Source: Ascidiella aspersa (Eukaryota). Taken from it: a stretch of DNA of 64,000 nt. The translations under genes were made by a program, and so were the position numbers. The notes below the pieces were generated by a model. The model had not been told where the DNA came from, made no database searches, and saw only the letters and a program-made list of their open reading frames with translations. Numbering within the stretch: position 1 is the stretch's first letter; each line of letters opens with the position of its first letter. The stretch lies in assembly GCA_963924565.1 (NCBI GenBank), contig OZ004610.1, forward strand, positions 10,664,001 to 10,728,000, given 5' to 3'. This document shows positions 1 through 64,000 of this stretch, in pieces.

Positions 1-1223
1 CGGGCTATATTAAACTTGCCCCCAAAACTATTTAGTTGCCAATCGCTCACAACGAATATTGGTTGTCAACGTAGATTTTAAATGAATATAGGCTTGATGG
101 CTTTATAACATCAATAAAACAACATTAAAGGTAATTAGGTTCAGGCAATCACGCCTTTGATATTTGTGAGCTGTGGTGGTAAACAAAATATTCGGCGACG
201 TGTCACAAAAAGTGAACTTTTTACCAAGACGATTATAACATACAAAAGACAAATGTTGACATACGCCTCCAGCGTTTGAAATGCGGGTGTGATTTTATAA
301 TTTACCTACAAAAATACCTTTTCAAAAGAGCAGTGTTTTTGAGCTTTGGTTAATCTAAACAACAACAACATGGCTCCTAATGCACTTGATCACACAACAA
401 CATTAAAATCGCGCAAAAAACAAGAAATAGAAACAAGTCGATAAAAATCAGCAATGGAATAAATTTTCTAGAAAAATAACAACAGAGAGGATACAGCGCA
501 ATACAAGCAGGGCTATGTGGAGGATATATGGGCTACGGTGGATAAATTACTTGTTATTTCGCATAGACTGCGTAAAATGAAAGTTTAGTCTGGTGTGCAC
601 TTGATGGAAAATCACTGTTTAACTTGAAACGATTTGTTCGTAACTGGCACAAAAACGGCTTGTACATAAATTAAAACGGTATGAGATGTAATTTACAGTT
701 GCTTAAATAGACAACATGGAAAGTTGGAAGTGCGTCGGAAAAGTTGACGTAAGTGATAATTAGGTGGAAAGTCTCGCTTCTTTATTTCGAGTTGCTAACG
801 TGTGTAAGGGGGCGACACGAGCGACAATTTGCGACAGATGCTTTGGCAAAATCTTGTGAGCAAAACGCTCGGCGAATGACAAACAAAAAGGGTCAGCGGT
901 ACTTTTCTTAAAGAACAAAGAGCGCTGTATACACATAAAGTAACGCACTAGAACAATTGAGATCGCGAAATGTCAGAAGATCTAGAAAACCGAGCGAGTG
1001 TTCATAATGCAATCATACTTTTTCAACGAGGTCGCAAACAGTCGCCGCCATCGCCCTTAACGCTGCACTCGGGGATTGCAAGTGTCCGGAAAAAGAAACG
1101 TCGCCCGATCTCCAATCCAATCGCTTTTCTTCGCCGCCGTCAAGTGTTAGAGATCTGGCAGGGATCGTTGACCGTTGACGGGTAGCCCCTTCGATTCAGG
1201 GGAGCCCCCTTTGGAGTCGGGAG

Positions 1224-4200
1224 TCAGGGCTTGTGGAAGCGAGTAAAGCGCTTGGATTCCTCGTGCACCTGCATCTCGTTTGCCTTGAACTCGTTCAGTT
1301 CCTTGCGGATCGACGCCTGCGATATAGAAATCAATAAAACTCGCGTTAAAAACGAAGTCACTTGCCAGTCTGAACGCGCCGAATGTTGCTGTAGAACAGT
1401 GATTCTCAGCGTTTACGGCTTACGGCACCTCTCAAAAATAATACATAGATTTGTGAAATTTTCGTTGAGCATTTTCTGAAATGTCACTACAAATTGAACT
1501 GAAACAACAAAATTAACTCAAAACATGTAGGAAAATGTCGTTTGATATAATGGTCTTTATTCATACACAAGGAGTTGTTTTAAGAAGCTTACAAATTGAA
1601 CAAAAAATCAGATTCTTAATATTTTTTGGCACCCTTGAGCATAAGAAATGTCACACCAGGGCGCGGCACCCCGGTTGAGAACCACTGCTGTCCCAAGAAG
1701 GGAGAAAGGTAGCGTTTTGTGTTTTAAGGTAGAAAAAACATTAGTATATTTGACTAAATGCACGACTCTTTAAGCAAGTGTTTCTCAACCTTTTTATGGC
1801 CAATCTGTTCTTTTTTTAGAAAAGACAGAACGGAAAATCATAAAGGAAGTGACTGAAGTTACAAGGAAATCACAAAATAGAGTTGAATTACCCAAAAATA
1901 CAAACAACCGCCTCGACAATGCCATCTGGCAAGCGTATCAAGTTAATGCTATTGACAGACGTTTAGTTGGCATATTATGTATCGTTTTTAAATTATAGCA
2001 TCGAAGTAATACAACAATGTTAAATACGCGACGTCTTTATTTTGATTTTCGCGAATACGCTAATAATAATCCAGCAATGTGAACTAAGCGACCAGAGTCA
2101 CATTCGTTAAAAATGACTGAGTGTCTCTTTTACCGCCACTTTTACTGTTTGATTGATTTCAGTCGGTTGTTAAACATTGCATAATCCTGCGCGTTGAGCT
2201 ATCTCGTTTAACTACAGCTGAGTGGGGCTAAACAAAAATTGCTTGGCGACGAAAAGCGTGGGAATGTAATCACGTTACAGCGATTGCATATTTCCAGATT
2301 GGCGATAGGCGTCGACATAGAATAACGTTAAATCCTAACAGTAAAAAATAAAAATAAAACATTTAACTTGCCAAGAACAGCTTGGTAAGATTCCAGTATT
2401 TATTGTATATTTCGTGCACAGGCAAATTTAAATAAGATAATATTTTTTTTCTAAAGGTTTGTAACGATGCTAATCCTATTTTACGAGTTGTCTATAATAA
2501 CTTTGTTCGATCCAATTAAAAAATATCCCTCAAATGGCGTCTAAAGACTTACATTAAACAGCAATCCTAACTTTGAACGCAAAATAACACAAACCAATAA
2601 TAACTAAAATACAGCCTTGTGGTTTTGCTTAATAAAGAGCTACCAGATTGCTGTTATTTTTTTAGCTGCCGTTTTATTTGTGTTATTAATTTGGCGATTC
2701 CTTGCTAACAAGGTTATATTCAGTACTCTATGCAGAACAAAATGATTGACGGGCAAATGCCAATTGCATACCTTGTCAGCGGGCGTGAGCCTGGTCCAGG
2801 GCTTGTCTCCCCTCCTGTCGTAGTTCTGCACCTCGTACACCTCCACGTACTCGTGCCAGTTGATGAGGACCTTTCGTTCCACCAGCTCCTTCACGGTCGG
2901 TCGCATCGACAGCTTACGGGTCAACTGACGTTTCACCTGCGTAATTTCGCCAAAGTGTGTTAGTCGCCAAACCTCGGTCGTGAACTTTTTTTTTATATGC
3001 AACTTTTATTAACCGACGTTAAATGTATCCTCTATTCAGGTCATAGGCCTAGGGCATTGCAACCTATTTGAAGTGTTGAAGTGTTGAATGCGTAGCACAT
3101 GACTAATTCATTGGAAGTTAGTAAACATCAAACAAGCAGACTTTTCAGTACTTTTTAAAGAGTTAACAACTTGTAAAAAGTCCTTACGTTCTTATTTCGT
3201 GAACCGCAGCAAGTTTTAATTTTTTTACAAAAACAGTTAAACTGCCTAGTAGTACTGGGGGCACAAAGCATCGATCGAGACAAGGGGTTACGAACTTACG
3301 AGATAATGCGTCTGGGTCACTGTGATAAACCTGTTTTAAAAGGTCGGGGAATGGCTTGGGCTAGTGATGATAAAAAAGATCTTATTTGAAGAAATCGTTT
3401 CAACATGACAGTTGACAAAAAATATCAACGGCGGCACTATTATTTGATGTGACTATTGTTCCTGTGCCGCAAACACAATAGAGCGTCAATACCCTGCTGA
3501 TGACGCTTGTATTCAACAAATTTGAAAATCTAAATTCATAACTCATTAATAAAAAAAATTACTTCAGTCAGTTATTGTGGTAAGGGCGTAAAAAGTGTCA
3601 TAAAAGGAACCAGATCAATATAAAGATGAGACACAAAGATGAAATTAAAAGCCAGAAAAGCTTTACAAAAAACACGCTGAGTTGCTTTAATTGGCTATTA
3701 TCACTTCACCACTGGCACAAAATCAAAATTTGCGGTACTCGCGAAATTTGCGGCACTCTGTGCGTGGGGAATGATTGTCACATGCCGACGTGAGGTCACT
3801 AACAACTGTCGAATGTTATTGCATCAGCAAAAACTGAAAGCGGGGTTAATATGTAAGAATGCGTGGGACGCCGCTTTAGTGTATTTGGCACGGATACTTT
3901 CGACCTCAAGCGAAGAGTAAGTGAGTAACCACCTGTTCGACTGTCCACACAATTTTATCTGTCTAATTCGATTTATAGTCATCTCATTTACTGTTGTTGT
4001 AGAAACGCGCGCTGAAAATGCCGAGACAGTAGTAATTTTTTGCTTCGTCCAAAAAAATTATTAATACAACAAAACTAAACATGTAAAGTAAAATATTAGT
4101 ATGCCTCCAGCGTATTTCGCAAATACTAGTACACAAAATACCGGCAAAACATATTTCAAAAAAAAGTATTGGATCAATACGTTGGAGCAAAATTGTAAAA

Positions 4201-7200
4201 AAATTAAGTGTTCTGAATCAAGCCGCAGCGTGCTTTTAGTTAGAAAATTGTCGTTTGTTTTACATGACATACCTTCTCCCTTTCAGTTCGTTTATCTTCC
4301 TGCGTTTCGTTTGGTAAAATGTTTCGCTGCTGCAGTTCCTCCTTGGAAGGTCGTTGGCTCAATCGCCTGCACAAAATTTCATGTTAACTGGGAAACATTG
4401 CGTACGCAAACTTAAAAACATGTGTTTTGTTTGTCACTTTTGCTCAGAAAGGTTTGAAAGACATTTGATAGACCAAATCGGTAATAGTTATTACTAGCAA
4501 GGCACAGAAACAATGGTAATTTGAGAGCAAAATTTCGCGAGACAAACTTACAAACAAGATATTCTGACAAGCACGTAGTTCAACTAATTAGGAGTCTGTG
4601 CGCTTGACATTATCATAGTGCGAGATCAAATAAATCGCTTTCACTGACTGACAGTATGTGGCGTAATAAATCTCGCGGTAATGCTCGTTGTCGAGATGTT
4701 ATCTTACCGAGACAGCTATTCAAAAAACTTTATCCATTTACCTAACCACAAAATATATACATAAACGTTTCAACAGAAATACAACATTATGCGGTGCACA
4801 TCAAAAGGTTACCCAACAAACGTAAAATCACTGCTATCGATTAGAAACAAATGTGTCCAAGCCAGGAGTTCCTAAAAATAAATCGCCACACTACCACCAA
4901 GCACATCGGATTCAGTATCGATCAGCGCTTGTTAGTCTTTAGGGCTTTGGGCATTTTAAGCCAAATCAGCAAGAGCGACGGCGGAAATTACGCGCGTAGT
5001 TTTAAAGTCGACGTGCCTTGCTCAGTGTTATGACTGCGGGTCGCGAGTCTATTTCAGAAAACCAGACAGTCAAACGGATTCACCCGTTATTACTACGACC
5101 ATAAGTGGGCATTATGTTTTAGAAACCCAGAAACGACTTCAAGTGTTGGTAACTCCACAGACAGTCTTCAATTTCGCAACGAAATACGATTTGGATTGAA
5201 AACATTGCAGCTAAGAAACTGCAATATAAACCTAATCCCGTTTGACCTTAATACAAATTTATAAATTTGATGCCGAAGATTACAGGTGTTGATAATTCTA
5301 CAGGCAGGTATTTCAATTTTGCAACGAATTACGATTGGTAATGCAAACAATGCAGTTATGAAACTGCGATATAAACCAAAGAGAGTCGTTTGACATTAAT
5401 ACAAATTTATAAATTTGATGCCTAAGATAACAAAACAACATTAACGCTAACTACAAATGATTGAAAATATGTTATTCTTTTTTTTTGTTGCATTCCAAAA
5501 CCCTCACCTGGTAAGGTTGTTTTTAAGATTGAACTGCTCCTCTGTGGACTTGGGAGGACTTGTGATGATGTTTCTTTCCTCAAGTTCTTTTTTGTCGGGA
5601 CGATTGGCGAGTCGCATGGCGAGGGTGTCACGCCTGGCCACCTTGGCCGCAAGACCGCCAACATCTTCATCTAAAAATATATATTTTTTTCGTTTTTTCA
5701 AGCGTCAAGATTTTGCTATACCAAGATTAAATTAGATTGTTGCGACAAGTCATAAATCATCAACCATTTTGTAGTCGCACTAAGGTACAAACCAATAATG
5801 AATGACATTTGAGGGTCTAAAGTAAACTTAGTTGGCCAACCAAGTACGTATAAAGTATCCTTTAGTTAGGATAAAACTTTCAACATTCAAGTAATGTCTT
5901 TGACTTTTTTTAAAAACTTAAAAATGGTGATAAATTGAAGCACCGAGTTGGCAACAGAAGTCATTATATTTATATGCATCTATTGTTCTGTCTTTATATT
6001 TTATTTTACAGTATATATTTGTCAAAATTGCTGAGCAAAGTTATTGCAATAAATTTAAATTGTGTAACCATAAATAACAGGATGCTCAGACAGTTTGTAT
6101 GATTCAGTATCACTCTACTGGCTTATTCATATTAATTCTATCTACCTGTAGGTTCAATCCAGTCACCTTTAAACACTTTTCTTAAAAATTTTGGCAAATG
6201 AGGCATGTCAAAGCATGCATTGGCTAGTTCCTTGTACAGCACTTGCGGCAAATAAAATTAAACAATTTCTATAAACTTAATCATACAAACATATAAGGTA
6301 AACAAATAACTTAAAAATGCCCAATAAACATAGACAGCTAAAATAGGTTTATCATAATTTGATCTATTGCAAAGCTTCTTGTTTGACTATTACTATACCA
6401 ATAATATATCGAACTACATCAGAAATTGCATGTTTTCTCTAAAATTCAGTATCATTTCAAAACAACCCAACCAGCAATACTCAAAATATAAATATGGGCC
6501 CAACCCTGTTGATAAAACATCTTGCAACTCAACACTTCCTCCAGTCTACTGGTTAAGCAGACAACCCTTTTTCTAGCATGTTAGATTATTTATGCGCATG
6601 AAACAACAACAAGACAGCAGCAGTGCCAACATCAGCAAAGTTTGCAACTGAAAGCACAGTGGTCTGACATGAATGGAATGAATGCCTTGAAAACTATTGT
6701 TACTATTGGTCGTTGGTTTCTCTGTCTTTCAGGAAACACTGATTCACTTCACACTTCCAATATTCGCGTCATATTTTTTCCCCAAATAACCGAGCCAAAA
6801 ATTCTGACTTGCGTCGCAACAAAACAAAACAGCATATATAGACATGCAAAGCAATCTGCTTTCAAATTCAGCTAAAACATACAGGTAAACAAGTGGAGCA
6901 CTAATCTTCAACATGTTTGTGTGCGTGTTTATGACAACCAAAAATATTAATACCACCAATAAATACACAACTGCACTTGTGACACACAACTACACTTTCC
7001 ATACTAAGTGTGCACAAACTTTATACTGAAGAACTTTACAATTGAAATAAAGCACTAATCAGCAACTAAAAATACTGCAGTGAGATTTACTTTTTTTACT
7101 ACTTTTTTTTTGCAGGTTGAGCAAAAGTAACAAGTCTAGCATGCAACTTGATTAGGCAGGACCCTACAAAAAGCCCAAAAAGGACCAAAACATCTGTGTG

Positions 7201-10200
7201 TTTCCACAAGGTATTGATTTAAAGGCACCAATCCAAAGTTTGGGTCATTGATTTTTAACCAAGCATTAGGGGTAATCCAGTTTGCGTGTTATCGATTAGA
7301 CAACATGGTTTTAAGAAGAAAAAAGTGAATAGAGCATGGCAATTTAAAACCTGTCAAAATTAGTGAAATCAGATTTTATACCAACAGTTATAAAAGTTTC
7401 ATTTTATCTTTTAAACAAACTTTTAAATAAATTAAGATTTAAATTCAATGGCTTACGATTTGAATTGAAATGCTTAAATTTGACATAGAAGGTTTGCACA
7501 ATCCAAATAAAACAAATGGGGCATTAGACTTCTATTTGAAGTAAAATTGTTGTAAACAAAAAGTAAAAACACAGTTTATATATAAGGAAATGGTCAGTGT
7601 TTAAACATAGCAAAATATCGCGCCACAAGCAAAACAAACTGCAGGATGTGGATCATTGTATATTAAAAAGCAATAAACATCCATCACCATTGTTGCACAG
7701 CCCGATAAAATCGTGACACAAGGCAGTAAACACGGCATGTTTGCAGCACAAAAATACCCACCACACTAGAGCTAACACATTCTTTTTATTAGATTTTCAG
7801 CACAATTAAAATCTAAAACAATCTGCAGACTGTATGGTGTATATAGAATTTTTCAATTTCATCTATATTATATATCATACTTACCTGTACTTTTTTTCAG
7901 TGGACATATTATAATATAGCAAAACAAATGACAAGATTCTCATGCTTTTAACATACCTGCAGTGGATTCAACTAATTAAAAAGGTAAAATGAATAGAGCC
8001 CAATAAAAATGCCCTTACCAGAGTCTTCTTCTTCCTCTTGAGGGTCATCTGGGTCGTCTCGGTAAAGGACTGGACCAAGCGAATCCGTATCTGAGTTATC
8101 ATCATACTGACCGACATCTGCACATGGCTGAGGTTGTGGGACATAGTTGTCGCGAATAAACCTGTATATATAAAAACACATGCAATGCTAGAAACAGCCC
8201 AGTTTGTTGCAAGTAGAAAATGTTGTAATTTAATTATATGATTAGACTGTAATCTTTTATAATGTCATTTGTATAAATATTACCTGCTAAAGTAATCCTT
8301 ATTGTTTAGGGAATGGATTTAAACTGCTGATTCATTTCACCACTTAACTTTAACTAATCCATACTAATATATGGCAAACATTTACATGTACAATTGCTTT
8401 GGCAAGATTGCAATATGTACAAAAGTACAAAAAATATCTACCTAATGACTAAAAACCAAAAGCTAAAATGCTTTAAAAGTACAAACAAGCACTGCTTGGG
8501 AATGGTGATTAGTATTACTAAGTAAACAAAATCAGTTGCAACTACTTACTTAGGAATATCCATTTGAGTACTGCGCTGAATAATCTCAGCGCTATTGGCA
8601 AACATAACAGGACCATTGAGATTGGATTGCTTTGAAGTTGGAACATCTAAACACACAAATTGCACAAAAAATAACATAATCACCGGCTTTATTCAACAGG
8701 CATAGAAATAAAAACTTCTATATGAAAAATATTTTGTCTTGAACTGTGTCATTATATTAAGCTAAAAAGGTGCTTTATTTTTTAATACAAGCAACTGCTA
8801 TTGTACTAGTGGAATACAATTTGGACATTGTCCAATACTGCTAAACAAACAGTGGCATAACTCAAATAGAAATGACAAGTAAACAAACAAAGGCATTTGG
8901 AAAATGTGGGCACTCATACAAGACTTTTGGAGGTAAATCCTACTTCTACTTTAGGATGTTCTGTGGACCTGTCAAAATTGCACTCACAAATTTGATAATT
9001 AGCTTAAGAGGTATCTACCATTTTGTGGTTTTTGAAACTGGGGTTTGCTGTACTGTGGGGGTGGTGGAGGTGCTGCTTGAGACTGGTTTTGAACATCTAT
9101 TCCGATGTGTGTGTTTCGCATTTGATCGCTAACCTAAAACAACAAACGACAAAAGATAATTACTCCAGGGATTAGTGGAGGTCACAAGGGTAATCAAATT
9201 TCTATTGCTAAAAACAATTTAGTGCATAAATGTAAGGCTGGGTAACATGTTCAGTTTAAAGTGACCTGATTAGAAAAAAGGGCTATTTAATTCTGCATAC
9301 CTTAAACTTTTCAATGACACAAGAGGAAACAAACCACATATTTTGAATTAATACAAAATTTGATATCATAGCATAGTAATGTACGATGGAACAGCAATGT
9401 ATGAATAATACATACCTGATCAACGGTCTGTTTGGATGGTTTAGGAAAAGGTTTGGGGGGTGGAGCTCTGACATAATGCCCAGTTGTTGGCCCCGAAGAC
9501 GGATTCTGCAAAATGTAATTACTTTAAATATACATTTTTGTAATTTTTTTCACGGTAAGAAATTCGCCAATGCTCAGCTTTGCAAGTATAAACAAGATAT
9601 AATTAATTACAAATTGGTACAGAGAAGCAGAGCTCAATCTTTGTTGACATGGTTGTATAACTATAAATCCATAAAAGTAGGCATTGTTGCTATTAATTGC
9701 AGTTGTGTAGCACAAATCTCATAAACTCAAGTTTTTACCAAGTGGTATCAAACATTTGACCGAAAAACAAGTAGTACGAAACAAAAACAAACAGGGGTCA
9801 AAGGCAAAAATGATTCAACATAAACCAATCATACCTACTACCTAGTTTAGTTCTAACCAGTTTTTGGGAGATAAATAGATTCTAAAGAATAAGTGGATAA
9901 TGTATTTTTATAGACATTTTTTTGTGATACACAATGTTTTACTTTTTTTGTCAAACACAATTGTTATGATTAACGGTTTTAAATAGATTGTATTCAAACA
10001 GGTATAGTCATGTTAATTTTAGCAATTGATAAAACACTTGATAAATCACTAAATAGCTCACCACATGCGATCTCTTGGCTGCAACAGGACGTTGCATTTG
10101 AGGTTCGAATGACTGACCAGGGCCATCTTGAAAATGATATTCAGCATTTCTAAAAAAATGTAAAATTAAAAAAGACCTTGATGCAGGCAAAATTGAGTTT

Positions 10201-12967
10201 TTTACCTTGAACTTGCTGCAGTTGCTGCTGAGTGTTTTGGTTGGAGTGCTGTTGTTTGTGACGATGTGGAATGTTCAACATCTTTGGATCTACTTGTAGC
10301 ACCGCTTGCAGGTGGATTGTTCACCGGGGGATGGTTGAAAATATTTCCGGAAATTGCCTTACTGAGGTCTTGTGATAGTCGCGCGGCCAGAGCAGGAGGC
10401 ATTGATGCAGCGGTGGTATGGGGACCTCGGTAAGGCTCCCCCGAAGCTTCGCGATCTTGTGGTTGCACACTTTCAGGAACCTGACTTGGCTGGGGTGGTT
10501 TTGTACCATGTGAGCGTGCCATCGGCTGAGGCGGTGGCATCATTCTTGTTGTTGATGATGCATCGGGTGCTGTGTGACCCTCCCTTGGCCCTTTGCCGAT
10601 TAATCCCACCGCCACCATTTCATTCCCTCCAGAGTTTCGCATCTGGAAGCGGCCGACGACAGGCTGATCTCGCATGTTGTAGCCATGCTCAGTGGCAATC
10701 TGGTATGAGTGTCGGTGAGCAATGTGCTTGGCACCGAACTCGGACTCGCGGGATATCTCATCGGATGGTGATTTACGATGACTGCAGATAAAAGATAAAT
10801 CATTAAAAAGCCATTTGTTTATGTAAACAAAAAACAGTTATAACAATACAAATGTAATGTTGTTAAATACTTGTGGGTCAGAATAAGGCATTGTTTGATA
10901 AATGGTGATTTAGTGAAAATATTTTTAGTGAAATAGCTTTGATACATGGTATTACTAAAACTTATTTATAAAAATGAATTTGTCATTCATGTAACAAAAT
11001 GTGAAGCCCATACACATAAATTGGATGACGACTGCCAGGCTCATCTGATTGTGAAGCAAGTCGTTTTTTGTTTGTCACTCGCATCGAATGTGAAGAACCC
11101 TCTGGTTGTCTGAAGCCTTGTTCAGCAGGAGGCACTGAAAACATTTTAGAACATATTACTACCTATCATCATGCACAATTAAAAACATAGCAATAAATCG
11201 CAAACTGTGAAAAACATATGTGTTATCTTGGTTAAAGCAATATATCCCAGAATTACCTGTAACGTCTTGTTTCTTTCCTTTAACTTTATTTCTCCATCTT
11301 GATGAAGCCTGTTTCTTGGAGCTGCCGGACTTTTTCTCCTTCTGGCTTTTATCAGATGATGTGTCGGATGCGTTTGATGACACTGAAGCCAAGCGCTCTG
11401 GAATGGGACTTGGTGCCTTGTATTGCAGACTTGCAACACCTAAACAGATAACTGGCATTATGCGTTTTAGCTTAAACTGAATTGAATATACATAGAGTGT
11501 ATGAGATCCTGCAAAAACAAAAGATGTAAAACTGCAGATTAATCTGTAACAATTTATTTAAAAATAAACACACTGTTTTCAGTTTCAAATATGTAAGCCA
11601 TACAGAGTGAACTGCCTTAAGGTAAACTTGATTGGTTTTACCGGAGTTTCCATTTGTTTCTTGCAGGACACCCTTTTTCATGAGATCCTCTTTGGTGCTG
11701 CGGACAGATATTTTTCGTTCCAAAGCTACAATAAACAACACAAATCACTTTTAAGGCATTTATGTTAAGTTTATACTTAGAAAAACACTCCAATACAGAA
11801 TTGCACAGTAAGCTCTTTAGAATAAAAATAACAGCAATGCTTGTTGTACTTTGTAAAACATGTTCAAAACCTTGTAAAACTTCATTTATATATATGCCAT
11901 GGCAAATAGTACTTTTATATCAGCTAAAGTATCTGGCAGACATGAATTTGCATGGTAAATATCATAACACATATATCCATGTAACAAAACATTTAGGAGC
12001 ATATAATGCAGAAGAGATTTGTCAGTAATGATTTAACCTGTTGCTGTTCTTGTGAATTGTTCACTTTTCTTCTTTTTCTTCCACTTCCAAGGTTGAAATA
12101 TCTTTCTCCAGTTGCTCTGTGCTTTATCTTTCCTATACTTAGGGACATCTTCTGTGCCAATCTCACTGGACGCTTCTACATTATCTAGAACACCATTTTT
12201 GTTTTGATAACGAATGAGAAATTTTTGAATCAACAAAATACAACACAGGTATAACCACATATCAAAAACATAAAACGTGATATAAAAACAGGCCCTCGTT
12301 GAATATTGGCATCAAGTTGGCCTTGAGCAACCTCGTAGCACATTTTCTCTAAGGTCAGCAAGTTATACAATGGAATGTTACTTTTGCAAATTATCGCATT
12401 TAAGGAAATTGCAAAATCCCTTTATTGGCATTACACGTTAGTCGCTCGCCCAATACCCCTTTTTCAACAAAGGTTGTTGCAGACTGCAAAGTAATTAGTC
12501 GGTTACCTGTAAAAAAAAACTGTGACGCCACACTACAGGGAGAGCTATATGTCTTTTTCAAAACTTGACACTCATGTATGTACAATTAGGCGCAACCTTA
12601 CATGGTAAAACATTAAATTTACATATATATCAGTTCCAATCACCAATAAAAACGGCAAAACTGGATATGAATCCAGCTTAGATTCGTATCTGAGGATCTG
12701 ATATTGTATTTTAAACAAACCTAAACACAACATAAATTTGCAGATAAAAAAACACATGTAGTGTTTGTATATTTTTTGTTTGTTTGTTTTGAAGATCAAT
12801 TCAAAAATGTACTTCTTACACTGAATTAATCAGTTACTTCCTTCGATCAGCAAAGTTTACAGTTTACTTATAAGTTAAATAAATAATGTGTAAGTACCTA
12901 GTTCTGGGTCATTGTTTTCTTCATTATCAACAGTAGAGGTAGTTGGCTTCCTTGGAAGGCTTGACAT
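1224..12967 (-). CDS. PHACTR: Phosphatase and actin regulator (RPEL-repeat, PP1-binding protein), ~742 aa, 15 coding exons
   Basis: Phase-consistent GT-AG exons on the minus strand: 12898-12967, 12038-12184, 11642-11725, 11257-11439, 11014-11134, 10206-10781, 10062-10149, 9416-9505, 9019-9133, 8550-8646, 8019-8161, 5508-5670, 4273-4366, 2772-2936, 1224-1316. Motifs: N-terminal [19 protein letters not shown]; RPEL1 [20 protein letters not shown]; three C-terminal RPELs ([51 protein letters not shown]); family C-terminus [47 protein letters not shown]. The middle low-complexity exons are less certain. Confidence 0.93.
1397..1687. mobile_element. hAT (Charlie/Buster-like) MITE in the last PHACTR intron
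   Basis: Ends CAGTGATTCTCA...TGAGAACCACTG; internal CGGCACCC motifs; body resembles 35021-35297; TSD decayed (ctgtagaa/ctgtccca). Confidence 0.65.
5167..5422. repeat. Local direct duplication of ~107 bp (5167-5273 and 5312-5422)
   Basis: Both copies run from TTCAATTT(C/T)GCAACGAA(A/T)TACGATT to TTAATACAAATTTATAAATTTGATGCC. Confidence 0.8.
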
Positions 12968-13139
12968 TGTAATAGGTCAGTATATTCTAAGCTTAAATCG
13001 CTCACATGTTTACAAATTTAAGCACTGGCAAATATAATTATAACATGTGTGTATATGTATATGTAGTTCTGTTCTGAAAAAATTATATACGATTAAATTT
13101 CACCAAATATTTCTTGTCAAAATAAGGTAGGGCTGCAAT

Positions 13140-13224
13140 GGAAGCTGTGATCTAAAATCTTACCACATTTTCACAACTCGTTTCGTTCCTGTAAAAAAAG
13201 GTGATAGGTTTCTAGACCAGCACC
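13140..13224. mobile_element. Right end of the GGYGCTGGTCTAGAATCCTAC-TIR MITE family, upstream of the PHACTR start
   Basis: ATAGGTTTCTAGACCAGCACC at 13204-13224 is the reverse complement of the TIR at 49091; the subterminal sequence matches 49300-49358. Confidence 0.6.
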
Positions 13225-14322
13225 CTGCAATGTGTTTTCAAAGAAACAACAAACTACCATTTTACCTATTTTGACAGTATATATAGGATAGTATGGAGCT
13301 ACCAAGATAAATACACACTTAACAGGTGCATTCACAAAACACTAGACATATTTCTCAACTTGATTGGAAATGTCACTATTATTGGTTTGTATAGGCCTCG
13401 AGTACTGAGTACTGACTAATGAAAACTAAGAAAATATTAAAGATACGAACAATATTTGGAAATTTAAAAACAATATATATTTTGGATGTTTCAACAATCC
13501 TAGTTAAATTTTATTAGGTGGTAAAATATGAACGTATAACAAGGACATTTATTTATTTTTATATACAAAAACGAAAAAGGCTACACTTTATGCAGAACCT
13601 ATATAATCAACAAAACTCTTACGCCTTTTAGAGCAAATTTATGGTAACCCGATCTTAAAGAAACTCTGGTAACCTGCCTTCATATATGGATGGAAAAATG
13701 GTTTATTATTATACAAAACGCATAAAATCTTTACAAAATATGCATATTTATTAAAACCCGCATTATGCTACTCCAACCTGTTTAATAACAAAAAAACATT
13801 ATTGCGTCACAATACGATTTTAGGAGGAACAATAATATTTCTAAACATATGTTTGCAGCATATTTTATTAACTTTCTCTTGAAACCTTTAAGGTAAGTTG
13901 ATTTTCTTTAGTGCTATTGAAATTAACGAATACTTTTGCCGTGGCCCAATGTTCGATTGCTTAACTAATGTTGTGTGAAACGTTTTATTATCGACGGACT
14001 TTTTTTTACGTGTTGGCTAAATTGTAATTTATTTATTTTAAAGACTGTACGTTTCTAAGAACAGTATTTAAAGTATGGGCTGCAATATTTCGACATTTTA
14101 TGCTAGTTTTGCGTTTTATGATCCAAAATAGACGTTCAAATCATTTCTTATCATTTATCACTATTATAGTGTTTTGTGCTACTTTTGCGACGTATTACGT
14201 CTTCTTTATAGGCTTTGTCCAATAAGGATGTCAACATTTAGGCAATAACATAGTTTTACTCTTATTTTTTGTCTTTGTGTTTACCAATCGGCTAAAAGTG
14301 GGTAAAATTTTTTAATTTCTAC

Positions 14323-14784
14323 ATGGTTTTAGAAACGCCCAGGATTGACGCCTTCCAATTGTCAAAAAAAGTTACAATGGGAAGAGTGAAAAAGCGTACT
14401 TCGGCTTGTCAGAGCGTCAGCTCCAAAGATTCATCGTCTTCATCGGAATCGTCTTCCGGACCATCAACGAGGCGACGATCATCAGGTTCGAGCGATCCGG
14501 AAGATTTCCGGCATCACCTCTTTAAGGTTCTGCAGGAAATATACGACGACACGGGAATCACCAAGCAAGCCATGGACTCGATGAACGTTTTGGTCAACTA
14601 TCTCTTCGTATCACTTGTCACTACCGCGTCGGCGATTATGAGAAAGTCGAACAGAACTACGATGACAGCCAACGACATCCAAAGCGCCGTTCGCCAGGTC
14701 CTCCCTGGGGAGTTACAGAAGCACGCAGTTTCCGAAGGCACAAAGGCGGTTGCCAAATTTAAAAGTTATAGCAACTTAGACTAG
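14323..14784 (+). CDS. H2B: Divergent, solitary histone H2B variant with a Ser/Arg-rich N-tail (start may be the second ATG, 14377)
   Basis: Histone fold FKVLQEIYDDTGITKQAMDSMN...DIQSAVRQVLPGELQKHAVSEGTKAVAKF aligns without gaps to canonical H2B. Intronless; AATAAA at 14786-14791; no histone stem-loop seen. Confidence 0.9.
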   Translation: MVLETPRIDAFQLSKKVTMGRVKKRTSACQSVSSKDSSSSSESSSGPSTRRRSSGSSDPEDFRHHLFKVLQEIYDDTGITKQAMDSMNVLVNYLFVSLVTTASAIMRKSNRTTMTANDIQSAVRQVLPGELQKHAVSEGTKAVAKFKSYSNLD

Positions 14785-15296
14785 AAATAAAACCAAAAAA
14801 AAACTAAACGCTGTGGTAGTTTCGAACGGAAGCTTTATTGAGACAGGGTAAATTTTGGAAAATAGTATGAAATTTTGGCCAACTTTTGTGAGCTGACTAA
14901 GGAATAGATATAAATAGAAAGGTATTTCATTGTTAGAACTTTTCAGGGATTTAAAAATGGTTTCAATTATAATTTTCTTAAACATTTTTAAAAATATATA
15001 TTTAAAATAATTTATAAATAGGTCCACGACGCTTGGTTGATTATTACGAATTCGCGCTAACCCATGCATAAAAAAGGCATTTTTATCATTTTCTTTGACA
15101 ACCGTATCAAGGGTAACGTTTGGAACGATGTTTGACTACTTAGTTGTATTTGGAAAAATTTAATAGGAACTGCAGTCGAAGGTTTGAAATAAATCAAATA
15201 ACGCAATATGTAAGGTGATATTTATTTGCTGTCTTAACCATTAAAATTTTGCACAAGAATGTGTTTTGTTAATGTGATTTTATCATTTTTTACTCG

Positions 15297-15620
15297 ATTA
15301 AAAGTTCTGGCGCTGGTCTAGAATCCTACTATCTTTTTAGGTACATCAAGTAAATTATAATTAAAATTTCAAGTTGGGAGAATAAATATTATATATCTTG
15401 ACTCACCTGAGCCAGAACTTTAACCAAAATAATGTGCGATTTAACCCTGATGTGAAATAAACCCAATCTCCGGTTGTCATAAAATATTTTTTTGTCCAGG
15501 GGTTCATAGTAATTCTAAAATTATTTGAGTTTTAGTGCGATCAGCGTTTGGGTCCTGGTGAGTCAAATATTATATTTATTCTCCAGTATTTATTTCTCCC
15601 TTGCAATTTTAATTTTCACA
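15297..15620. mobile_element. Degenerate MITE of the GGYGCTGGTCTAGAATCCTAC family, with internal inverted arms
   Basis: TIR at 15309-15329; ~15360-15407 is inverted relative to ~15557-15615. Confidence 0.55.
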
Positions 15621-16938
15621 ACTTGTTGTTTAGCAAACTGTATAAACGTATCCCTTTTTGATCCCCTGCGCTTTTTTATCCCCTGTGCTGCTGTGCAATA
15701 TTCAATGATTTCAATTTGGTTTTGTAGGTGCACTCTTAGCTAAAAAAAAAATCATTGTAAAATGCATTTATCCACCTGGAGTCGTTTAGACATGCTGAAC
15801 TCCAGTCACTTTTGGTGTAGTACTTGATTTACAGACAGGCAAATTTAAATAATAACTTAATTTCGCGACTTTATTATAGCCCGGCAATTAAAAGTGACGT
15901 AATGTCTTTCCACCTGAAACCTAACAGTACTACTGCACACTATTTCAATTGTATTACATCATATTTAAATTTTAGCTTCTTTATGGGTTATATACATGTA
16001 CATCTGGTGATTTGCCATTGTGGAAAGTATGAAAAGTGCACTCATGTCTTTGTTGAATAGACCAAATCTGTAACTACCAATAAAAAAATTCACTGGTTTT
16101 TTGATATGTTAAACCGAAGAGATGTACTTTTTTACTTTTATTGCACCAAGTTTCCCAGATTTTTTATTTCATGCAAGTCTAGTGTTTTAATAATTCTATA
16201 GACACTTGTGTAAAATATGTAAAATCAACATATTTTTAAAAAGTAGTATGATATGATATGATTTTTTAATATTTAGACATTATGGTTTTGGGGGGCCTAA
16301 AATAAAATAAAAAGATGAATTGATCGATAAATTTGGGACAAATGTCATAATATTTTAGTTTTGAGTTCATGTAAAACTGTTCAAGTTACTATCACACCCA
16401 AACACATGTACACCAACTGTGGGCTGTTTAAAGGTAGTTTAAGGCTCCCTGCAGACTAGAAATTTTTATTGATCATCTGATTTGGTTAGTCTTGCAAGAA
16501 GACTGACAGTAAACTGATTGTTAGTTAGATAAATAAAAACGAAAATCCTTTTAAATAGTTAAATCTGAAAAAAAATTTCAAGTTTGTCTAAAGATTTAAA
16601 ATAAGTATTTTGTTGCAGATTATTTAACAGTAATGATAGTATTAAATGCAAAAATTATTTTGTGATTGAACAAACAATTTTAAAGCGTTTAGTTTTTACT
16701 AGACAAAATCCTCATTATTTTGAGACACGACTTTTAAGTCTATACAACCTTTTCAGATATGATCAAATTTGGCCAAAATGCAATATGACAAAACAATACA
16801 AACATAGGTTTGTACAGAAACAAATACTTTGGATAAACAAAATTGATTGGTAAATTGCAATTAACAATACTTTAATGTGATGTTCAGGAGTTTATCTAAG
16901 CAATTTTAGCTTGATGTAAGTTTGATTTTTTTCAAATC

Positions 16939-18492
16939 ATGTCTACTCTAAACATGGTTCCTGAAACAACAGAGGCACTTCAAGCCCTTGAAAAGCTTTT
17001 GCTCTGTATGTCATGTCAAAAAACAATGAAATGTCCAGTTGTCCTAATAGGCTGTGATCATGTGTTTTGCATGCAATGTTTGAAAGACAAAGGTAAATGT
17101 CCTTTGTGTGGTGTGCCGGTTTGGGTGCAAGACCTTAGAGTCAATAAGCAATTGGAAGACATTTCAAATGTGTGCGCACAAATTAGAACTAGCCTTTCAA
17201 CTGTTGATAAAGACAACAAATTACATGGCACACTAGATAAATCAGTTTGTGACATATCTGTTTCTAAAGGTAACAATGAAAAACAGGCTGCACCACTTGC
17301 AACTCCAGAAATGAACACTCCAGCTAAAGCCTTTCGCACACCTGGAACATTAGTTACACCAAAATGTCGAAGCACCCCAAGACATATGTGTTTAAAAACA
17401 CCGAAGAGTGGTCAAAAAAATAAGAAAGGGGAAACTGAGCTTCACATCGCAGCAATTCGGGGAAATATCGAGAAACTAACTGCTTTGTTGGAAGACGGTG
17501 TGGATGTAAATTTGAAAGACAATGCAGGCTGGTCAGCGTTACATGAGGCTAGCATTCATGGCCATGTTGAAATAGTCAAGAAACTAATTGATCATGGAGC
17601 ACTGGTGGACATACCTGGCCATCGTAATGATACGCCATTAATGGATGCAGTGGCAAATAACAAATTTGAAACTGTGAGAATATTGTTAAAATGTGGTGCG
17701 GACGTTAATTTGAGAAATGCTGTAGGAAAAACTGCAAAGTTTTTTGCGAAAAATGAAGAAATGTTAAAGTTGCTATCCAAAAAAACACTTGCTGTGACTG
17801 CAAGTTCACCACCTCAAGTAGTTGTCCCCTCTCCACTTCAAGCAAAGTTAAGCTGCTCAAGTTCCGTTGCATCAGATAAGGTTATAGCTTTTGGCCAGTT
17901 GTTTCCAATTAACCTACAAAATGATTGCGCGATTGGAGTCACTCATTTTGTGACATGCGTTGATCAAAACAGAAAAGCAAAACGCACAATAAAGTACTTG
18001 CAGGCCATGGCAAGTGGGGCTTGGATTTTGACTGAAGCTTGGTTGGATGCTTGTGTGAAACAAGTAAAGTGGGTGGAAGAACTGGACTATCAGGTTAAAA
18101 GTTGTGTGGATGATGGTGCAATAGGAGGACCTTTACGCTCTACTACTAGCCGGCTTAGGCAGGTACCACGACTGTTTGACGGCTGTCACTTTTTTTTGCA
18201 CGGCGCCTTCTCTCAACCATACCCTACCAAACAGCAACTGACCGAACTGATCAAAGCTGCAGATGGAAAGATTCTAAGCAGGTCTCCAAAGCCGGACAGC
18301 GACTGTGTTCAGATTTGTTCAAAGGTGCCTTACCATGCCAAGCCCGACTCTCCCGCTTACTACTTCACATATTACACAGTTTTCGACCCTTCAAAACATC
18401 CTTCTCCTCGTATGGTTAAACAAGGCAAAGTAAACACAGTGCCGGTGACCTGGCTACTGGATTGCCTGACCCAGTTTATCATCATGTCATAA
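16939..18492 (+). CDS. BARD1: BRCA1-associated RING domain protein 1 (RING, ankyrin repeats, tandem BRCT), intronless, 517 aa
   Basis: C3HC4 RING CMSC...CDHVFCMQC...CPLCGVPVWVQD; ankyrin repeats KGETELHIAA, AGWSALHEAS, RNDTPLMDAV; BRCT1 RTIKYLQAMASGAWILTEAWL; BRCT2 PRLFDGCHFFL...LSRSPKPDSDCVQ...WLLDCL. Confidence 0.96.
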   Translation: MSTLNMVPETTEALQALEKLLLCMSCQKTMKCPVVLIGCDHVFCMQCLKDKGKCPLCGVPVWVQDLRVNKQLEDISNVCAQIRTSLSTVDKDNKLHGTLDKSVCDISVSKGNNEKQAAPLATPEMNTPAKAFRTPGTLVTPKCRSTPRHMCLKTPKSGQKNKKGETELHIAAIRGNIEKLTALLEDGVDVNLKDNAGWSALHEASIHGHVEIVKKLIDHGALVDIPGHRNDTPLMDAVANNKFETVRILLKCGADVNLRNAVGKTAKFFAKNEEMLKLLSKKTLAVTASSPPQVVVPSPLQAKLSCSSSVASDKVIAFGQLFPINLQNDCAIGVTHFVTCVDQNRKAKRTIKYLQAMASGAWILTEAWLDACVKQVKWVEELDYQVKSCVDDGAIGGPLRSTTSRLRQVPRLFDGCHFFLHGAFSQPYPTKQQLTELIKAADGKILSRSPKPDSDCVQICSKVPYHAKPDSPAYYFTYYTVFDPSKHPSPRMVKQGKVNTVPVTWLLDCLTQFIIMS

Positions 18493-19353
18493 GTCTGCCC
18501 ATTACAATTTTTTTGTCCTAGGCTTGTTTGCAAACTTAAGTACAGATTTATATGTATTACTTAGCTATAGTAAATAAATCATTGAGTTTAATTTAATTTT
18601 AATTGAAGCAAGTTGTTTTTGTTCTGTGCTGCTTTCCGTGTGTTTATATGCAACATATTGCTTACTTAAACTGCCAACTACATATGTTGTGAAAATATTA
18701 ACCATTTGGTTTGTTGTTTTTTTCTAAAAATTAACAAGATAAATCAATATTTAAATCTTACCAGCAAGATAGATCAAATCTAATTTCCAAATTTTTACCC
18801 TTTGAATTTATTATATGTTCAATTTAAAATAATGGTTATTACAAGAGATCGACTGATATCACTTTATTGAAGCGACGTCTGATTTTTTAAAATTTTGTCA
18901 ATCTATACCTATTTTTTATATACCTGGGAAATTGTCAAAACTTGAATTAATTGAAAATAAAATCCAAATACCGTTTCAGTTTATATGAATTGGAACTAGA
19001 GTTTTACTTCTTGTGAAGAAATTCCTTGTTATTTAATACTGCCTCTCCCAGAATGCCTTTGTTCTCAAGAAATGTTTTAGATTGTTAGGCGTTTGTGGTA
19101 GTGTTGAATTACAGCATTTCTATCAATAAATTTTTACGTTGTTTTGCAATCAGTCGTGCCATGGCCTAAGGCTGTTACTTTTTGTGTGTTCAACCAATCA
19201 TAACATATTATCATTTAACACTTTTCCGTAAGAGATTTTGTATCATGGTTATTCTGTAAACACTGGTAAGTTTAACCAATTGATCTCTTTTTACTTACAC
19301 ATAGGATTCGTTTGTATCATTTTTATTTTGTATTTGCAAAAATAAAACAAAAA

Positions 19354-19579
19354 ATGCTGGAAGAAGATTTGGAGATTGCTGTCAAGGTTGTAGTTGTGGG
19401 AAATGGTGCTGTGGGAAAGTCTAGCATGATACAGCGTTACTGCAAGGGAATTTTCACCAAGGAGTACAAAAAGACGATTGGAGTGGATTTCTTAGAAAAG
19501 CAGCTCACGTATGTAGCTTTGCTGATTGGTTTATTGTCATGAAAATCTGATTTTATACCTTTAGGCTTGAATAGTTTAT

Positions 19580-19620
<41 letters not shown>

Positions 19621-22600
19621 CTGTCTTTCTATAGGTTTAACATGATTAGTTTGTGTTGGGTTCTGTTGATAAGATACATGGTTCAATCAGATCACTTTAC
19701 ACTTATCTTAATGTATTTTAATATTTGATGCTGGTGTTTATATATATATCTACCAATTATTTATTGGCAGCGCTCCCAAGCTTTTTTTTATACATACTAA
19801 AATATATACAAAATATACTTGAATGATATACAAAATATTTCTTACACCCACAATTTAAAAGGATATATTCTAATGCCTTCTTAAAAACTATATTACCGTC
19901 AGTCTTATCTACTTATAATTGTTCCAATTTCCTTATTAGTAAAACAAGTGTGTGTTGTGCAACTAATCATCCTAAGTGTCATGTTTTGGTAATTTATAAG
20001 GCTGAACGACAGCGAGGTCCGTCTGATGTTGTGGGATACTGCTGGACAGGAAGAATTTGACTCCATAACCAAAGCTTACTACAGAGGTAAATCTATAGGA
20101 AACATATTTACAATTTAGTATTTTTTGTAAGTATAATCGTGTTAATGTTCAAGAAAGCTTCCAATTTCTCTAAATAGAAATGTGCGAAACTTTTCATAAT
20201 TTATTAATGTTTTTCATGTTTTGTTTATGACTCGTGTGCATAATGAATGATGGTTAGATGGCAGTGAGAATATAAACAAGTTGACCAAACTTTTTGCTTT
20301 AGTTGTTTTTACAAATTAAACTAGTATACTTTATTTATTTATTTTATTTAATGTTACCTAGTTTAACAATTTATAAAATGTTGCAGGACAACTGCTGTTT
20401 AAAACAAAACTGCTGTTTAACTATGCAACTAAAATAAAAAACATACATTGGGTTCATTCAGTTTTAAAAGTCGGATAGGTGTTATTCATGAAGGAGCGAT
20501 TGTATTGCAAAACTATATAGAAAATTGCCTATTAGCTAAGGTCTTGATTGTCTTGAAAACCCTTCTATATGTTTTATTAAAACACAAGGAGCCCAGGCTT
20601 GTGTTTTGGCATTTTCCACAACTGACCGGGATTCATTTGAGGCGGTTGAAAAATGGAAAAGCAAAATTGAGGAGGAAGTTGGGCCCAACATCCCTCTTGT
20701 TCTTGTACAGAACAAAATTGATCTACTTGAGAGTGCTGTGGTTGAACAGTGAGTATAATAATTTCTTTAAACACAACCAGTGAATTTATTATTTAAGCAA
20801 CCACCTCTTTTATGTCTTCTTTCTATGTTTTAGTGATTTTTTGGGCGGAGAGGTTGTGTTGGTACTTGGAACAGTTGGTAGTATAAACTTTTAAAACAAT
20901 ACACCAAAGTAATTGACATTGGTTGTCAAAAAAGTGTGTTTGTAAATCCAATTTTCAAATTGAAAATAATGCTTTCACATTAAAGCTCATGCCCAAGCAA
21001 TTTAAGAATGCAAAAAATAACATATTTTAAGCATTTTTTATTTGATTTTGTTTTCTTTCAGGGAAGAAGCAGAAAATCTTGCGAAACGATTAAAGTTGAG
21101 ATTCTATAGAACGTCTGTTAAAGAAGACTTAAATGTTGATGAAGGTAAATGCAGAACATGCAAGGTGTAATGGAAACAGAATATCACTGACTATAACTTA
21201 ATAATTCATCACACTAAATTTTGTTTGATTTTTTATCATAATATCTAACTTTTCTGTAAGCGTGATGTAATGATAGTTACAAACGATCCAGGCTAGATCA
21301 GAAAAGTTTGTATATCTATCAAGTTTTCTTCAAGGATCTTAGATCTCTGGAAATATGACATTCCCTGGAAATTCCAGTGTTTTTTTAAGGTGTTTTGGGG
21401 GACCGAAACGGTCCTCCAAATTTCTCCAGCGGTTTCCCAAATTTTGGACTTGCAACTTTTACGTATTTAAATGAAACACTTGCGGTCTCATAAAACTACT
21501 TAGCGGTCACCCAAACCAAACCTTAAAAAAAACCTTCTGTGAATTTTAGGATTTTTTGCAAAACATATGTTTTTGAAGCATATATGTGGAATTAGTGGAT
21601 TACTGTCATTGACATTTAGAATATGTACTCTGGCTACAGACGCAAATTGTGTTAAACCTCAGCTGTTTAGTTGTAATGCATTTTATCAGGTAAAACGTTA
21701 CAAATTATATCCAAAACGTTTTATTTTATTTTCCACATTGTACACTAGGTGACTTGAATTCCATTAAAAAAACTTTGTAGTGAATTTGGTTAAGGTAAAA
21801 TTTACACCCGATAAGGGCTGTTAGTCTTATCACACAACCATCTAGGACTTACTGCCCTGTAGCAGTTTAGGTAACATTATCAAACTACATAAGTTAAAGA
21901 TCTCTTTTAAAATAAACCTTTCTTTAATTAGTATTTCAGTACTTGACCGAAAAGCACATGCAAAAAAGCAAACAAGAGGCGGAGTCTGAACCCGATGCAC
22001 CAGCACCTATTCGGCAAATCGGTAAAACTAACATTTTTATTCGTTGTTTTTTAAAGTATAAAGTAGATTTTGAACTAGTTTTATTTTGTACACCTTAAAA
22101 CTGTGAGTAAGCTATAGGTTGACAACACATTTCAAGAACGATTTATGCCGATTGAAAGTAAGCTGTCATAACGAGGTTTTTTTTGAACATTTTGTTAAAA
22201 TAAGTGTCTGTCTAGTTTTATCTGGTCTAGTTTTTTCCTACAAGGTGTGAAAACGCGCTACTAAATGTAAAACATGTCAGGTTTTAACACCCATTCGTTG
22301 TCTGAAAACAAAAACTTGGGTTTAATTATTTAAAGCCTTCTTGGTGGTACAAGTGTAGGCTTGGGCGAAACCTCTCTTGGCCATTTTTTAAATAGATCAG
22401 GGCTAAACCAATTTTTTATATGCAGCAAATATTTATTTTTTGTTTCTTCAATGGCACTCTTCATTCTTAAAGAATCATATGTTACTTTGTTACATGCAGT
22501 ATTCTAGATCAGAGGTCACCAAACTTTTTTTATAAAGTGACGTTTTTTTTTCATAAAGTGACGGATAACTATCAGCATTGTCGATTGCAGGCCGGATGTT

Positions 22601-23122
22601 AAATTTTGTATCAACATTATTTTATTTTAATATTATTAACTAAAGAAAAACAAAATAATATTTATCAATACAAATATAGTGAGCTTTTTGATGAAAGGGT
22701 TTTAGTTTGAAATTTATAAGTTAAGGTTAGCTTTGCATCTTACAAACATCCCTGTTTATAAACATATAAATAATACTACTTTTGTTTTGGGAAAAATACT
22801 GCGTGCCCGATATCAAACTGGCGGGCCAGATTTGGTCCGCTGGCCATAGTTTGGTGAACCCTTCTCTAATAAACAAAAAGCCTTTTAAGAACATGTCTTC
22901 TCGTGTAGTTAATCTACTTGTTTTACTGGAATTTAAATGTTTTAAAACTAACATTTTCTTTCAGGTCTATTCAACACAGCTGGGCAAAGTGCAAATTCAT
23001 CCAAGTCCAACAACAAGAATGGAAACTCAACCCCACCTGGTGGCGAAACAATCAACATACAACCAAACAAGTCTCGGGCATCTAAAAACAAGAATATTTT
23101 TTCTAAATGTGCATTGATTTAG
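19354..23122 (+). CDS. RAB23: Ras-related protein Rab-23, 243 aa, 6 exons
   Basis: Exons 19354-19508, 20001-20086, 20589-20748, 21062-21144, 21932-22021, 22965-23122. Sequence [81 protein letters not shown]; C-terminal CAAX box CALI*. Confidence 0.96.
19584..19615. repeat. (TA)16 microsatellite in RAB23 intron 1
   Basis: Uninterrupted TA run read directly. Confidence 0.95.
22510..22864. mobile_element. hAT Charlie/Buster-like MITE in RAB23 intron 5
   Basis: CAGAGGTCACCAAACT ... AGTTTGGTGAACCC; subterminal GCGGGCCAGATTTGGTCCGC; TCTA-containing flanks. Confidence 0.65.
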
Positions 23123-25161
23123 CGAAAATGACCGGTATATTATGTCTAGACCAAAGTGTTGTGCAGTTCCCCTACCCCAGTCACATTGTTATAGATAGCA
23201 GTACGATATGTTTTCTTAGGATTAATGTGATTCTTTGCTTATACGACAAAGTTATATATATTTTCTTGTGTTCCTCTCTTTTTCATATAAATGATTTTAG
23301 CAGCCATTAAACTTTTACAGTTTCAACCTTGTTATTTTGTTGGCGCTTTGCTATTGCACTTTTTCTTCTCGTGAAGTCGGTTCTGGCCACGTTACATTTC
23401 CTATGCTATTATTATTGTTGGTACTGTGATAAGGCATTTGGAGGTCCTGAGCATTTTGTTTTACACTTATTTTGATAGGGTACTATTTTTATGCCACACT
23501 TTTTTCTCTGTCACATTTTATATGGTCAAACTAATTGAACTGTAGTATTATTCCATAATTATCTTATTTGCTTGTGTATCAATTTTGCTATCTAAAATTT
23601 TAATTTCCTTACCTTGTATTCTTGTTTTATAGCGGTGCTTACACATAGTGAACACTTTCATAACAGAATAAACGTGCACTAAGTAATAATATTTAAACTA
23701 ATTTGGAATGTCTTATGCTTTTACAACAGTCTCCATACTAATCTCGTATGCAAATTGGTGAACCACAGCTGCCTACTCTGTAAGTAGCAAATGTTATTTC
23801 TGTAAACTTATTTTATGTTTGGTGCTTTCCAGTCTTTAATTGCTTCTTTTTTTCTTTGCACTCCTTAGTTTTTAAGCTCAGTTTCTAGGAAAACAATATT
23901 GTTGTGTTAACTTTAATGTACGATGATGCCATATTCCAAAATTTGCATTTTTCCTATGTTCCTTACCACTTTGAGGTCGTTTTGCCAATTTGTGTATATT
24001 ACTGATATTTTAGGATATAAGAAAAAAATACATTTATTTGTTTTCACATTCCACCATAATATCATTGTAACCCATTCAACTTAATTGTAATAAAATAAAC
24101 AACATTTTTCTGCAATTGGTACCTGTTTTTTCTTATTTTCTGTTGGGCAAAATATCGAATCAACCCACCTGAATTTCTCAGATAAGGACTTGTGTAGGTT
24201 AGCAAAATAGTAATAAACCCCGTTGCGGAATATAGCCCGATGATTTAAAAGCAGGGAATAAAGAGTCGGTCTAAAACAAACCCAGCCTAATACCGCCTGA
24301 AAGAGAGTCGATTTCCGAATTTGACTCCTGACAAAACCGACTGTCAAATCCTTAGTCCCGATCGGATTCCAGAGCCCGACGTAATACATAACCCCATAAC
24401 CAAATTGATGTAGGCCTATACAGCAATTCACTCCTGGGGTTACCATTTAACCAATCTACCACCGTTCACCGCGTATTAATATGCCATTCTACCTTCACGA
24501 TTCAGTGTGCGGTCCTAGCGGTTCCGGACTTGTTAATACGCTTGTCGGATTTGACACCCTTCGGGTCTCGGGTAGTTTTACCAAGGCTGGTTCACGTAAT
24601 AAAACTTTTTGGCGTGCGTCTAGTTGAACTATTTGTAACGAAGAAATTTTCCAAAAAGCAGTCAACGCACTATGTGGAATAAGCTGGGTCTCTGACTCAG
24701 CAAACCTTTTGAAAGGGTAAGAATTTAAACCCAACTATCGATGTGATGGTTTAAAATAAGCCGGTCGTAAATCCTTAAAAAATATATAAGTATATTTAGG
24801 AAAATATATGCTGGCCATCGAATAGATTAGAAGTTAACATTGCGAAACAGTAAGTTGAAAGAGAACTTTTCTGAATAGTACCAAAAAAGTTCCAAAAGAT
24901 GTGTTTTCGTATTCAAATCAAAACTAAAAAGGCTTGCCTTATCACCGTAGTTGTGATCTTGCGACCAGGGCGGATTTTGATTCAACAATATTTTTGCACG
25001 CTTGAGTGCGCTCTGAAAAAAAATATGTTGCTCTTTGCATGTTTGTTTATTTGTTTTTAAGCTTGCCAGTGCTGGTTAGGGTTGCCATGTTTGGTTAGTT
25101 TTAGTCATTATAGCTAATTTCAGAGGTTTTCTGATATTGCTGGCTAGCATATAAATTATCT

Positions 25162-25265
25162 GGCGCTGATATCGAATCCTACTGTAGGGGTCACCCCCTT
25201 ACACTACCACTTCCTTTTGCCAAAATTGAAATTGCAAACTTGGAATATAAGTTCAAAAATATAAA
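25162..25265. mobile_element. Left-end fragment of the GGYGCTGGTCTAGAATCCTAC MITE family, upstream of HOMER
   Basis: GGCGCTGATATCGAATCCTAC followed by TTGCCAAAATTGAAATTGCAAACTTG, matching 49141-49165. Confidence 0.55.
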
Positions 25266-26574
25266 TGGCGTTTTGAGTTAGACCGCATCGCTCTTTTACG
25301 CTTGCACCATACCGTGATTGTTTATTGATTTGAGTTAGCATTTGGGTTTGGGCGGTGATAATATAAGATTACATTTTTCGAGTTTTGCATAATTTCAATG
25401 ATTTTTTCGGAAATTGATTTAAAACTTTGTTAGCCGGGCAAATAGCCTCAGAATCTGCCTATAACAGGCATTTTTGACTGGACGTTTGCACATGTTAGTG
25501 ATTTATACGTCAATTTGAACTACTTTGGAGTCCGGTAAATAGCCTCTTCCAATTAAAAAATGCTTGAACCACCTAAGCAGTTGAACTCAAATGCTAACCC
25601 GCTTCCTAAACCAAATAATATGGGTTAATTTAAAAAAAAATATTGAATGCCCAAATATCTGTAAGGAACCAGTTTAAGACAAGTAAAAAGACACTTTGCC
25701 CTTGCTAATGGTCTATAGGCTTTATCAACCATTGTTGGTGAATGAAGGGATGTCAAGCTTGTTGCGTTCTGATTCATCTAAGGCTATTTTTTACAGGGTT
25801 TTTTTGTGGTGTTCCATTGAAATGAGAGATATGGTTGATTTTTTTTCCAAGTGTTCAAAATTACATAATGTTATGTCATATAATAATACCTTCAAATTAC
25901 AACAAATGGGTTAAAAGTTATCTTTTATTAGTATGTTTTCGCACAAAATAGACTGATTTTTTACTGTAGCATGCTATAAGTACTTTAAACTATCTTAGTT
26001 AATAGTAACCTTAGTAAACGTATTCAACCAATGTATTAATGTTCAATTTATGGAATAATTTTAAAAAAGGTTTGCCACCTGACTGATGTCGATTGTTTAT
26101 CTATAATCACCAAACAAATAAATTGTTAAACTAAATATATAGTGTTACCAATGCAAACAATTTGATTTATCCTTACAAAGCTCAGAGACTTTTAGTTGCA
26201 AAATTACGATTATTTGACTAAATTGTCCAGTATGATAGAAAAATGTCACCTTGTTGCTGACCTTGTATAGATACAATAAACCATCTGTTTGCTGATGTAT
26301 TGTCTACAATTTTTGATAGGAGATTCTTAAAACTTTCTACTATTAAATATGCCTCATCACAACCAATTTTTTATTTATATCTCTAAAAACTGTACAATTA
26401 ACCCAAAATTGTTTACATAAAAATCCCCAGATGCCTTGGATTAGTTTAACTTTCAGTAAAATAGACCTGATTAGTTTTGTCATGTAATTTCCTGATATGT
26501 GCAATGTTTAAATTCAACAATCTGAAGTAAAATTCTGTTATCCTATCCTGCTCAAGTTTTCAACACCAAAGAAT

Positions 26575-29500
26575 ATGGGGTAAGAATTAATTTTGTCAAC
26601 TACAACATCGAACAATATTTTTCTGTAGAGTATGATTTTCTATTTGTATAATTAAATAAACAAGCACCCAAAATATTGTGTGTGAATAACAGTTGTGCCT
26701 AACCAATATTTTTTGCGTTACAAATGTCCAAAGTTTATTTGGTTTTATAGCCAACTGTAGCCACAAACTGAATTGTATGGAGTGTTTTTAAAGGAATAAC
26801 AAAATAGTGTACACATGTGAATGAGTATTGCAAGACTTAAAACAGTTTGGTTAAAATAATTTAGTGCTAAAACTTAATTTAATTTATGCTCAATTAAAAA
26901 CGGTTGGTATGCACTATTTTAAAGTAAAACATGAACATACATAAAAAAATTGCTATGTTATCAACAAAGCCTTGATATCTTTGAAAACCGAATGCAATTT
27001 TTCAACCACACTGTGTTGCTGCCAAAAACTTAAAAATTAGGTTTTTTTTTCTTTATTTTAGTTCAACTACTGTATACGAAAAGTCATTAGATTAATTATA
27101 CACCTGAAGAATGTCATATTATATGTTGATTTCAGTATTTATTTTTTTTATTTGAATTGCAGCTCTAACGTTTTGAAACTTTTTATAGTGACAGCATTTT
27201 GTTTATTTAAAAAAAAAACAAAAAAATTACCAGGATGTTTTTTTTGAAATAACTCATTTTTTTTATAAATTCAAAAACAATATGGCAAACTCTAATTTGT
27301 GAACAAGATACACTCGTTAATTAAATCAAATATTTAGACTCAGCCTTACAATAAAAGTTGTAGATTTCATTTAGTCAAAATAATCATTAATATACAAAAG
27401 TAGGTCTTGTGAATAAAGTACATTAAACTACTGAAACAAAATAATCTGTGACTGTGAATATACATAGTGTTTTTGACATATAGTTTATGGACAAATAGTT
27501 TAGAAACATTAAACCAGTGGTCGGCAAACTTTTTTGTCGCGGCCCAAAGTACTCTTTTCAGAGCTATTGAAGGCCCACTATGTAAAACCACTACAAAAAG
27601 TGTCGGATTCAGAATATTTGTTTTCAAGGTGAGATATAACATGGTGGCTTAGTGCCCAAAACACTGCTATATCAGAATGTAAAACAATCTATGAAACGAA
27701 AAATATATGTGCAAAGCTTGATTTTTTAATATCATACAGTTTAAGTTGGCAAAAATACAGCAGGATCACATTCGGCATGTGGGCCTTTCAAAGCTGAACC
27801 AATTTAAAAAAATTTGCCACACCAACTTTTAACATAAAATGCAATAAATGTACGGCTATCATGCGGCTAACGACTACATTATAACACTAAGCTATTCAAA
27901 AGTAACTCGCGGCCCACTAGAAATGGATCTGCAGGGCACATTTGGGCCGCCGCCCACAGTTTGCCGACCACTGCATTAAACAAACCTTACAACAAAAATG
28001 TTCCATGATAGAATTCAAAGTTGTCCTTCTATTACTTGTAAGTTTATTTTTTCAATGTCATTTAAGCTCTGGTTTTGGGGCAATGCTGTCATTTCTAATG
28101 TATTCAATAGTTAACTGTACTTTAGGTAAAGCAAAGCTTTAAATTCTCAAAATTTGTTCCAATTTAAATAATCTAAATTGAACAAGTTTATAAATCCAGC
28201 CTAGCTTTTTCAAGTTTGGATAAAATAAGTGTCAAATATTGTGAAAGAACTGTTTATTAAAGGTAAACAAAAGTACTGGATATAAAAATATAATATATTG
28301 TTGTTTTAGTGAGGTGCCAATCTATACAAGCAAGGCACATGTTTTCGTTATTGACCCAGTAACAAAGAAGTCCTGGATCCCGGCTAGTAAAGCAGCAGCA
28401 ACGGTCAACTTTTTCTTTGATTCCACCAGAAAATCATATCGTATAATAAGTGTTGAAGGATCAAAGGTATATATTACAATATTTTAAAATTCTATGACAA
28501 CAAGATGTTTTTTTTTATTAAATAAATATATATATATATAAAGGTTGAATGTAAATATATGGGGCTTTGTTTTTTATACAAGTTTTTGTCCACTTTTTTT
28601 CTATGTCTTTAAATTCCATAAAACCAACATTCTTGTTACTATTTAAGTTTAATTCTGCCACATCATATCCAATGATGCTGCTGTGGCATATATGGCAACA
28701 TGAATTATTTATATAGAGCACGTATACTGTTCTGTGCTACATGGCTTCTCCCGATTCTTTCTCCATCTAAGATCAGGCTACTGAACCAAAAAGTAGTACA
28801 TTTATTTAAAGACTGTCACATGAGGGTTTAAAAGTCAAATCTATTTTGTGTAAATAAAAAAAATTCTCTCCCAGGTTATACATAGTTATAAGTACTGAAC
28901 ATTTCTAATAGGTACCAAATTACTGATATATTTCATGGCATATTGTTTAAGTTTAATTTGACTGTTTTGTTTGGGTTGCCTAATATAATCTATATTTCTC
29001 CAGGCCATCATAAATAGCACTATGACAGCTGAAATGGCTTTCACAAAAACCTCTGCAAAATTTGGGCAGTGGGCTGACATCAGAGCAAACACTGTTTATG
29101 GCCTTGGATTTGGTTCCGACATTCTCCTGGCAAAGTTTACAGAGCAGTTTGAAGAAATTCGGTAAGTTGCCAAGCCTGCAAATATTGCTATACAGCATTT
29201 GCATGTGTAATTATTTAACACGATTGTCTGCCATATAACTTGAAGAAATGAAAGGTTGAACTTTTGTCAACATTTTTTGCGCAATGAGAGTTGAATAGAA
29301 GCTAATTTTTGTTAAAAGTGGATCCCATTACAATGACAACAGAATAAAAAAATTTACTCTTTTATGTAGAAGATATATTTATCCAATCAGGCTCCTATCT
29401 TGTGGTTAAAATGTTTTCCTCTGATTATATATTAATTAAACCTAATTTAGAATTGAAATAGTTGTTTATTTTCTTGTTAATTTTACTTTTATACCACAAA

Positions 29501-32500
29501 AAGTCAACAATTTAAAAATATGATTTAGTAAAATTCTAGTCTTGATATATTTAAAAAGGTTTCATAGAGATGTATATTTGTTGAAGTTGGGCCATTAATC
29601 CAATAGCCCCACAGCCACACGGTGACTGGGTTGTTTAGATATTAGGTTGTTCAGTACTCAATGAAATTTGATCAAATATATTTTACTAATTTTAAATGAG
29701 CAATACCCTAAAAGGAACAGCCATGTTTGAAAAGCTAGTTTATGACCACGCATTTTTAATTTGAGCTTGTCAATATGCAACCTACTTGTAATGCACCAAT
29801 AGTCTGCAGGTAAAATCAATACTTCCAATTATCACGGCTGCCACACATACACCGTCTGCCTTGTGTTGTACAGGCCAATTTCGCAATGTCGCCACTCTGC
29901 CAACCATAATTAGTTGTGTTTGTTTTTTCACGATCCGCCTTTATGTTTAATTCATGCAACTTGCAGAGACAGGGCGAGAGACTTCCAGGAGCGCACTGAA
30001 ATTAAACCTGCCAGCAACGGATTATCAGAGGGAGAATCGGACAAGCAAAGGACAAACAACATAAATGAGGTGCGGCCCGTTTTTAATTGTCTTCCACACT
30101 TTTTAATTATTTACTTGTAGGATGTACATAGGTGTGGAATTAAAAATTAGCAATTTGTGTATATTTAATGCTTTTAAACTTCTTTCCCAAAACAATAGTC
30201 ATCTCCAAAATAAATTAGAAAACTTTTACTAATAACTTATTTTAATAAAAAAAACTTTGAACCATGTAAGTGTATAGAATTAAATGCTTTTTTTTGTGAC
30301 AAAAAATGTAACGTTTTAAGCAGCAAGTGTTTGCTGCACCATATTTTGTCAACAACAACCTAAATGTTATTTTGATGTTTTTTGTCTGTGTTACCAAGCG
30401 CAAGTGATTGTCTGCCTCTCTTCAAAGCAAGTTAAGTGGTTAGTCATGTTTTGGTATCAGTATGGCGCTCTGCAAGGCTATAGTGCACAGCGGCATTCTC
30501 CTTGCCCAGAATCAATATTATTGACAGAAGGGATTTGCACTAGGGAAATGAAGCCCTACAATGTGAAAAGAATTGCATTGCTGCCTTGTGGCATGCCCAC
30601 GGTTTTCCTCATGAAGACAGTAGAGATAAAGTTCAATGCACAATTAATTATGTATTATGACCAACCTCACTGAATTAAATTACATGTGATGAATGATTTA
30701 TGGCTAACAAGGTGGAACAACAATTTTTTTACCCCAACAAGGAATTTTAATAGTTTTGAGTGATTTAGTTGTTAATATAGATGCCAAACAATTTATTTTA
30801 AACAATTTATTTTTCTTTGAACCTACAATAATTTTAGGTGTTTGAAAGAAATATTAAAACCATACAGTTATATAGTTTTGGCTTATTCCCCATATATGTT
30901 GTTTGTTTAATTTTTCCTGCGATTTAAAGGGCATTTACCTTTGGATTTTCGAGTAACATTAAATTCTGTTTTTGTTTTTCAGGATATTAACAGCAACAGA
31001 GAAGGGGAGGAGGAGTTGTTCAGTTCGGCTTCTGACGAGAGTCGAAACACCTTTCTCAGCTCTGAGTTGAGGAACCTGCGCCTTCAGAATGACAGACTTA
31101 AGCTTGCCGTCACCCAGAGGTAAACTCACAGCCAATCAGGCCGGCCACTTTTCCGCCTGACTGCCAACAAAAGAGGGTGTTGTCATGATTCCCCCAATAT
31201 TGTCCAATACTATCCCAAGATAAAATATGTATGCCTGGTATAAGTGATTGCAAAATTGATTAAATGCCTGGAATTTGTTGGGTCCATTCTCATCATTATG
31301 GTAGAGTATGTTAGTTTCCTGTCACTGAGTATTAATTGCGGTTAATTCATTGGTATGCCACACTCAACCACAAATTGAGAAATTATTAAACTCTTTCCTG
31401 TGACCACCTATTAACTATAGTAATTTTGGTTGTTGTTAATATAGCATTGTCATCAAAACACACTACATGGTTAGTTGGTATTTTAAAGTAATAACGAAAA
31501 TCCTAATTTTTTATGTCACGTTATGTGCTTTATTAGTTCAGCGAGTTCGAAGAAGTGGGAAACGGAGTTGCAAGCGCTTAAAAACACCAACACACGCCTG
31601 ACCACTGCCTTGCAGGAGTCCATGTCGAATGTAGACCAATGGCACCGGCAGCTTGCCATGTACAAAGACGAAAATGAAAAGTTAAAAAAACAGGTAGGAT
31701 TAATAGTATGTTTACGTTTGTTTTGTTTTTTGTTTTTAAAATATTCTTTTTGACTTTTGTTGGATGGATAAGCAATGTTACCAAGCCATGATTTTTTTAG
31801 TTTCTTCTACGGTATTTTTGCATAAATGTAATTCTGTACAATATTACTATTAGTCTAACAACCGTTTTAAAATGGTGGGTGCTATGCGAAACTAATTTTC
31901 CATTAGACGCCATTCGGTCGGAAGTGTTACAGGTGTTTTTACAAGCGTCCAATGAAGCGTAAATGTTTCCTGGTTACTTTTACCTGCTGAATAGAGAATA
32001 TATCCCTTTCCCTAATTAGCTTTGTTTTGACAACGAGCCATTAGCAATTGTGACATTTTTTTTTTCGATCAACAGATTTTATCTTTCGGGGGTTTTTAAA
32101 CTTACCGTGTCGCAAATAAAAAAACTATTATTGCCGAATCTTTAGTTGTTGAAGGTAAAATACATTGGTAATCCTAATTTGAATGTTGCTGGATTTTCTT
32201 CAGTTTTCAGTTAACACACCACAACAAGAGTCTTTGCGTCATTGTGCGTAATTAGCAGCTCTTTTGTTGTTCTTGTTAAACAGCGGAAAGTGTGACATAA
32301 GGGCCCTCGAATAGCTCTCTATTTTTGTTCAATTTCTGCTGGTCATCGCAACGAAACCCAGTGCAACACTACTTGGATACTCTTGTATTAACCTGTCTGA
32401 ATATTTAAATATCGCAAAAGAATATTTTTTTTATCTAAAGTTGGATTGTTTTATCCGTCATTCTTTTCGAAATTTGGGTCACTAAATTGTGCGAGTTACG

Positions 32501-35500
32501 CCAGATTATTAATTTTCGATTGAAACAATTATGTTTGAAAGTGGTTCCCAACCTTTCAACTTTTTCGAAACCTTACTAGACCGATCGATTATGTTGCATC
32601 AAACAGAAACCAGAGCCAATTAGGTTAAAACAGAGTTCTGTTAACTTCTTTAACGTGGATGACTAAAAAAATAGGTTTTTACGAACCAGGTGCCTAATTT
32701 TCTACAGATAACGCCCTGAATAAACGTCATAGAAACAAAACTACAACTTGCTGGTTTCGTCCAACAGGTGTGAAACTAAAGTCGAATCTCTTTTAAGAAG
32801 TCGTCTAAGAACCCATGGATTAGAATCACGTTAAATCAGCAAAACATTCACATTTTAAGACGAATTGTTTCAAAATTTGAGTAGAATGTCCGTGGTTATG
32901 CCAAAAGTATGCGCATTAAGCTACTTTCTTAACTTTCGCTTAAACCCTCAAATCGCGTTATTACGATTTTTGAATACATTGAACAAAATATATTGTCGCT
33001 CGGTCATTAATTAAATTATTGTACCATTAATTGAAAATAAGCTTAGTGGTGACGTCATTAACACGATTGCTTTACTGAGGTAAACGTGACAAATAAAATC
33101 GTAGACTGACGGATGTTTGGCTTCTGCTAATTTTTAGTTTATATCGTTCTTATTGAAGTCAATTTTCCTTTCAGCAAATATACATGGCGACCCCCAGGTT
33201 GGGAACCACTGATCTATAGAAAATTCATTTTAAATCGCACCAATTCAACCTAAAACTAAAAATAGTGTAAAACAGATCGAAAGTGTTGTACAAAAGAAAA
33301 GGGACTTTTATTAGGAATAAATTTACTATTTGTTGGGGTAATTTCGTTCGAAGCTGGTTGTTGCAAGAACTCGTACATGTCAGTTTAGGGCAGGCGCTTA
33401 GCATTTTTTACTTGGCCATCTCAAATTTAAAATGTTCAATTCCTGAAAATTGCCTACGTAAACGGGCAACGCGTTAAAAAGAGGTTTGCGTTAGCAGACA
33501 TTGTATTCCGTTAAATCCAGTGTTTCTCAACCCATGGGCCTCGACCCAAAATTCGGTCGCCCTTTAATTTGTTGGGTTGCCCAATGCAGTAATCCAAATT
33601 GTTAGATTTATTCTGATTTATTCTGAGCAAGGTTTTACTAAAACCCAAGTACTATTCACTTATTGCGTTTTGTTCACATTAGTTTAGCGAGGAGATCGGG
33701 GTCGACAAAGCTTTAATCGTTAGTATTGCTTATTTTATTTCTAACCTGAATTTCTTTTTACCTTCAGGATCACTTATTTCAATAGCCATTTTATGTTGTT
33801 TGGTTAATCCTTCACTGCTATGTTCGCATTTTAGCGACAACTTAACTAAAGTAAAGTTATGCTTAGTGCTTAAGTCGCCGCTAACTAAATTCAGAAACGC
33901 TAGTTCAAGGTCTGCGAAGATCAGCGCTAACGTCTAACCAAGTGATCGGCAAACTGTGGGCCGAGAGCTAATTTTGAATAGTTTAGTGTTACCATGTAGT
34001 TGTTTGCCGCGTAATAGCCGTACATTCATTGCAGTGTATTTTAAAAGTTGATATGGCTAAGAATTATATTGTCTCAACGTGGTTCAGGCCCGTGTGCCAA
34101 ATGTGGCCCTGAGAGTGCCTGTCAAACTATATTTTTTTGGCCAACCGTAACTATGAGAAAAACAGGTGTTTCTATGAACAATTGTTTTATGACTAAGGTT
34201 TGTGACGTCATTCTAAAGCTTCCAACTCAAAACAAATACCCTGGTTCCGCCCCTGTTTTCGTAGTGGTTTTATGTAGTGGGCCGTCGGAATAGAGCTCTT
34301 TGGGCCGCAACCAAAAAAGTTGACTATTGGTCTAACCGAGCGCTTCCTAAAATATTTTCACCGCGTAAGTCTAATGGAGTCTACATTTAATACAAAACCG
34401 CTTTATATTTAATTAAGATTATTTTAAAAGTTGATTACTTCTTAAATATGCACTCATAATTATTTCAATTAGGACCCCCTAAAACTAGTTCACGGACCCG
34501 TAAGAGGCCCATGGACCCCAGTTTAAGATCCCTCAGGGTCTAACCGAAACCGAACTGTCGCTCTCTTCCAGCTGAGCGAGGTGCAGGCTGAAAAGTCGAA
34601 AGACGGCGATCTGCTGGATCAGCTCGACGATATGAAGAAGCGCCTCGAGATGCTGCATCGCGAGAACTCGGACAAGTCACAGGAGTGCAACATGCTCCAG
34701 CAGCGCGTCGGCGTGCTCACCGTCATCGAGCGACAGCACAACGAGTGCACCGCCAAAATTAAGGTGCGCAACGGTGCTGTTCTTTTAAACCAGACGTTCT
34801 CATCCGGGTGTCTGGGCACCCCGAGGTACCATTTCTAATGCTCAATGGTGCCGAGAGATATTTGAAAATCTTTAAGAATCTGATTTTGGCCTAATTTTTA
34901 CAATTTTTATGTAAAGATTAGAGTGAAATAAATCCTATTATAATTTCCTACCTTGTGTAGAGTTGATGTGTGTTGTTCCAGTTCCATTTATTGGGACATT
35001 CTAGTAGGAATTAGAAAGCGTTTTATGGCTTGCGGCACCCCTCAGAAATAATAAATGGATTACGGCACCCCTACAAGATTTTTCCGTAGGTAATTCACTA
35101 GAATGTCGCAATAAACGAAATTTAAACAACACACATCAACCCTACACAAAGTAGGAAGTTTTAATTGGATTTATTCCACTCTACTAATTCTGCACAAAAA
35201 GTTGTAAGAGTTGAGCAAAAAACAGATTCTTAAAGATTTTTATATATTTTCCGGCATCCTCGGGTATTAGAAATGGCACCCCGGTTGAGAACCACTGGCC
35301 TAAAGGTAAATCCGGCACTGCTCGGCGCCCGCTTTTATCGTTTGATTAAGTGCAGCGTGTGAGCTCAGTGCGCTTCCTAGGCAGCCCGAACAATTTTGTA
35401 AACCTATATTTGATAAAATAGTTGGATATAAAAACTAAATTATTGTTTAGTTGTGATAATATGTGTATTGTGTGGGTTATTAACATAAAAAACTTAAACA

Positions 35501-38500
35501 TTTAAAACCGGTATTTTCGTTGTCAAAACAGCGTGTTGTCATTAGGGATGCTCAAAGTAGAATATCGAATCCAATTCTGCCGTTTATTTCGGGTAATTGG
35601 AACCGATATAATTTAATGTTTTACCGCCGATTGTTGCGCCTAATTGCACAAACGCGTGTGGTAAGTTGGCCTGTCGCTGCGGCGACCAATTTACAGTGCT
35701 TGCTTTAAATGTAACCTGGTAGTGCAGTGTCAGCGTTTTTTCGGGCGACCAATTACCGCGTCTCGCGATAACGTTCGTCTAATAATTAGGTGTCAATCCA
35801 GCGTTATTGGGCGAGCGGCTAACGTGTAATGTCTGGTGTGCAGTTCGCAATTTAAAATGCGTTAAGTTGCAAAAGTAACATTACGTTGTAAAACGTGCTG
35901 GCCGTCCACAAAATGCACTATGGGGCTACTTAAGGTCAACTTTAGGCCAATATTCAGGGAAGTTAAGCAGTTATGCACAACGTAATTGTCAAGAATTCGT
36001 TATGTCAATAATAACTTTGTATTCTTTGGAGTACATCATTTGACTGCATAACAGATCATGTCAGTCAAAAAAGAAGCAATAAGACTTAACAATGCTTTCA
36101 AAATCAGGACCGAATTGCTTAAGACTTATGTGTGCAGTGTTGCATTTGCTCACTTTTGGCAAAAATATAAGTTTTGGACACAACCTGGATAGTTGACATA
36201 TTACAGTTTGCAAAACGGCTTCAGATGACAGTTGTTAAGAATGTTAAACATATGAGTTTTTTATTATAATGTACACATGTTAGAAAATTGTTTGGGCGAT
36301 TTATTGCTGTGATTGTAGGCCCTGTGGGGTAGATTAAGATTAATCCCTTCCCCAAACAAAACCAAGGTTAGATAATTTAATAAAAATATACTAGGATTCG
36401 CTATTCTGGATTCGTTATTCTAGATTCGAAACCTATTATTCTAGAATACCTTGGGATTCTACTTTGAACATCCCTAGTTGTCATTTCAATTTTTTACCAG
36501 TTTAACAAACCTCCAGATCATTTTTCTAAAGCAGTGAATGCTCAAATGCATTGGCAAATGCCCAGTAAAAATGAGTCAGGTAAAAAAAAGATGAACCAGG
36601 CTCGCAGAATCTTGCAACCTTTCTGGTAACAAGCATTTTCGGTCCTAAATCTTCGTTTTTTGTCACGTCCTTTAAGTTAAATGCTATGTTCGCCTTAATG
36701 TATAAACCTCGCCATGAGTGGTCCTGCAATGTCACATATATATTTGGTCTATTTATCTTGAATTGTGATTATCTCGACCGATGAATAGAGTACGTCGACA
36801 GTTTAATAAAAACGTTATTCCAATCAAACTAAATCTGCTAACACACTACAAGATCAATTTTAGGCAGTTTTTATCATTATAATATACACTTAATATGTTT
36901 ATAACTGGAGGTGTTCCCACTAAGCAATGCGCTTCACACTTAAATAACTTTTCTTTATTTCATAAACTTTGTCTCGTGTTTGTTTAACATCAAGTTTTGT
37001 ACAAACTATATTTTCTTGACGTCGAAAATAAAATTATTCCTCTTGTAAATATCCGTATACTTCAAATAAACTGGACCAATATATCTATCGAGATATACGG
37101 CTTGCGGACATTGTGTCGCAAAACCGTGCATTTGTGTCCAATTTTTCTTCAAAAGGGTGAACATTGGCCAGCGTTTTATTTTTAATATTATTGTTTTCAT
37201 CAAGTGCGTGTATCGTCATTGAGTAGTCATAAAATTCGAGACCAACTGGCAGCGATGGTTTTATGCGGTTCCACGATTGACTCGCGTTCCGAGATTATTA
37301 TGCTCCAATGTTCACATTGCGAGGTCGCCTTAATCTACGGGTCAGATATTACTAGACGCCAATTTAAGCGATACACTTTATTATGCGAAAAAAAATGCCT
37401 GTCCTAACAGGCTGCTGCTACTGTCCCTATCGTTCACGGTACTCTTGTTTAGTTGTCAAATTTCTTAACATTTAAACACGGCCAGTTTTTTTTACCCTTG
37501 TTTTAAAAAATCGACTTTTTATGTTTATAAGTAGTTTACACTCCCCAAGGTGCATTATAAATTTGCATTAACTTCCCAACCTGTCTACAATCATATTGTA
37601 TCAAATTTGGCGACTCTTCGAACAAGTTTTTTTCTTACTCGCTAATTCGTCGAACAGTTTTTTATTCTTACTCGCTAAAATATGCCTCTATTTTTGCAGC
37701 GCTAATAGCATAGTCACGCCGCCTTTAAACCACAACCGTATAGGCTACACACTTACCGTCTAGCAAGCTCCCGTCTACACTGCATTAATTATACATGTTT
37801 TGTTTGGGATGCTGACCCAGGCCTGCCGATGCCAACAGTAATTCTGTTACGTTCTCAACAGACCTATCGACACGCAGCATGTAGAATAGAAAAGCAAATT
37901 ATGATCTGTTGTTGCCCAGAGTGGGGTGCAAATCCTGCTTTTTGGTATGACTTGACAGTACCGCATCACCAGTTATATGTCTGCTTACTAATTACCGGTT
38001 ATGGTTATAGCAGCAACCCGACATTTTGTTTGTGGTGTTATTTTAACCTAATTCTCCATTTATAAAACCATATATTTTTTTTCAGTTCAATTTTAGACCG
38101 AAAGTGTTCAACGATGCATTTTAAATTTAATATTTTCTTGACAATTTAAAAAAACAACGTTAACTTCAGTCTGGGACTGACGGTCGTGTTTAAAAATCCT
38201 TGTTTTTGAAACGCTGCTTGACCATCTGTTGCGTTGTTGTAAGGCATATTTGGCACTGGCAGTCCATGCTAAAAAAGTGCTTCAAATTATCATGGTTGTA
38301 TTAGTCAAAACTATAGCAAGGAAAATCGTTGCCCTATACTTTATGTAAAATCCTAAATAAATATATTGTAGTGTTTGAATTAGCGTGGGGGTAAAATAGT
38401 TAAGGTTTCCGCGCTCTTTCCTATAAAAAGACCACTGAAACACTGAAATGACCTCCAAAAGAACATAAGGAGGGTCAAAGAGTTTCAGTATATGTTAGTC

Positions 38501-38732
38501 TGGCGAATCGTTACGAGTTCCAAACTCTTAAGTTTCCCCCACCTTCTTACAGAAATCGTACGACGAGCTGCAACACGCCAAGGAGAGGGCAGCCGCGTTG
38601 GACGAGCGGCTAGTGGACGCGTCGCGTGACAAGAGCAGGCGCCAGCTGGACGCACAGCAGCTGCTGTCGGAGCTGGCAGGTTACCTTACCGACATCACCG
38701 CCGTTACACAGAAGCTTCAGAGCACTCTATGA
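26575..38732 (+). CDS. HOMER: Homer scaffold protein (EVH1 domain plus coiled coil), 362 aa, 8 exons
   Basis: Exons 26575-26579 (ATG GG|gtaaga), 28310-28466, 29004-29161, 29967-30069, 30983-31119, 31537-31693, 34572-34763, 38553-38732. EVH1 [28 protein letters not shown]...[24 protein letters not shown]; coiled coil [24 protein letters not shown]. Confidence 0.95.
27515..27973. mobile_element. Intact hAT (Buster/Charlie-type) MITE, 459 bp, HOMER intron 1
   Basis: Perfect 16-bp TIR CAGTGGTCGGCAAACT and exact 8-bp TSD CATTAAAC on both sides. Confidence 0.92.
32539..33211. mobile_element. Degenerate or composite hAT MITE in HOMER intron 6
   Basis: AGTGGTTCCCAACC ... GGTTGGGAACCACTG; TSD not matched. 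Confidence 0.45.
33518..33902. mobile_element. Degenerate hAT MITE in HOMER intron 6
   Basis: CAGTGTTTCTCAACC start with GGTCGCC/CGACCC subterminal motifs; decayed right end AGAAACGCTA. Confidence 0.45.
33940..34329. mobile_element. hAT MITE related to 27515-27973, in the opposite orientation
   Basis: Exact TSD GTCTAACC (33932-33939 and 34330-34337); left end AGTGATCGGCAAACTGTGGG; right part GTAGTGGTTTTATGTAGTGGGCC is the reverse complement of 27572-27594. Confidence 0.8.
34791..35297. mobile_element. Fold-back element: two inverted copies of the 1397-1687 MITE family, HOMER intron 7
   Basis: Arms ~34791-35010 and ~35090-35297 are reverse complements, e.g. CTACCTTGTGTAGAGTTGATGTGTGTTGTT vs AACAACACACATCAACCCTACACAAAGTAG. 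Confidence 0.8.
35543..36476. mobile_element. Non-autonomous hAT (Ac-type) element, 934 bp, HOMER intron 7
   Basis: 21-bp TIR TAGGGATG(C/T)TCAAAGTAGAAT with one mismatch; exact TSD GTTGTCAT; subterminal GGATTCG.TATTCT repeats. Confidence 0.92.
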
Positions 38733-39965
38733 ACGAAGCGCAGCCGCTTCCAACGCAACACCGAAGCCAGACGGCCTTTACGTAATTTTTGCTTGATCTC
38801 TCTTTTTCGCCGCCACGTGGTGCTCTCGATTTCTGTTGCAGTAAAATGATTGTTGAGGTTCGATCTCCGAGATTACTTAGCCATCCAGTTTCTTAGTTAA
38901 CCTAAGGGTGGCGTGCTACTTTTTTACCTTTGCCCGTGCCATTTTCGCTGCCCGGCGTTATGACGGGCGTGATGTGATCGAACAACGTCATGCTATTCAT
39001 GTATCAAGTAGACTAGCGATTTTATTTTGCAATAGCCGTCGTTTATTTACTGTACAGCCATCGTTTCAAGTGCTCGCGCATTGTTTTGTATTCCTTTTTT
39101 TATAAAGTCACTCGTAATTTCGCGATCAACCCCGTTACTGCTTTTCGCAATACAGACCAGCTGTCTTTGTAGTATATCTTCAGGATTTATCCTATGTTAT
39201 ATTTTAACAATATTCATGTGCGCGTGTTTTTTATTGAAGGCCACTTGTTCGTGCCCCGTAACCTTCCTGTTCTACCAGTGCTGCACTAACTATTTTATTT
39301 GCTCATTTTATCCATTGCAATTTCTTCAAACACTGCCCGCTTTTTCGTTGCTCGCCCAGTCTTTCGATGCTGCCAATTTTACCTACTGTAGCACAGAAAA
39401 AAAAAGAATTCCTTGCCGTCGCTTCAACTGCTTTTAGATAAAAATGCTGTTCAACGTGATGCTAGCAACTCGTTCTCTTCACATTATTATTTACTCGCAC
39501 TTTTGTATTCTATCCGTTTTGTTTTGTGCCATCTTCCAAGCCTCATCATCAACATTTCTTTCTTTTTTTGAAGCACCCCTCGTTTTAGTTTTAAATGTAG
39601 TCCCTTCGCCAATAAGTAATCATTGAAAATTATTTTTTTTAAATCCTGAAATTATAAATACTAAATAAATTTTAGATTGTTATTTTGGTTACCACAGATT
39701 ATTAATTTAAATCGCATGCTATTTTATGGAAATGTCTTTTAATTTGCTGTTCATCAAGTAATAAATATTTTACTTAAGATCAACAAAAAAATGTTTTTGC
39801 CGTTAGACACCTCGGTTTAATGCGGATAGATTGCAAGATTACACGTACACGTACATGCGGACTTTTCTTGTTTGGCACCATAACAAGCGTTTCGAATGCA
39901 TATCAAGGAAACAAACGTACATTTTTTTTCAGTGTATTATGGGGGAAAAGGCAAAAAACAACAAA

Positions 39966-42900
39966 TCAAAGAAAAAATTCTTCGTCCTCGTCTTCGGCTG
40001 ATAGCGGCACTTGGCGCAGCCACTCGTTGTAGACCTTCCTAAATTGGTGCAAATCTTTCTCCAGCAGCCCGTCCGACTTCAACCACTGTAGTTCAATGTG
40101 GTTAAACAAGTAAAAAGTTAACCTTTCATCTTAATTTTTTCGGCGGCCACAAATTATCGAATGCAGTTGTGGCACAGTGCAACATGGCAAAGTGCACCCG
40201 ATCCGTTAGAAATTAGTGCATTTCTAAGCAAAAAGGTCTTCGACAATCAAAGTGCCTATGGGGTTAAATATATTTGCTTAAAACAAAAATACAATCATTG
40301 CTAAACAAGTTTAACAGAAAATGGCGACTATCGTGATTGTTTTTTTAACTCAATATAGGAGTACTTGCCAAATCAAAGTAAAACTGCAAACACGCAGCAA
40401 TTCTATAACCGAAATTGAGTTATTTGTTTTAAATAATAAACAATCTATTCGCACTTCTGTAACTTTCTTTAGAATGGCTCAACAAAATTAATTCCTGGGA
40501 ACTGTAGTGCACAATGTTCCTACATATTCGAAAATTTCAAAATAAAATGTGATTGAATATGTGTAGAAACAACCACGTATTTTGTCCTTTTTTGTAATGA
40601 ATATTTCAAAAAAAAATATTTATTTTTTTTATATTAAAAAAAAAAATTGCACCATTTTTTCGATATTTCATAAAGACCAGACAAACACTATTAAATTAAA
40701 GATGTACCAGTTGGCGTTAAAAAAATCGTTTCTTCTTTTCTAAGCGGGAAAAACAAAAACGTTATGCAAACCTTGTTATAATTCTTCGGGGTATCGCCTG
40801 CGGCCTCCAACACGTAAATCAAGCTCTTGTCGGCCTTAATTCCGAGCTCTCTAAGTTTGCCAACCAGGAATGCGAGGTAGCGATAATCGGGTCGGTAAAC
40901 CGCTGAACATAGAAAATAAGGCAGTTTGAATGGCCACTTTTGCACCGCTATTTAAAATTGATATATATTATGTATTTACAGTCTGGCTTACAATGCTTCT
41001 TGAAACCAAGGTTACTCAATTGTGGCCCTGGGTCCTCTGGGGAATATATATTTATTGTTTTAATTGTTATTCAGTGAAACTAAAAAATGCGGTTTCAATT
41101 GTGACTTAACCTCCCTTGTGGCGTATAACGACGCGATTTTGTTTTAAAGGGTCGCATAGTATCCATAGCCCATGGAAGGGGCCACCACTCATAAGGGGTT
41201 GAGAATCAGTTCTTTATACAAAATCAGCTCCCGTTTAAGCAATGTTCTTTGCCGGCCCATATCAATCATTGATATTTACAACAATGATGGAACACATGCT
41301 AGTAAGACAATTAGTGAAATCGTTTTTTAGTTGTATTGGTTCTCTTTCTAGCTACGGCGCGCATAGTAACATGGATGGTGTGTGGGAGGTGAATCACTAA
41401 ACGTAATTTACAATGCAAAGACCGTTTGCAATTACTACAATGCAGAGATCCGTTTATTTGAACGGGAGCGTTTTAATGAGTGTATTTTTGTGGTAATGTG
41501 CCTACTGTCATTTTCAAATGGATATAAAAAGAAATTCACCTGCGCCGCCAATGACGATCTTTCTTCGGCATCGCAACACTGCCGTGACCAACGTTTGCAT
41601 CAGGATCCCATCAGGGGTAACCTTCATTTAAAAAAAAAATGAGCGTTAAGGACACGTCAACAGGCGATAGAATGAGATTTTCAATGGTCGCGATCATATT
41701 CGCTGTTTTGTAGAAAGCACAAAAAGTTTCGTTTTAGAGTTTTAGACGATCTACCGTTTTTTAACCGCGACCCGGGCCCCTTATTAATATAAGTATACGT
41801 TGTACTTGATTTAAAATAGAGCCGACAGGAATATCAGTGTGATATAAAATGAATGCAGGTACGTTTTTCTCCTGTAGCAAGTCGAAAAACGGTTTGCCAA
41901 GCGTCAAACTTCTCCTCGAGATGGCATAGACGCACCATGTTCGATAATTCGCCTCCAGTTTTTGCTTCTCAATCCTCAGCATGATTTCCTGCAATTCACC
42001 AGCTGGTTAAAACACAATAGGACAGCCTTTTTCGTGAATTGCATTATGGGAACATTTCCTTTAACAATTAGACATAGAGTATGTTAGACGTATACTAGAT
42101 ATTTCAGAGTACTAACTGATGAGTGCTTTAGTCATTGTATTGAAAACAGTAAAGTAAACTGTTAAGCTTGCGCCACACAACGAAAAAATCGTGGTGCATT
42201 TTATTAAAGATACAACTATAACCTACAACCACATAACCATACGGGAAGCCGGGGAAGGTAACCTATTAAGTAAACATCATAATATTATGAGTTATGGAAT
42301 GGTTCGCTTGTCTGTATGCCTATTTTTATAGTTTTGTTTACACAAAACGTTTCGCGGAATCGCGGCACACAGTTTTCTGATTTTTGCTATTGCTAAAATA
42401 AGTTGCAGACGTGGCAAGGGTAAAGTCTGCTGGCTTAAAATCGTACTTTATATCATCACACTTCTTCATGATACCTCCAAGAAAGTAAGGAAACCTCCTC
42501 AACATCAAAACAAAACTTTAAACGTTTTCCCTCGCTTTTGTACCTCGCCATTAGCAAAATCTCTCCTTTGGAAGCGCTTCCTCATTATACAGTTATAGAA
42601 ATCGACGTCGAGCTTGGTTTTCGACTTTTCGGCAATTTCCATCAAGCAATTTTCGTCATCAACTGATGGCTCCATGATTTCGGCCAACGCAGTGTAAATC
42701 TGGAACAGGTAAATAACAATTAAGCGTAACTTTAGCCGATTTGGGATCATGAACAAGAAGCTAAAGCCGCTCATAGCTTATGTCTTGTATGGTGCAATCT
42801 TATATAGAGAAAGTCATTTTTCGTTGCTACAAACATTTAAAATGTACTCAAGTGATGAAGAACCTGTGTTGAAACCTAATTTTAACGGCCGTTGTTTATT

Positions 42901-45900
42901 GTACAAACTAAAACTGATTGGTGATTATCTTTTTCCCATTTCAAAAAGAAAACTAATTTAAAACAGTGGCGTGTGTAATTCAGAAAAACATTTTAATTCA
43001 AGCATTTTAAGCTTGTTTAGCGATCCAATTGTTTTAGACGCTGTACCGCAACCCAGGTATCTACCAAAATTTCCAAACACTCAATCCAAAAAACACACAC
43101 AATGATACAAATTGGGGGCAAAAAGGTTTTAACAAATCACTTTTCGGTAAGCTAATATAGCTTTCTGGGACAACAATTTACCTTGATCGATGGTTTTATT
43201 TTATTGGTCTTCATAATTGCTAGTATGTTGAGATATCCTCCAACCAAATTGAGTCGTTGCCATGGTTTCACGCACTCCGTAATTTGAATCACGTCGGAGG
43301 GGATTTGTCCAGTTAGCAGATTAATGGTTGTATTTTTAGCCACGTTCTGCTGAACTTCTTGCAACTCTTTTTTTGCAGTTGCCTTAACTGAAGATTCCGA
43401 CGTTATATTTTCTTCCTAGATTGAAAATAGCAAAAGTACAGTATAATCAAAAATTGAGGTGACTGGTATACTCAAATTTAAAATACTGAACAATTAGACA
43501 TAGTTTTTCAACGAAATATAAAATAAAATCAAGTAAAAATATGAACTAATGAAATATACAACATTATTACAGATTAAATTCATTGAATAACATACTGATC
43601 ACAATATTGTAAACAAATGATTTTATGTGCCTTATTTTATTTATTTTTTGCATGTTATATCTTATATGTGCTTAGAAGCCAAACTATAAACTTAAACATA
43701 CCATTGACTGTTGTGCAGTTTTTGTTACATCCATGTTGTCTCCATTAATCCGATTTAAATCAACAGCCTTTTCCAATAACTGCAAAGGCTCTTCCTTTTC
43801 TTTGTCACTACTTTCTTCAATAGGCTTTGGAAGAGAATCTTGACCCTTTAACCACTTAAACCGCCGTAGGTTAAAATCTTTTCTGCCACTGTCTTTCATC
43901 AGGACACTTAAAGAATGATTTGCAAACAGATTAAATTATTGAGTGTTATTTGCTTTCAATACAACAAGGATGAAAAATAAAAAATACGTTGGGTTACCTT
44001 AGAGCTGTTTGTATTTCGCCAATCTGGCATTTCCTAATGACATTTAAAAATGAGACAATAACTTGCCCATTAGGTTTGACACCAATTGAAGACATTTGTT
44101 TCCAAACCTATATTTTATGCAACAAGGTAGTTTAGCATTTTCCAAATATTAGGGTAAATGTACACCGATACTTTACTACAGAAGTGGTGCACAAACAATT
44201 GTAGACACAAAAATAAAAGCAAACCAACCATATGTAAACAAGCTGAGAAAATGTTTTACCTTGGTCAATTAAAACTTTTACTGCTTACTTGTATTGCTTG
44301 TCGAAATCCAGTTTTTGAGTCTGAAAGGCAGTTTTTTAACAAAAGACTAAATGTCACAGCATCTGGTTCAATACCTGCGGCCATGGAATCACGGAAAACT
44401 TCAAGAGTCTTTTCTTGTTGTTTGTGAGTCAGGAAGGCCTTTTAAGAAAAATAGGTTAAATGTTTAAAACACCTAATAATTACTACCATAACACACACAG
44501 GAATTTCCTAATATCTCTTGGTGTGTAACTCTAAGTCTAAATACTGTGTTGAGATAACACTTTTAAGTTATTTATTTTTCGTTTTGTGTAATAGAAAATA
44601 ACACTAGATAATAAAATAGGCAGCAATAAAAGAGTAACTCTTTCTTACATTCATTGCTGAACCAAATACATATCTGTTTGGTAGAATATTTTTTCTTTTT
44701 AGTTCGTCCCAGAGCTTGGTTCCCATTTCAATTGCATTTTTATTATTTCTTGATTTGCTTACACAATTGAAAAGAGAGGTATAAGTGTCCATCGAAGGTG
44801 TTAACCCGTAGTCTTTTATCTATGTTTAATAAATTAATACACATCATTTAATATTAAGTTCCTCAATAATTTCTGATTAACTAAGATTTGTAATCTAGCC
44901 AATTTTTATGAAAAAAAAACTACATTTATTGGTATTCTTTTAAAGACAAACACAAATCAGTTAGCATTGCTGACTAAACAAAATTCCATAAATAGCACAA
45001 TAAAATTAGTAGCTCAAGGACTTTGTCTTTTACTCAACATATGACAATATGTTTTATGGTGAATATTCTTGTACACACTCACAGAAAGATCAGCAATTAA
45101 CAAAAAACTAGGTAGAATAGTATGATAAGCCACATATAACCTTATAAAAGAGAGAAAATGCTCTGTCAATATCTCCAGCTCGGCCTAATACCCCAATAAC
45201 AACACTGAAGTTGTATTCTTGTGGCGTCACTTTTTCCACCTGCAACATCTGAGTGGCCAGTAGTTGATAACATTCTTCAACCTTTTAATTGGAAAACCCT
45301 GCGTTAATTTATTTGTGATGCAATATCAACACAAGTTGTGTGTTTTTGTGTCCGGTGATCACCTAATCCTATGTCTAAGTCAACAGTAAGTATAGCAATC
45401 TCGTGGCATAGTGTTTATGCACATTTTAGGAATTTTGTAACGACGCATCAACCCTACCACTTTAATGTCCACTATCTGTTACTTATAAGAATCTGATAAC
45501 TAGGGCCCGCAAAAGTCAATTAAGTTAAAATTTTTCAAGGACCTCGTCTGTCCACAAATCAAATAATAAAGTTGTTTTCAGTACCTAGGGGGCTGTTTAT
45601 CAGAAGTTTATAGGTTAAAATAAAGTTAAAATTTACAATAAAGTTAAAATTTGTAAATAAAGTCAAAATTTGTCAAATTATGGCTAGTAATTTTTGTAAA
45701 AACCATCGTGCAAGCATTGTAAATCAGGAACTGCGACACAATTAAACCATATTAACCCATAAAAGCAGGCAAAATGTCACAATGCCCACTTGGATCAGCG
45801 GTAACTTTTATCGCAAATTGTCCATTTTTTTATTTATTGTTACGTACTTAAATAATTCTTATAAAACACTTTATCTTCATAAACTGGTCTTTTCGAAGAT

Positions 45901-46842
45901 CGACAATTTGAATTTTGGAAATAGGCTACTGACATTCTGCAATACAAAAATGTCTAAGCAAGCTAAATCTATCGCCAAAAAAACCGATGCACTTTTTATG
46001 ATCCATAAAACAACTTGACTTTGCAACAAAATAATACGTTTAAGTCTGAAATCGACAAAATATTATGTTTGGGTAACTGGCATCAATTCAAGGGAGAACT
46101 GTGGCCTCTACAAAAAGCAATTTCGTTAGGTTTAAATAAAGTTAAAATTTGATAAAAATAAAGTTAAAAAATTTTTTTTTAGGTTAAGATAAAAATGGCC
46201 CTACTGATAACGATTACTTACTTTTCCTGCTCGCCCAAGTTTCTTACATTCTATGTGAAACCAGAAAGGAACATTTTTTTTAGCCACAGTGTCTTCGTCC
46301 ATCTGTTTGCTTTCAAGCTCAGTATACAAGTCGGTTACTGGCTTTTTGAACACTTGAACATCTTGTAAATTAAAACCATTTTTAAGTGTGATTTTCATTT
46401 TTAACTGAGTGATTCGTATAATGATGAAGCAATGATGATATGGACTCAAAAGAGTACACTATATAACGCTAAAATGCAAATATCAGTATCTACATACTTT
46501 GTTTTTCTGCAAGTAATCCAAATGTTTCACTTGGCTCCATGTCTATTCCTAGCATTGTTTGTAGCGGGGCAGATTCTGGTTCTGAAGTCCCATCTTTATT
46601 CGTATTTTCTATAAACCCCACATGTCTCTGTAGGCTGACAACTGTTGGCTTCCCTACAGAGATGTTAAGAATTTGATCAATAGTAAATGAAGGGATTTTG
46701 ATAGGCACAAGTTCAGATATGATATAAGTCCAGTATCAATACATAAATTAGCAAACCAACCTTGGTACAGAAGTATTGTGTCCTTGATTTGCCGGGTTGC
46801 AAATCGACGAGCTAGACCATGAAGACATTTTGTACATATCAT
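39966..46842 (-). CDS. PTCD1: Pentatricopeptide repeat domain protein 1, mitochondrial, ~667 aa, 14 exons
   Basis: Exons 46761-46842, 46498-46653, 46222-46361, 45141-45281, 44649-44819, 44289-44438, 43998-44107, 43702-43906, 43182-43415, 42544-42699, 41863-41988, 41540-41621, 40772-40902, 39966-40085. Presequence-like MICTKCLHGLARRFATRQ; PFWFHIECKKLGRAGK; PPR motifs YNFSVVIGVLGRAGDIDRAFSLF and PSMDTYTSLFNCVS; PWQRLNLVGG; DYRYLAFL; FRKVYNEWL. These match my recollection of PTCD1. Confidence 0.88.
45613..45676. repeat. Short AATAAAGTTAAAATTT tandem repeats (second cluster at ~46129-46170) in PTCD1 intron 3
   Basis: Three ~18-19-bp copies here and two at 46136-46169. Confidence 0.7.
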
Positions 46843-47208
46843 TATTGCGTTTTTCTGCTTTTTTACACTATAAAAATTAGACAAAAAAAACGACAAATGG
46901 ATGTGTTTGAAAAACAAATTCTGAGAAAATTTATTTGAAAACACGAGATAAATAAATTTTAGTTTGTATTTTGTTACTGAAATAGCTAAGTTTTACTGTA
47001 AAATGTAACCAAAATAAAAATAAAAATGATTTTTATATCTTGAACAACCACTCTTTGTTTTAGTATTGTTTAGAAGAGAAAAGGTGTACAAATGCTTTAA
47101 GTAGCAGCAGCTGAAAAGATCTAATCTAGATAATACAGCCCTAATTTAAAATTTAGCAAAATTGTTACAATAAAAAACATAAATATGCTGTTGCTACCAG
47201 GCATAGTA

Positions 47209-47280
47209 TATTTAAAACAGGTTCCTCTGGCAATATATATTATTAATAATATATATTGCCAGAGGAACCTGTTTTAAATA
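47209..47280. repeat. Perfect 72-bp palindrome with no spacer
   Basis: TATTTAAAACAGGTTCCTCTGGCAATATATATTATT followed directly by its exact reverse complement. Confidence 0.97.
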
Positions 47281-47377
47281 ATAAAAAACATGTATTTAAT
47301 ATCAAAACATTTATAATATATTTTATCTGGTATAAATAAATACTAAATATAATTCGTATTTTAGGACTGGCCATTTG

Positions 47378-48940
47378 CTAGAAAAAGTGTCTAATAAACA
47401 TGGATGCAACTGACACCCAACGCGGAACAGCATATCTTGGTTGAAGCAATGTCTCTCTGGTGACAGGTTGTGAGTACTTTCCAATTTTACATATTTCATT
47501 GTTAAGTTGAAGCTTTAGTTTTTTATTTCTTGTCACAACGGTCAACTGTGCTTCAAGATCGCGCTTTACAGAGCGAGACCCAAAATTTGATGATCCTACA
47601 ATAGTCAAGGTGGGAAGTGAGTTGTGTTTGTCGAACAGCCACAAACCTTTAGCATGATAAGTCCAGTTAGGACGTGAGTACTCATGCAGTTTAATTAATG
47701 GTTCTTTGCCACTTTGTGACACCTGCTCATGAAACTTTCTTGTAAGGTAATTGTACATCCTTGGAATGTATCCCATAAGACCAGGTGCATTGAGAAAGCC
47801 ATTGGCACTCTGAGAGGCTATATAAATATCAAACTTTGCTGGACTGTCTAATATAATGTTGGCATATTCCTTTGTGATATTAAAATATCCGGAAGTAAAG
47901 CAGATATGAGACTCTGGATTAGCATTCTGCAATATCGCTTTTGTGATCATTTCATCTTGGTTGATACCAGCAAATCCAAGTTGAACCGATGGGAAAATCA
48001 TTGTATCTTTATCTCCTGAAACAGCATGTGAACTGTGGGCATGCTCATTCAAGGTTGCTGTGCAAACATTGTTTGAAGTTTTATTTGCCAGACTACTCAA
48101 ATTCAGAAGACTCCAAAGACAACCTACCGATGTCTTTAAAAGTCCAAGAAAGTAATTGGTATTTGCATATGCAGTTCTTCGTGATAAATCTGGATAAATA
48201 ATCGGTTGCAATTGGCTATTAACATAAGTCACAAACAGGTCAAAATCACCATTATAAGGGTGGACTGGACATTGTTTTGAAAATACTGTTGTACCGTCAT
48301 GTTGTAAGTGATAGGAAAATGACCGGACGGCTTTTACCAGGTTTTGAAAATAGTCTGCAAGTGGCTTGCAGTTGTTAAACTGAATATACCTGTCCTGCCT
48401 CTGAGTGAAGTAATCATTGCTTAAATTTGCACCACTAATTATTAGGCTATCATCAAAGACAAACACTTTCATGTGTGCTAGACCAATGATTTCATTCCAT
48501 TTGGCTGGCAACCAGTTCTTATAGAATCCGCGCAGTAGCGGGGAGTGATACAAAGACACCTGCAGTGTAATGTCCGACGGGTTCTCAGGATCGCAAAAGT
48601 CGCTCATTAGACCAGAAAACATGGTTTTGGAGTTTACGCTTTGTCCTCTTGAACCTCTAGCATAATCTATTAATATATCAACATTCATAATTTGGTGGTT
48701 CTTTTTCATGGTTAGCATTGCCTTGTGGAGGCAAGTAACAAGTTGCTTTTCCAGATTCCCTGTCCCCAGATAAAGAGAAGACAACACAATTCTATGTTGA
48801 GCTGTTTTTATACCATCAATCAACGCTTCATAGAAATCTCCTGGGCTATCAAATACAGTAACATCATCTCCATTTATCGAAAAACTGGGAGCATGATTGC
48901 ATAACCACTTGAACTTCACCAAAGGGTCTTCAATGCACAT
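47378..48940 (-). CDS. PGS1: CDP-diacylglycerol--glycerol-3-phosphate 3-phosphatidyltransferase, mitochondrial (PLD superfamily), one long exon, 520 aa
   Basis: RIVLSSLYLGTG, DYARGSRG, LYHSPLLRG, NEIIGLAHMKVFVFDDSLIISGANLSNDYFTQRQDRY, TSGYFN, WTYHAKGLW, GSSNFGSRSVKRDLEAQ. Confidence 0.96.
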   Translation of the reverse strand: MCIEDPLVKFKWLCNHAPSFSINGDDVTVFDSPGDFYEALIDGIKTAQHRIVLSSLYLGTGNLEKQLVTCLHKAMLTMKKNHQIMNVDILIDYARGSRGQSVNSKTMFSGLMSDFCDPENPSDITLQVSLYHSPLLRGFYKNWLPAKWNEIIGLAHMKVFVFDDSLIISGANLSNDYFTQRQDRYIQFNNCKPLADYFQNLVKAVRSFSYHLQHDGTTVFSKQCPVHPYNGDFDLFVTYVNSQLQPIIYPDLSRRTAYANTNYFLGLLKTSVGCLWSLLNLSSLANKTSNNVCTATLNEHAHSSHAVSGDKDTMIFPSVQLGFAGINQDEMITKAILQNANPESHICFTSGYFNITKEYANIILDSPAKFDIYIASQSANGFLNAPGLMGYIPRMYNYLTRKFHEQVSQSGKEPLIKLHEYSRPNWTYHAKGLWLFDKHNSLPTLTIVGSSNFGSRSVKRDLEAQLTVVTRNKKLKLQLNNEICKIGKYSQPVTRETLLQPRYAVPRWVSVASMFIRHFF

Positions 48941-49090
48941 AATAAAAAAGTTCTTGTTGACAACAGTCTATAAAATATAACTAAGATCTACCTAAAAGAC
49001 AAGAAATTAGCAAAATAAAGGAAAAGTAGATAGAATTTTACCGAAGCTGTAAGGAGAGTATTTGTCCCCCATAATTTGTAGAGCATTTTA

Positions 49091-49359
49091 GGTGCTGGTC
49101 TAGAATCCTACAATATTTTTTGTACAGTAACGAAACCTGTTGCTAAAATTAAAATTGCAAACTTGAAGAATTAATAAAATAATTAAGTTCAAAATGTGGT
49201 GGATAAAACAAATTTTGTCTGGGGCTTCACAGCATTGCTAACATTATTTGTTAGGTTACTGGTAAAGTTTTTGGTAATGTTATTATGTTTTTTGACCTCT
49301 CATTTCATTACTGTATCTTTTGCAACTGTAAAAACGTGGTAGCTTTCTAGACCAGTACA
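49091..49359. mobile_element. Complete MITE with TIR GGTGCTGGTCTAGAATCCTAC, just upstream of PGS1
   Basis: Left TIR 49091-49111; right TIR GTAGCTTTCTAGACCAGTAC at 49339-49358; related ends at 13204, 15309, 25162 and 62070. Confidence 0.75.
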
Positions 49360-49430
49360 GCAAAATTCATTGCAGACTCATCAAATCTATATATCAATGA
49401 TGCATGCAAGGCAGCCTAGAAAACCATCTA

Positions 49431-49504
49431 GCCTGCTTTAAGGTTCAAACTCAAAACCTCCAGCCATACCGGGACAGTCACTCGACCGACTGAGCTAAAC
49501 AGGC
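49431..49504 (-). pseudogene. Decayed tRNA or tRNA-derived SINE head
   Basis: Minus strand GCCTGTT-TA-GCTC-AGTCGGTC-GAGT...TTGAG-TTTGAAC-CTTAA-AGCAGGC gives a 7-bp acceptor stem, D stem, T stem, A box and a mutated B box. The anticodon arm pairs poorly, so no isotype is called. Confidence 0.7.
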
Positions 49505-51135
49505 TCAGAGGCGAGCAAGTTGAGAAGCAATTATATACTACTGCCTGCTTTTGTGGCTCTCTTGTTTTGATACGTAAAAAGCAAAAAAAAAATAAAAAGT
49601 TACCATCTACAAATTATGCTCATTGGAATCGCAACTCACATTATTTGGGTAAGCGTTTGAGATTGGGTGGTTTAAGCATTATTGTTAATAATAATACTTG
49701 ATGCATCCACATCCAAACGCTAAACCTAGCCCTAACACAAATATTGTGTGTAAAGCATAATTTGTAGACATTTTTAATTTGCAATTCTCTTTTATACTGT
49801 ATTTTTTTGCTTTTTTTACATACCAAATTGAAAGAGCCCTGCAACTTTACATTTAAAGGGGATCTACATTGCCATATTATTCAATGAAAAATACATACAC
49901 ACATCACACATGTGTTCAACATTTTTGTTGGCTTTTTGAGAAGGTTTAAAAGCGCTATATCACAGTCTTTGAACAAATATGTATGTGTGTTTCTTTCATT
50001 CTCATCTTTCACTTGTTCCAATGGTCAAGAATCAGGGTTAAGAGTTTGGCCTGGGTGGTAATATAATGGAAAAGGCTAGTTACCCCAACACTAAAGTTGT
50101 GTAAATCGACACTAACGTTGCAAGCGTGAAAGAGCGGCAAATAGCATAGTAGCATTCCAGATACTACTTACAATGCCCTAACAAAGTAATTTAAATCGAT
50201 TAAAAAATAATGCATTGAAATTATGAAAAAATCCGAAATTTAAAATTAATACTACCACCAAATTCTAAACGCTAACTGTTACGTGTTTATCAACACGTTA
50301 AACACCCAAATTGATTAACTGCCATAAGCCAAATCTTAGAGTTCATTAAGTGATTTTACGATGTGATAAATAGGGCTTTGGATTACGCGTTTCAGCTTTC
50401 GTTTGCCAAATATGTTCTTCAGTTACATAATATCATATTTGATGTTGCAAAGTTTTCCGTATTGTTGTGTGTAAAATTCCTGTGTTTTCCTGCTTCAGTT
50501 CGCCTCGTTTCAAACTTGACACTAACCCCAGGCCCAACCCACCAGCACTCAGCTTTCCACAATTCTCGCGCCCTAACCTAAATTATTTGTGTAGCAATTT
50601 AAAGCATTGTACTAAGTTATTTTAATAATGAAAAGAATGTATTTATTCTGAGACAGTAATCTATTTTAGCGGAAACATATTTTTTCTTGTTTTATTGAAA
50701 TTGCAAGTCTACTCTTTTATAAAATCCCCCAAGGAGCAACCTTGATCAAAACTTCACGTGAGAAGATTCAACTTGACGCCATTTTGTTTCTAAATGCGAT
50801 GGGGGAATAAGATAGCTTTTAGGCCTTATGCCATATTACATATTGATAAAATGTGAAAAAATTCAATAATATTTTCAAATTTTAAACGCTTATAAAACAA
50901 AACTTAATAAAATATTTGATGTAGACATGGTAAAACATGGCTCGCATGCAAATATGCAATGGAAATCGAGCATGTATAATCAATTTAAGAATACTGGTCG
51001 GCCTCCCTGTTTACTATTTGACCTGTATACCACAACAAACAATAAATTGAACTGTTTACCTTATGCCCGGCACAGTTCAACGGTAAATTAAATTTAATGA
51101 AAATAGGTACTTTTGCTGCCAGCCATTGTATCCAT

Positions 51136-51288
51136 TATAAAACTGTTCTTCCGGCAAATACGTTTTATTATTAGATGAAACTGCGTGTTACGTTGACCTA
51201 CACACGAAATCTTCACCAGGGCAATAAACTTGCAACTTGGCGAAAACTGGGTTTTATACAAAATATTTGCCGGAAGAACAATTTTATA
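51136..51288. mobile_element. ~150-bp mini inverted-repeat element
   Basis: 25-bp inverted repeat TATAAAA(C/T)TGTTCTTCCGGCAAATA at 51136-51160 and 51264-51288, one mismatch, TA at both ends. Confidence 0.7.
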
Positions 51289-54200
51289 CCGGTAATCGAT
51301 AAAATTTAAATGTTTCCAACTTTTTTAAATAAACCCAACTTTGAAAATGAAAGATAATAGCCTACTAATTATAGTTTGTATATATCCGACTCAAATAAAT
51401 CAATATTCGTTGCTTTAATAGATTTTTATTGGAAACTCATCGATGCCTTAGGCGTCATCACCCATAAATGCTGTATGCGTAGGCATTTACAAAAAGAGTT
51501 GCTTATCGTCACACTTTAACTTTAACCGTTTTAATAATTTTGTTTTACCACTATTTGAATTTTTGAGCTATAGCGAGTTAGAGTTCAAATTCTTAACAAA
51601 TTTCGTTATCTTGAATTTACTTTCCTGCATTCCAGCAACACCAATGACCTACAACTAACTTCTATAAAATGTTTCGTTAGTCTTACATGAAGTTTTGCTG
51701 ACTTGACTTGTAGGCTATGTCTGATATGAAAACAAAAAATATTGAAAACAACGTAGACCCATATCGTTCGCTTTGACGTGCTTCCGTCATTGAAAATACA
51801 GTAGCGCAATAAACACAGCACATTACGATATTATGACACGTCGTACTGTGCTTTTTAATAATTCAGTAAATGCAAAAAACATTAACTCGTTGCTTAAAAC
51901 GTTGTTTAAAAAAAAGAAAACCAGCAATTAATCTACTAAGCAACGAGCTTTAAAGTATAATTCTTTATGAATAAATTACATTACAAGTCATGTATAACAA
52001 TTCTTATAACACTTAAAAAGCTCTGAGGGCCAATATATTAGTTTAGGGTGGTCCAATATTGCCATCACCTGCGGCAGTGGTTCTAAAACTGGTGTACGCG
52101 AGCAAGTTTCTTTATACTGCAGTGTTTTAATGGAAACACACTACAAGATCTAAAACGCAACACTACCTAATGCAGAAATATTTATAAAACCAAAGCATTT
52201 AAAGTTAAACCAACGACATAATAAAGCCAAATATGCAGTAATATCGATTGAAATCCAATAATAACTAAACCTGTCGGAATGCGTCCTAAACTCATCGGAG
52301 GCCTAAATGGCCCAAATAAGTTCGAAAACTGTAGAGGTGGGAATGGAACTTAAAGGACCGTCGGTCTGGCATCGGCCGTTTTGGTGTAGAAGACATTGAG
52401 GCGCCGTAGTTCGACCGGCGCCTACAAGGCGTCGCTGTTTTGGCAAGGTATTTTTGGTTCTGTATGGGGTTATTTATGGGTAATGGGCGGGGTTAGATAA
52501 TGGGTTAGGGTAAAAAATATTAGGGGAGTTAGTGATGTCCTTAGGGTTTTATTTGCAAATAATCGACTATAGCAGACAATACTTCTAAAGAATGTCCTAC
52601 ATCTTTAAAGTAACGAAAACTAGTGACATTTGTCAATTGGGAATAACTCTCAGAAGTAAAACCCCAGGTTCTAGCAGCAATTGTTTAGACTTGCCTGAGC
52701 GTGATATTTAAGCTTATACGTAATCCCGGAGTGGGAGAAAAATCCCCATCGAAAATATAAATTAATTACGGTTAAATTGCTGCAATAAACGCAATATACT
52801 GTGGACTCTGCTTAAATGTTGCGTGTTGAACACATTGTAAGAATAAGGCTTTGGCCTCGATCGCTATCAAATTATTTTGGGGAAGGTTTGTCGTACGATA
52901 CTGCATCCAACGTCGGAAAAGCCCGTGACCCGTTTGAATTGCTTGCTGTTAAAACTGCTGCAATAAACGCGGTATTTTTTGACACAGCAATTACGTAAAC
53001 GGAAAGGCATATAATGTAAAACAAAAAAATGCAGCAATGTGATAGCCTACTATTAACCCAATATTTAACACAATTTCAATGATATTATTAACCCAATTTT
53101 ACTAAAAAAATGTTAGACAAAACACTTAATTTTAACCGACGTCATTTGACTCGATGACTTCTTACAAGAGTCATTTGTCCAACGAGTTAAGTCATCTTAC
53201 CAAAACGACTTTAAGTCAAGACAAGACTTTTAAAAACATTCAGGTCGTTGATTCAAGTCATTACAATATACGTGGAGTTGGTTTTGTTCTTTAGCTTTAT
53301 TGGAATATCAACTTATGACTATATAGTCATCCTGACAGACAAATAAGTCCCCATTACTGACCTAAAGCCGCTGCTAGCACGCAATGCATCTCATTAAAAT
53401 TGCGGCTTGTTGAACTAAAAACGTGTTTTGTGGCATTAAGTAATGCGATTGTCTGATTTGAATCTGCTTTCCGACTCAAATAAATCACGGAATACAAGTT
53501 TGCAAATCAATAAATGCCCTTAGGCATGGCTCAGAATAATTTTTGTGTGAAACCAAAGTGATCAGGAATTGTAAAAAAGTACAGCACAAACAGATACGTG
53601 ATCGGTTATTTCAATCTTAATGCAAGGCTATCATGTCGTGAATAAAACGGAAACAAATTAAATGAAACTTCAGTACAACGTGTAACGATAGAATTTTTTA
53701 TGCCCGTTCTTAATTTAGAGGTGATTCGTGTAATCTCAAGTTTGTTCAACTTAGGTTGGTATTTTTGTCTGGGCATTGATTTCTTTATATTGTAGTGCGC
53801 AAACCACCAGTGGTACGCGAGCAGTTCGGGCCATTTGCTGAGTTTAAAGAAATTGATACAATTGCATTGGAGCTGCTGAGTTGCTGTTACATTGAAACGA
53901 TCTATTTGTTTGAACTACATCGTTGTACGCGTGACGCTGTGAGAAAGTGTTGGCTATTTAAATTGTGTGTTTTACTGATTAAGCAAGTTTAAAAACATAT
54001 AGGTTCTTCTGAAACCAGGTGGTACGCAGCGTCAGTAAAAAACATAGCTTCGATTAAAAACAACTCCAGTCGGCCAACAGTCGAAAAAAATAAAACAAAA
54101 AATAAACTCGAGTCCTTATTAACGTACGGTAACTAAAATAGATGTGGATTTACAGTAATCCCTCATAGGGATGACATATACTTCATTCACCAACAGTGTA

Positions 54201-54324
54201 TCCACCCACAAAACGTGGTTTAAATAAATCTAGGCACTGGAACGTTAACTTGCCTTAATGGACTAAAATACATTTTAAAGCAATCAACAAAATATTACGT
54301 TTTTTTTAGCAATAGATTTGTAAC

Positions 54325-56664
54325 ATGTTGCAACTTACTTTATGTGTTTGTGCGTTGCTTGTGTTGTGCGTTGAACCAAACGCAAGATGCTCCCAAGACC
54401 AGTTTCAATGTAGCAGGCCAGGCGTGAAGTGCATTAACCAAACTCAAGTTTGCAACGGGCAGTTGGACTGTTGGTTGGGCGAAGACGAGGCAAACTGCAC
54501 AACTTGCAAATCAGGAGCGAAGAAGTGCAACGATGGGAGCAAGTGTGTTCCGTGGTGCAATGGATATAACGATTGTAACGATTGGAGCGATGAGACGAAC
54601 TGTACGACTTGCAAACTAGGAGCGAAGAAGTGCAACGTTGGGAAGCAGTGTATTCGCTCAAGTTTGTGGTGCGATGGGCAGTTGCATTGTGACGATTTGA
54701 GCGATAAGACAAACTGTACAACTTGCAAATCAGGAGCGAAGAAATGCAAGGATGGGAGGCAATGTGTCGACGCAAGTGGGTGGTGTGATGGTCAGTTGCA
54801 TTGTGACGATTTAAGTGATGAGACGAATTGCACAACTTGCAACCCAGGAGAGGAGAAGTGCAATGATGCAAGGCAGTGTATTCGCGCAAGTTTGTTGTGC
54901 GATGGGAAGTTACATTGTGGCGATTTGAGTGATGAGACGAACTGTACAACTTGCAATGAAGGAGCGAAAATGTGCGATGGTGGACGGCAGTGTGTTGACT
55001 CAAGTTGGTGGTGCGATGGGCAGTTACATTGTGACGATTGGAGCGATGAGACGAACTGTACAACTTGCAATGAAGGAGCGAAGAAGTGTGATGATGGGCG
55101 GCTTTGTATTCGGGCAAGCAATTGGTGCGATGGGCGGCAAAATTGTCACGATTGGAGCGATGAGGCGGACTGTGCAACTTGCAAACCAGGAGCGAAGAAG
55201 TGCAATGGTGGAAGGCAGTGTGTTGACGCAAGTGAGTGGTGCGATGGGCGGAAAAATTGTAACGATAAGAGTGATGAGACGAACTGCACAACTTGCAAAC
55301 CAGGAGCAAAGAAGTGTATTGATGGAAGACAGTGTGTTGACGCAAGTTGGTGGTGCGATGGGCAGACAGATTGTCACGATTGGAGCGATGAGGCGAATTG
55401 CACAACTTGCAATGGAAGAGCGAAAATGTGCGATGATGGGAAGTTATGTATGCACTTAAGCAAGTGGTGCGATGGAATAATAGGTTGTGACGATGCCAGC
55501 GACGAGAATAGCTGTAAAACTTGCAATGGAGGAGCAAAGATGTGCAATGATGGGAAGTTGTGTTTGCCCGCAAGCGGGTGGTGCGATGGACCGGAAGAAT
55601 GTTACGATAAGAGTGATGAGACGAACTGTACAACTTGCAATGAAAGAGCAAAGATGTGCAATGATGGGAAGTTTTGTTGGCCCGCAAGCAGGTGGTGCGA
55701 CGGACGGTATGGTTGTCACGATTGGAGCGATGAGACAAACTGCACAACTTGCAAACCAGGAGCAAAGAAATGCAAGGATGGGAGGCAGTGTATTCTCGTA
55801 AGTTCGTGGTGCGATGGGTATAACCATTGTACCGATTTGAGCGATGAGAGGTTCTGCCCAATAACTTGCGAACCAGGAACGAAGATGTGCAATACAGAGA
55901 GCAAGTGTATTGGCACAAGCCGGTGGTGCGATGGACGGTATGATTGTGACGATTGGAGCGATGAGTTGAACTGCACAACTTGCAAACCAGGAGCGAAGAT
56001 GTGCGGTGAAGGGAGGCATTGTATTTCCGTACGTTGGTGGTGCGATGGGGAAAACGATTGTAGCGATTGGAGCGACGAGGCAAACTGTCCACTGTGCAAG
56101 AAAGGAACGAAGATGTGCAACGATGGGAGCAATTGTGTTTTGTGGTGTAATGGGTATAACGATTGTCAGGATTGGAGCGATGAGACGAACTGCACAACTT
56201 GTTATTTAGGAGCGAAAATGTGCAATGATGGAAGCAAGTGCATTCGCGAAAGCAAGTGGTGCGATGGGCAGGAGGATTGTTACGATTGGAGCGATGAGAC
56301 GAACTGTACAACTTGCAAACCAGAAGTGAAGATGTGCGATGATGGGAGGCAATGTGTTGACGTAAGTTGGTGGTGCGATGGGCGGAAAAATTGTTACGAT
56401 TGGAGCGATGAGACGAACTGCACAACTTGCAAACCAGGAGCAAAAAAGTGCATTGATGGTAGGCAGTGTGTTGACGCAAGTTGGTGGTGCGATGGGCGGA
56501 AGGATTGTTACGATTGGAGCGATGAGACGAACTGCACAACTTGCAAACCAGGAGCAAAAAAGTGCATTGATGGTAGGCAGTGTGTTGACGCAAGTTGGTG
56601 GTGCGATGGGCGGAAGGATTGTCATGATTGGAGCGATGAGGAGACTGTTTGCCTCAACAAATGA
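54325..56664 (+). CDS. Secreted protein made of 20 tandem LDL-receptor class A (complement-type) modules, intronless, 779 aa
   Basis: Signal peptide MLQLTLCVCALLVLCVEPNA, then 20 six-Cys units ending C-x-D-x-S-D-E-x-x-C (mostly 38 aa, 114 nt); stop right after the last module; no TM, EGF, YWTD or protease domain. Confidence 0.88.
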   Translation: MLQLTLCVCALLVLCVEPNARCSQDQFQCSRPGVKCINQTQVCNGQLDCWLGEDEANCTTCKSGAKKCNDGSKCVPWCNGYNDCNDWSDETNCTTCKLGAKKCNVGKQCIRSSLWCDGQLHCDDLSDKTNCTTCKSGAKKCKDGRQCVDASGWCDGQLHCDDLSDETNCTTCNPGEEKCNDARQCIRASLLCDGKLHCGDLSDETNCTTCNEGAKMCDGGRQCVDSSWWCDGQLHCDDWSDETNCTTCNEGAKKCDDGRLCIRASNWCDGRQNCHDWSDEADCATCKPGAKKCNGGRQCVDASEWCDGRKNCNDKSDETNCTTCKPGAKKCIDGRQCVDASWWCDGQTDCHDWSDEANCTTCNGRAKMCDDGKLCMHLSKWCDGIIGCDDASDENSCKTCNGGAKMCNDGKLCLPASGWCDGPEECYDKSDETNCTTCNERAKMCNDGKFCWPASRWCDGRYGCHDWSDETNCTTCKPGAKKCKDGRQCILVSSWCDGYNHCTDLSDERFCPITCEPGTKMCNTESKCIGTSRWCDGRYDCDDWSDELNCTTCKPGAKMCGEGRHCISVRWWCDGENDCSDWSDEANCPLCKKGTKMCNDGSNCVLWCNGYNDCQDWSDETNCTTCYLGAKMCNDGSKCIRESKWCDGQEDCYDWSDETNCTTCKPEVKMCDDGRQCVDVSWWCDGRKNCYDWSDETNCTTCKPGAKKCIDGRQCVDASWWCDGRKDCYDWSDETNCTTCKPGAKKCIDGRQCVDASWWCDGRKDCHDWSDEETVCLNK

Positions 56665-57996
56665 CGCTTCTTGGCAGTATTCTGTGTTTCGTATCACACG
56701 TAACTTCCTGCTTTTCATTTTCATGTTTGTGGCTTACATACTTATCTGTGGACAAAGTAACAAAATGGCAAATGCAAGCTACAAACTACCTAATTATAAT
56801 CTACAAAAACGAATTTCTCGCTTGATTAATACTGAATTGCTGGATCCCAATGTGTGTGCTAGCTTATGCTTTCCGATGATGTTTTATTTGTAAGTGCTGG
56901 TATTTTCCTTTTTATGACCATCAGTGCTTTGAACCCTTTGCATTACTCCACATTAATAGATAGATGTTGTGGTCGATTTTGGAAATTTGAAACGCACAAA
57001 AACGATGACGACACACTAAGCACGTGGTCTTAGAATATGCGAATAGTTTTGCAATAACTATCATTACCTAAAAATGGCGGCTTTGAAACGCGCACGACAG
57101 TTACAGTTCGATCACTGTTCCGCTGACGCGTATATAAACAATAAAGTTTAAAATCCAGAGTAAAATCATTGTAAGACATTTTTTAAAAGAAATATATATT
57201 TCGCCTATGCTGGCATCGTCAGTTCCTATGAGTGTGTAGCATCATAAGTAATAATTAGTGGATAATTTGGAATTTATTGGATTGTGTATTTATCAAATAT
57301 GTTACGATTTATGATTTGTCATTTTTTCACGCCTTTTACCAAACACTCGCTGTCATTCTGAGAACAGAGCATTCGGCTGTTTCACACATGAATAATGTTA
57401 TATCTTGACACATACTTCCGTTATAGATAAAAGTTTTTCACCAGTGTGAACGCGTTATTGTTGCAGTTCCCGGCTGCCAAAAAGGTACCTGGTTATAAAT
57501 CATTTCCGCTTTCTCCTGTCGCCTTCTCTCTTTCATGCAAACTTTCAACTTGTATATGCGAAACTTATATCAATATATATCCAGTCTTGTCTAGTCAATA
57601 CAGTGAGTGGTTGTGCTTGCCGGCATTAGCCGGTTTGCCCATAATAGCCAACACAAACTGTGTGGAATTGTAATCAGACAACAGCAATACTTATTGAAGT
57701 AATAGTGAGGTTGATTGCCGAGGCAAATTAGTTTAATGAGACATGCAATAAAAACCGCATGCTTCAAGTGAAGTAAAATACATAATATATAAAGCAAACT
57801 ATTAATAAATTAATAAAAAGGTAAAAAACATACGGAATCAGTATTGGTTTAGTAAAAAGTTTAAAAACGAAACATCAGGCTGTCAGAAGAAAACTATCTA
57901 ATGCAAAGCAGCAGAGCACAGACAAAACACGACGCGATGGAAAGAAAAATGAGTAGAAAAAAGAGAAGTGCTTACGGCAACCATTGCGTAAAAAGG

Positions 57997-58440
57997 TTAT
58001 CTTATGCGAGGTAAAACTGTTTCAACTGAACGGTTCCATTCTTGGTTGCAGAGCGTTGTTGGCATCATACCTTTGCTATCTTTGAAGTGGCCACACATAC
58101 AGCAGTTACCACATGGTGATGATTTTCCAGTAGCTGGGCTGTAATCGTCTGAAGTTTTCCCAATAGATTTGTAATCGATTAAAATGCTTCCCAATGTTGG
58201 TGGCCGTTTATATGTTATCATTGCATGGGGCTGCAGTTTGTTTTCGTTTTTAGTGGTTTTAAGCAAATTCGGAAAAGATGTCGGCCAAACTACGAGGTTC
58301 GTTTGTTTCTTCTTGGTCGGACGTTGACGTGGCCCGTCTTTTAACTGAACTGCATCGTTAATTGCTTCCTGGACCATTCTCCGAGGAAAATGCGATTGAG
58401 CGAATTTTGTGCTAAGGATTTTGGCTTGCTGGGGGAGTCT
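57997..58440 (-). mobile_element. Remnant of a Penelope-like (RT plus GIY-YIG) retroelement linker region
   Basis: Open frame KILSTKFAQSHFPRRMVQEAINDA...MITYKRPPTLGSIL...GKSSPCGNCCMCGH resembles the PLE helix segment, the YKRPxxL motif and the Cys cluster that precede the GIY-YIG domain. RT and nuclease cores are not visible. Confidence 0.6.
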
Positions 58441-59686
58441 TAATTGTTCACGTGTTGCTCTTGTTGAAGGCGAGTGTGACGTTCTTCCGGTGTTTTCCGT
58501 TGTCTAGGCATTTCTCGTGTTGCGTCATACGGTTCGAGCTGAGTGTGACGTTCCTCAGTATTATCGAGTATTTTACGTGCTACACACGCTTGTAAACCGA
58601 TTTCGTCGCTTTACTTAAGGTTCTGCCGCCATTAAAGCCCTCTGCGTTGTGCAGCGGGTGACATACATTTCTGTGAGCAAATAATGGTTGGTTTTGTAAT
58701 ATAACTTGTAATTTCATAATTAAAGAAATTGTTATTGGGTCTAGTCGCGCCTGACGTGAAAAATTAGGTTTATTTTGGTTAAATTAGCAAAACTTTCAAT
58801 TGAAAAGGTGCGTGACGCCCTTGACATCGTTTATGAGTTACATCGCGCAACATATCGTAGTATGCCTCGCGGCTTTGAGATAAATCGATTTCCTTAAAAC
58901 TGTTTGTATTTAGGTAGTAATTGTTGCCATGGGCCTCGCCACTGGCGTGATACAAATTTAATTAAGATAATTCAGTAATTCTGATCGAAATTGTGTGGAA
59001 TAATTCCGACACGCAATAATAAGTTTGTTTGAAGTTTGGCTACATAACAATATTTTTAAGATGTTGTATTTAAGGTCGCCACAAATGCCAATACTATAAA
59101 CTGCCGTCGCCGCCCTCGGCCGGACGTTTTCGCGCTTGTACCAAGTATATGCCGGCGGATGCGGCCGGTTAGTGTAAGGGAGCTGTTTTTATCGGAAAAG
59201 GTAGCTTTTGAGACATTAAAACGGCGGTTGAAAACAACGAAAACTGAGATAAAACTTTGTCTAAGGATTTAATGAACTTCGCTATGGTATAGGCCTAGTT
59301 ATTAATTGGAAGGCTTTACCAATTTTAATAGTTTACTGTTTAATGACAAAAACTTGAATGGGAAATGACTTAGTCGTATGAACTTGACTTGCTATTTATT
59401 CAAACGGACTAGAACTTACGTCATTTCACAATGAAAAGCGAATACAATAGGGATTATAGCTGGTCAGTTGCCGACTGGATTTGCCAGACCAGAGAAGAGG
59501 AAATCCGAGTGAAAGATTAAAGAAATGTTACGATCAAGAAGCATCATCATTCTTTACAGATATGCATGTAGAGACTCTACCGAAGTCTTGCGGTAACTTT
59601 ACCTGTCAAACGATATTCCTGTTGTATTCTATTAATCATCCTTCTCGTGTCTGCTTAGCCTTACCCTATATGCTTTGCATTTAATC

Positions 59687-60119
59687 CAGGGGTGGGCAAA
59701 CTGCAGGCATGTTTTTTGTCGCTCTTCTAGTCGAATCGTAAAATTTCAAAAAAATTGTAAAGGCTACCAGGAGTACCGTTTATAAACGTTTCTCTCTTTT
59801 TATGTGCTTTATTAATGCCAGAACTTTCGTCATTATGACGTAACACTAGACATACAATCCGGAAGAGTTAGTTAATAACAAGTTAACGCAATTTCATTTG
59901 ACAGTAAGCTTTTGCTAAGTTTAATCTGCTTAAATATACTGCAAAACGAAAGACTGATATTGATCAATATTGTGCGTGTTATTTTGTTATATGGCAATCC
60001 TGTTATTATTGCTAAACTTGCTTTTATTTACCGTTTTTGTTTTAAAATAATTTTGAGGCTCTCTGGTACTTGTATTTTCCTCAAATGGCTCTTCCATTGA
60101 ATACATTTGCCCACCCCTG
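59687..60119. mobile_element. hAT (Buster/Charlie-type) MITE, 433 bp
   Basis: 14-bp TIR CAGGGGTGGGCAAA; TSD ATTTAATC/ATCTAATC (7 of 8 match). Confidence 0.88.
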
Positions 60120-60527
60120 ATCTAATCTCTTCAAGAAAGACCGCCCTAAGGCCCATTAACACTACAAGCGACGCAACGCTGGATCTGTATTTCATTCGAT
60201 GTTAAAAGCGGCCTAAATAGATAATTATTTTTCTATTTTCAAAAGTGTGTATGGGCCACACAAAATGTTCTCACATGCTGTGCTGTACCTTTAACAACCC
60301 TGACAGTATTCTAAAAAAAGTCACTCAAATTGTTACTACATTGGAACGTGATTGAGTAAGATAAAGATAGACAAACATTAAGTTTGATAACAATAAGTTT
60401 TAAACTCGCAAGATATTAAGAATAAGACAAGAGTTTTAACAATGTTATAAAAGTATTATTTCCCCACTATTTTTTCTAGAACACCACCAATAACATCATA
60501 CATCCCTCAATAAACTTAAAACCTACA

Positions 60528-61433
60528 CTAAACATGCTCTCCATTCCATAGCTCATCTTTTATGGCATGTTTTGGATCACAAGTAAAGGAAATTGTTAGT
60601 GCATAACGAACCCCTTCGGTCACCTTTTTAACATGGTGTGGATTTTCGGACCCAGAGGTAAAGAATGAAATCCTGCCAAGTTTAGGTTCCACAGTGATGT
60701 TTCTGTCATCAAAAACAAACTGACCACCCTGAAAATCCTGGCCATAATTAGAAAGATATAAGAGTGAAGTGTAGTCAAACGAGCCATATTGAATTTTGTC
60801 TATGTGACTGTGCCAGTACTCGTCATGTTGAGTGCGTGCTTCCTTAGATGTGATTCGTGAAAAGAATGTTGGCTTTGTTAGAAAAAGATATTCATGGTTA
60901 ATACCAAAATGATGTGCGACTAAATGGCGAACCCTGTCTTTTATATTTTTAAAAACTTGCAAGCCATGTTCTGGAAACAAGTCTTTTAATTGGGAATTGC
61001 TTAGCACTTTGTAAATGTTAATAAATTTTTCCCCTTTAGACAAAGCACCAGAGTGAAGGTCAAGGATGGATGCACCACCATGTGACCCACCATACTGCAT
61101 TACACTTTTTACAATGTCAAGCAGTTCCTCAACCTCTTTTTCTGTTACAAGACCATCTTTCACACCACGGCCACACAATTTTGTTGGGGTACATTTATCG
61201 AATTTCGGATAATTTTTGTAGTCACTTGAGCAAGTTACATTTTCTGATTTAGAAGTGTAAGTCTCACTCTGCAATGCAAAAATGAGATTGTGCGAATTTT
61301 CAGATCTTATCCATAAAACAGCTACAACCACAATACCACAAGCCACTGTCAAAAGCTTTTTTGATTGACTTGTTTTACTCTGCTGAGCTTGAGGTTCTTT
61401 TTTTGATTTGCTTTGTCCTTTGTTTTTCACCAT
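60528..61433 (-). CDS. OGFOD3: 2-oxoglutarate and iron-dependent oxygenase domain-containing protein 3, intronless, 301 aa
   Basis: Basic N-terminus and TM helix LLTVACGIVVVAVLWI; GGASILDLHSGALSKG; LTKPTFFSRI; HDEYWHSHIDK (HxD); FTSGSENPHHV; RYALTISFTCDP. Confidence 0.95.
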   Translation of the reverse strand: MVKNKGQSKSKKEPQAQQSKTSQSKKLLTVACGIVVVAVLWIRSENSHNLIFALQSETYTSKSENVTCSSDYKNYPKFDKCTPTKLCGRGVKDGLVTEKEVEELLDIVKSVMQYGGSHGGASILDLHSGALSKGEKFINIYKVLSNSQLKDLFPEHGLQVFKNIKDRVRHLVAHHFGINHEYLFLTKPTFFSRITSKEARTQHDEYWHSHIDKIQYGSFDYTSLLYLSNYGQDFQGGQFVFDDRNITVEPKLGRISFFTSGSENPHHVKKVTEGVRYALTISFTCDPKHAIKDELWNGEHV

Positions 61434-62069
61434 TGGCAGCGTTATTTAACTTCTATATAAAAAAATATCTTAATTCTAAAAAATAATGTTTACAAAACCA
61501 AAAGCATCCTGAAGATGTTGCATTGGGAAGAGATAAGACTAACATTTTTGTTTCACACATAGATCAAGTTTGACAATCGAACAAGCAAAAATATTGCTCT
61601 TTATTACGAACTTTCACAAAATTTAAAACTGTAAAAATGTTTGTAAATTTGGTAATTAGGTTTTAGAAAGTAAGTTTGCATTGATGTCTATATTCACAAA
61701 AGAAATTAAAATTATACCAAATATATAGCAGATGCAAATTTCAATGATTATTTTAACCTATTTATCTATTCTGGAATATCGGATCCATCAAGTTCTTTAT
61801 GACAGAAAATTTAAATTTTCATATTGAAGAACCAGTCTGCATTCTGTGACAGGTCAACATAAACTTCACACCTCAAAATGTGGATGAAATGCAGAAAGGT
61901 TATACGAACTATTGATCCTATACTTCATATTTTGTTATGTTAGCCTATGTTTTGTTTGAAAAGTATACATATATGGTGCAGATAACACAGGTGTGCATTA
62001 CCAAATTTAAAGATTCAAGAACTTATGAATATTTTAATAATCCTACAACATCTTTTACATACAAATTAC

Positions 62070-62100
62070 GGCGCTGGTCTAGAGTCCTACCACAGCATTG
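62070..62100. mobile_element. TIR fragment of the GGYGCTGGTCTAGAATCCTAC MITE family in the divergent OGFOD3/HMG20 region
   Basis: GGCGCTGGTCTAGAGTCCTAC followed by CACAGCATTG, which also occurs at 49228. Confidence 0.55.
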
Positions 62101-63125
62101 AAACAAACAATTAAAGCAACGTACAATATTTGGGTTAGGATGTCGGTTTGGTAAAGTATGATTATTTAAGCATATTGCTTAACCTATACCCAAACTGCTA
62201 ACCTGCACCCTAACCCAAATAATAACTTCACGACTGTCAAAAGTAAATAAATCTATGTTTTAACAGACATATGGGGGCCGAAGTTTACAGTCTGTATTTC
62301 ATTTTCACGGCACTTAATGCCGAAATCTCCATTGCCCTGCCCTTGCTGACTTTATGCATGATTAATTTCGAGAAACAACACGATTGCAACATAAAATACA
62401 TCATAGAGATCAGTGAGCTAGAATCGGTAAACACGATTAACAATAGATAATATGGTATTTAAGAAATCCCAAGCAAATTTTTAGCGTTGCATGCATCACA
62501 TAAACATGTACCCGCTGACCCGTGATAATTACCGCCGACTGCACAACGACAACGTAATATAACAAACTGTTTAACTACGATAAAATAAATATGTATGTTT
62601 TGTGAGATAGCAACACGTGAAGTTTGGTTAGTCCAAAAAAACATTGGTGCGCAGTGCGCATTGCAATTCTGTTACAGAGACGTCTGCATTGATTTTGTGA
62701 GAGTACTAACTGACAATTTGGATGTAAAGTTTACGATTGTGTTTTAGTTTTAAGCCCAAGAAGATATTCCATATGTATAATACGCTGTCTCGAATTTTTA
62801 TCGTATTGTGATGCTCCCTTAACAGTTTTTTTTTGTTTATGTTTTTGTGCATTTAATTCCACTTCAATAAATCTGGGCATAAAAGCAATGAAACCAATTG
62901 ATTGGCTAATCTCAATTGATTGATTTTCATTGAACAAATTTGCAGATCACAAAGGTAAAAATGTGTTTTATTTAAACCAAAATCAAGATGTTGTCAATAA
63001 ATAAAATGTTTTAAACAATTCAAATCATTTTTGTTAATCATTGGTTTGGAAAATAATGGTTGGTGTTTTATTTAATAGAACAAATAATTATTTTGTTTGC
63101 GAATTTGCCTGTTTTGTTTATACAA

Positions 63126-64000
63126 ATGAATCCTTCACCAAGTAAAGCGGAGGAAGATAACAAGTTGAATAAAGGAGTGACACGTGGTAAAAAACGGAAA
63201 AAGACCATGAGAGATGAAAATGCCCCTAAACGTCCAGTTAATGCTTATGTGATGTTTATGAACGAGCGACGAGAAGCGTTGTCAAAAAAATTTCAAGATC
63301 TTTCATTTGCTGAAATTACAAAATTAGTTGGAGAAGAGTGGAGTTCACTGGACAACCTAAAGAAGAAAAACTATTGGGACAGGGCAGAGAAGGAAAAAGA
63401 AAGATATTTAAAAGAATTAAAAGAGTACAAACAAACTGAAGCTTTTCAGTCATTTCTTAACAAATCTAAAGAAGTAAAAGAAACACCAACCTCTTCAAAA
63501 AATGAAAATATAGGAGCAGCTGCACCCAGCACTGGACAAAGAGCTGAAACCAAGAGTGGAGATGGTTCAGATATTCCTATATTCACAGAGGCATTTTTAG
63601 ACTATAACAAGACAAAAGAGAGTGAGCTTCACCAGCTTATTAAAGCAAATACTGCATATGAGAAGCAAAACATTTTGCTGGAAAAACATGTTGACAATCT
63701 AAAAAATGCTGTTGCAAAACTTAATGCTGAAACAGAGCAACAAAACCAAACTAACAACGAAATTGAAAGTAAGCTGAATAGCTTCCGTAACTTGTTGCTT
63801 GATGCATTCAGAGACATCCGATTGCCCACTAGCAATGTATATCCCACTATTGAAAATATAGATTCTTACATGGCCGAGACATGTGCAGCTTTACAAGATA
63901 ATGTAGGGAATAAGAAGTTTGTATCTGCCATTCAAAATGTAATGGGTAAAGTAAATTTTCAAACAGCTGATGAAACTTGGAATGATGAAGATGACAAAAA
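63126..64000 (+). CDS. HMG20A: HMG20A/HMG20B (BRAF35/iBRAF) HMG-box protein, intronless so far, 3'-truncated by the window edge (absent from the ORF track)
   Basis: Open frame from ATG 63126 to the window end: KKRKKTMRDENAPKRPVNAYVMFMNERRE...FAEITKLVGEEWSSL...AEKEKERYLKELKEYKQTEAF, then the family signature DIPIFTEAFLDYNK, a coiled coil and PTIENIDSYM. A versus B cannot be resolved. Confidence 0.93.
   Translation, partial: MNPSPSKAEEDNKLNKGVTRGKKRKKTMRDENAPKRPVNAYVMFMNERREALSKKFQDLSFAEITKLVGEEWSSLDNLKKKNYWDRAEKEKERYLKELKEYKQTEAFQSFLNKSKEVKETPTSSKNENIGAAAPSTGQRAETKSGDGSDIPIFTEAFLDYNKTKESELHQLIKANTAYEKQNILLEKHVDNLKNAVAKLNAETEQQNQTNNEIESKLNSFRNLLLDAFRDIRLPTSNVYPTIENIDSYMAETCAALQDNVGNKKFVSAIQNVMGKVNFQTADETWNDEDDK

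Follow-up and report, generated by a model that had tools for sequence, protein, structure and literature searches.

A conserved ascidian histone H2B variant with a relaxed H4-facing surface

An open reading frame in a 64,000-nucleotide stretch of the Ascidiella aspersa genome (contig OZ004610.1, positions 10,664,001 to 10,728,000; hereafter the window) raises the question of whether an H2B whose H4-facing residues have been replaced is a working histone or a copy in decay, and of what such a histone might do in chromatin. From the letters alone, the original prediction described an orphan H2B variant that has lost the H2B–H4 interface and kept the nucleosome-surface residues. The frame (14323–14784, plus strand, 153 amino acids) is intact, and the open reading frame listing and domain search identify a real H2B-variant gene. 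The protein contains a Pfam Histone domain (49.7 bits above cut-off), and its top PDB sequence matches and Foldseek matches are H2B. Genome searches, whose counts of histone genes are lower bounds, found a single intronless copy on contig C4 and no second paralogue, three matches on contig C2 being broken canonical fragments. The quartet cluster on contig C8 holds six copies of canonical H2B, which has a stem-loop and the usual residues on its H4 face. The variant therefore lies outside the histone cluster, as predicted, with no histone gene nearby. The prediction of AATAAA rather than a stem-loop was also borne out: the Rfam Histone3 stem-loop was found neither at the variant locus (L001) nor at an orthologue locus (L008), whereas the canonical histone locus (L002) has three. 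A dispersed gene, the lack of a stem-loop, and a poly(A) signal are features of replication-independent histone variants, and the variant has all three; it differs from replication-coupled canonical H2B in being unclustered, in lacking the 3' stem-loop, and in its 47% core identity to the canonical H2B of the same animal. The features of the locus are collected in Table 1.

Table 1. Features at and around the H2B variant gene (positions in the window)
Feature	Position	Strand	Evidence
Pair of CCAAT boxes, at 14219 and at 14284, preceding the RNA 5' end	14219..14288	+	Sequence; putative promoter role
In-frame upstream extension of 18 codons, with the start originally predicted; likely 5' UTR	14323..14376	+	Ends of 35 molecules at 14327; bin 14164-14299 at depth 0.38; ATG in a weaker context
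Variant coding sequence, likely 135 aa from M19, intronless	14377..14784	+	RNA 5' ends at 14327; start of relatives; no splice joint inside
N-terminal tail, 41 aa, 17 Ser and 8 Lys/Arg, predicted disordered	14377..14499	+	Sequence; prediction
Histone fold and alphaC (human 35-124)	14500..14769	+	Identity: human H2B 48%, own canonical H2B 47%, relatives 61-76%
Stretch with relaxed H4-facing positions (human 61, 64, 65, 68, 71, 80, 83, 92, 96, 100)	14578..14697	+	Alignment; entropy; roles from papers, in part presumed
Conserved alphaC region (human 102-120) with E105, K108, H109, E113, K116, K120	14701..14757	+	Alignment
AATAAA signal directly after the stop	14786..14791	+	Sequence; then genomic A9 at 14795-14803; no histone stem-loop; read depth gone in bin 14844-14970
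Rab gene	19354..23119	+	In L024/L008, counterparts of its last two exons lie inverted 2-3 kb downstream of the orthologue

An RPEL-repeat (Phactr-like) gene adjoins the variant head to head, and an intronless BARD1 and a Rab gene, the latter taken to be Rab23-like, lie downstream. Several other features of the window and the genome were observed. BARD1 (RING, ankyrin, and BRCT) is a single, intronless-looking open reading frame at 16939–18492 (+). Two more single, intronless-looking frames encode a PLD-domain protein, presumably PGS1-like, at 47378–48940 (−) and a 2OG-Fe(II) oxygenase at 60528–61430 (−). At 54316–56664 (+), roughly 20 repeats of the LDL-receptor class A type make up a 782-codon open frame, and the other strand is open there for 739 codons. 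High-copy short repeats, with a summed contig depth in thousands, occupy 12360–12600 and 13170–13230, inside and upstream of the Phactr-like gene. The broken H2B fragments on C2 (L107–L109, G000:C2, 37.30–37.94 Mb) lie in a repeated setting and are possibly a captured gene fragment; the text beside one of them resembles what we take to be a Helitron helicase. In the histone cluster near 18.256 Mb of G000:C8 (L057/L082), one H3 has a premature stop and the neighboring H4 matches only residues 62–102, and at 18.469 Mb (L064) the neighbor of a slightly divergent H2A is a truncated H3. These damaged H3/H4 copies reflect either assembly error or decay.

Transcription was analyzed using one raw RNA run with the same species label, a single bulk sample of which about 6% of the reads were aligned to 10900–14970. 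The strandedness of the library was fixed by the spliced joints of the neighboring minus-strand gene. The variant is strongly transcribed in this run: it is read on the plus strand at depths of 260, 461, 467, and 70 over four bins, against 4–19 on the exons of the neighbor, and it accounts for roughly 1,130 reads (a rough figure of ~145 per million records). No splice joint was found within the gene in the run. The reads end after AATAAA; no poly(A) tail is present among the loose ends displayed (214 further ends apart), and the genomic run of nine A confounds this comparison. At the 5' side, 35 molecules stop at 14327, just past the first ATG, with almost no coverage further upstream. Because of these ends, and because the first residue of most full-length relatives aligns with M19, the start codon is likely M19. 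The predicted frame is thus real, and its start probably lies 18 codons further downstream, although a minor longer form from the first ATG may also be made, as random priming may leave an end several bases short of the true one. Two heterozygous sites in the RNA (169/322 and 139/256 reads) are both synonymous, with a chance probability of about 0.06. No conserved promoter block was found between the variant and orthologue loci, the two loci compared. In the DNA runs X1 and X2, a coverage hole lies over the variant gene; the hole carries no evidential weight.

The variant was aligned without gaps to human H2B from PDB 8GRQ, in human numbering with an assumed anchor at K34, which reproduces the residue numbers used in the cited papers. 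All eight predicted substitutions (D68Y, E71V, R72S, E76T, R79A, Y83K, R92N, and L100Q) are present, the acidic-patch residues E105 and E113 and the ubiquitination lysine K120 are retained, and the N-terminal tail is indeed rich in serine (17 in the 41 residues after M19). R72 and R79 carry little weight because they are variable among canonical H2Bs too (52% and 64% conserved among 182 canonical-like sequences). The emphasis that the original prediction placed on the loss of E76 was misplaced. E76T, like A74V, K46Q, and H39, is private to the Ascidiella aspersa variant, the four changes falling at sites where at least 13 of 16 relatives agree, and E76 itself is kept in 15 of the 16. R99 is kept in 16 of the 17 family sequences. 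In the tail, neutral or acidic residues take the place of the basic stretch that immediately precedes the fold, and the net charge of the protein is +6 as opposed to +17 in the canonical H2B of the same animal; these differences may weaken DNA binding more than we assume below. The position of S36 (14500–14505), a phosphorylation site in mammals, is occupied by Asp in the variant and in 10 of the 15 relatives covering it and by Cys in the other five, and this Asp may mimic phosphorylation.

A protein search gave 13 matches at 114–164 bits, above the floor of ordinary H2Bs (≤94 bits), and further relatives were obtained from cluster look-ups and a profile search. Sixteen relatives were used, leaving out the near-duplicates P0120 and P0122 and the later-found P0382; three of them are named ascidians (Clavelina lepadiformis, Ciona intestinalis, and Styela clava). 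In a tree based on 89 columns, whose bootstrap is not fully settled, a 100/100 branch separates the variant and the 16 relatives from 39 canonical rows. Within the clade, a group with Ciona, Clavelina, and the variant (97/98) is separate from the Styela-containing group. This grouping agrees with the ascidian phylogeny and speaks for vertical descent. When 1.84 billion representatives were scanned in full with HMMER, the family appeared in three clusters, and nothing else that is single-domain scored above ~134 bits; the profile searches added one member, P0148, and returned no named non-ascidian member. Of the 11 signature residues, which were drawn from the family itself, none of the other 353 proteins fetched has more than 3. 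In the metagenome scan, two of 42 loci are the variant, and both are the same gene. The orthologue in L024/L008 is followed, 2–3 kb downstream, by the last two exons of the Rab gene in the orientation opposite to that in Ascidiella aspersa. Adjacency to BARD1 and Phactr is not seen in the 16-kb L024, and therefore no BARD1 link is claimed. Members of one subgroup (P0011, P0012, and P0013) have a short or missing basic tail and a net charge of +3 to −2, and their starts may be incomplete. The term "orphan" is thus apt for the position outside the cluster only, as the gene has ascidian orthologues and is not private to its lineage: it represents a real, old, expressed H2B variant class shared among ascidians. 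The named database entries are labeled "H2B-like" (two) or "uncharacterized" (one). No earlier description of the family was found in the open literature; a Ciona histone gene survey may exist in subscription journals, which the search did not cover. Moosmann 2011 (PMC3156773) lists extra unspecified H2B isoforms in both Ciona species, with testis H2B given as "nd".

Could the gene nevertheless be a decaying retrocopy of canonical H2B? It is intronless, an A-rich stretch follows the stop, its four private changes fall at otherwise agreed sites, and its end branch in the tree is 0.31. The original prediction named missing transcripts, a dN/dS near 1, and disablements as the marks of such decay, and proposed a search for relatives. 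Transcription is strong and on the coding strand, the frame is intact with no disablement found, the polymorphism is synonymous only, and the search yielded the 16 relatives and the common Rab neighbor. Compared with the L024 orthologue over 90 codons, dN is 0.197 and pS is 0.92 (saturated), and 56 of the 93 differences are at third positions; dN is far below dS, and the ratio is not near 1. Because the relatives form one clade, one of them shares the Rab neighbor, and a dN of 0.20 accompanies a saturated dS, decay of a retrocopy is refuted for the family, which is under purifying selection, and we give it next to no credence as an account of this gene.

The faces of the protein were compared using the 182 canonical-like H2Bs, chosen at ≥70% identity, a choice that favors conservation. 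At the 61 positions conserved to ≥85% in these sequences, the family keeps 27, has fixed a new residue at six (Y37F, Q47E, H49Y, S55T, S91A, and E93D), and is relaxed at 13 (P50, K57, I61, S64, F65, D68, E71, L80, Y83, N84, R92, T96, and L100). Ten of the 13 relaxed positions face H4, among them 61, 64, 65, 92, and 96, which we presume to be H4-facing. For the others, the cited passages describe contacts of D68 with H4 K91, T96, and Y98 and of E76 with H4 Y72 and R92 (bioRxiv 2025.09.17.676776), and H4 contacts of E71 (PMC10657182), of L80 and Y83 (bioRxiv 2024.12.31.630874), and of Y83, R99, and L100 (PMC11844553). D68, the aromatic residue at 83, and the hydrophobic residue at 100, which bind H4 at the four-helix bundle and the H4 Y98 pocket, are jointly lost in 17/17 family sequences and in 0/182 canonical-like H2Bs, of which 22 have a non-aromatic residue at 83 and one lacks D68. 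In 12 less-redundant members, the entropy of the H4-facing positions is 1.7 bits (0.25 in canonical H2Bs), compared with 0.31 for the outer face, 0.45 for the H2A core, and 0.72 for DNA contacts. Because these residue sets were in part presumed and were fixed after the table had been inspected, the H2A interface was re-derived from a predicted dimer. In this model-derived split, 40 strict sites touching H2A have 0.41 bits, whereas 10 non-touching sites in 68–100 have 1.53 (p = 0.0002) and 11 strict non-touching sites elsewhere have 0.85 (p = 0.03). For the six paper-named sites alone, p is 0.04–0.07 by identity kept and 0.0006–0.004 by entropy and BLOSUM score. The predicted loss of the H2B–H4 interface with retention of the surface residues therefore holds family-wide, except that E76 and R99 are kept in most relatives, so that not every H4 contact has been lost. 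The family also keeps M59 and an aromatic residue at 42, presumably chaperone contacts. With Q47E fixed, A107 replaced by Gln or Glu, and K120 kept, the surface available to readers would be normal or more acidic.

The monomer model has four helices (pLDDT 72, pTM 0.49) and matches H2B at a TM of ~0.5 only, because the alphaC helix is modeled unpacked without H2A. The dimer model of the variant with its own H2A scored 0.92, against 0.02 for the best control, with a contact agreement between runs of ≥90% and a partner pLDDT of ≥89. The mark set for this score is reached by 51/78 solved and 2/108 mismatched pairs (39/65 and 2/126 for eukaryotes); as H2A–H2B is a textbook pair, the score may pass by likeness and not by binding. 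The histone fold and pairing with H2A are accordingly given as predictions of the models. The H2A genes found in the genome are canonical, one H2A.X-like, and one H2A.Z. The H2A.X-like gene (L098, G000:C1:39553146–39554931, minus strand) contains introns and ends in SQDY; the H2A.X C terminus is usually SQEY. All seven H4 candidates are canonical, and no H4 variant was found in the genome. Because only canonical H4 was found, a co-evolved H4 partner does not explain the change, and the variation of the H4-facing sites, with no settled new residues, makes a new partner for that face less likely.

Here, we propose that variant dimers are held loosely in nucleosomes and are readily exchanged or evicted, possibly in germ cells, a reading to which we give an even chance. 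Having lost most of its H4-gripping residues, the variant likely makes loose, easily dismantled chromatin. It would pair with H2A and bind DNA through the conserved L1 and L2 loops; DNA and the H2A docking region would provide most of the dimer's tether to H3–H4, with residual contacts of E76 and R99 adding to it. The outer face, intact and possibly more acidic (Q47E, A107 to Gln/Glu, and K120), could still be read; deposition would be replication-independent, and use would be in the germline. Studies of human mutants offer precedents: D68 and E76 mutants, even the D68N/E76K double mutant, enter chromatin and exchange faster (bioRxiv 2025.09.17.676776), and E71 mutants enter chromatin yet are more mobile (PMC10657182). 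The germline step is possible by analogy, because the divergent H2Bs of mammals and Oikopleura are germline-enriched. In Table 2 of a Botryllus study, a contig labeled "H2B type 1-L" is 289-fold up in fertile colonies. In another Botryllus table, this label is on 11 of 16 H2B-named genes, none of which is numbered beside Rab23, and a word search of the Ciona germline and Botryllus atlas papers gave no mention of H2B; the contig serves as a lead only.

Retention of E76 and R99 means that some H4 contact remains, which weighs against loose nucleosomes of this kind. On the other hand, both patches that contact H4 (at the H4 Y98 pocket and the four-helix bundle) vary freely without settling on new residues, and positions 83 and 100 are polar or charged; such variation would fit the absence of H4 contact better than a tuned weak one. 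The variant kept across the main ascidian lineages might then act with H2A on DNA alone, in sub-nucleosomal particles without the H3–H4 tetramer that display the acidic patch and K120, for instance during germline or sperm chromatin remodeling. The conserved DNA-contact loops and outer face and the lack of a compensating H4 variant among the seven candidates agree with this, and mouse spermatids contain H2A.L2/TH2B sub-nucleosomal particles. Nevertheless, E76 and R99 are kept, the H2A–H4 β-sheet adds to core compaction and also holds dimers in the core (bioRxiv 2024.12.31.630874), and the D68N/E76K double mutants still enter chromatin; we regard packaging without a tetramer as unlikely, though worth serious attention.

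A role outside chromatin, like that of mammalian H2B.L in the sperm subacrosomal layer, would suit the low net charge and Ser-rich tail, and H2B.L likewise differs at putative H4-interacting residues. However, H2B.L also alters L2 and modification sites (PMC8857922), whereas L1/L2, K120, and the helix of the acidic patch are all retained in the ascidian family. Chromatin use is thus the simplest explanation, and a non-chromatin role appears improbable. The conserved H2A core and outer face, M59 and the aromatic residue at 42, and the high RNA level could instead reflect a soluble H2A-variant dimer in eggs or somatic cells, either kept as a pool, stored or bound to chaperones, or diverting acidic-patch readers as a decoy. 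This would leave the conservation of the DNA-contact loops unexplained, and we hold it to be quite improbable. Loosely held nucleosomal dimers remain our preferred reading.

Known animal H2B variants are few, and most are young and mammalian. The ascidian class appears to occur on both sides of the deep ascidian split, some 400 million years old, with a pattern in which the H4 face is released and every other face is kept. As Ciona is a tractable chordate, it can be asked there whether chromatin uses H2A–H2B dimers barely or never docked on H3–H4. The SPKK-type sperm H2Bs of sea urchins and Hydractinia have a long basic tail with SPKK/SPRR repeats, neither of which was found in the Ser-rich tail of the variant. 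The closest likenesses are to H2B.L, H2B.N, and the H2B–H4 oncohistones, yet in each case defining features are missing or orthology is not shown. Vertebrate H2B.K is also a non-cluster H2B variant, but it has a near-canonical fold with the H4 contacts largely kept (PMC8857922); a fish sequence named H2B type 2-K1 (P0172) keeps Y83 and L100 and has no family signature. H2B.L (subH2B) shares with the variant an identity to canonical H2B below 50% and the changed H4-interacting residues (Raman 2022, PMC8857922), but there is no sign of orthology, as the named members of the clade are all ascidians in a tree built without H2B.L sequences. H2B.N also has a highly divergent fold, including its H4-facing residues, and an unusual or non-nucleosomal role has been proposed; its new H4-facing residues are conserved and its alphaC is usually lost (PMC8857922), whereas in the ascidian family the H4 face varies freely and alphaC is complete and best kept. 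The tunicate Oikopleura has intronless, divergent H2B.4 and H2B.3 (40% and 65%), the former testis-enriched, but all Oikopleura H2B genes are described as having the stem-loop that the variant lacks (Moosmann 2011, PMC3156773). The oncohistone mutations H2B D68N, E71K, and E76K hit the same H2B–H4 contacts, destabilize octamers, and speed dimer exchange (bioRxiv 2025.09.17.676776, PMC10657182, and PMC11844553). They are single somatic mutations, whereas the ascidian family has lost several of these sites together under selection and mostly retains E76; the variant may thus be seen as a natural counterpart of the H2B–H4 oncohistone mutations, preserved by selection.

What the first reader, a model, noticed from the sequence alone, without database searches (positions are those of the whole stretch)
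54325..56664. Secreted all-LDLa polymer with atypical Lys-rich modules and variable loops
Seen: only module 1 has the canonical CxxxxFxC start. Modules 2-20 have Lys in place of the conserved Phe (CKPGAKKC, CNEGAKMC). Most linkers carry an N-C-T glycosylation sequon. The Asp before Cys5 is H, N, G or E in 11 of 20 modules. Variation concentrates between Cys3 and Cys5 while the framework is homogenised. There is no membrane anchor or effector domain. Known: LDLa modules bind ligand lysines through a Ca2+-organised acidic pocket plus a Trp. Inference: each module carries both the pocket and exposed lysines, so the protein could self-assemble Ca2+-dependently (matrix or adhesive), or act as a multivalent soluble decoy or variable recognition protein. 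It lies in a CpG-rich, TE-littered ~10 kb block, as a lineage-specific inducible gene might.
Basis: partly seen in the sequence, partly recalled or inferred. Interest (0 to 1): 0.7.

Follow-up and report, generated by a model that had tools for sequence, protein, structure and literature searches.

The report
Secreted ectodomain cut from a GPCR
This sea-squirt-type gene is a copy of a membrane receptor that lost its membrane part through a 2-kb deletion yet kept its 20 ligand-binding repeats intact, so it likely makes a secreted decoy for whatever the receptor family binds.

Summary
The ORF is real: 779 aa, signal-peptide-like start, 20 LDLa modules, no membrane segment. It is not a stand-alone polymer. 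It is one of at least 56 single-exon paralogues of a tunicate LDLa-repeat GPCR family (Ciona LDLRR-GPCR type); 39 of the 55 others are intact receptors. A ~2,046-bp deletion joined the last module to the loop before TM5, out of frame. The TM5-TM7 remnant lies right after the stop and has decayed (3 indels, Leu-to-Arg changes). The Lys-for-Phe swap, N-C-T linkers, lost Asp and variable loops are shared with the intact receptors, so they do not point to self-assembly. The junction is in two read sets, one behaving as RNA and carrying a second set of alleles. The array shows no stop or cysteine loss, where neutral decay predicts several, so selection likely kept it after the receptor part died. 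Best reading: a retained, secreted, non-signalling decoy or opsonin (0.55). Main rival: a transcribed pseudogene whose frameshift is recent (0.25). Ligand and protein are untested. The scan's earlier notes held nothing on this family.

The parts
52984..54089 (+). Upstream blocks collinear with the sister gene L021 (73-88% identity): likely shared promoter/5' region, so this duplication was DNA-based
54325..54384 (+). Predicted signal peptide (hydrophobic core residues 4-16). Pro at the -3 position, where 29 of 29 parsed intact paralogues have A, T or V
   Evidence: no signal-peptide predictor was available
54388..54498 (+). LDLa module 1, canonical Phe type; equivalent to module 1 of the receptors
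54505..56652 (+). Tandem array of 19 Lys-type LDLa modules (114-bp unit); invariant Cys/acidic framework, variable loops
56640..56642 (+). Deletion junction: end of module 20 (Asp-Glu), one extra G, then the GPCR extracellular loop 2. 2,046 bp of sister gene L021 (stalk, TM1-TM4) are absent
   Evidence: bridged by contigs of X1 and X3
56641..56664 (+). Seven out-of-frame codons (ETVCLNK) and stop; they supply a sixth Cys to module 20
56642..57012 (+). Decayed GPCR remnant (end of ECL2, TM5, ICL3, TM6, TM7), now 3' untranslated: 5-bp deletion after 56835, 20-bp deletion after 56867, 3-bp insertion near 56916, 22 private substitutions
57140..57145 (+). AATAAA, candidate polyadenylation signal (inferred)

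Best explanation
The gene is an internally deleted, frameshifted paralogue of a tunicate LDLa-repeat GPCR, and it likely persists under selection as a secreted, non-signalling decoy or opsonin that would bind the receptors' ligands through 20 predicted calcium-caged modules. Shown: origin by a ~2-kb deletion, decayed 7TM remnant, intact array, junction present in independent reads. Inferred: transcription (X3 behaves as RNA but is not on record as such), purifying selection after the loss, secretion, calcium binding. Untested: protein, ligand, tissue. By established LDLa chemistry each module grips a ligand lysine with an acidic cage and a Trp; 20 modules with differing loops would give avid, broad binding in blood or tunic, competing with or feeding the membrane receptors.
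For: Family: 42 DNA matches, 49 exact matches to the loop-2 motif, 39 of 55 fetched paralogues intact from signal peptide to TM7; relatives are Ciona, Phallusia, Clavelina and Styela proteins with LDLa + 7tm_1. Junction mapped. Real DNA: X1 contig 56593-57137 with 0 differences, X3 contig with 2, both without gaps. X3 covers the neighbouring genes and this gene, and has zero depth in five single-copy intergenic bins that DNA run X2 covers. Tail decay: 19 amino-acid-changing to 3 silent private changes, branch 0.133, spread over TM5, ICL3, TM6 and TM7, including L-to-R twice, I-to-N, L-to-H. Array: 0 stops, 0 frameshifts, 0 Cys lost. Neutral simulation gives no stop and no Cys loss in 1 of 3000 runs at d=0.02 and 0 of 3000 at d>=0.046; for only 10 modules P=0.023 and 0.0007. 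Both frameshifts falling in the tail: P=0.015-0.043. Framework pN/pS 0 (Cys) and 0.06 (cage/core) in 8 disjoint module pairs. None of 16 modules is more than 87% identical to any of 161 modules from other genes, so no sign of recent repair by conversion. Sister gene L021 is the only one of 39 intact paralogues lacking the TM2 Asp and the TM6 Pro, so this lineage already leans to non-signalling. Three modules fold confidently (pLDDT 92) and match LDLa arrays of megalin, VLDLR and LDLR.
Against: Pseudogenes are common here: 16 of 55 paralogues are broken, several leaving open truncated ectodomain ORFs by accident. The deletion against L021 is a multiple of 3, so an in-frame, TM5-anchored stage followed by a later 1-bp insertion is possible; remnant TM5 is still fairly hydrophobic (2.16 against 2.44-2.88). 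Then the selection signal would belong to the anchored stage. L021's own TM5-TM7 has pN/pS about 0.87, so tail substitutions do not cleanly date the deletion; at d=0.01 the 10-module test is not significant (P=0.14). Most module divergence may predate the deletion. The assembly allele carries two framework departures, K128 and L191, where X2/X3 have the usual E and W. Pro at signal position -3 is unique. X3 depth on the gene is low (2-18).
Confidence: 0.55

Rival explanations
1. Transcribed pseudogene. An in-frame deletion first made a membrane-tethered LDLa array (kept by selection), and a recent 1-bp insertion disabled it; or the array simply has not yet been hit.
For: 16 of 55 paralogues are broken. 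Deletion length 2,046 is in frame and the shift comes from one extra base. Remnant TM5 hydropathy 2.16. Two framework-damaging alleles in the assembly. Pro at -3.
Against: TM5 changed as often as the rest of the tail and gained two Arg and a Gly, unlike a kept anchor. The extra base is in X1 and in X3, which carries other alleles. Multi-lesion pseudogenes L059, L061, L070, L071 all have stops or frameshifts within their much shorter 5' arrays. The shifted frame restores a sixth Cys through a T present in only 2 of 18 intact paralogues.
Confidence: 0.25
2. Re-purposed structural protein: the freed array cross-links itself or partners in a calcium-dependent matrix (tunic, egg coat, adhesive).
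For: Second-longest array of those counted (20; only L030 is longer); 16 N-glycosylation sequons; precedent of secreted calcium-dependent envelope proteins in sea urchin eggs (abstract starts of PMC2113521 and PMC2114886; their LDLa make-up is recalled, not seen).
Against: Every feature cited for self-binding is inherited from membrane receptors; the copy has fewer Lys and is more acidic than they are. Loop pN/pS of 1.1-1.6 fits recognition better than a structural role. Low depth in X3 is not what an abundant matrix protein would suggest, though contig depth is a poor measure.
Confidence: 0.12
3. A membrane form is still made, by splicing or frameshifting into the TM5 remnant, giving a single-pass tethered decoy.
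For: The TM5 frame is open for 83 codons after the junction.
Against: X3 bridges the junction unspliced and no GT..AG joint was listed there (tables were cut). Only the stretch after TM4 remains in the window.
Confidence: 0.06
4. Assembly artefact (mis-join of two paralogues or expanded repeat).
For: Modules 19 and 20 differ at only 2 of 99 bases; no contig spans the whole array.
Against: Short-read contigs of X1 match seven stretches of the gene, with 0 differences in six and 1 in one, and bridge the junction; X3 bridges it too. Both ends are closest to the same sister gene in the 5' comparison and the trees.
Confidence: 0.02

Closest known systems
Ciona LDLRR-GPCR family (Kamesh et al. 2008, PMC2396169; passages and section 14 read)
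   Same: Tandem LDL-A repeats before a rhodopsin-type 7TM, no LRRs, lineage-specific expansion. The paralogue L032 hits Ciona, Phallusia, Clavelina and Styela LDLa+7tm_1 proteins at up to 42% identity, E down to 1e-168. The paper reports most ESTs from blood and haemocytes and no known ligand.
   Different: 14 confirmed members with 1-10 repeats there; at least 56 loci with arrays up to about 23 here. The Lys-type module was not seen in the eight tunicate relatives inspected by eye. The window gene has lost the 7TM; the passages read describe no such member.
LGR7-Truncate splice variants of RXFP1 (review PMC7196478, passages read)
   Same: Frameshifted, LDLa-only product of an LDLa-GPCR gene with a few extra C-terminal residues; inhibits signalling of the full receptor.
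   Different: One LDLa module, made by splicing; that module is a tethered activator. Here a separate gene made by genomic deletion, 20 modules, antagonism untested.
Lgr4-ED (PMC4154783, abstract read)
   Same: Secreted ectodomain of a GPCR-family receptor acting as ligand-absorbing antagonist.
   Different: LRR ectodomain, splice variant, known ligands.
Ligand-binding arrays of LDLR, VLDLR and megalin
   Same: Fold and six-Cys/acidic framework.
   Different: No EGF, beta-propeller or TM; Phe replaced by Lys in 18 of 20 modules; one cage Asp replaced in 11 of 20.
Sea-urchin fertilisation-envelope proteins proteoliaisin, SFE1, SFE9 (PMC3528131 passages; LDLa content recalled)
   Same: Secreted, calcium-dependent assembly proteins; recalled as rich in LDLa repeats.
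   Different: No relationship shown; the window gene descends from a GPCR.

Membership tests
LDLa (class A) repeat | Six Cys in the class A spacing; Pfam PF00057 | tested here: met
   120 of 120 Cys, 20 Pfam stretches
LDLa (class A) repeat | LDLa fold | tested here: met
   Predicted model of three modules, pLDDT 92; best matches megalin/VLDLR/LDLR, E down to 1e-8
LDLa (class A) repeat | Complete acidic calcium cage and Phe core (consensus recalled) | tested here: inconclusive
   Asp after Cys4 and S-D invariant in 16 standard modules, Glu 15 of 16; Asp before Cys5 in only 9 of 20; Phe in 1 of 20. Calcium binding not measured
Tunicate LDLRR-GPCR gene family | Descent from the family | tested here: met
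   5' end 85.7% identical to L021, tail 71-79% to 18 intact paralogues; family hits Ciona/Phallusia/Clavelina
Tunicate LDLRR-GPCR gene family | Tandem LDL-A repeats without LRRs | tested here: met
Tunicate LDLRR-GPCR gene family | Seven-TM domain in the protein | tested here: not met
   TM1-TM4 deleted, TM5-TM7 out of frame and broken: a derivative, not a receptor
Soluble GPCR-ectodomain decoys (LGR7-Truncate, Lgr4-ED) | Ectodomain-only ORF with signal peptide | tested here: met
   cleavage site uncertain
Soluble GPCR-ectodomain decoys (LGR7-Truncate, Lgr4-ED) | Transcribed | tested here: inconclusive
   RNA-like run X3 bridges the junction; its kind is not on record and only contigs were laid
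Soluble GPCR-ectodomain decoys (LGR7-Truncate, Lgr4-ED) | Secreted protein that antagonises the receptor | not testable with these tools
   needs protein work and a ligand
Pseudogene | Neutral decay across the coding region | tested here: not met
   Decay confined to the tail; array intact against simulation; caveat on dating
Self-assembling LDLa matrix proteins | Calcium-dependent oligomerisation | not tested
   No complex prediction was run; Lys content is below that of the receptors

The most novel reading that the evidence does not exclude
This tunicate runs a paired recognition system: dozens of single-exon GPCRs whose LDLa arrays (0 to about 23 modules) shuffle and diversify in their loops, plus decoys repeatedly cut from them (secreted here and perhaps at L029 and L074; tethered at L021 and L036). 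The window gene would be a gene-encoded, 20-valent soluble pattern-recognition protein, an antibody-like counterpart of a variable GPCR family in a vertebrate sister group.
Probability: 0.25. Interest if true: 0.75.

Novelty: new variant of a known kind. Interest (0 to 1): 0.42.

Why it matters
The tunicate LDLa-GPCRs are orphan receptors, reported mostly from blood cells. A natural, soluble 20-module version is a ready-made bait for finding their ligands. It would also show a decoy arising as its own gene from a GPCR by deletion, with the dead 7TM left in the 3' UTR as a clock; the precedents found are splice variants. The family's variable module number and loop pN/pS of 1.1-1.6 make it a candidate diversified recognition family. 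If the gene is a young pseudogene, it is an ordinary casualty of birth-and-death evolution.

Tried and rejected
Protein search with the whole ORF gave only generic LDLa proteins (best 37-44% identity) and hid the family; the genome DNA search exposed it. Two first motif searches were mis-designed (0 and 2 hits). An array-motif search gave 49 hits, all inside known GPCR-family loci, so no free-standing non-GPCR array was found with that pattern. No RNA holder was listed on record. Missing X3 cover over 55161-56368 proves nothing. Branch-wise selection on a module tree could not be run, so selection rests on pairwise counts and cannot be timed to after the deletion. The regex count of the Cys2-2 residue in other tunicates mis-parsed their modules and was dropped. 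Retroposition was rejected for this duplication because 1.3 kb of upstream homology with L021 exists. Peptidase_S13 and YMF19 hits are noise. Literature searches found no paper on a secreted member of this family; subscription journals are mostly not searched and the supplements of PMC2396169 were not read. Earlier scan notes gave one unrelated bacterial LDLa note. No complex prediction was run.

Full report
Observation. The window holds a single-exon ORF at 54325-56664 (+) of 779 aa, over a 114-bp tandem unit. Pfam sees 20 LDLa stretches. A three-module model folds at pLDDT 92 and matches the LDLa arrays of megalin, VLDLR and LDLR.

What it is. A DNA search of the genome (308 Mb) returned 42 matches. 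Most of the 19 other loci examined first run past the same array into a cysteine-rich stalk and on to TM1. An exact motif from extracellular loop 2 occurs at 49 places. Of 55 other loci fetched, 39 are single ORFs from signal peptide to TM7 and 16 are broken; this is a lower bound on the family. Pfam gives LDLa plus 7tm_1 for L032 and L030, and LDLa alone for L021. L032's relatives with a name are Ciona, Phallusia, Clavelina and Styela LDLa+7tm_1 proteins, the LDLRR-GPCR type of PMC2396169 (passages and one section), which has no LRRs, no known ligand and mostly blood-cell ESTs. The animal is therefore inferred to be a tunicate.

The lesion. Directly after the Asp-Glu of module 20 the window switches to loop 2 of the receptor. 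Against the sister gene L021, 2,046 bp (stalk and TM1-TM4) are missing and one extra G shifts the frame, giving seven new codons and a stop. Both parent ends share a 4-base microhomology, so a one-step out-of-frame join and a two-step history (in-frame deletion, later 1-bp insertion) both fit. L021 is the sister: 85.7% over the 5' end against at most 71.7% for others, paired with it in both trees (support for that pair was not printed), with 1.3 kb of shared upstream sequence.

Is it real and read? X1 matches the gene almost exactly and bridges the junction with no difference. X3 bridges it with two differences. X3 is not on record as RNA, but its contigs follow the three neighbouring genes and this one, and it has zero depth in five single-copy intergenic bins that X2 covers. 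X3 shares alleles with X2, so the junction exists on a second genetic background. Contigs cannot give level, strand or ends, and the exact number of near-identical terminal modules is not independently confirmed.

The atypical features are inherited. In 143 modules from 29 intact receptors (32 examined; 7 divergent short-array genes left out; modules picked by Cys spacing), 111 have Lys at the Phe position, 88 lack the Asp before Cys5 and 132 keep the linker Asn. Pairwise pN/pS is 0-0.06 in the framework and 1.1-1.6 in the Cys3-Cys5 loops for the window gene, and 0-0.16 and 1.1-1.4 for intact receptors (no significance test, and loops were named after variation was seen). The window modules have fewer Lys and more acid than receptor modules. 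The self-assembly argument thus has no special support.

Dead or kept? The remnant has 22 private substitutions (19 amino-acid-changing), a branch length of 0.133, two frameshifting deletions and a 3-bp insertion, with charged residues in TM5, TM6 and TM7. The 2.3-kb array has no stop, frameshift or lost Cys. Neutral simulation passes both filters in 1 of 3000 runs at d=0.02 and 0 of 3000 at 0.046 or more; with only 10 modules P is 0.14, 0.023 and 0.0007 at d=0.01, 0.02, 0.046. The value 0.046 is rough: three indels times about five substitutions per indel, from 16 SNPs and 3 indels listed upstream in X2 (table cut). No module is over 87% identical to another gene's, against recent conversion. 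Four multi-lesion pseudogenes all carry lesions in their shorter arrays. Against: broken copies are common; L021's TM5-TM7 is itself relaxed (pN/pS 0.87), which blurs the clock; remnant TM5 is still hydrophobic, so an anchored stage is possible; the assembly allele has K128 and L191 where X2/X3 have E and W; the signal peptide has Pro at -3.

Mechanism. From established LDLa chemistry (recalled), each module uses a calcium-organised acidic cage and an aromatic residue to hold a ligand lysine. A secreted, glycosylated string of 20 such modules with differing loops would bind multivalent ligands avidly and could not signal. It would compete with, or deliver ligand to, the membrane paralogues. 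L021 alone among 39 intact genes lacks the TM2 Asp and TM6 Pro (their role in class A signalling is recalled), so the whole branch may have moved to decoy duty. Precedents are splice variants: LGR7-Truncate (PMC7196478 passages) and Lgr4-ED (PMC4154783 abstract). Searches found no report of a secreted member of the tunicate family.

Verdict. Observation confirmed; interpretation partly supported. A deletion-derived ectodomain of a known receptor family, probably kept by selection: new variant of a known kind, interest 0.42.

Noticed in passing
L021 (G000:C8:5243500-5251500), ORF 1667-5779: Sister gene: intact ORF with 14 N-terminal modules, but the only one of 39 lacking the TM2 Asp and TM6 Pro; no Pfam 7tm_1 hit; TM5-TM7 pN/pS about 0.87. 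Possible tethered non-signalling decoy.
   Followed up: partly
L036, L073, L074 (G000:C3 730-774 kb) and L029 (G000:C7:13858000-13866000): Other truncated paralogues with long open ectodomains. L036 and L073 share one breakpoint at the end of TM1 and are 90% identical (L073 is broken near its start); L074 stops just before TM1; L029 ends in the stalk.
   Followed up: partly
L030 (G000:C7:15412500-15421000): Receptor with about 22-23 array modules, the first ten or so strongly acidic and Trp-rich (mean net charge -6.9 per module over all): a different predicted ligand class.
   Followed up: no
G000, all nine large contigs: At least 56 single-exon LDLa-GPCR loci, array length 0 to about 23, clusters on C2 and C5, 16 of 55 broken; CpG o/e 0.76-0.96 in 18 coding regions against 0.40-0.49 in four housekeeping neighbours.
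   Followed up: partly
window 54300-54324: Pyrimidine tract and AG 16 bases before the ATG, similar in several paralogues: likely a splice or trans-splice acceptor (inferred from sequence).
   Followed up: no
window 54505-54603, 55750-55857, 56095-56193: Modules 2, 13 and 16 resemble the last two array modules of L021 (short loop; ERFC ending) but lie inside the array, showing module shuffling.
   Followed up: no
window 14296-14784, 16915-18492, 47378-48967, 60528-61445, 63057-63998: Long single ORFs: histone-fold protein with a Ser-rich N-terminus, RING-ankyrin-BRCT (BARD1-like), phospholipase D family (PGS1-like), 2OG-Fe(II) oxygenase (OGFOD3-like), and an HMG20-like ORF (families except the last; gene names recalled).
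   Followed up: no
window 57997-58503 (-): 168-aa ORF with a CxxCxxC stretch, no Pfam hit; recalled resemblance to a Penelope-type retroelement remnant, untested.
   Followed up: no
window 47181-47309: 129-bp segment in the 3' region of the PGS1-like gene is replaced in X2 and X3: structural polymorphism.
   Followed up: no
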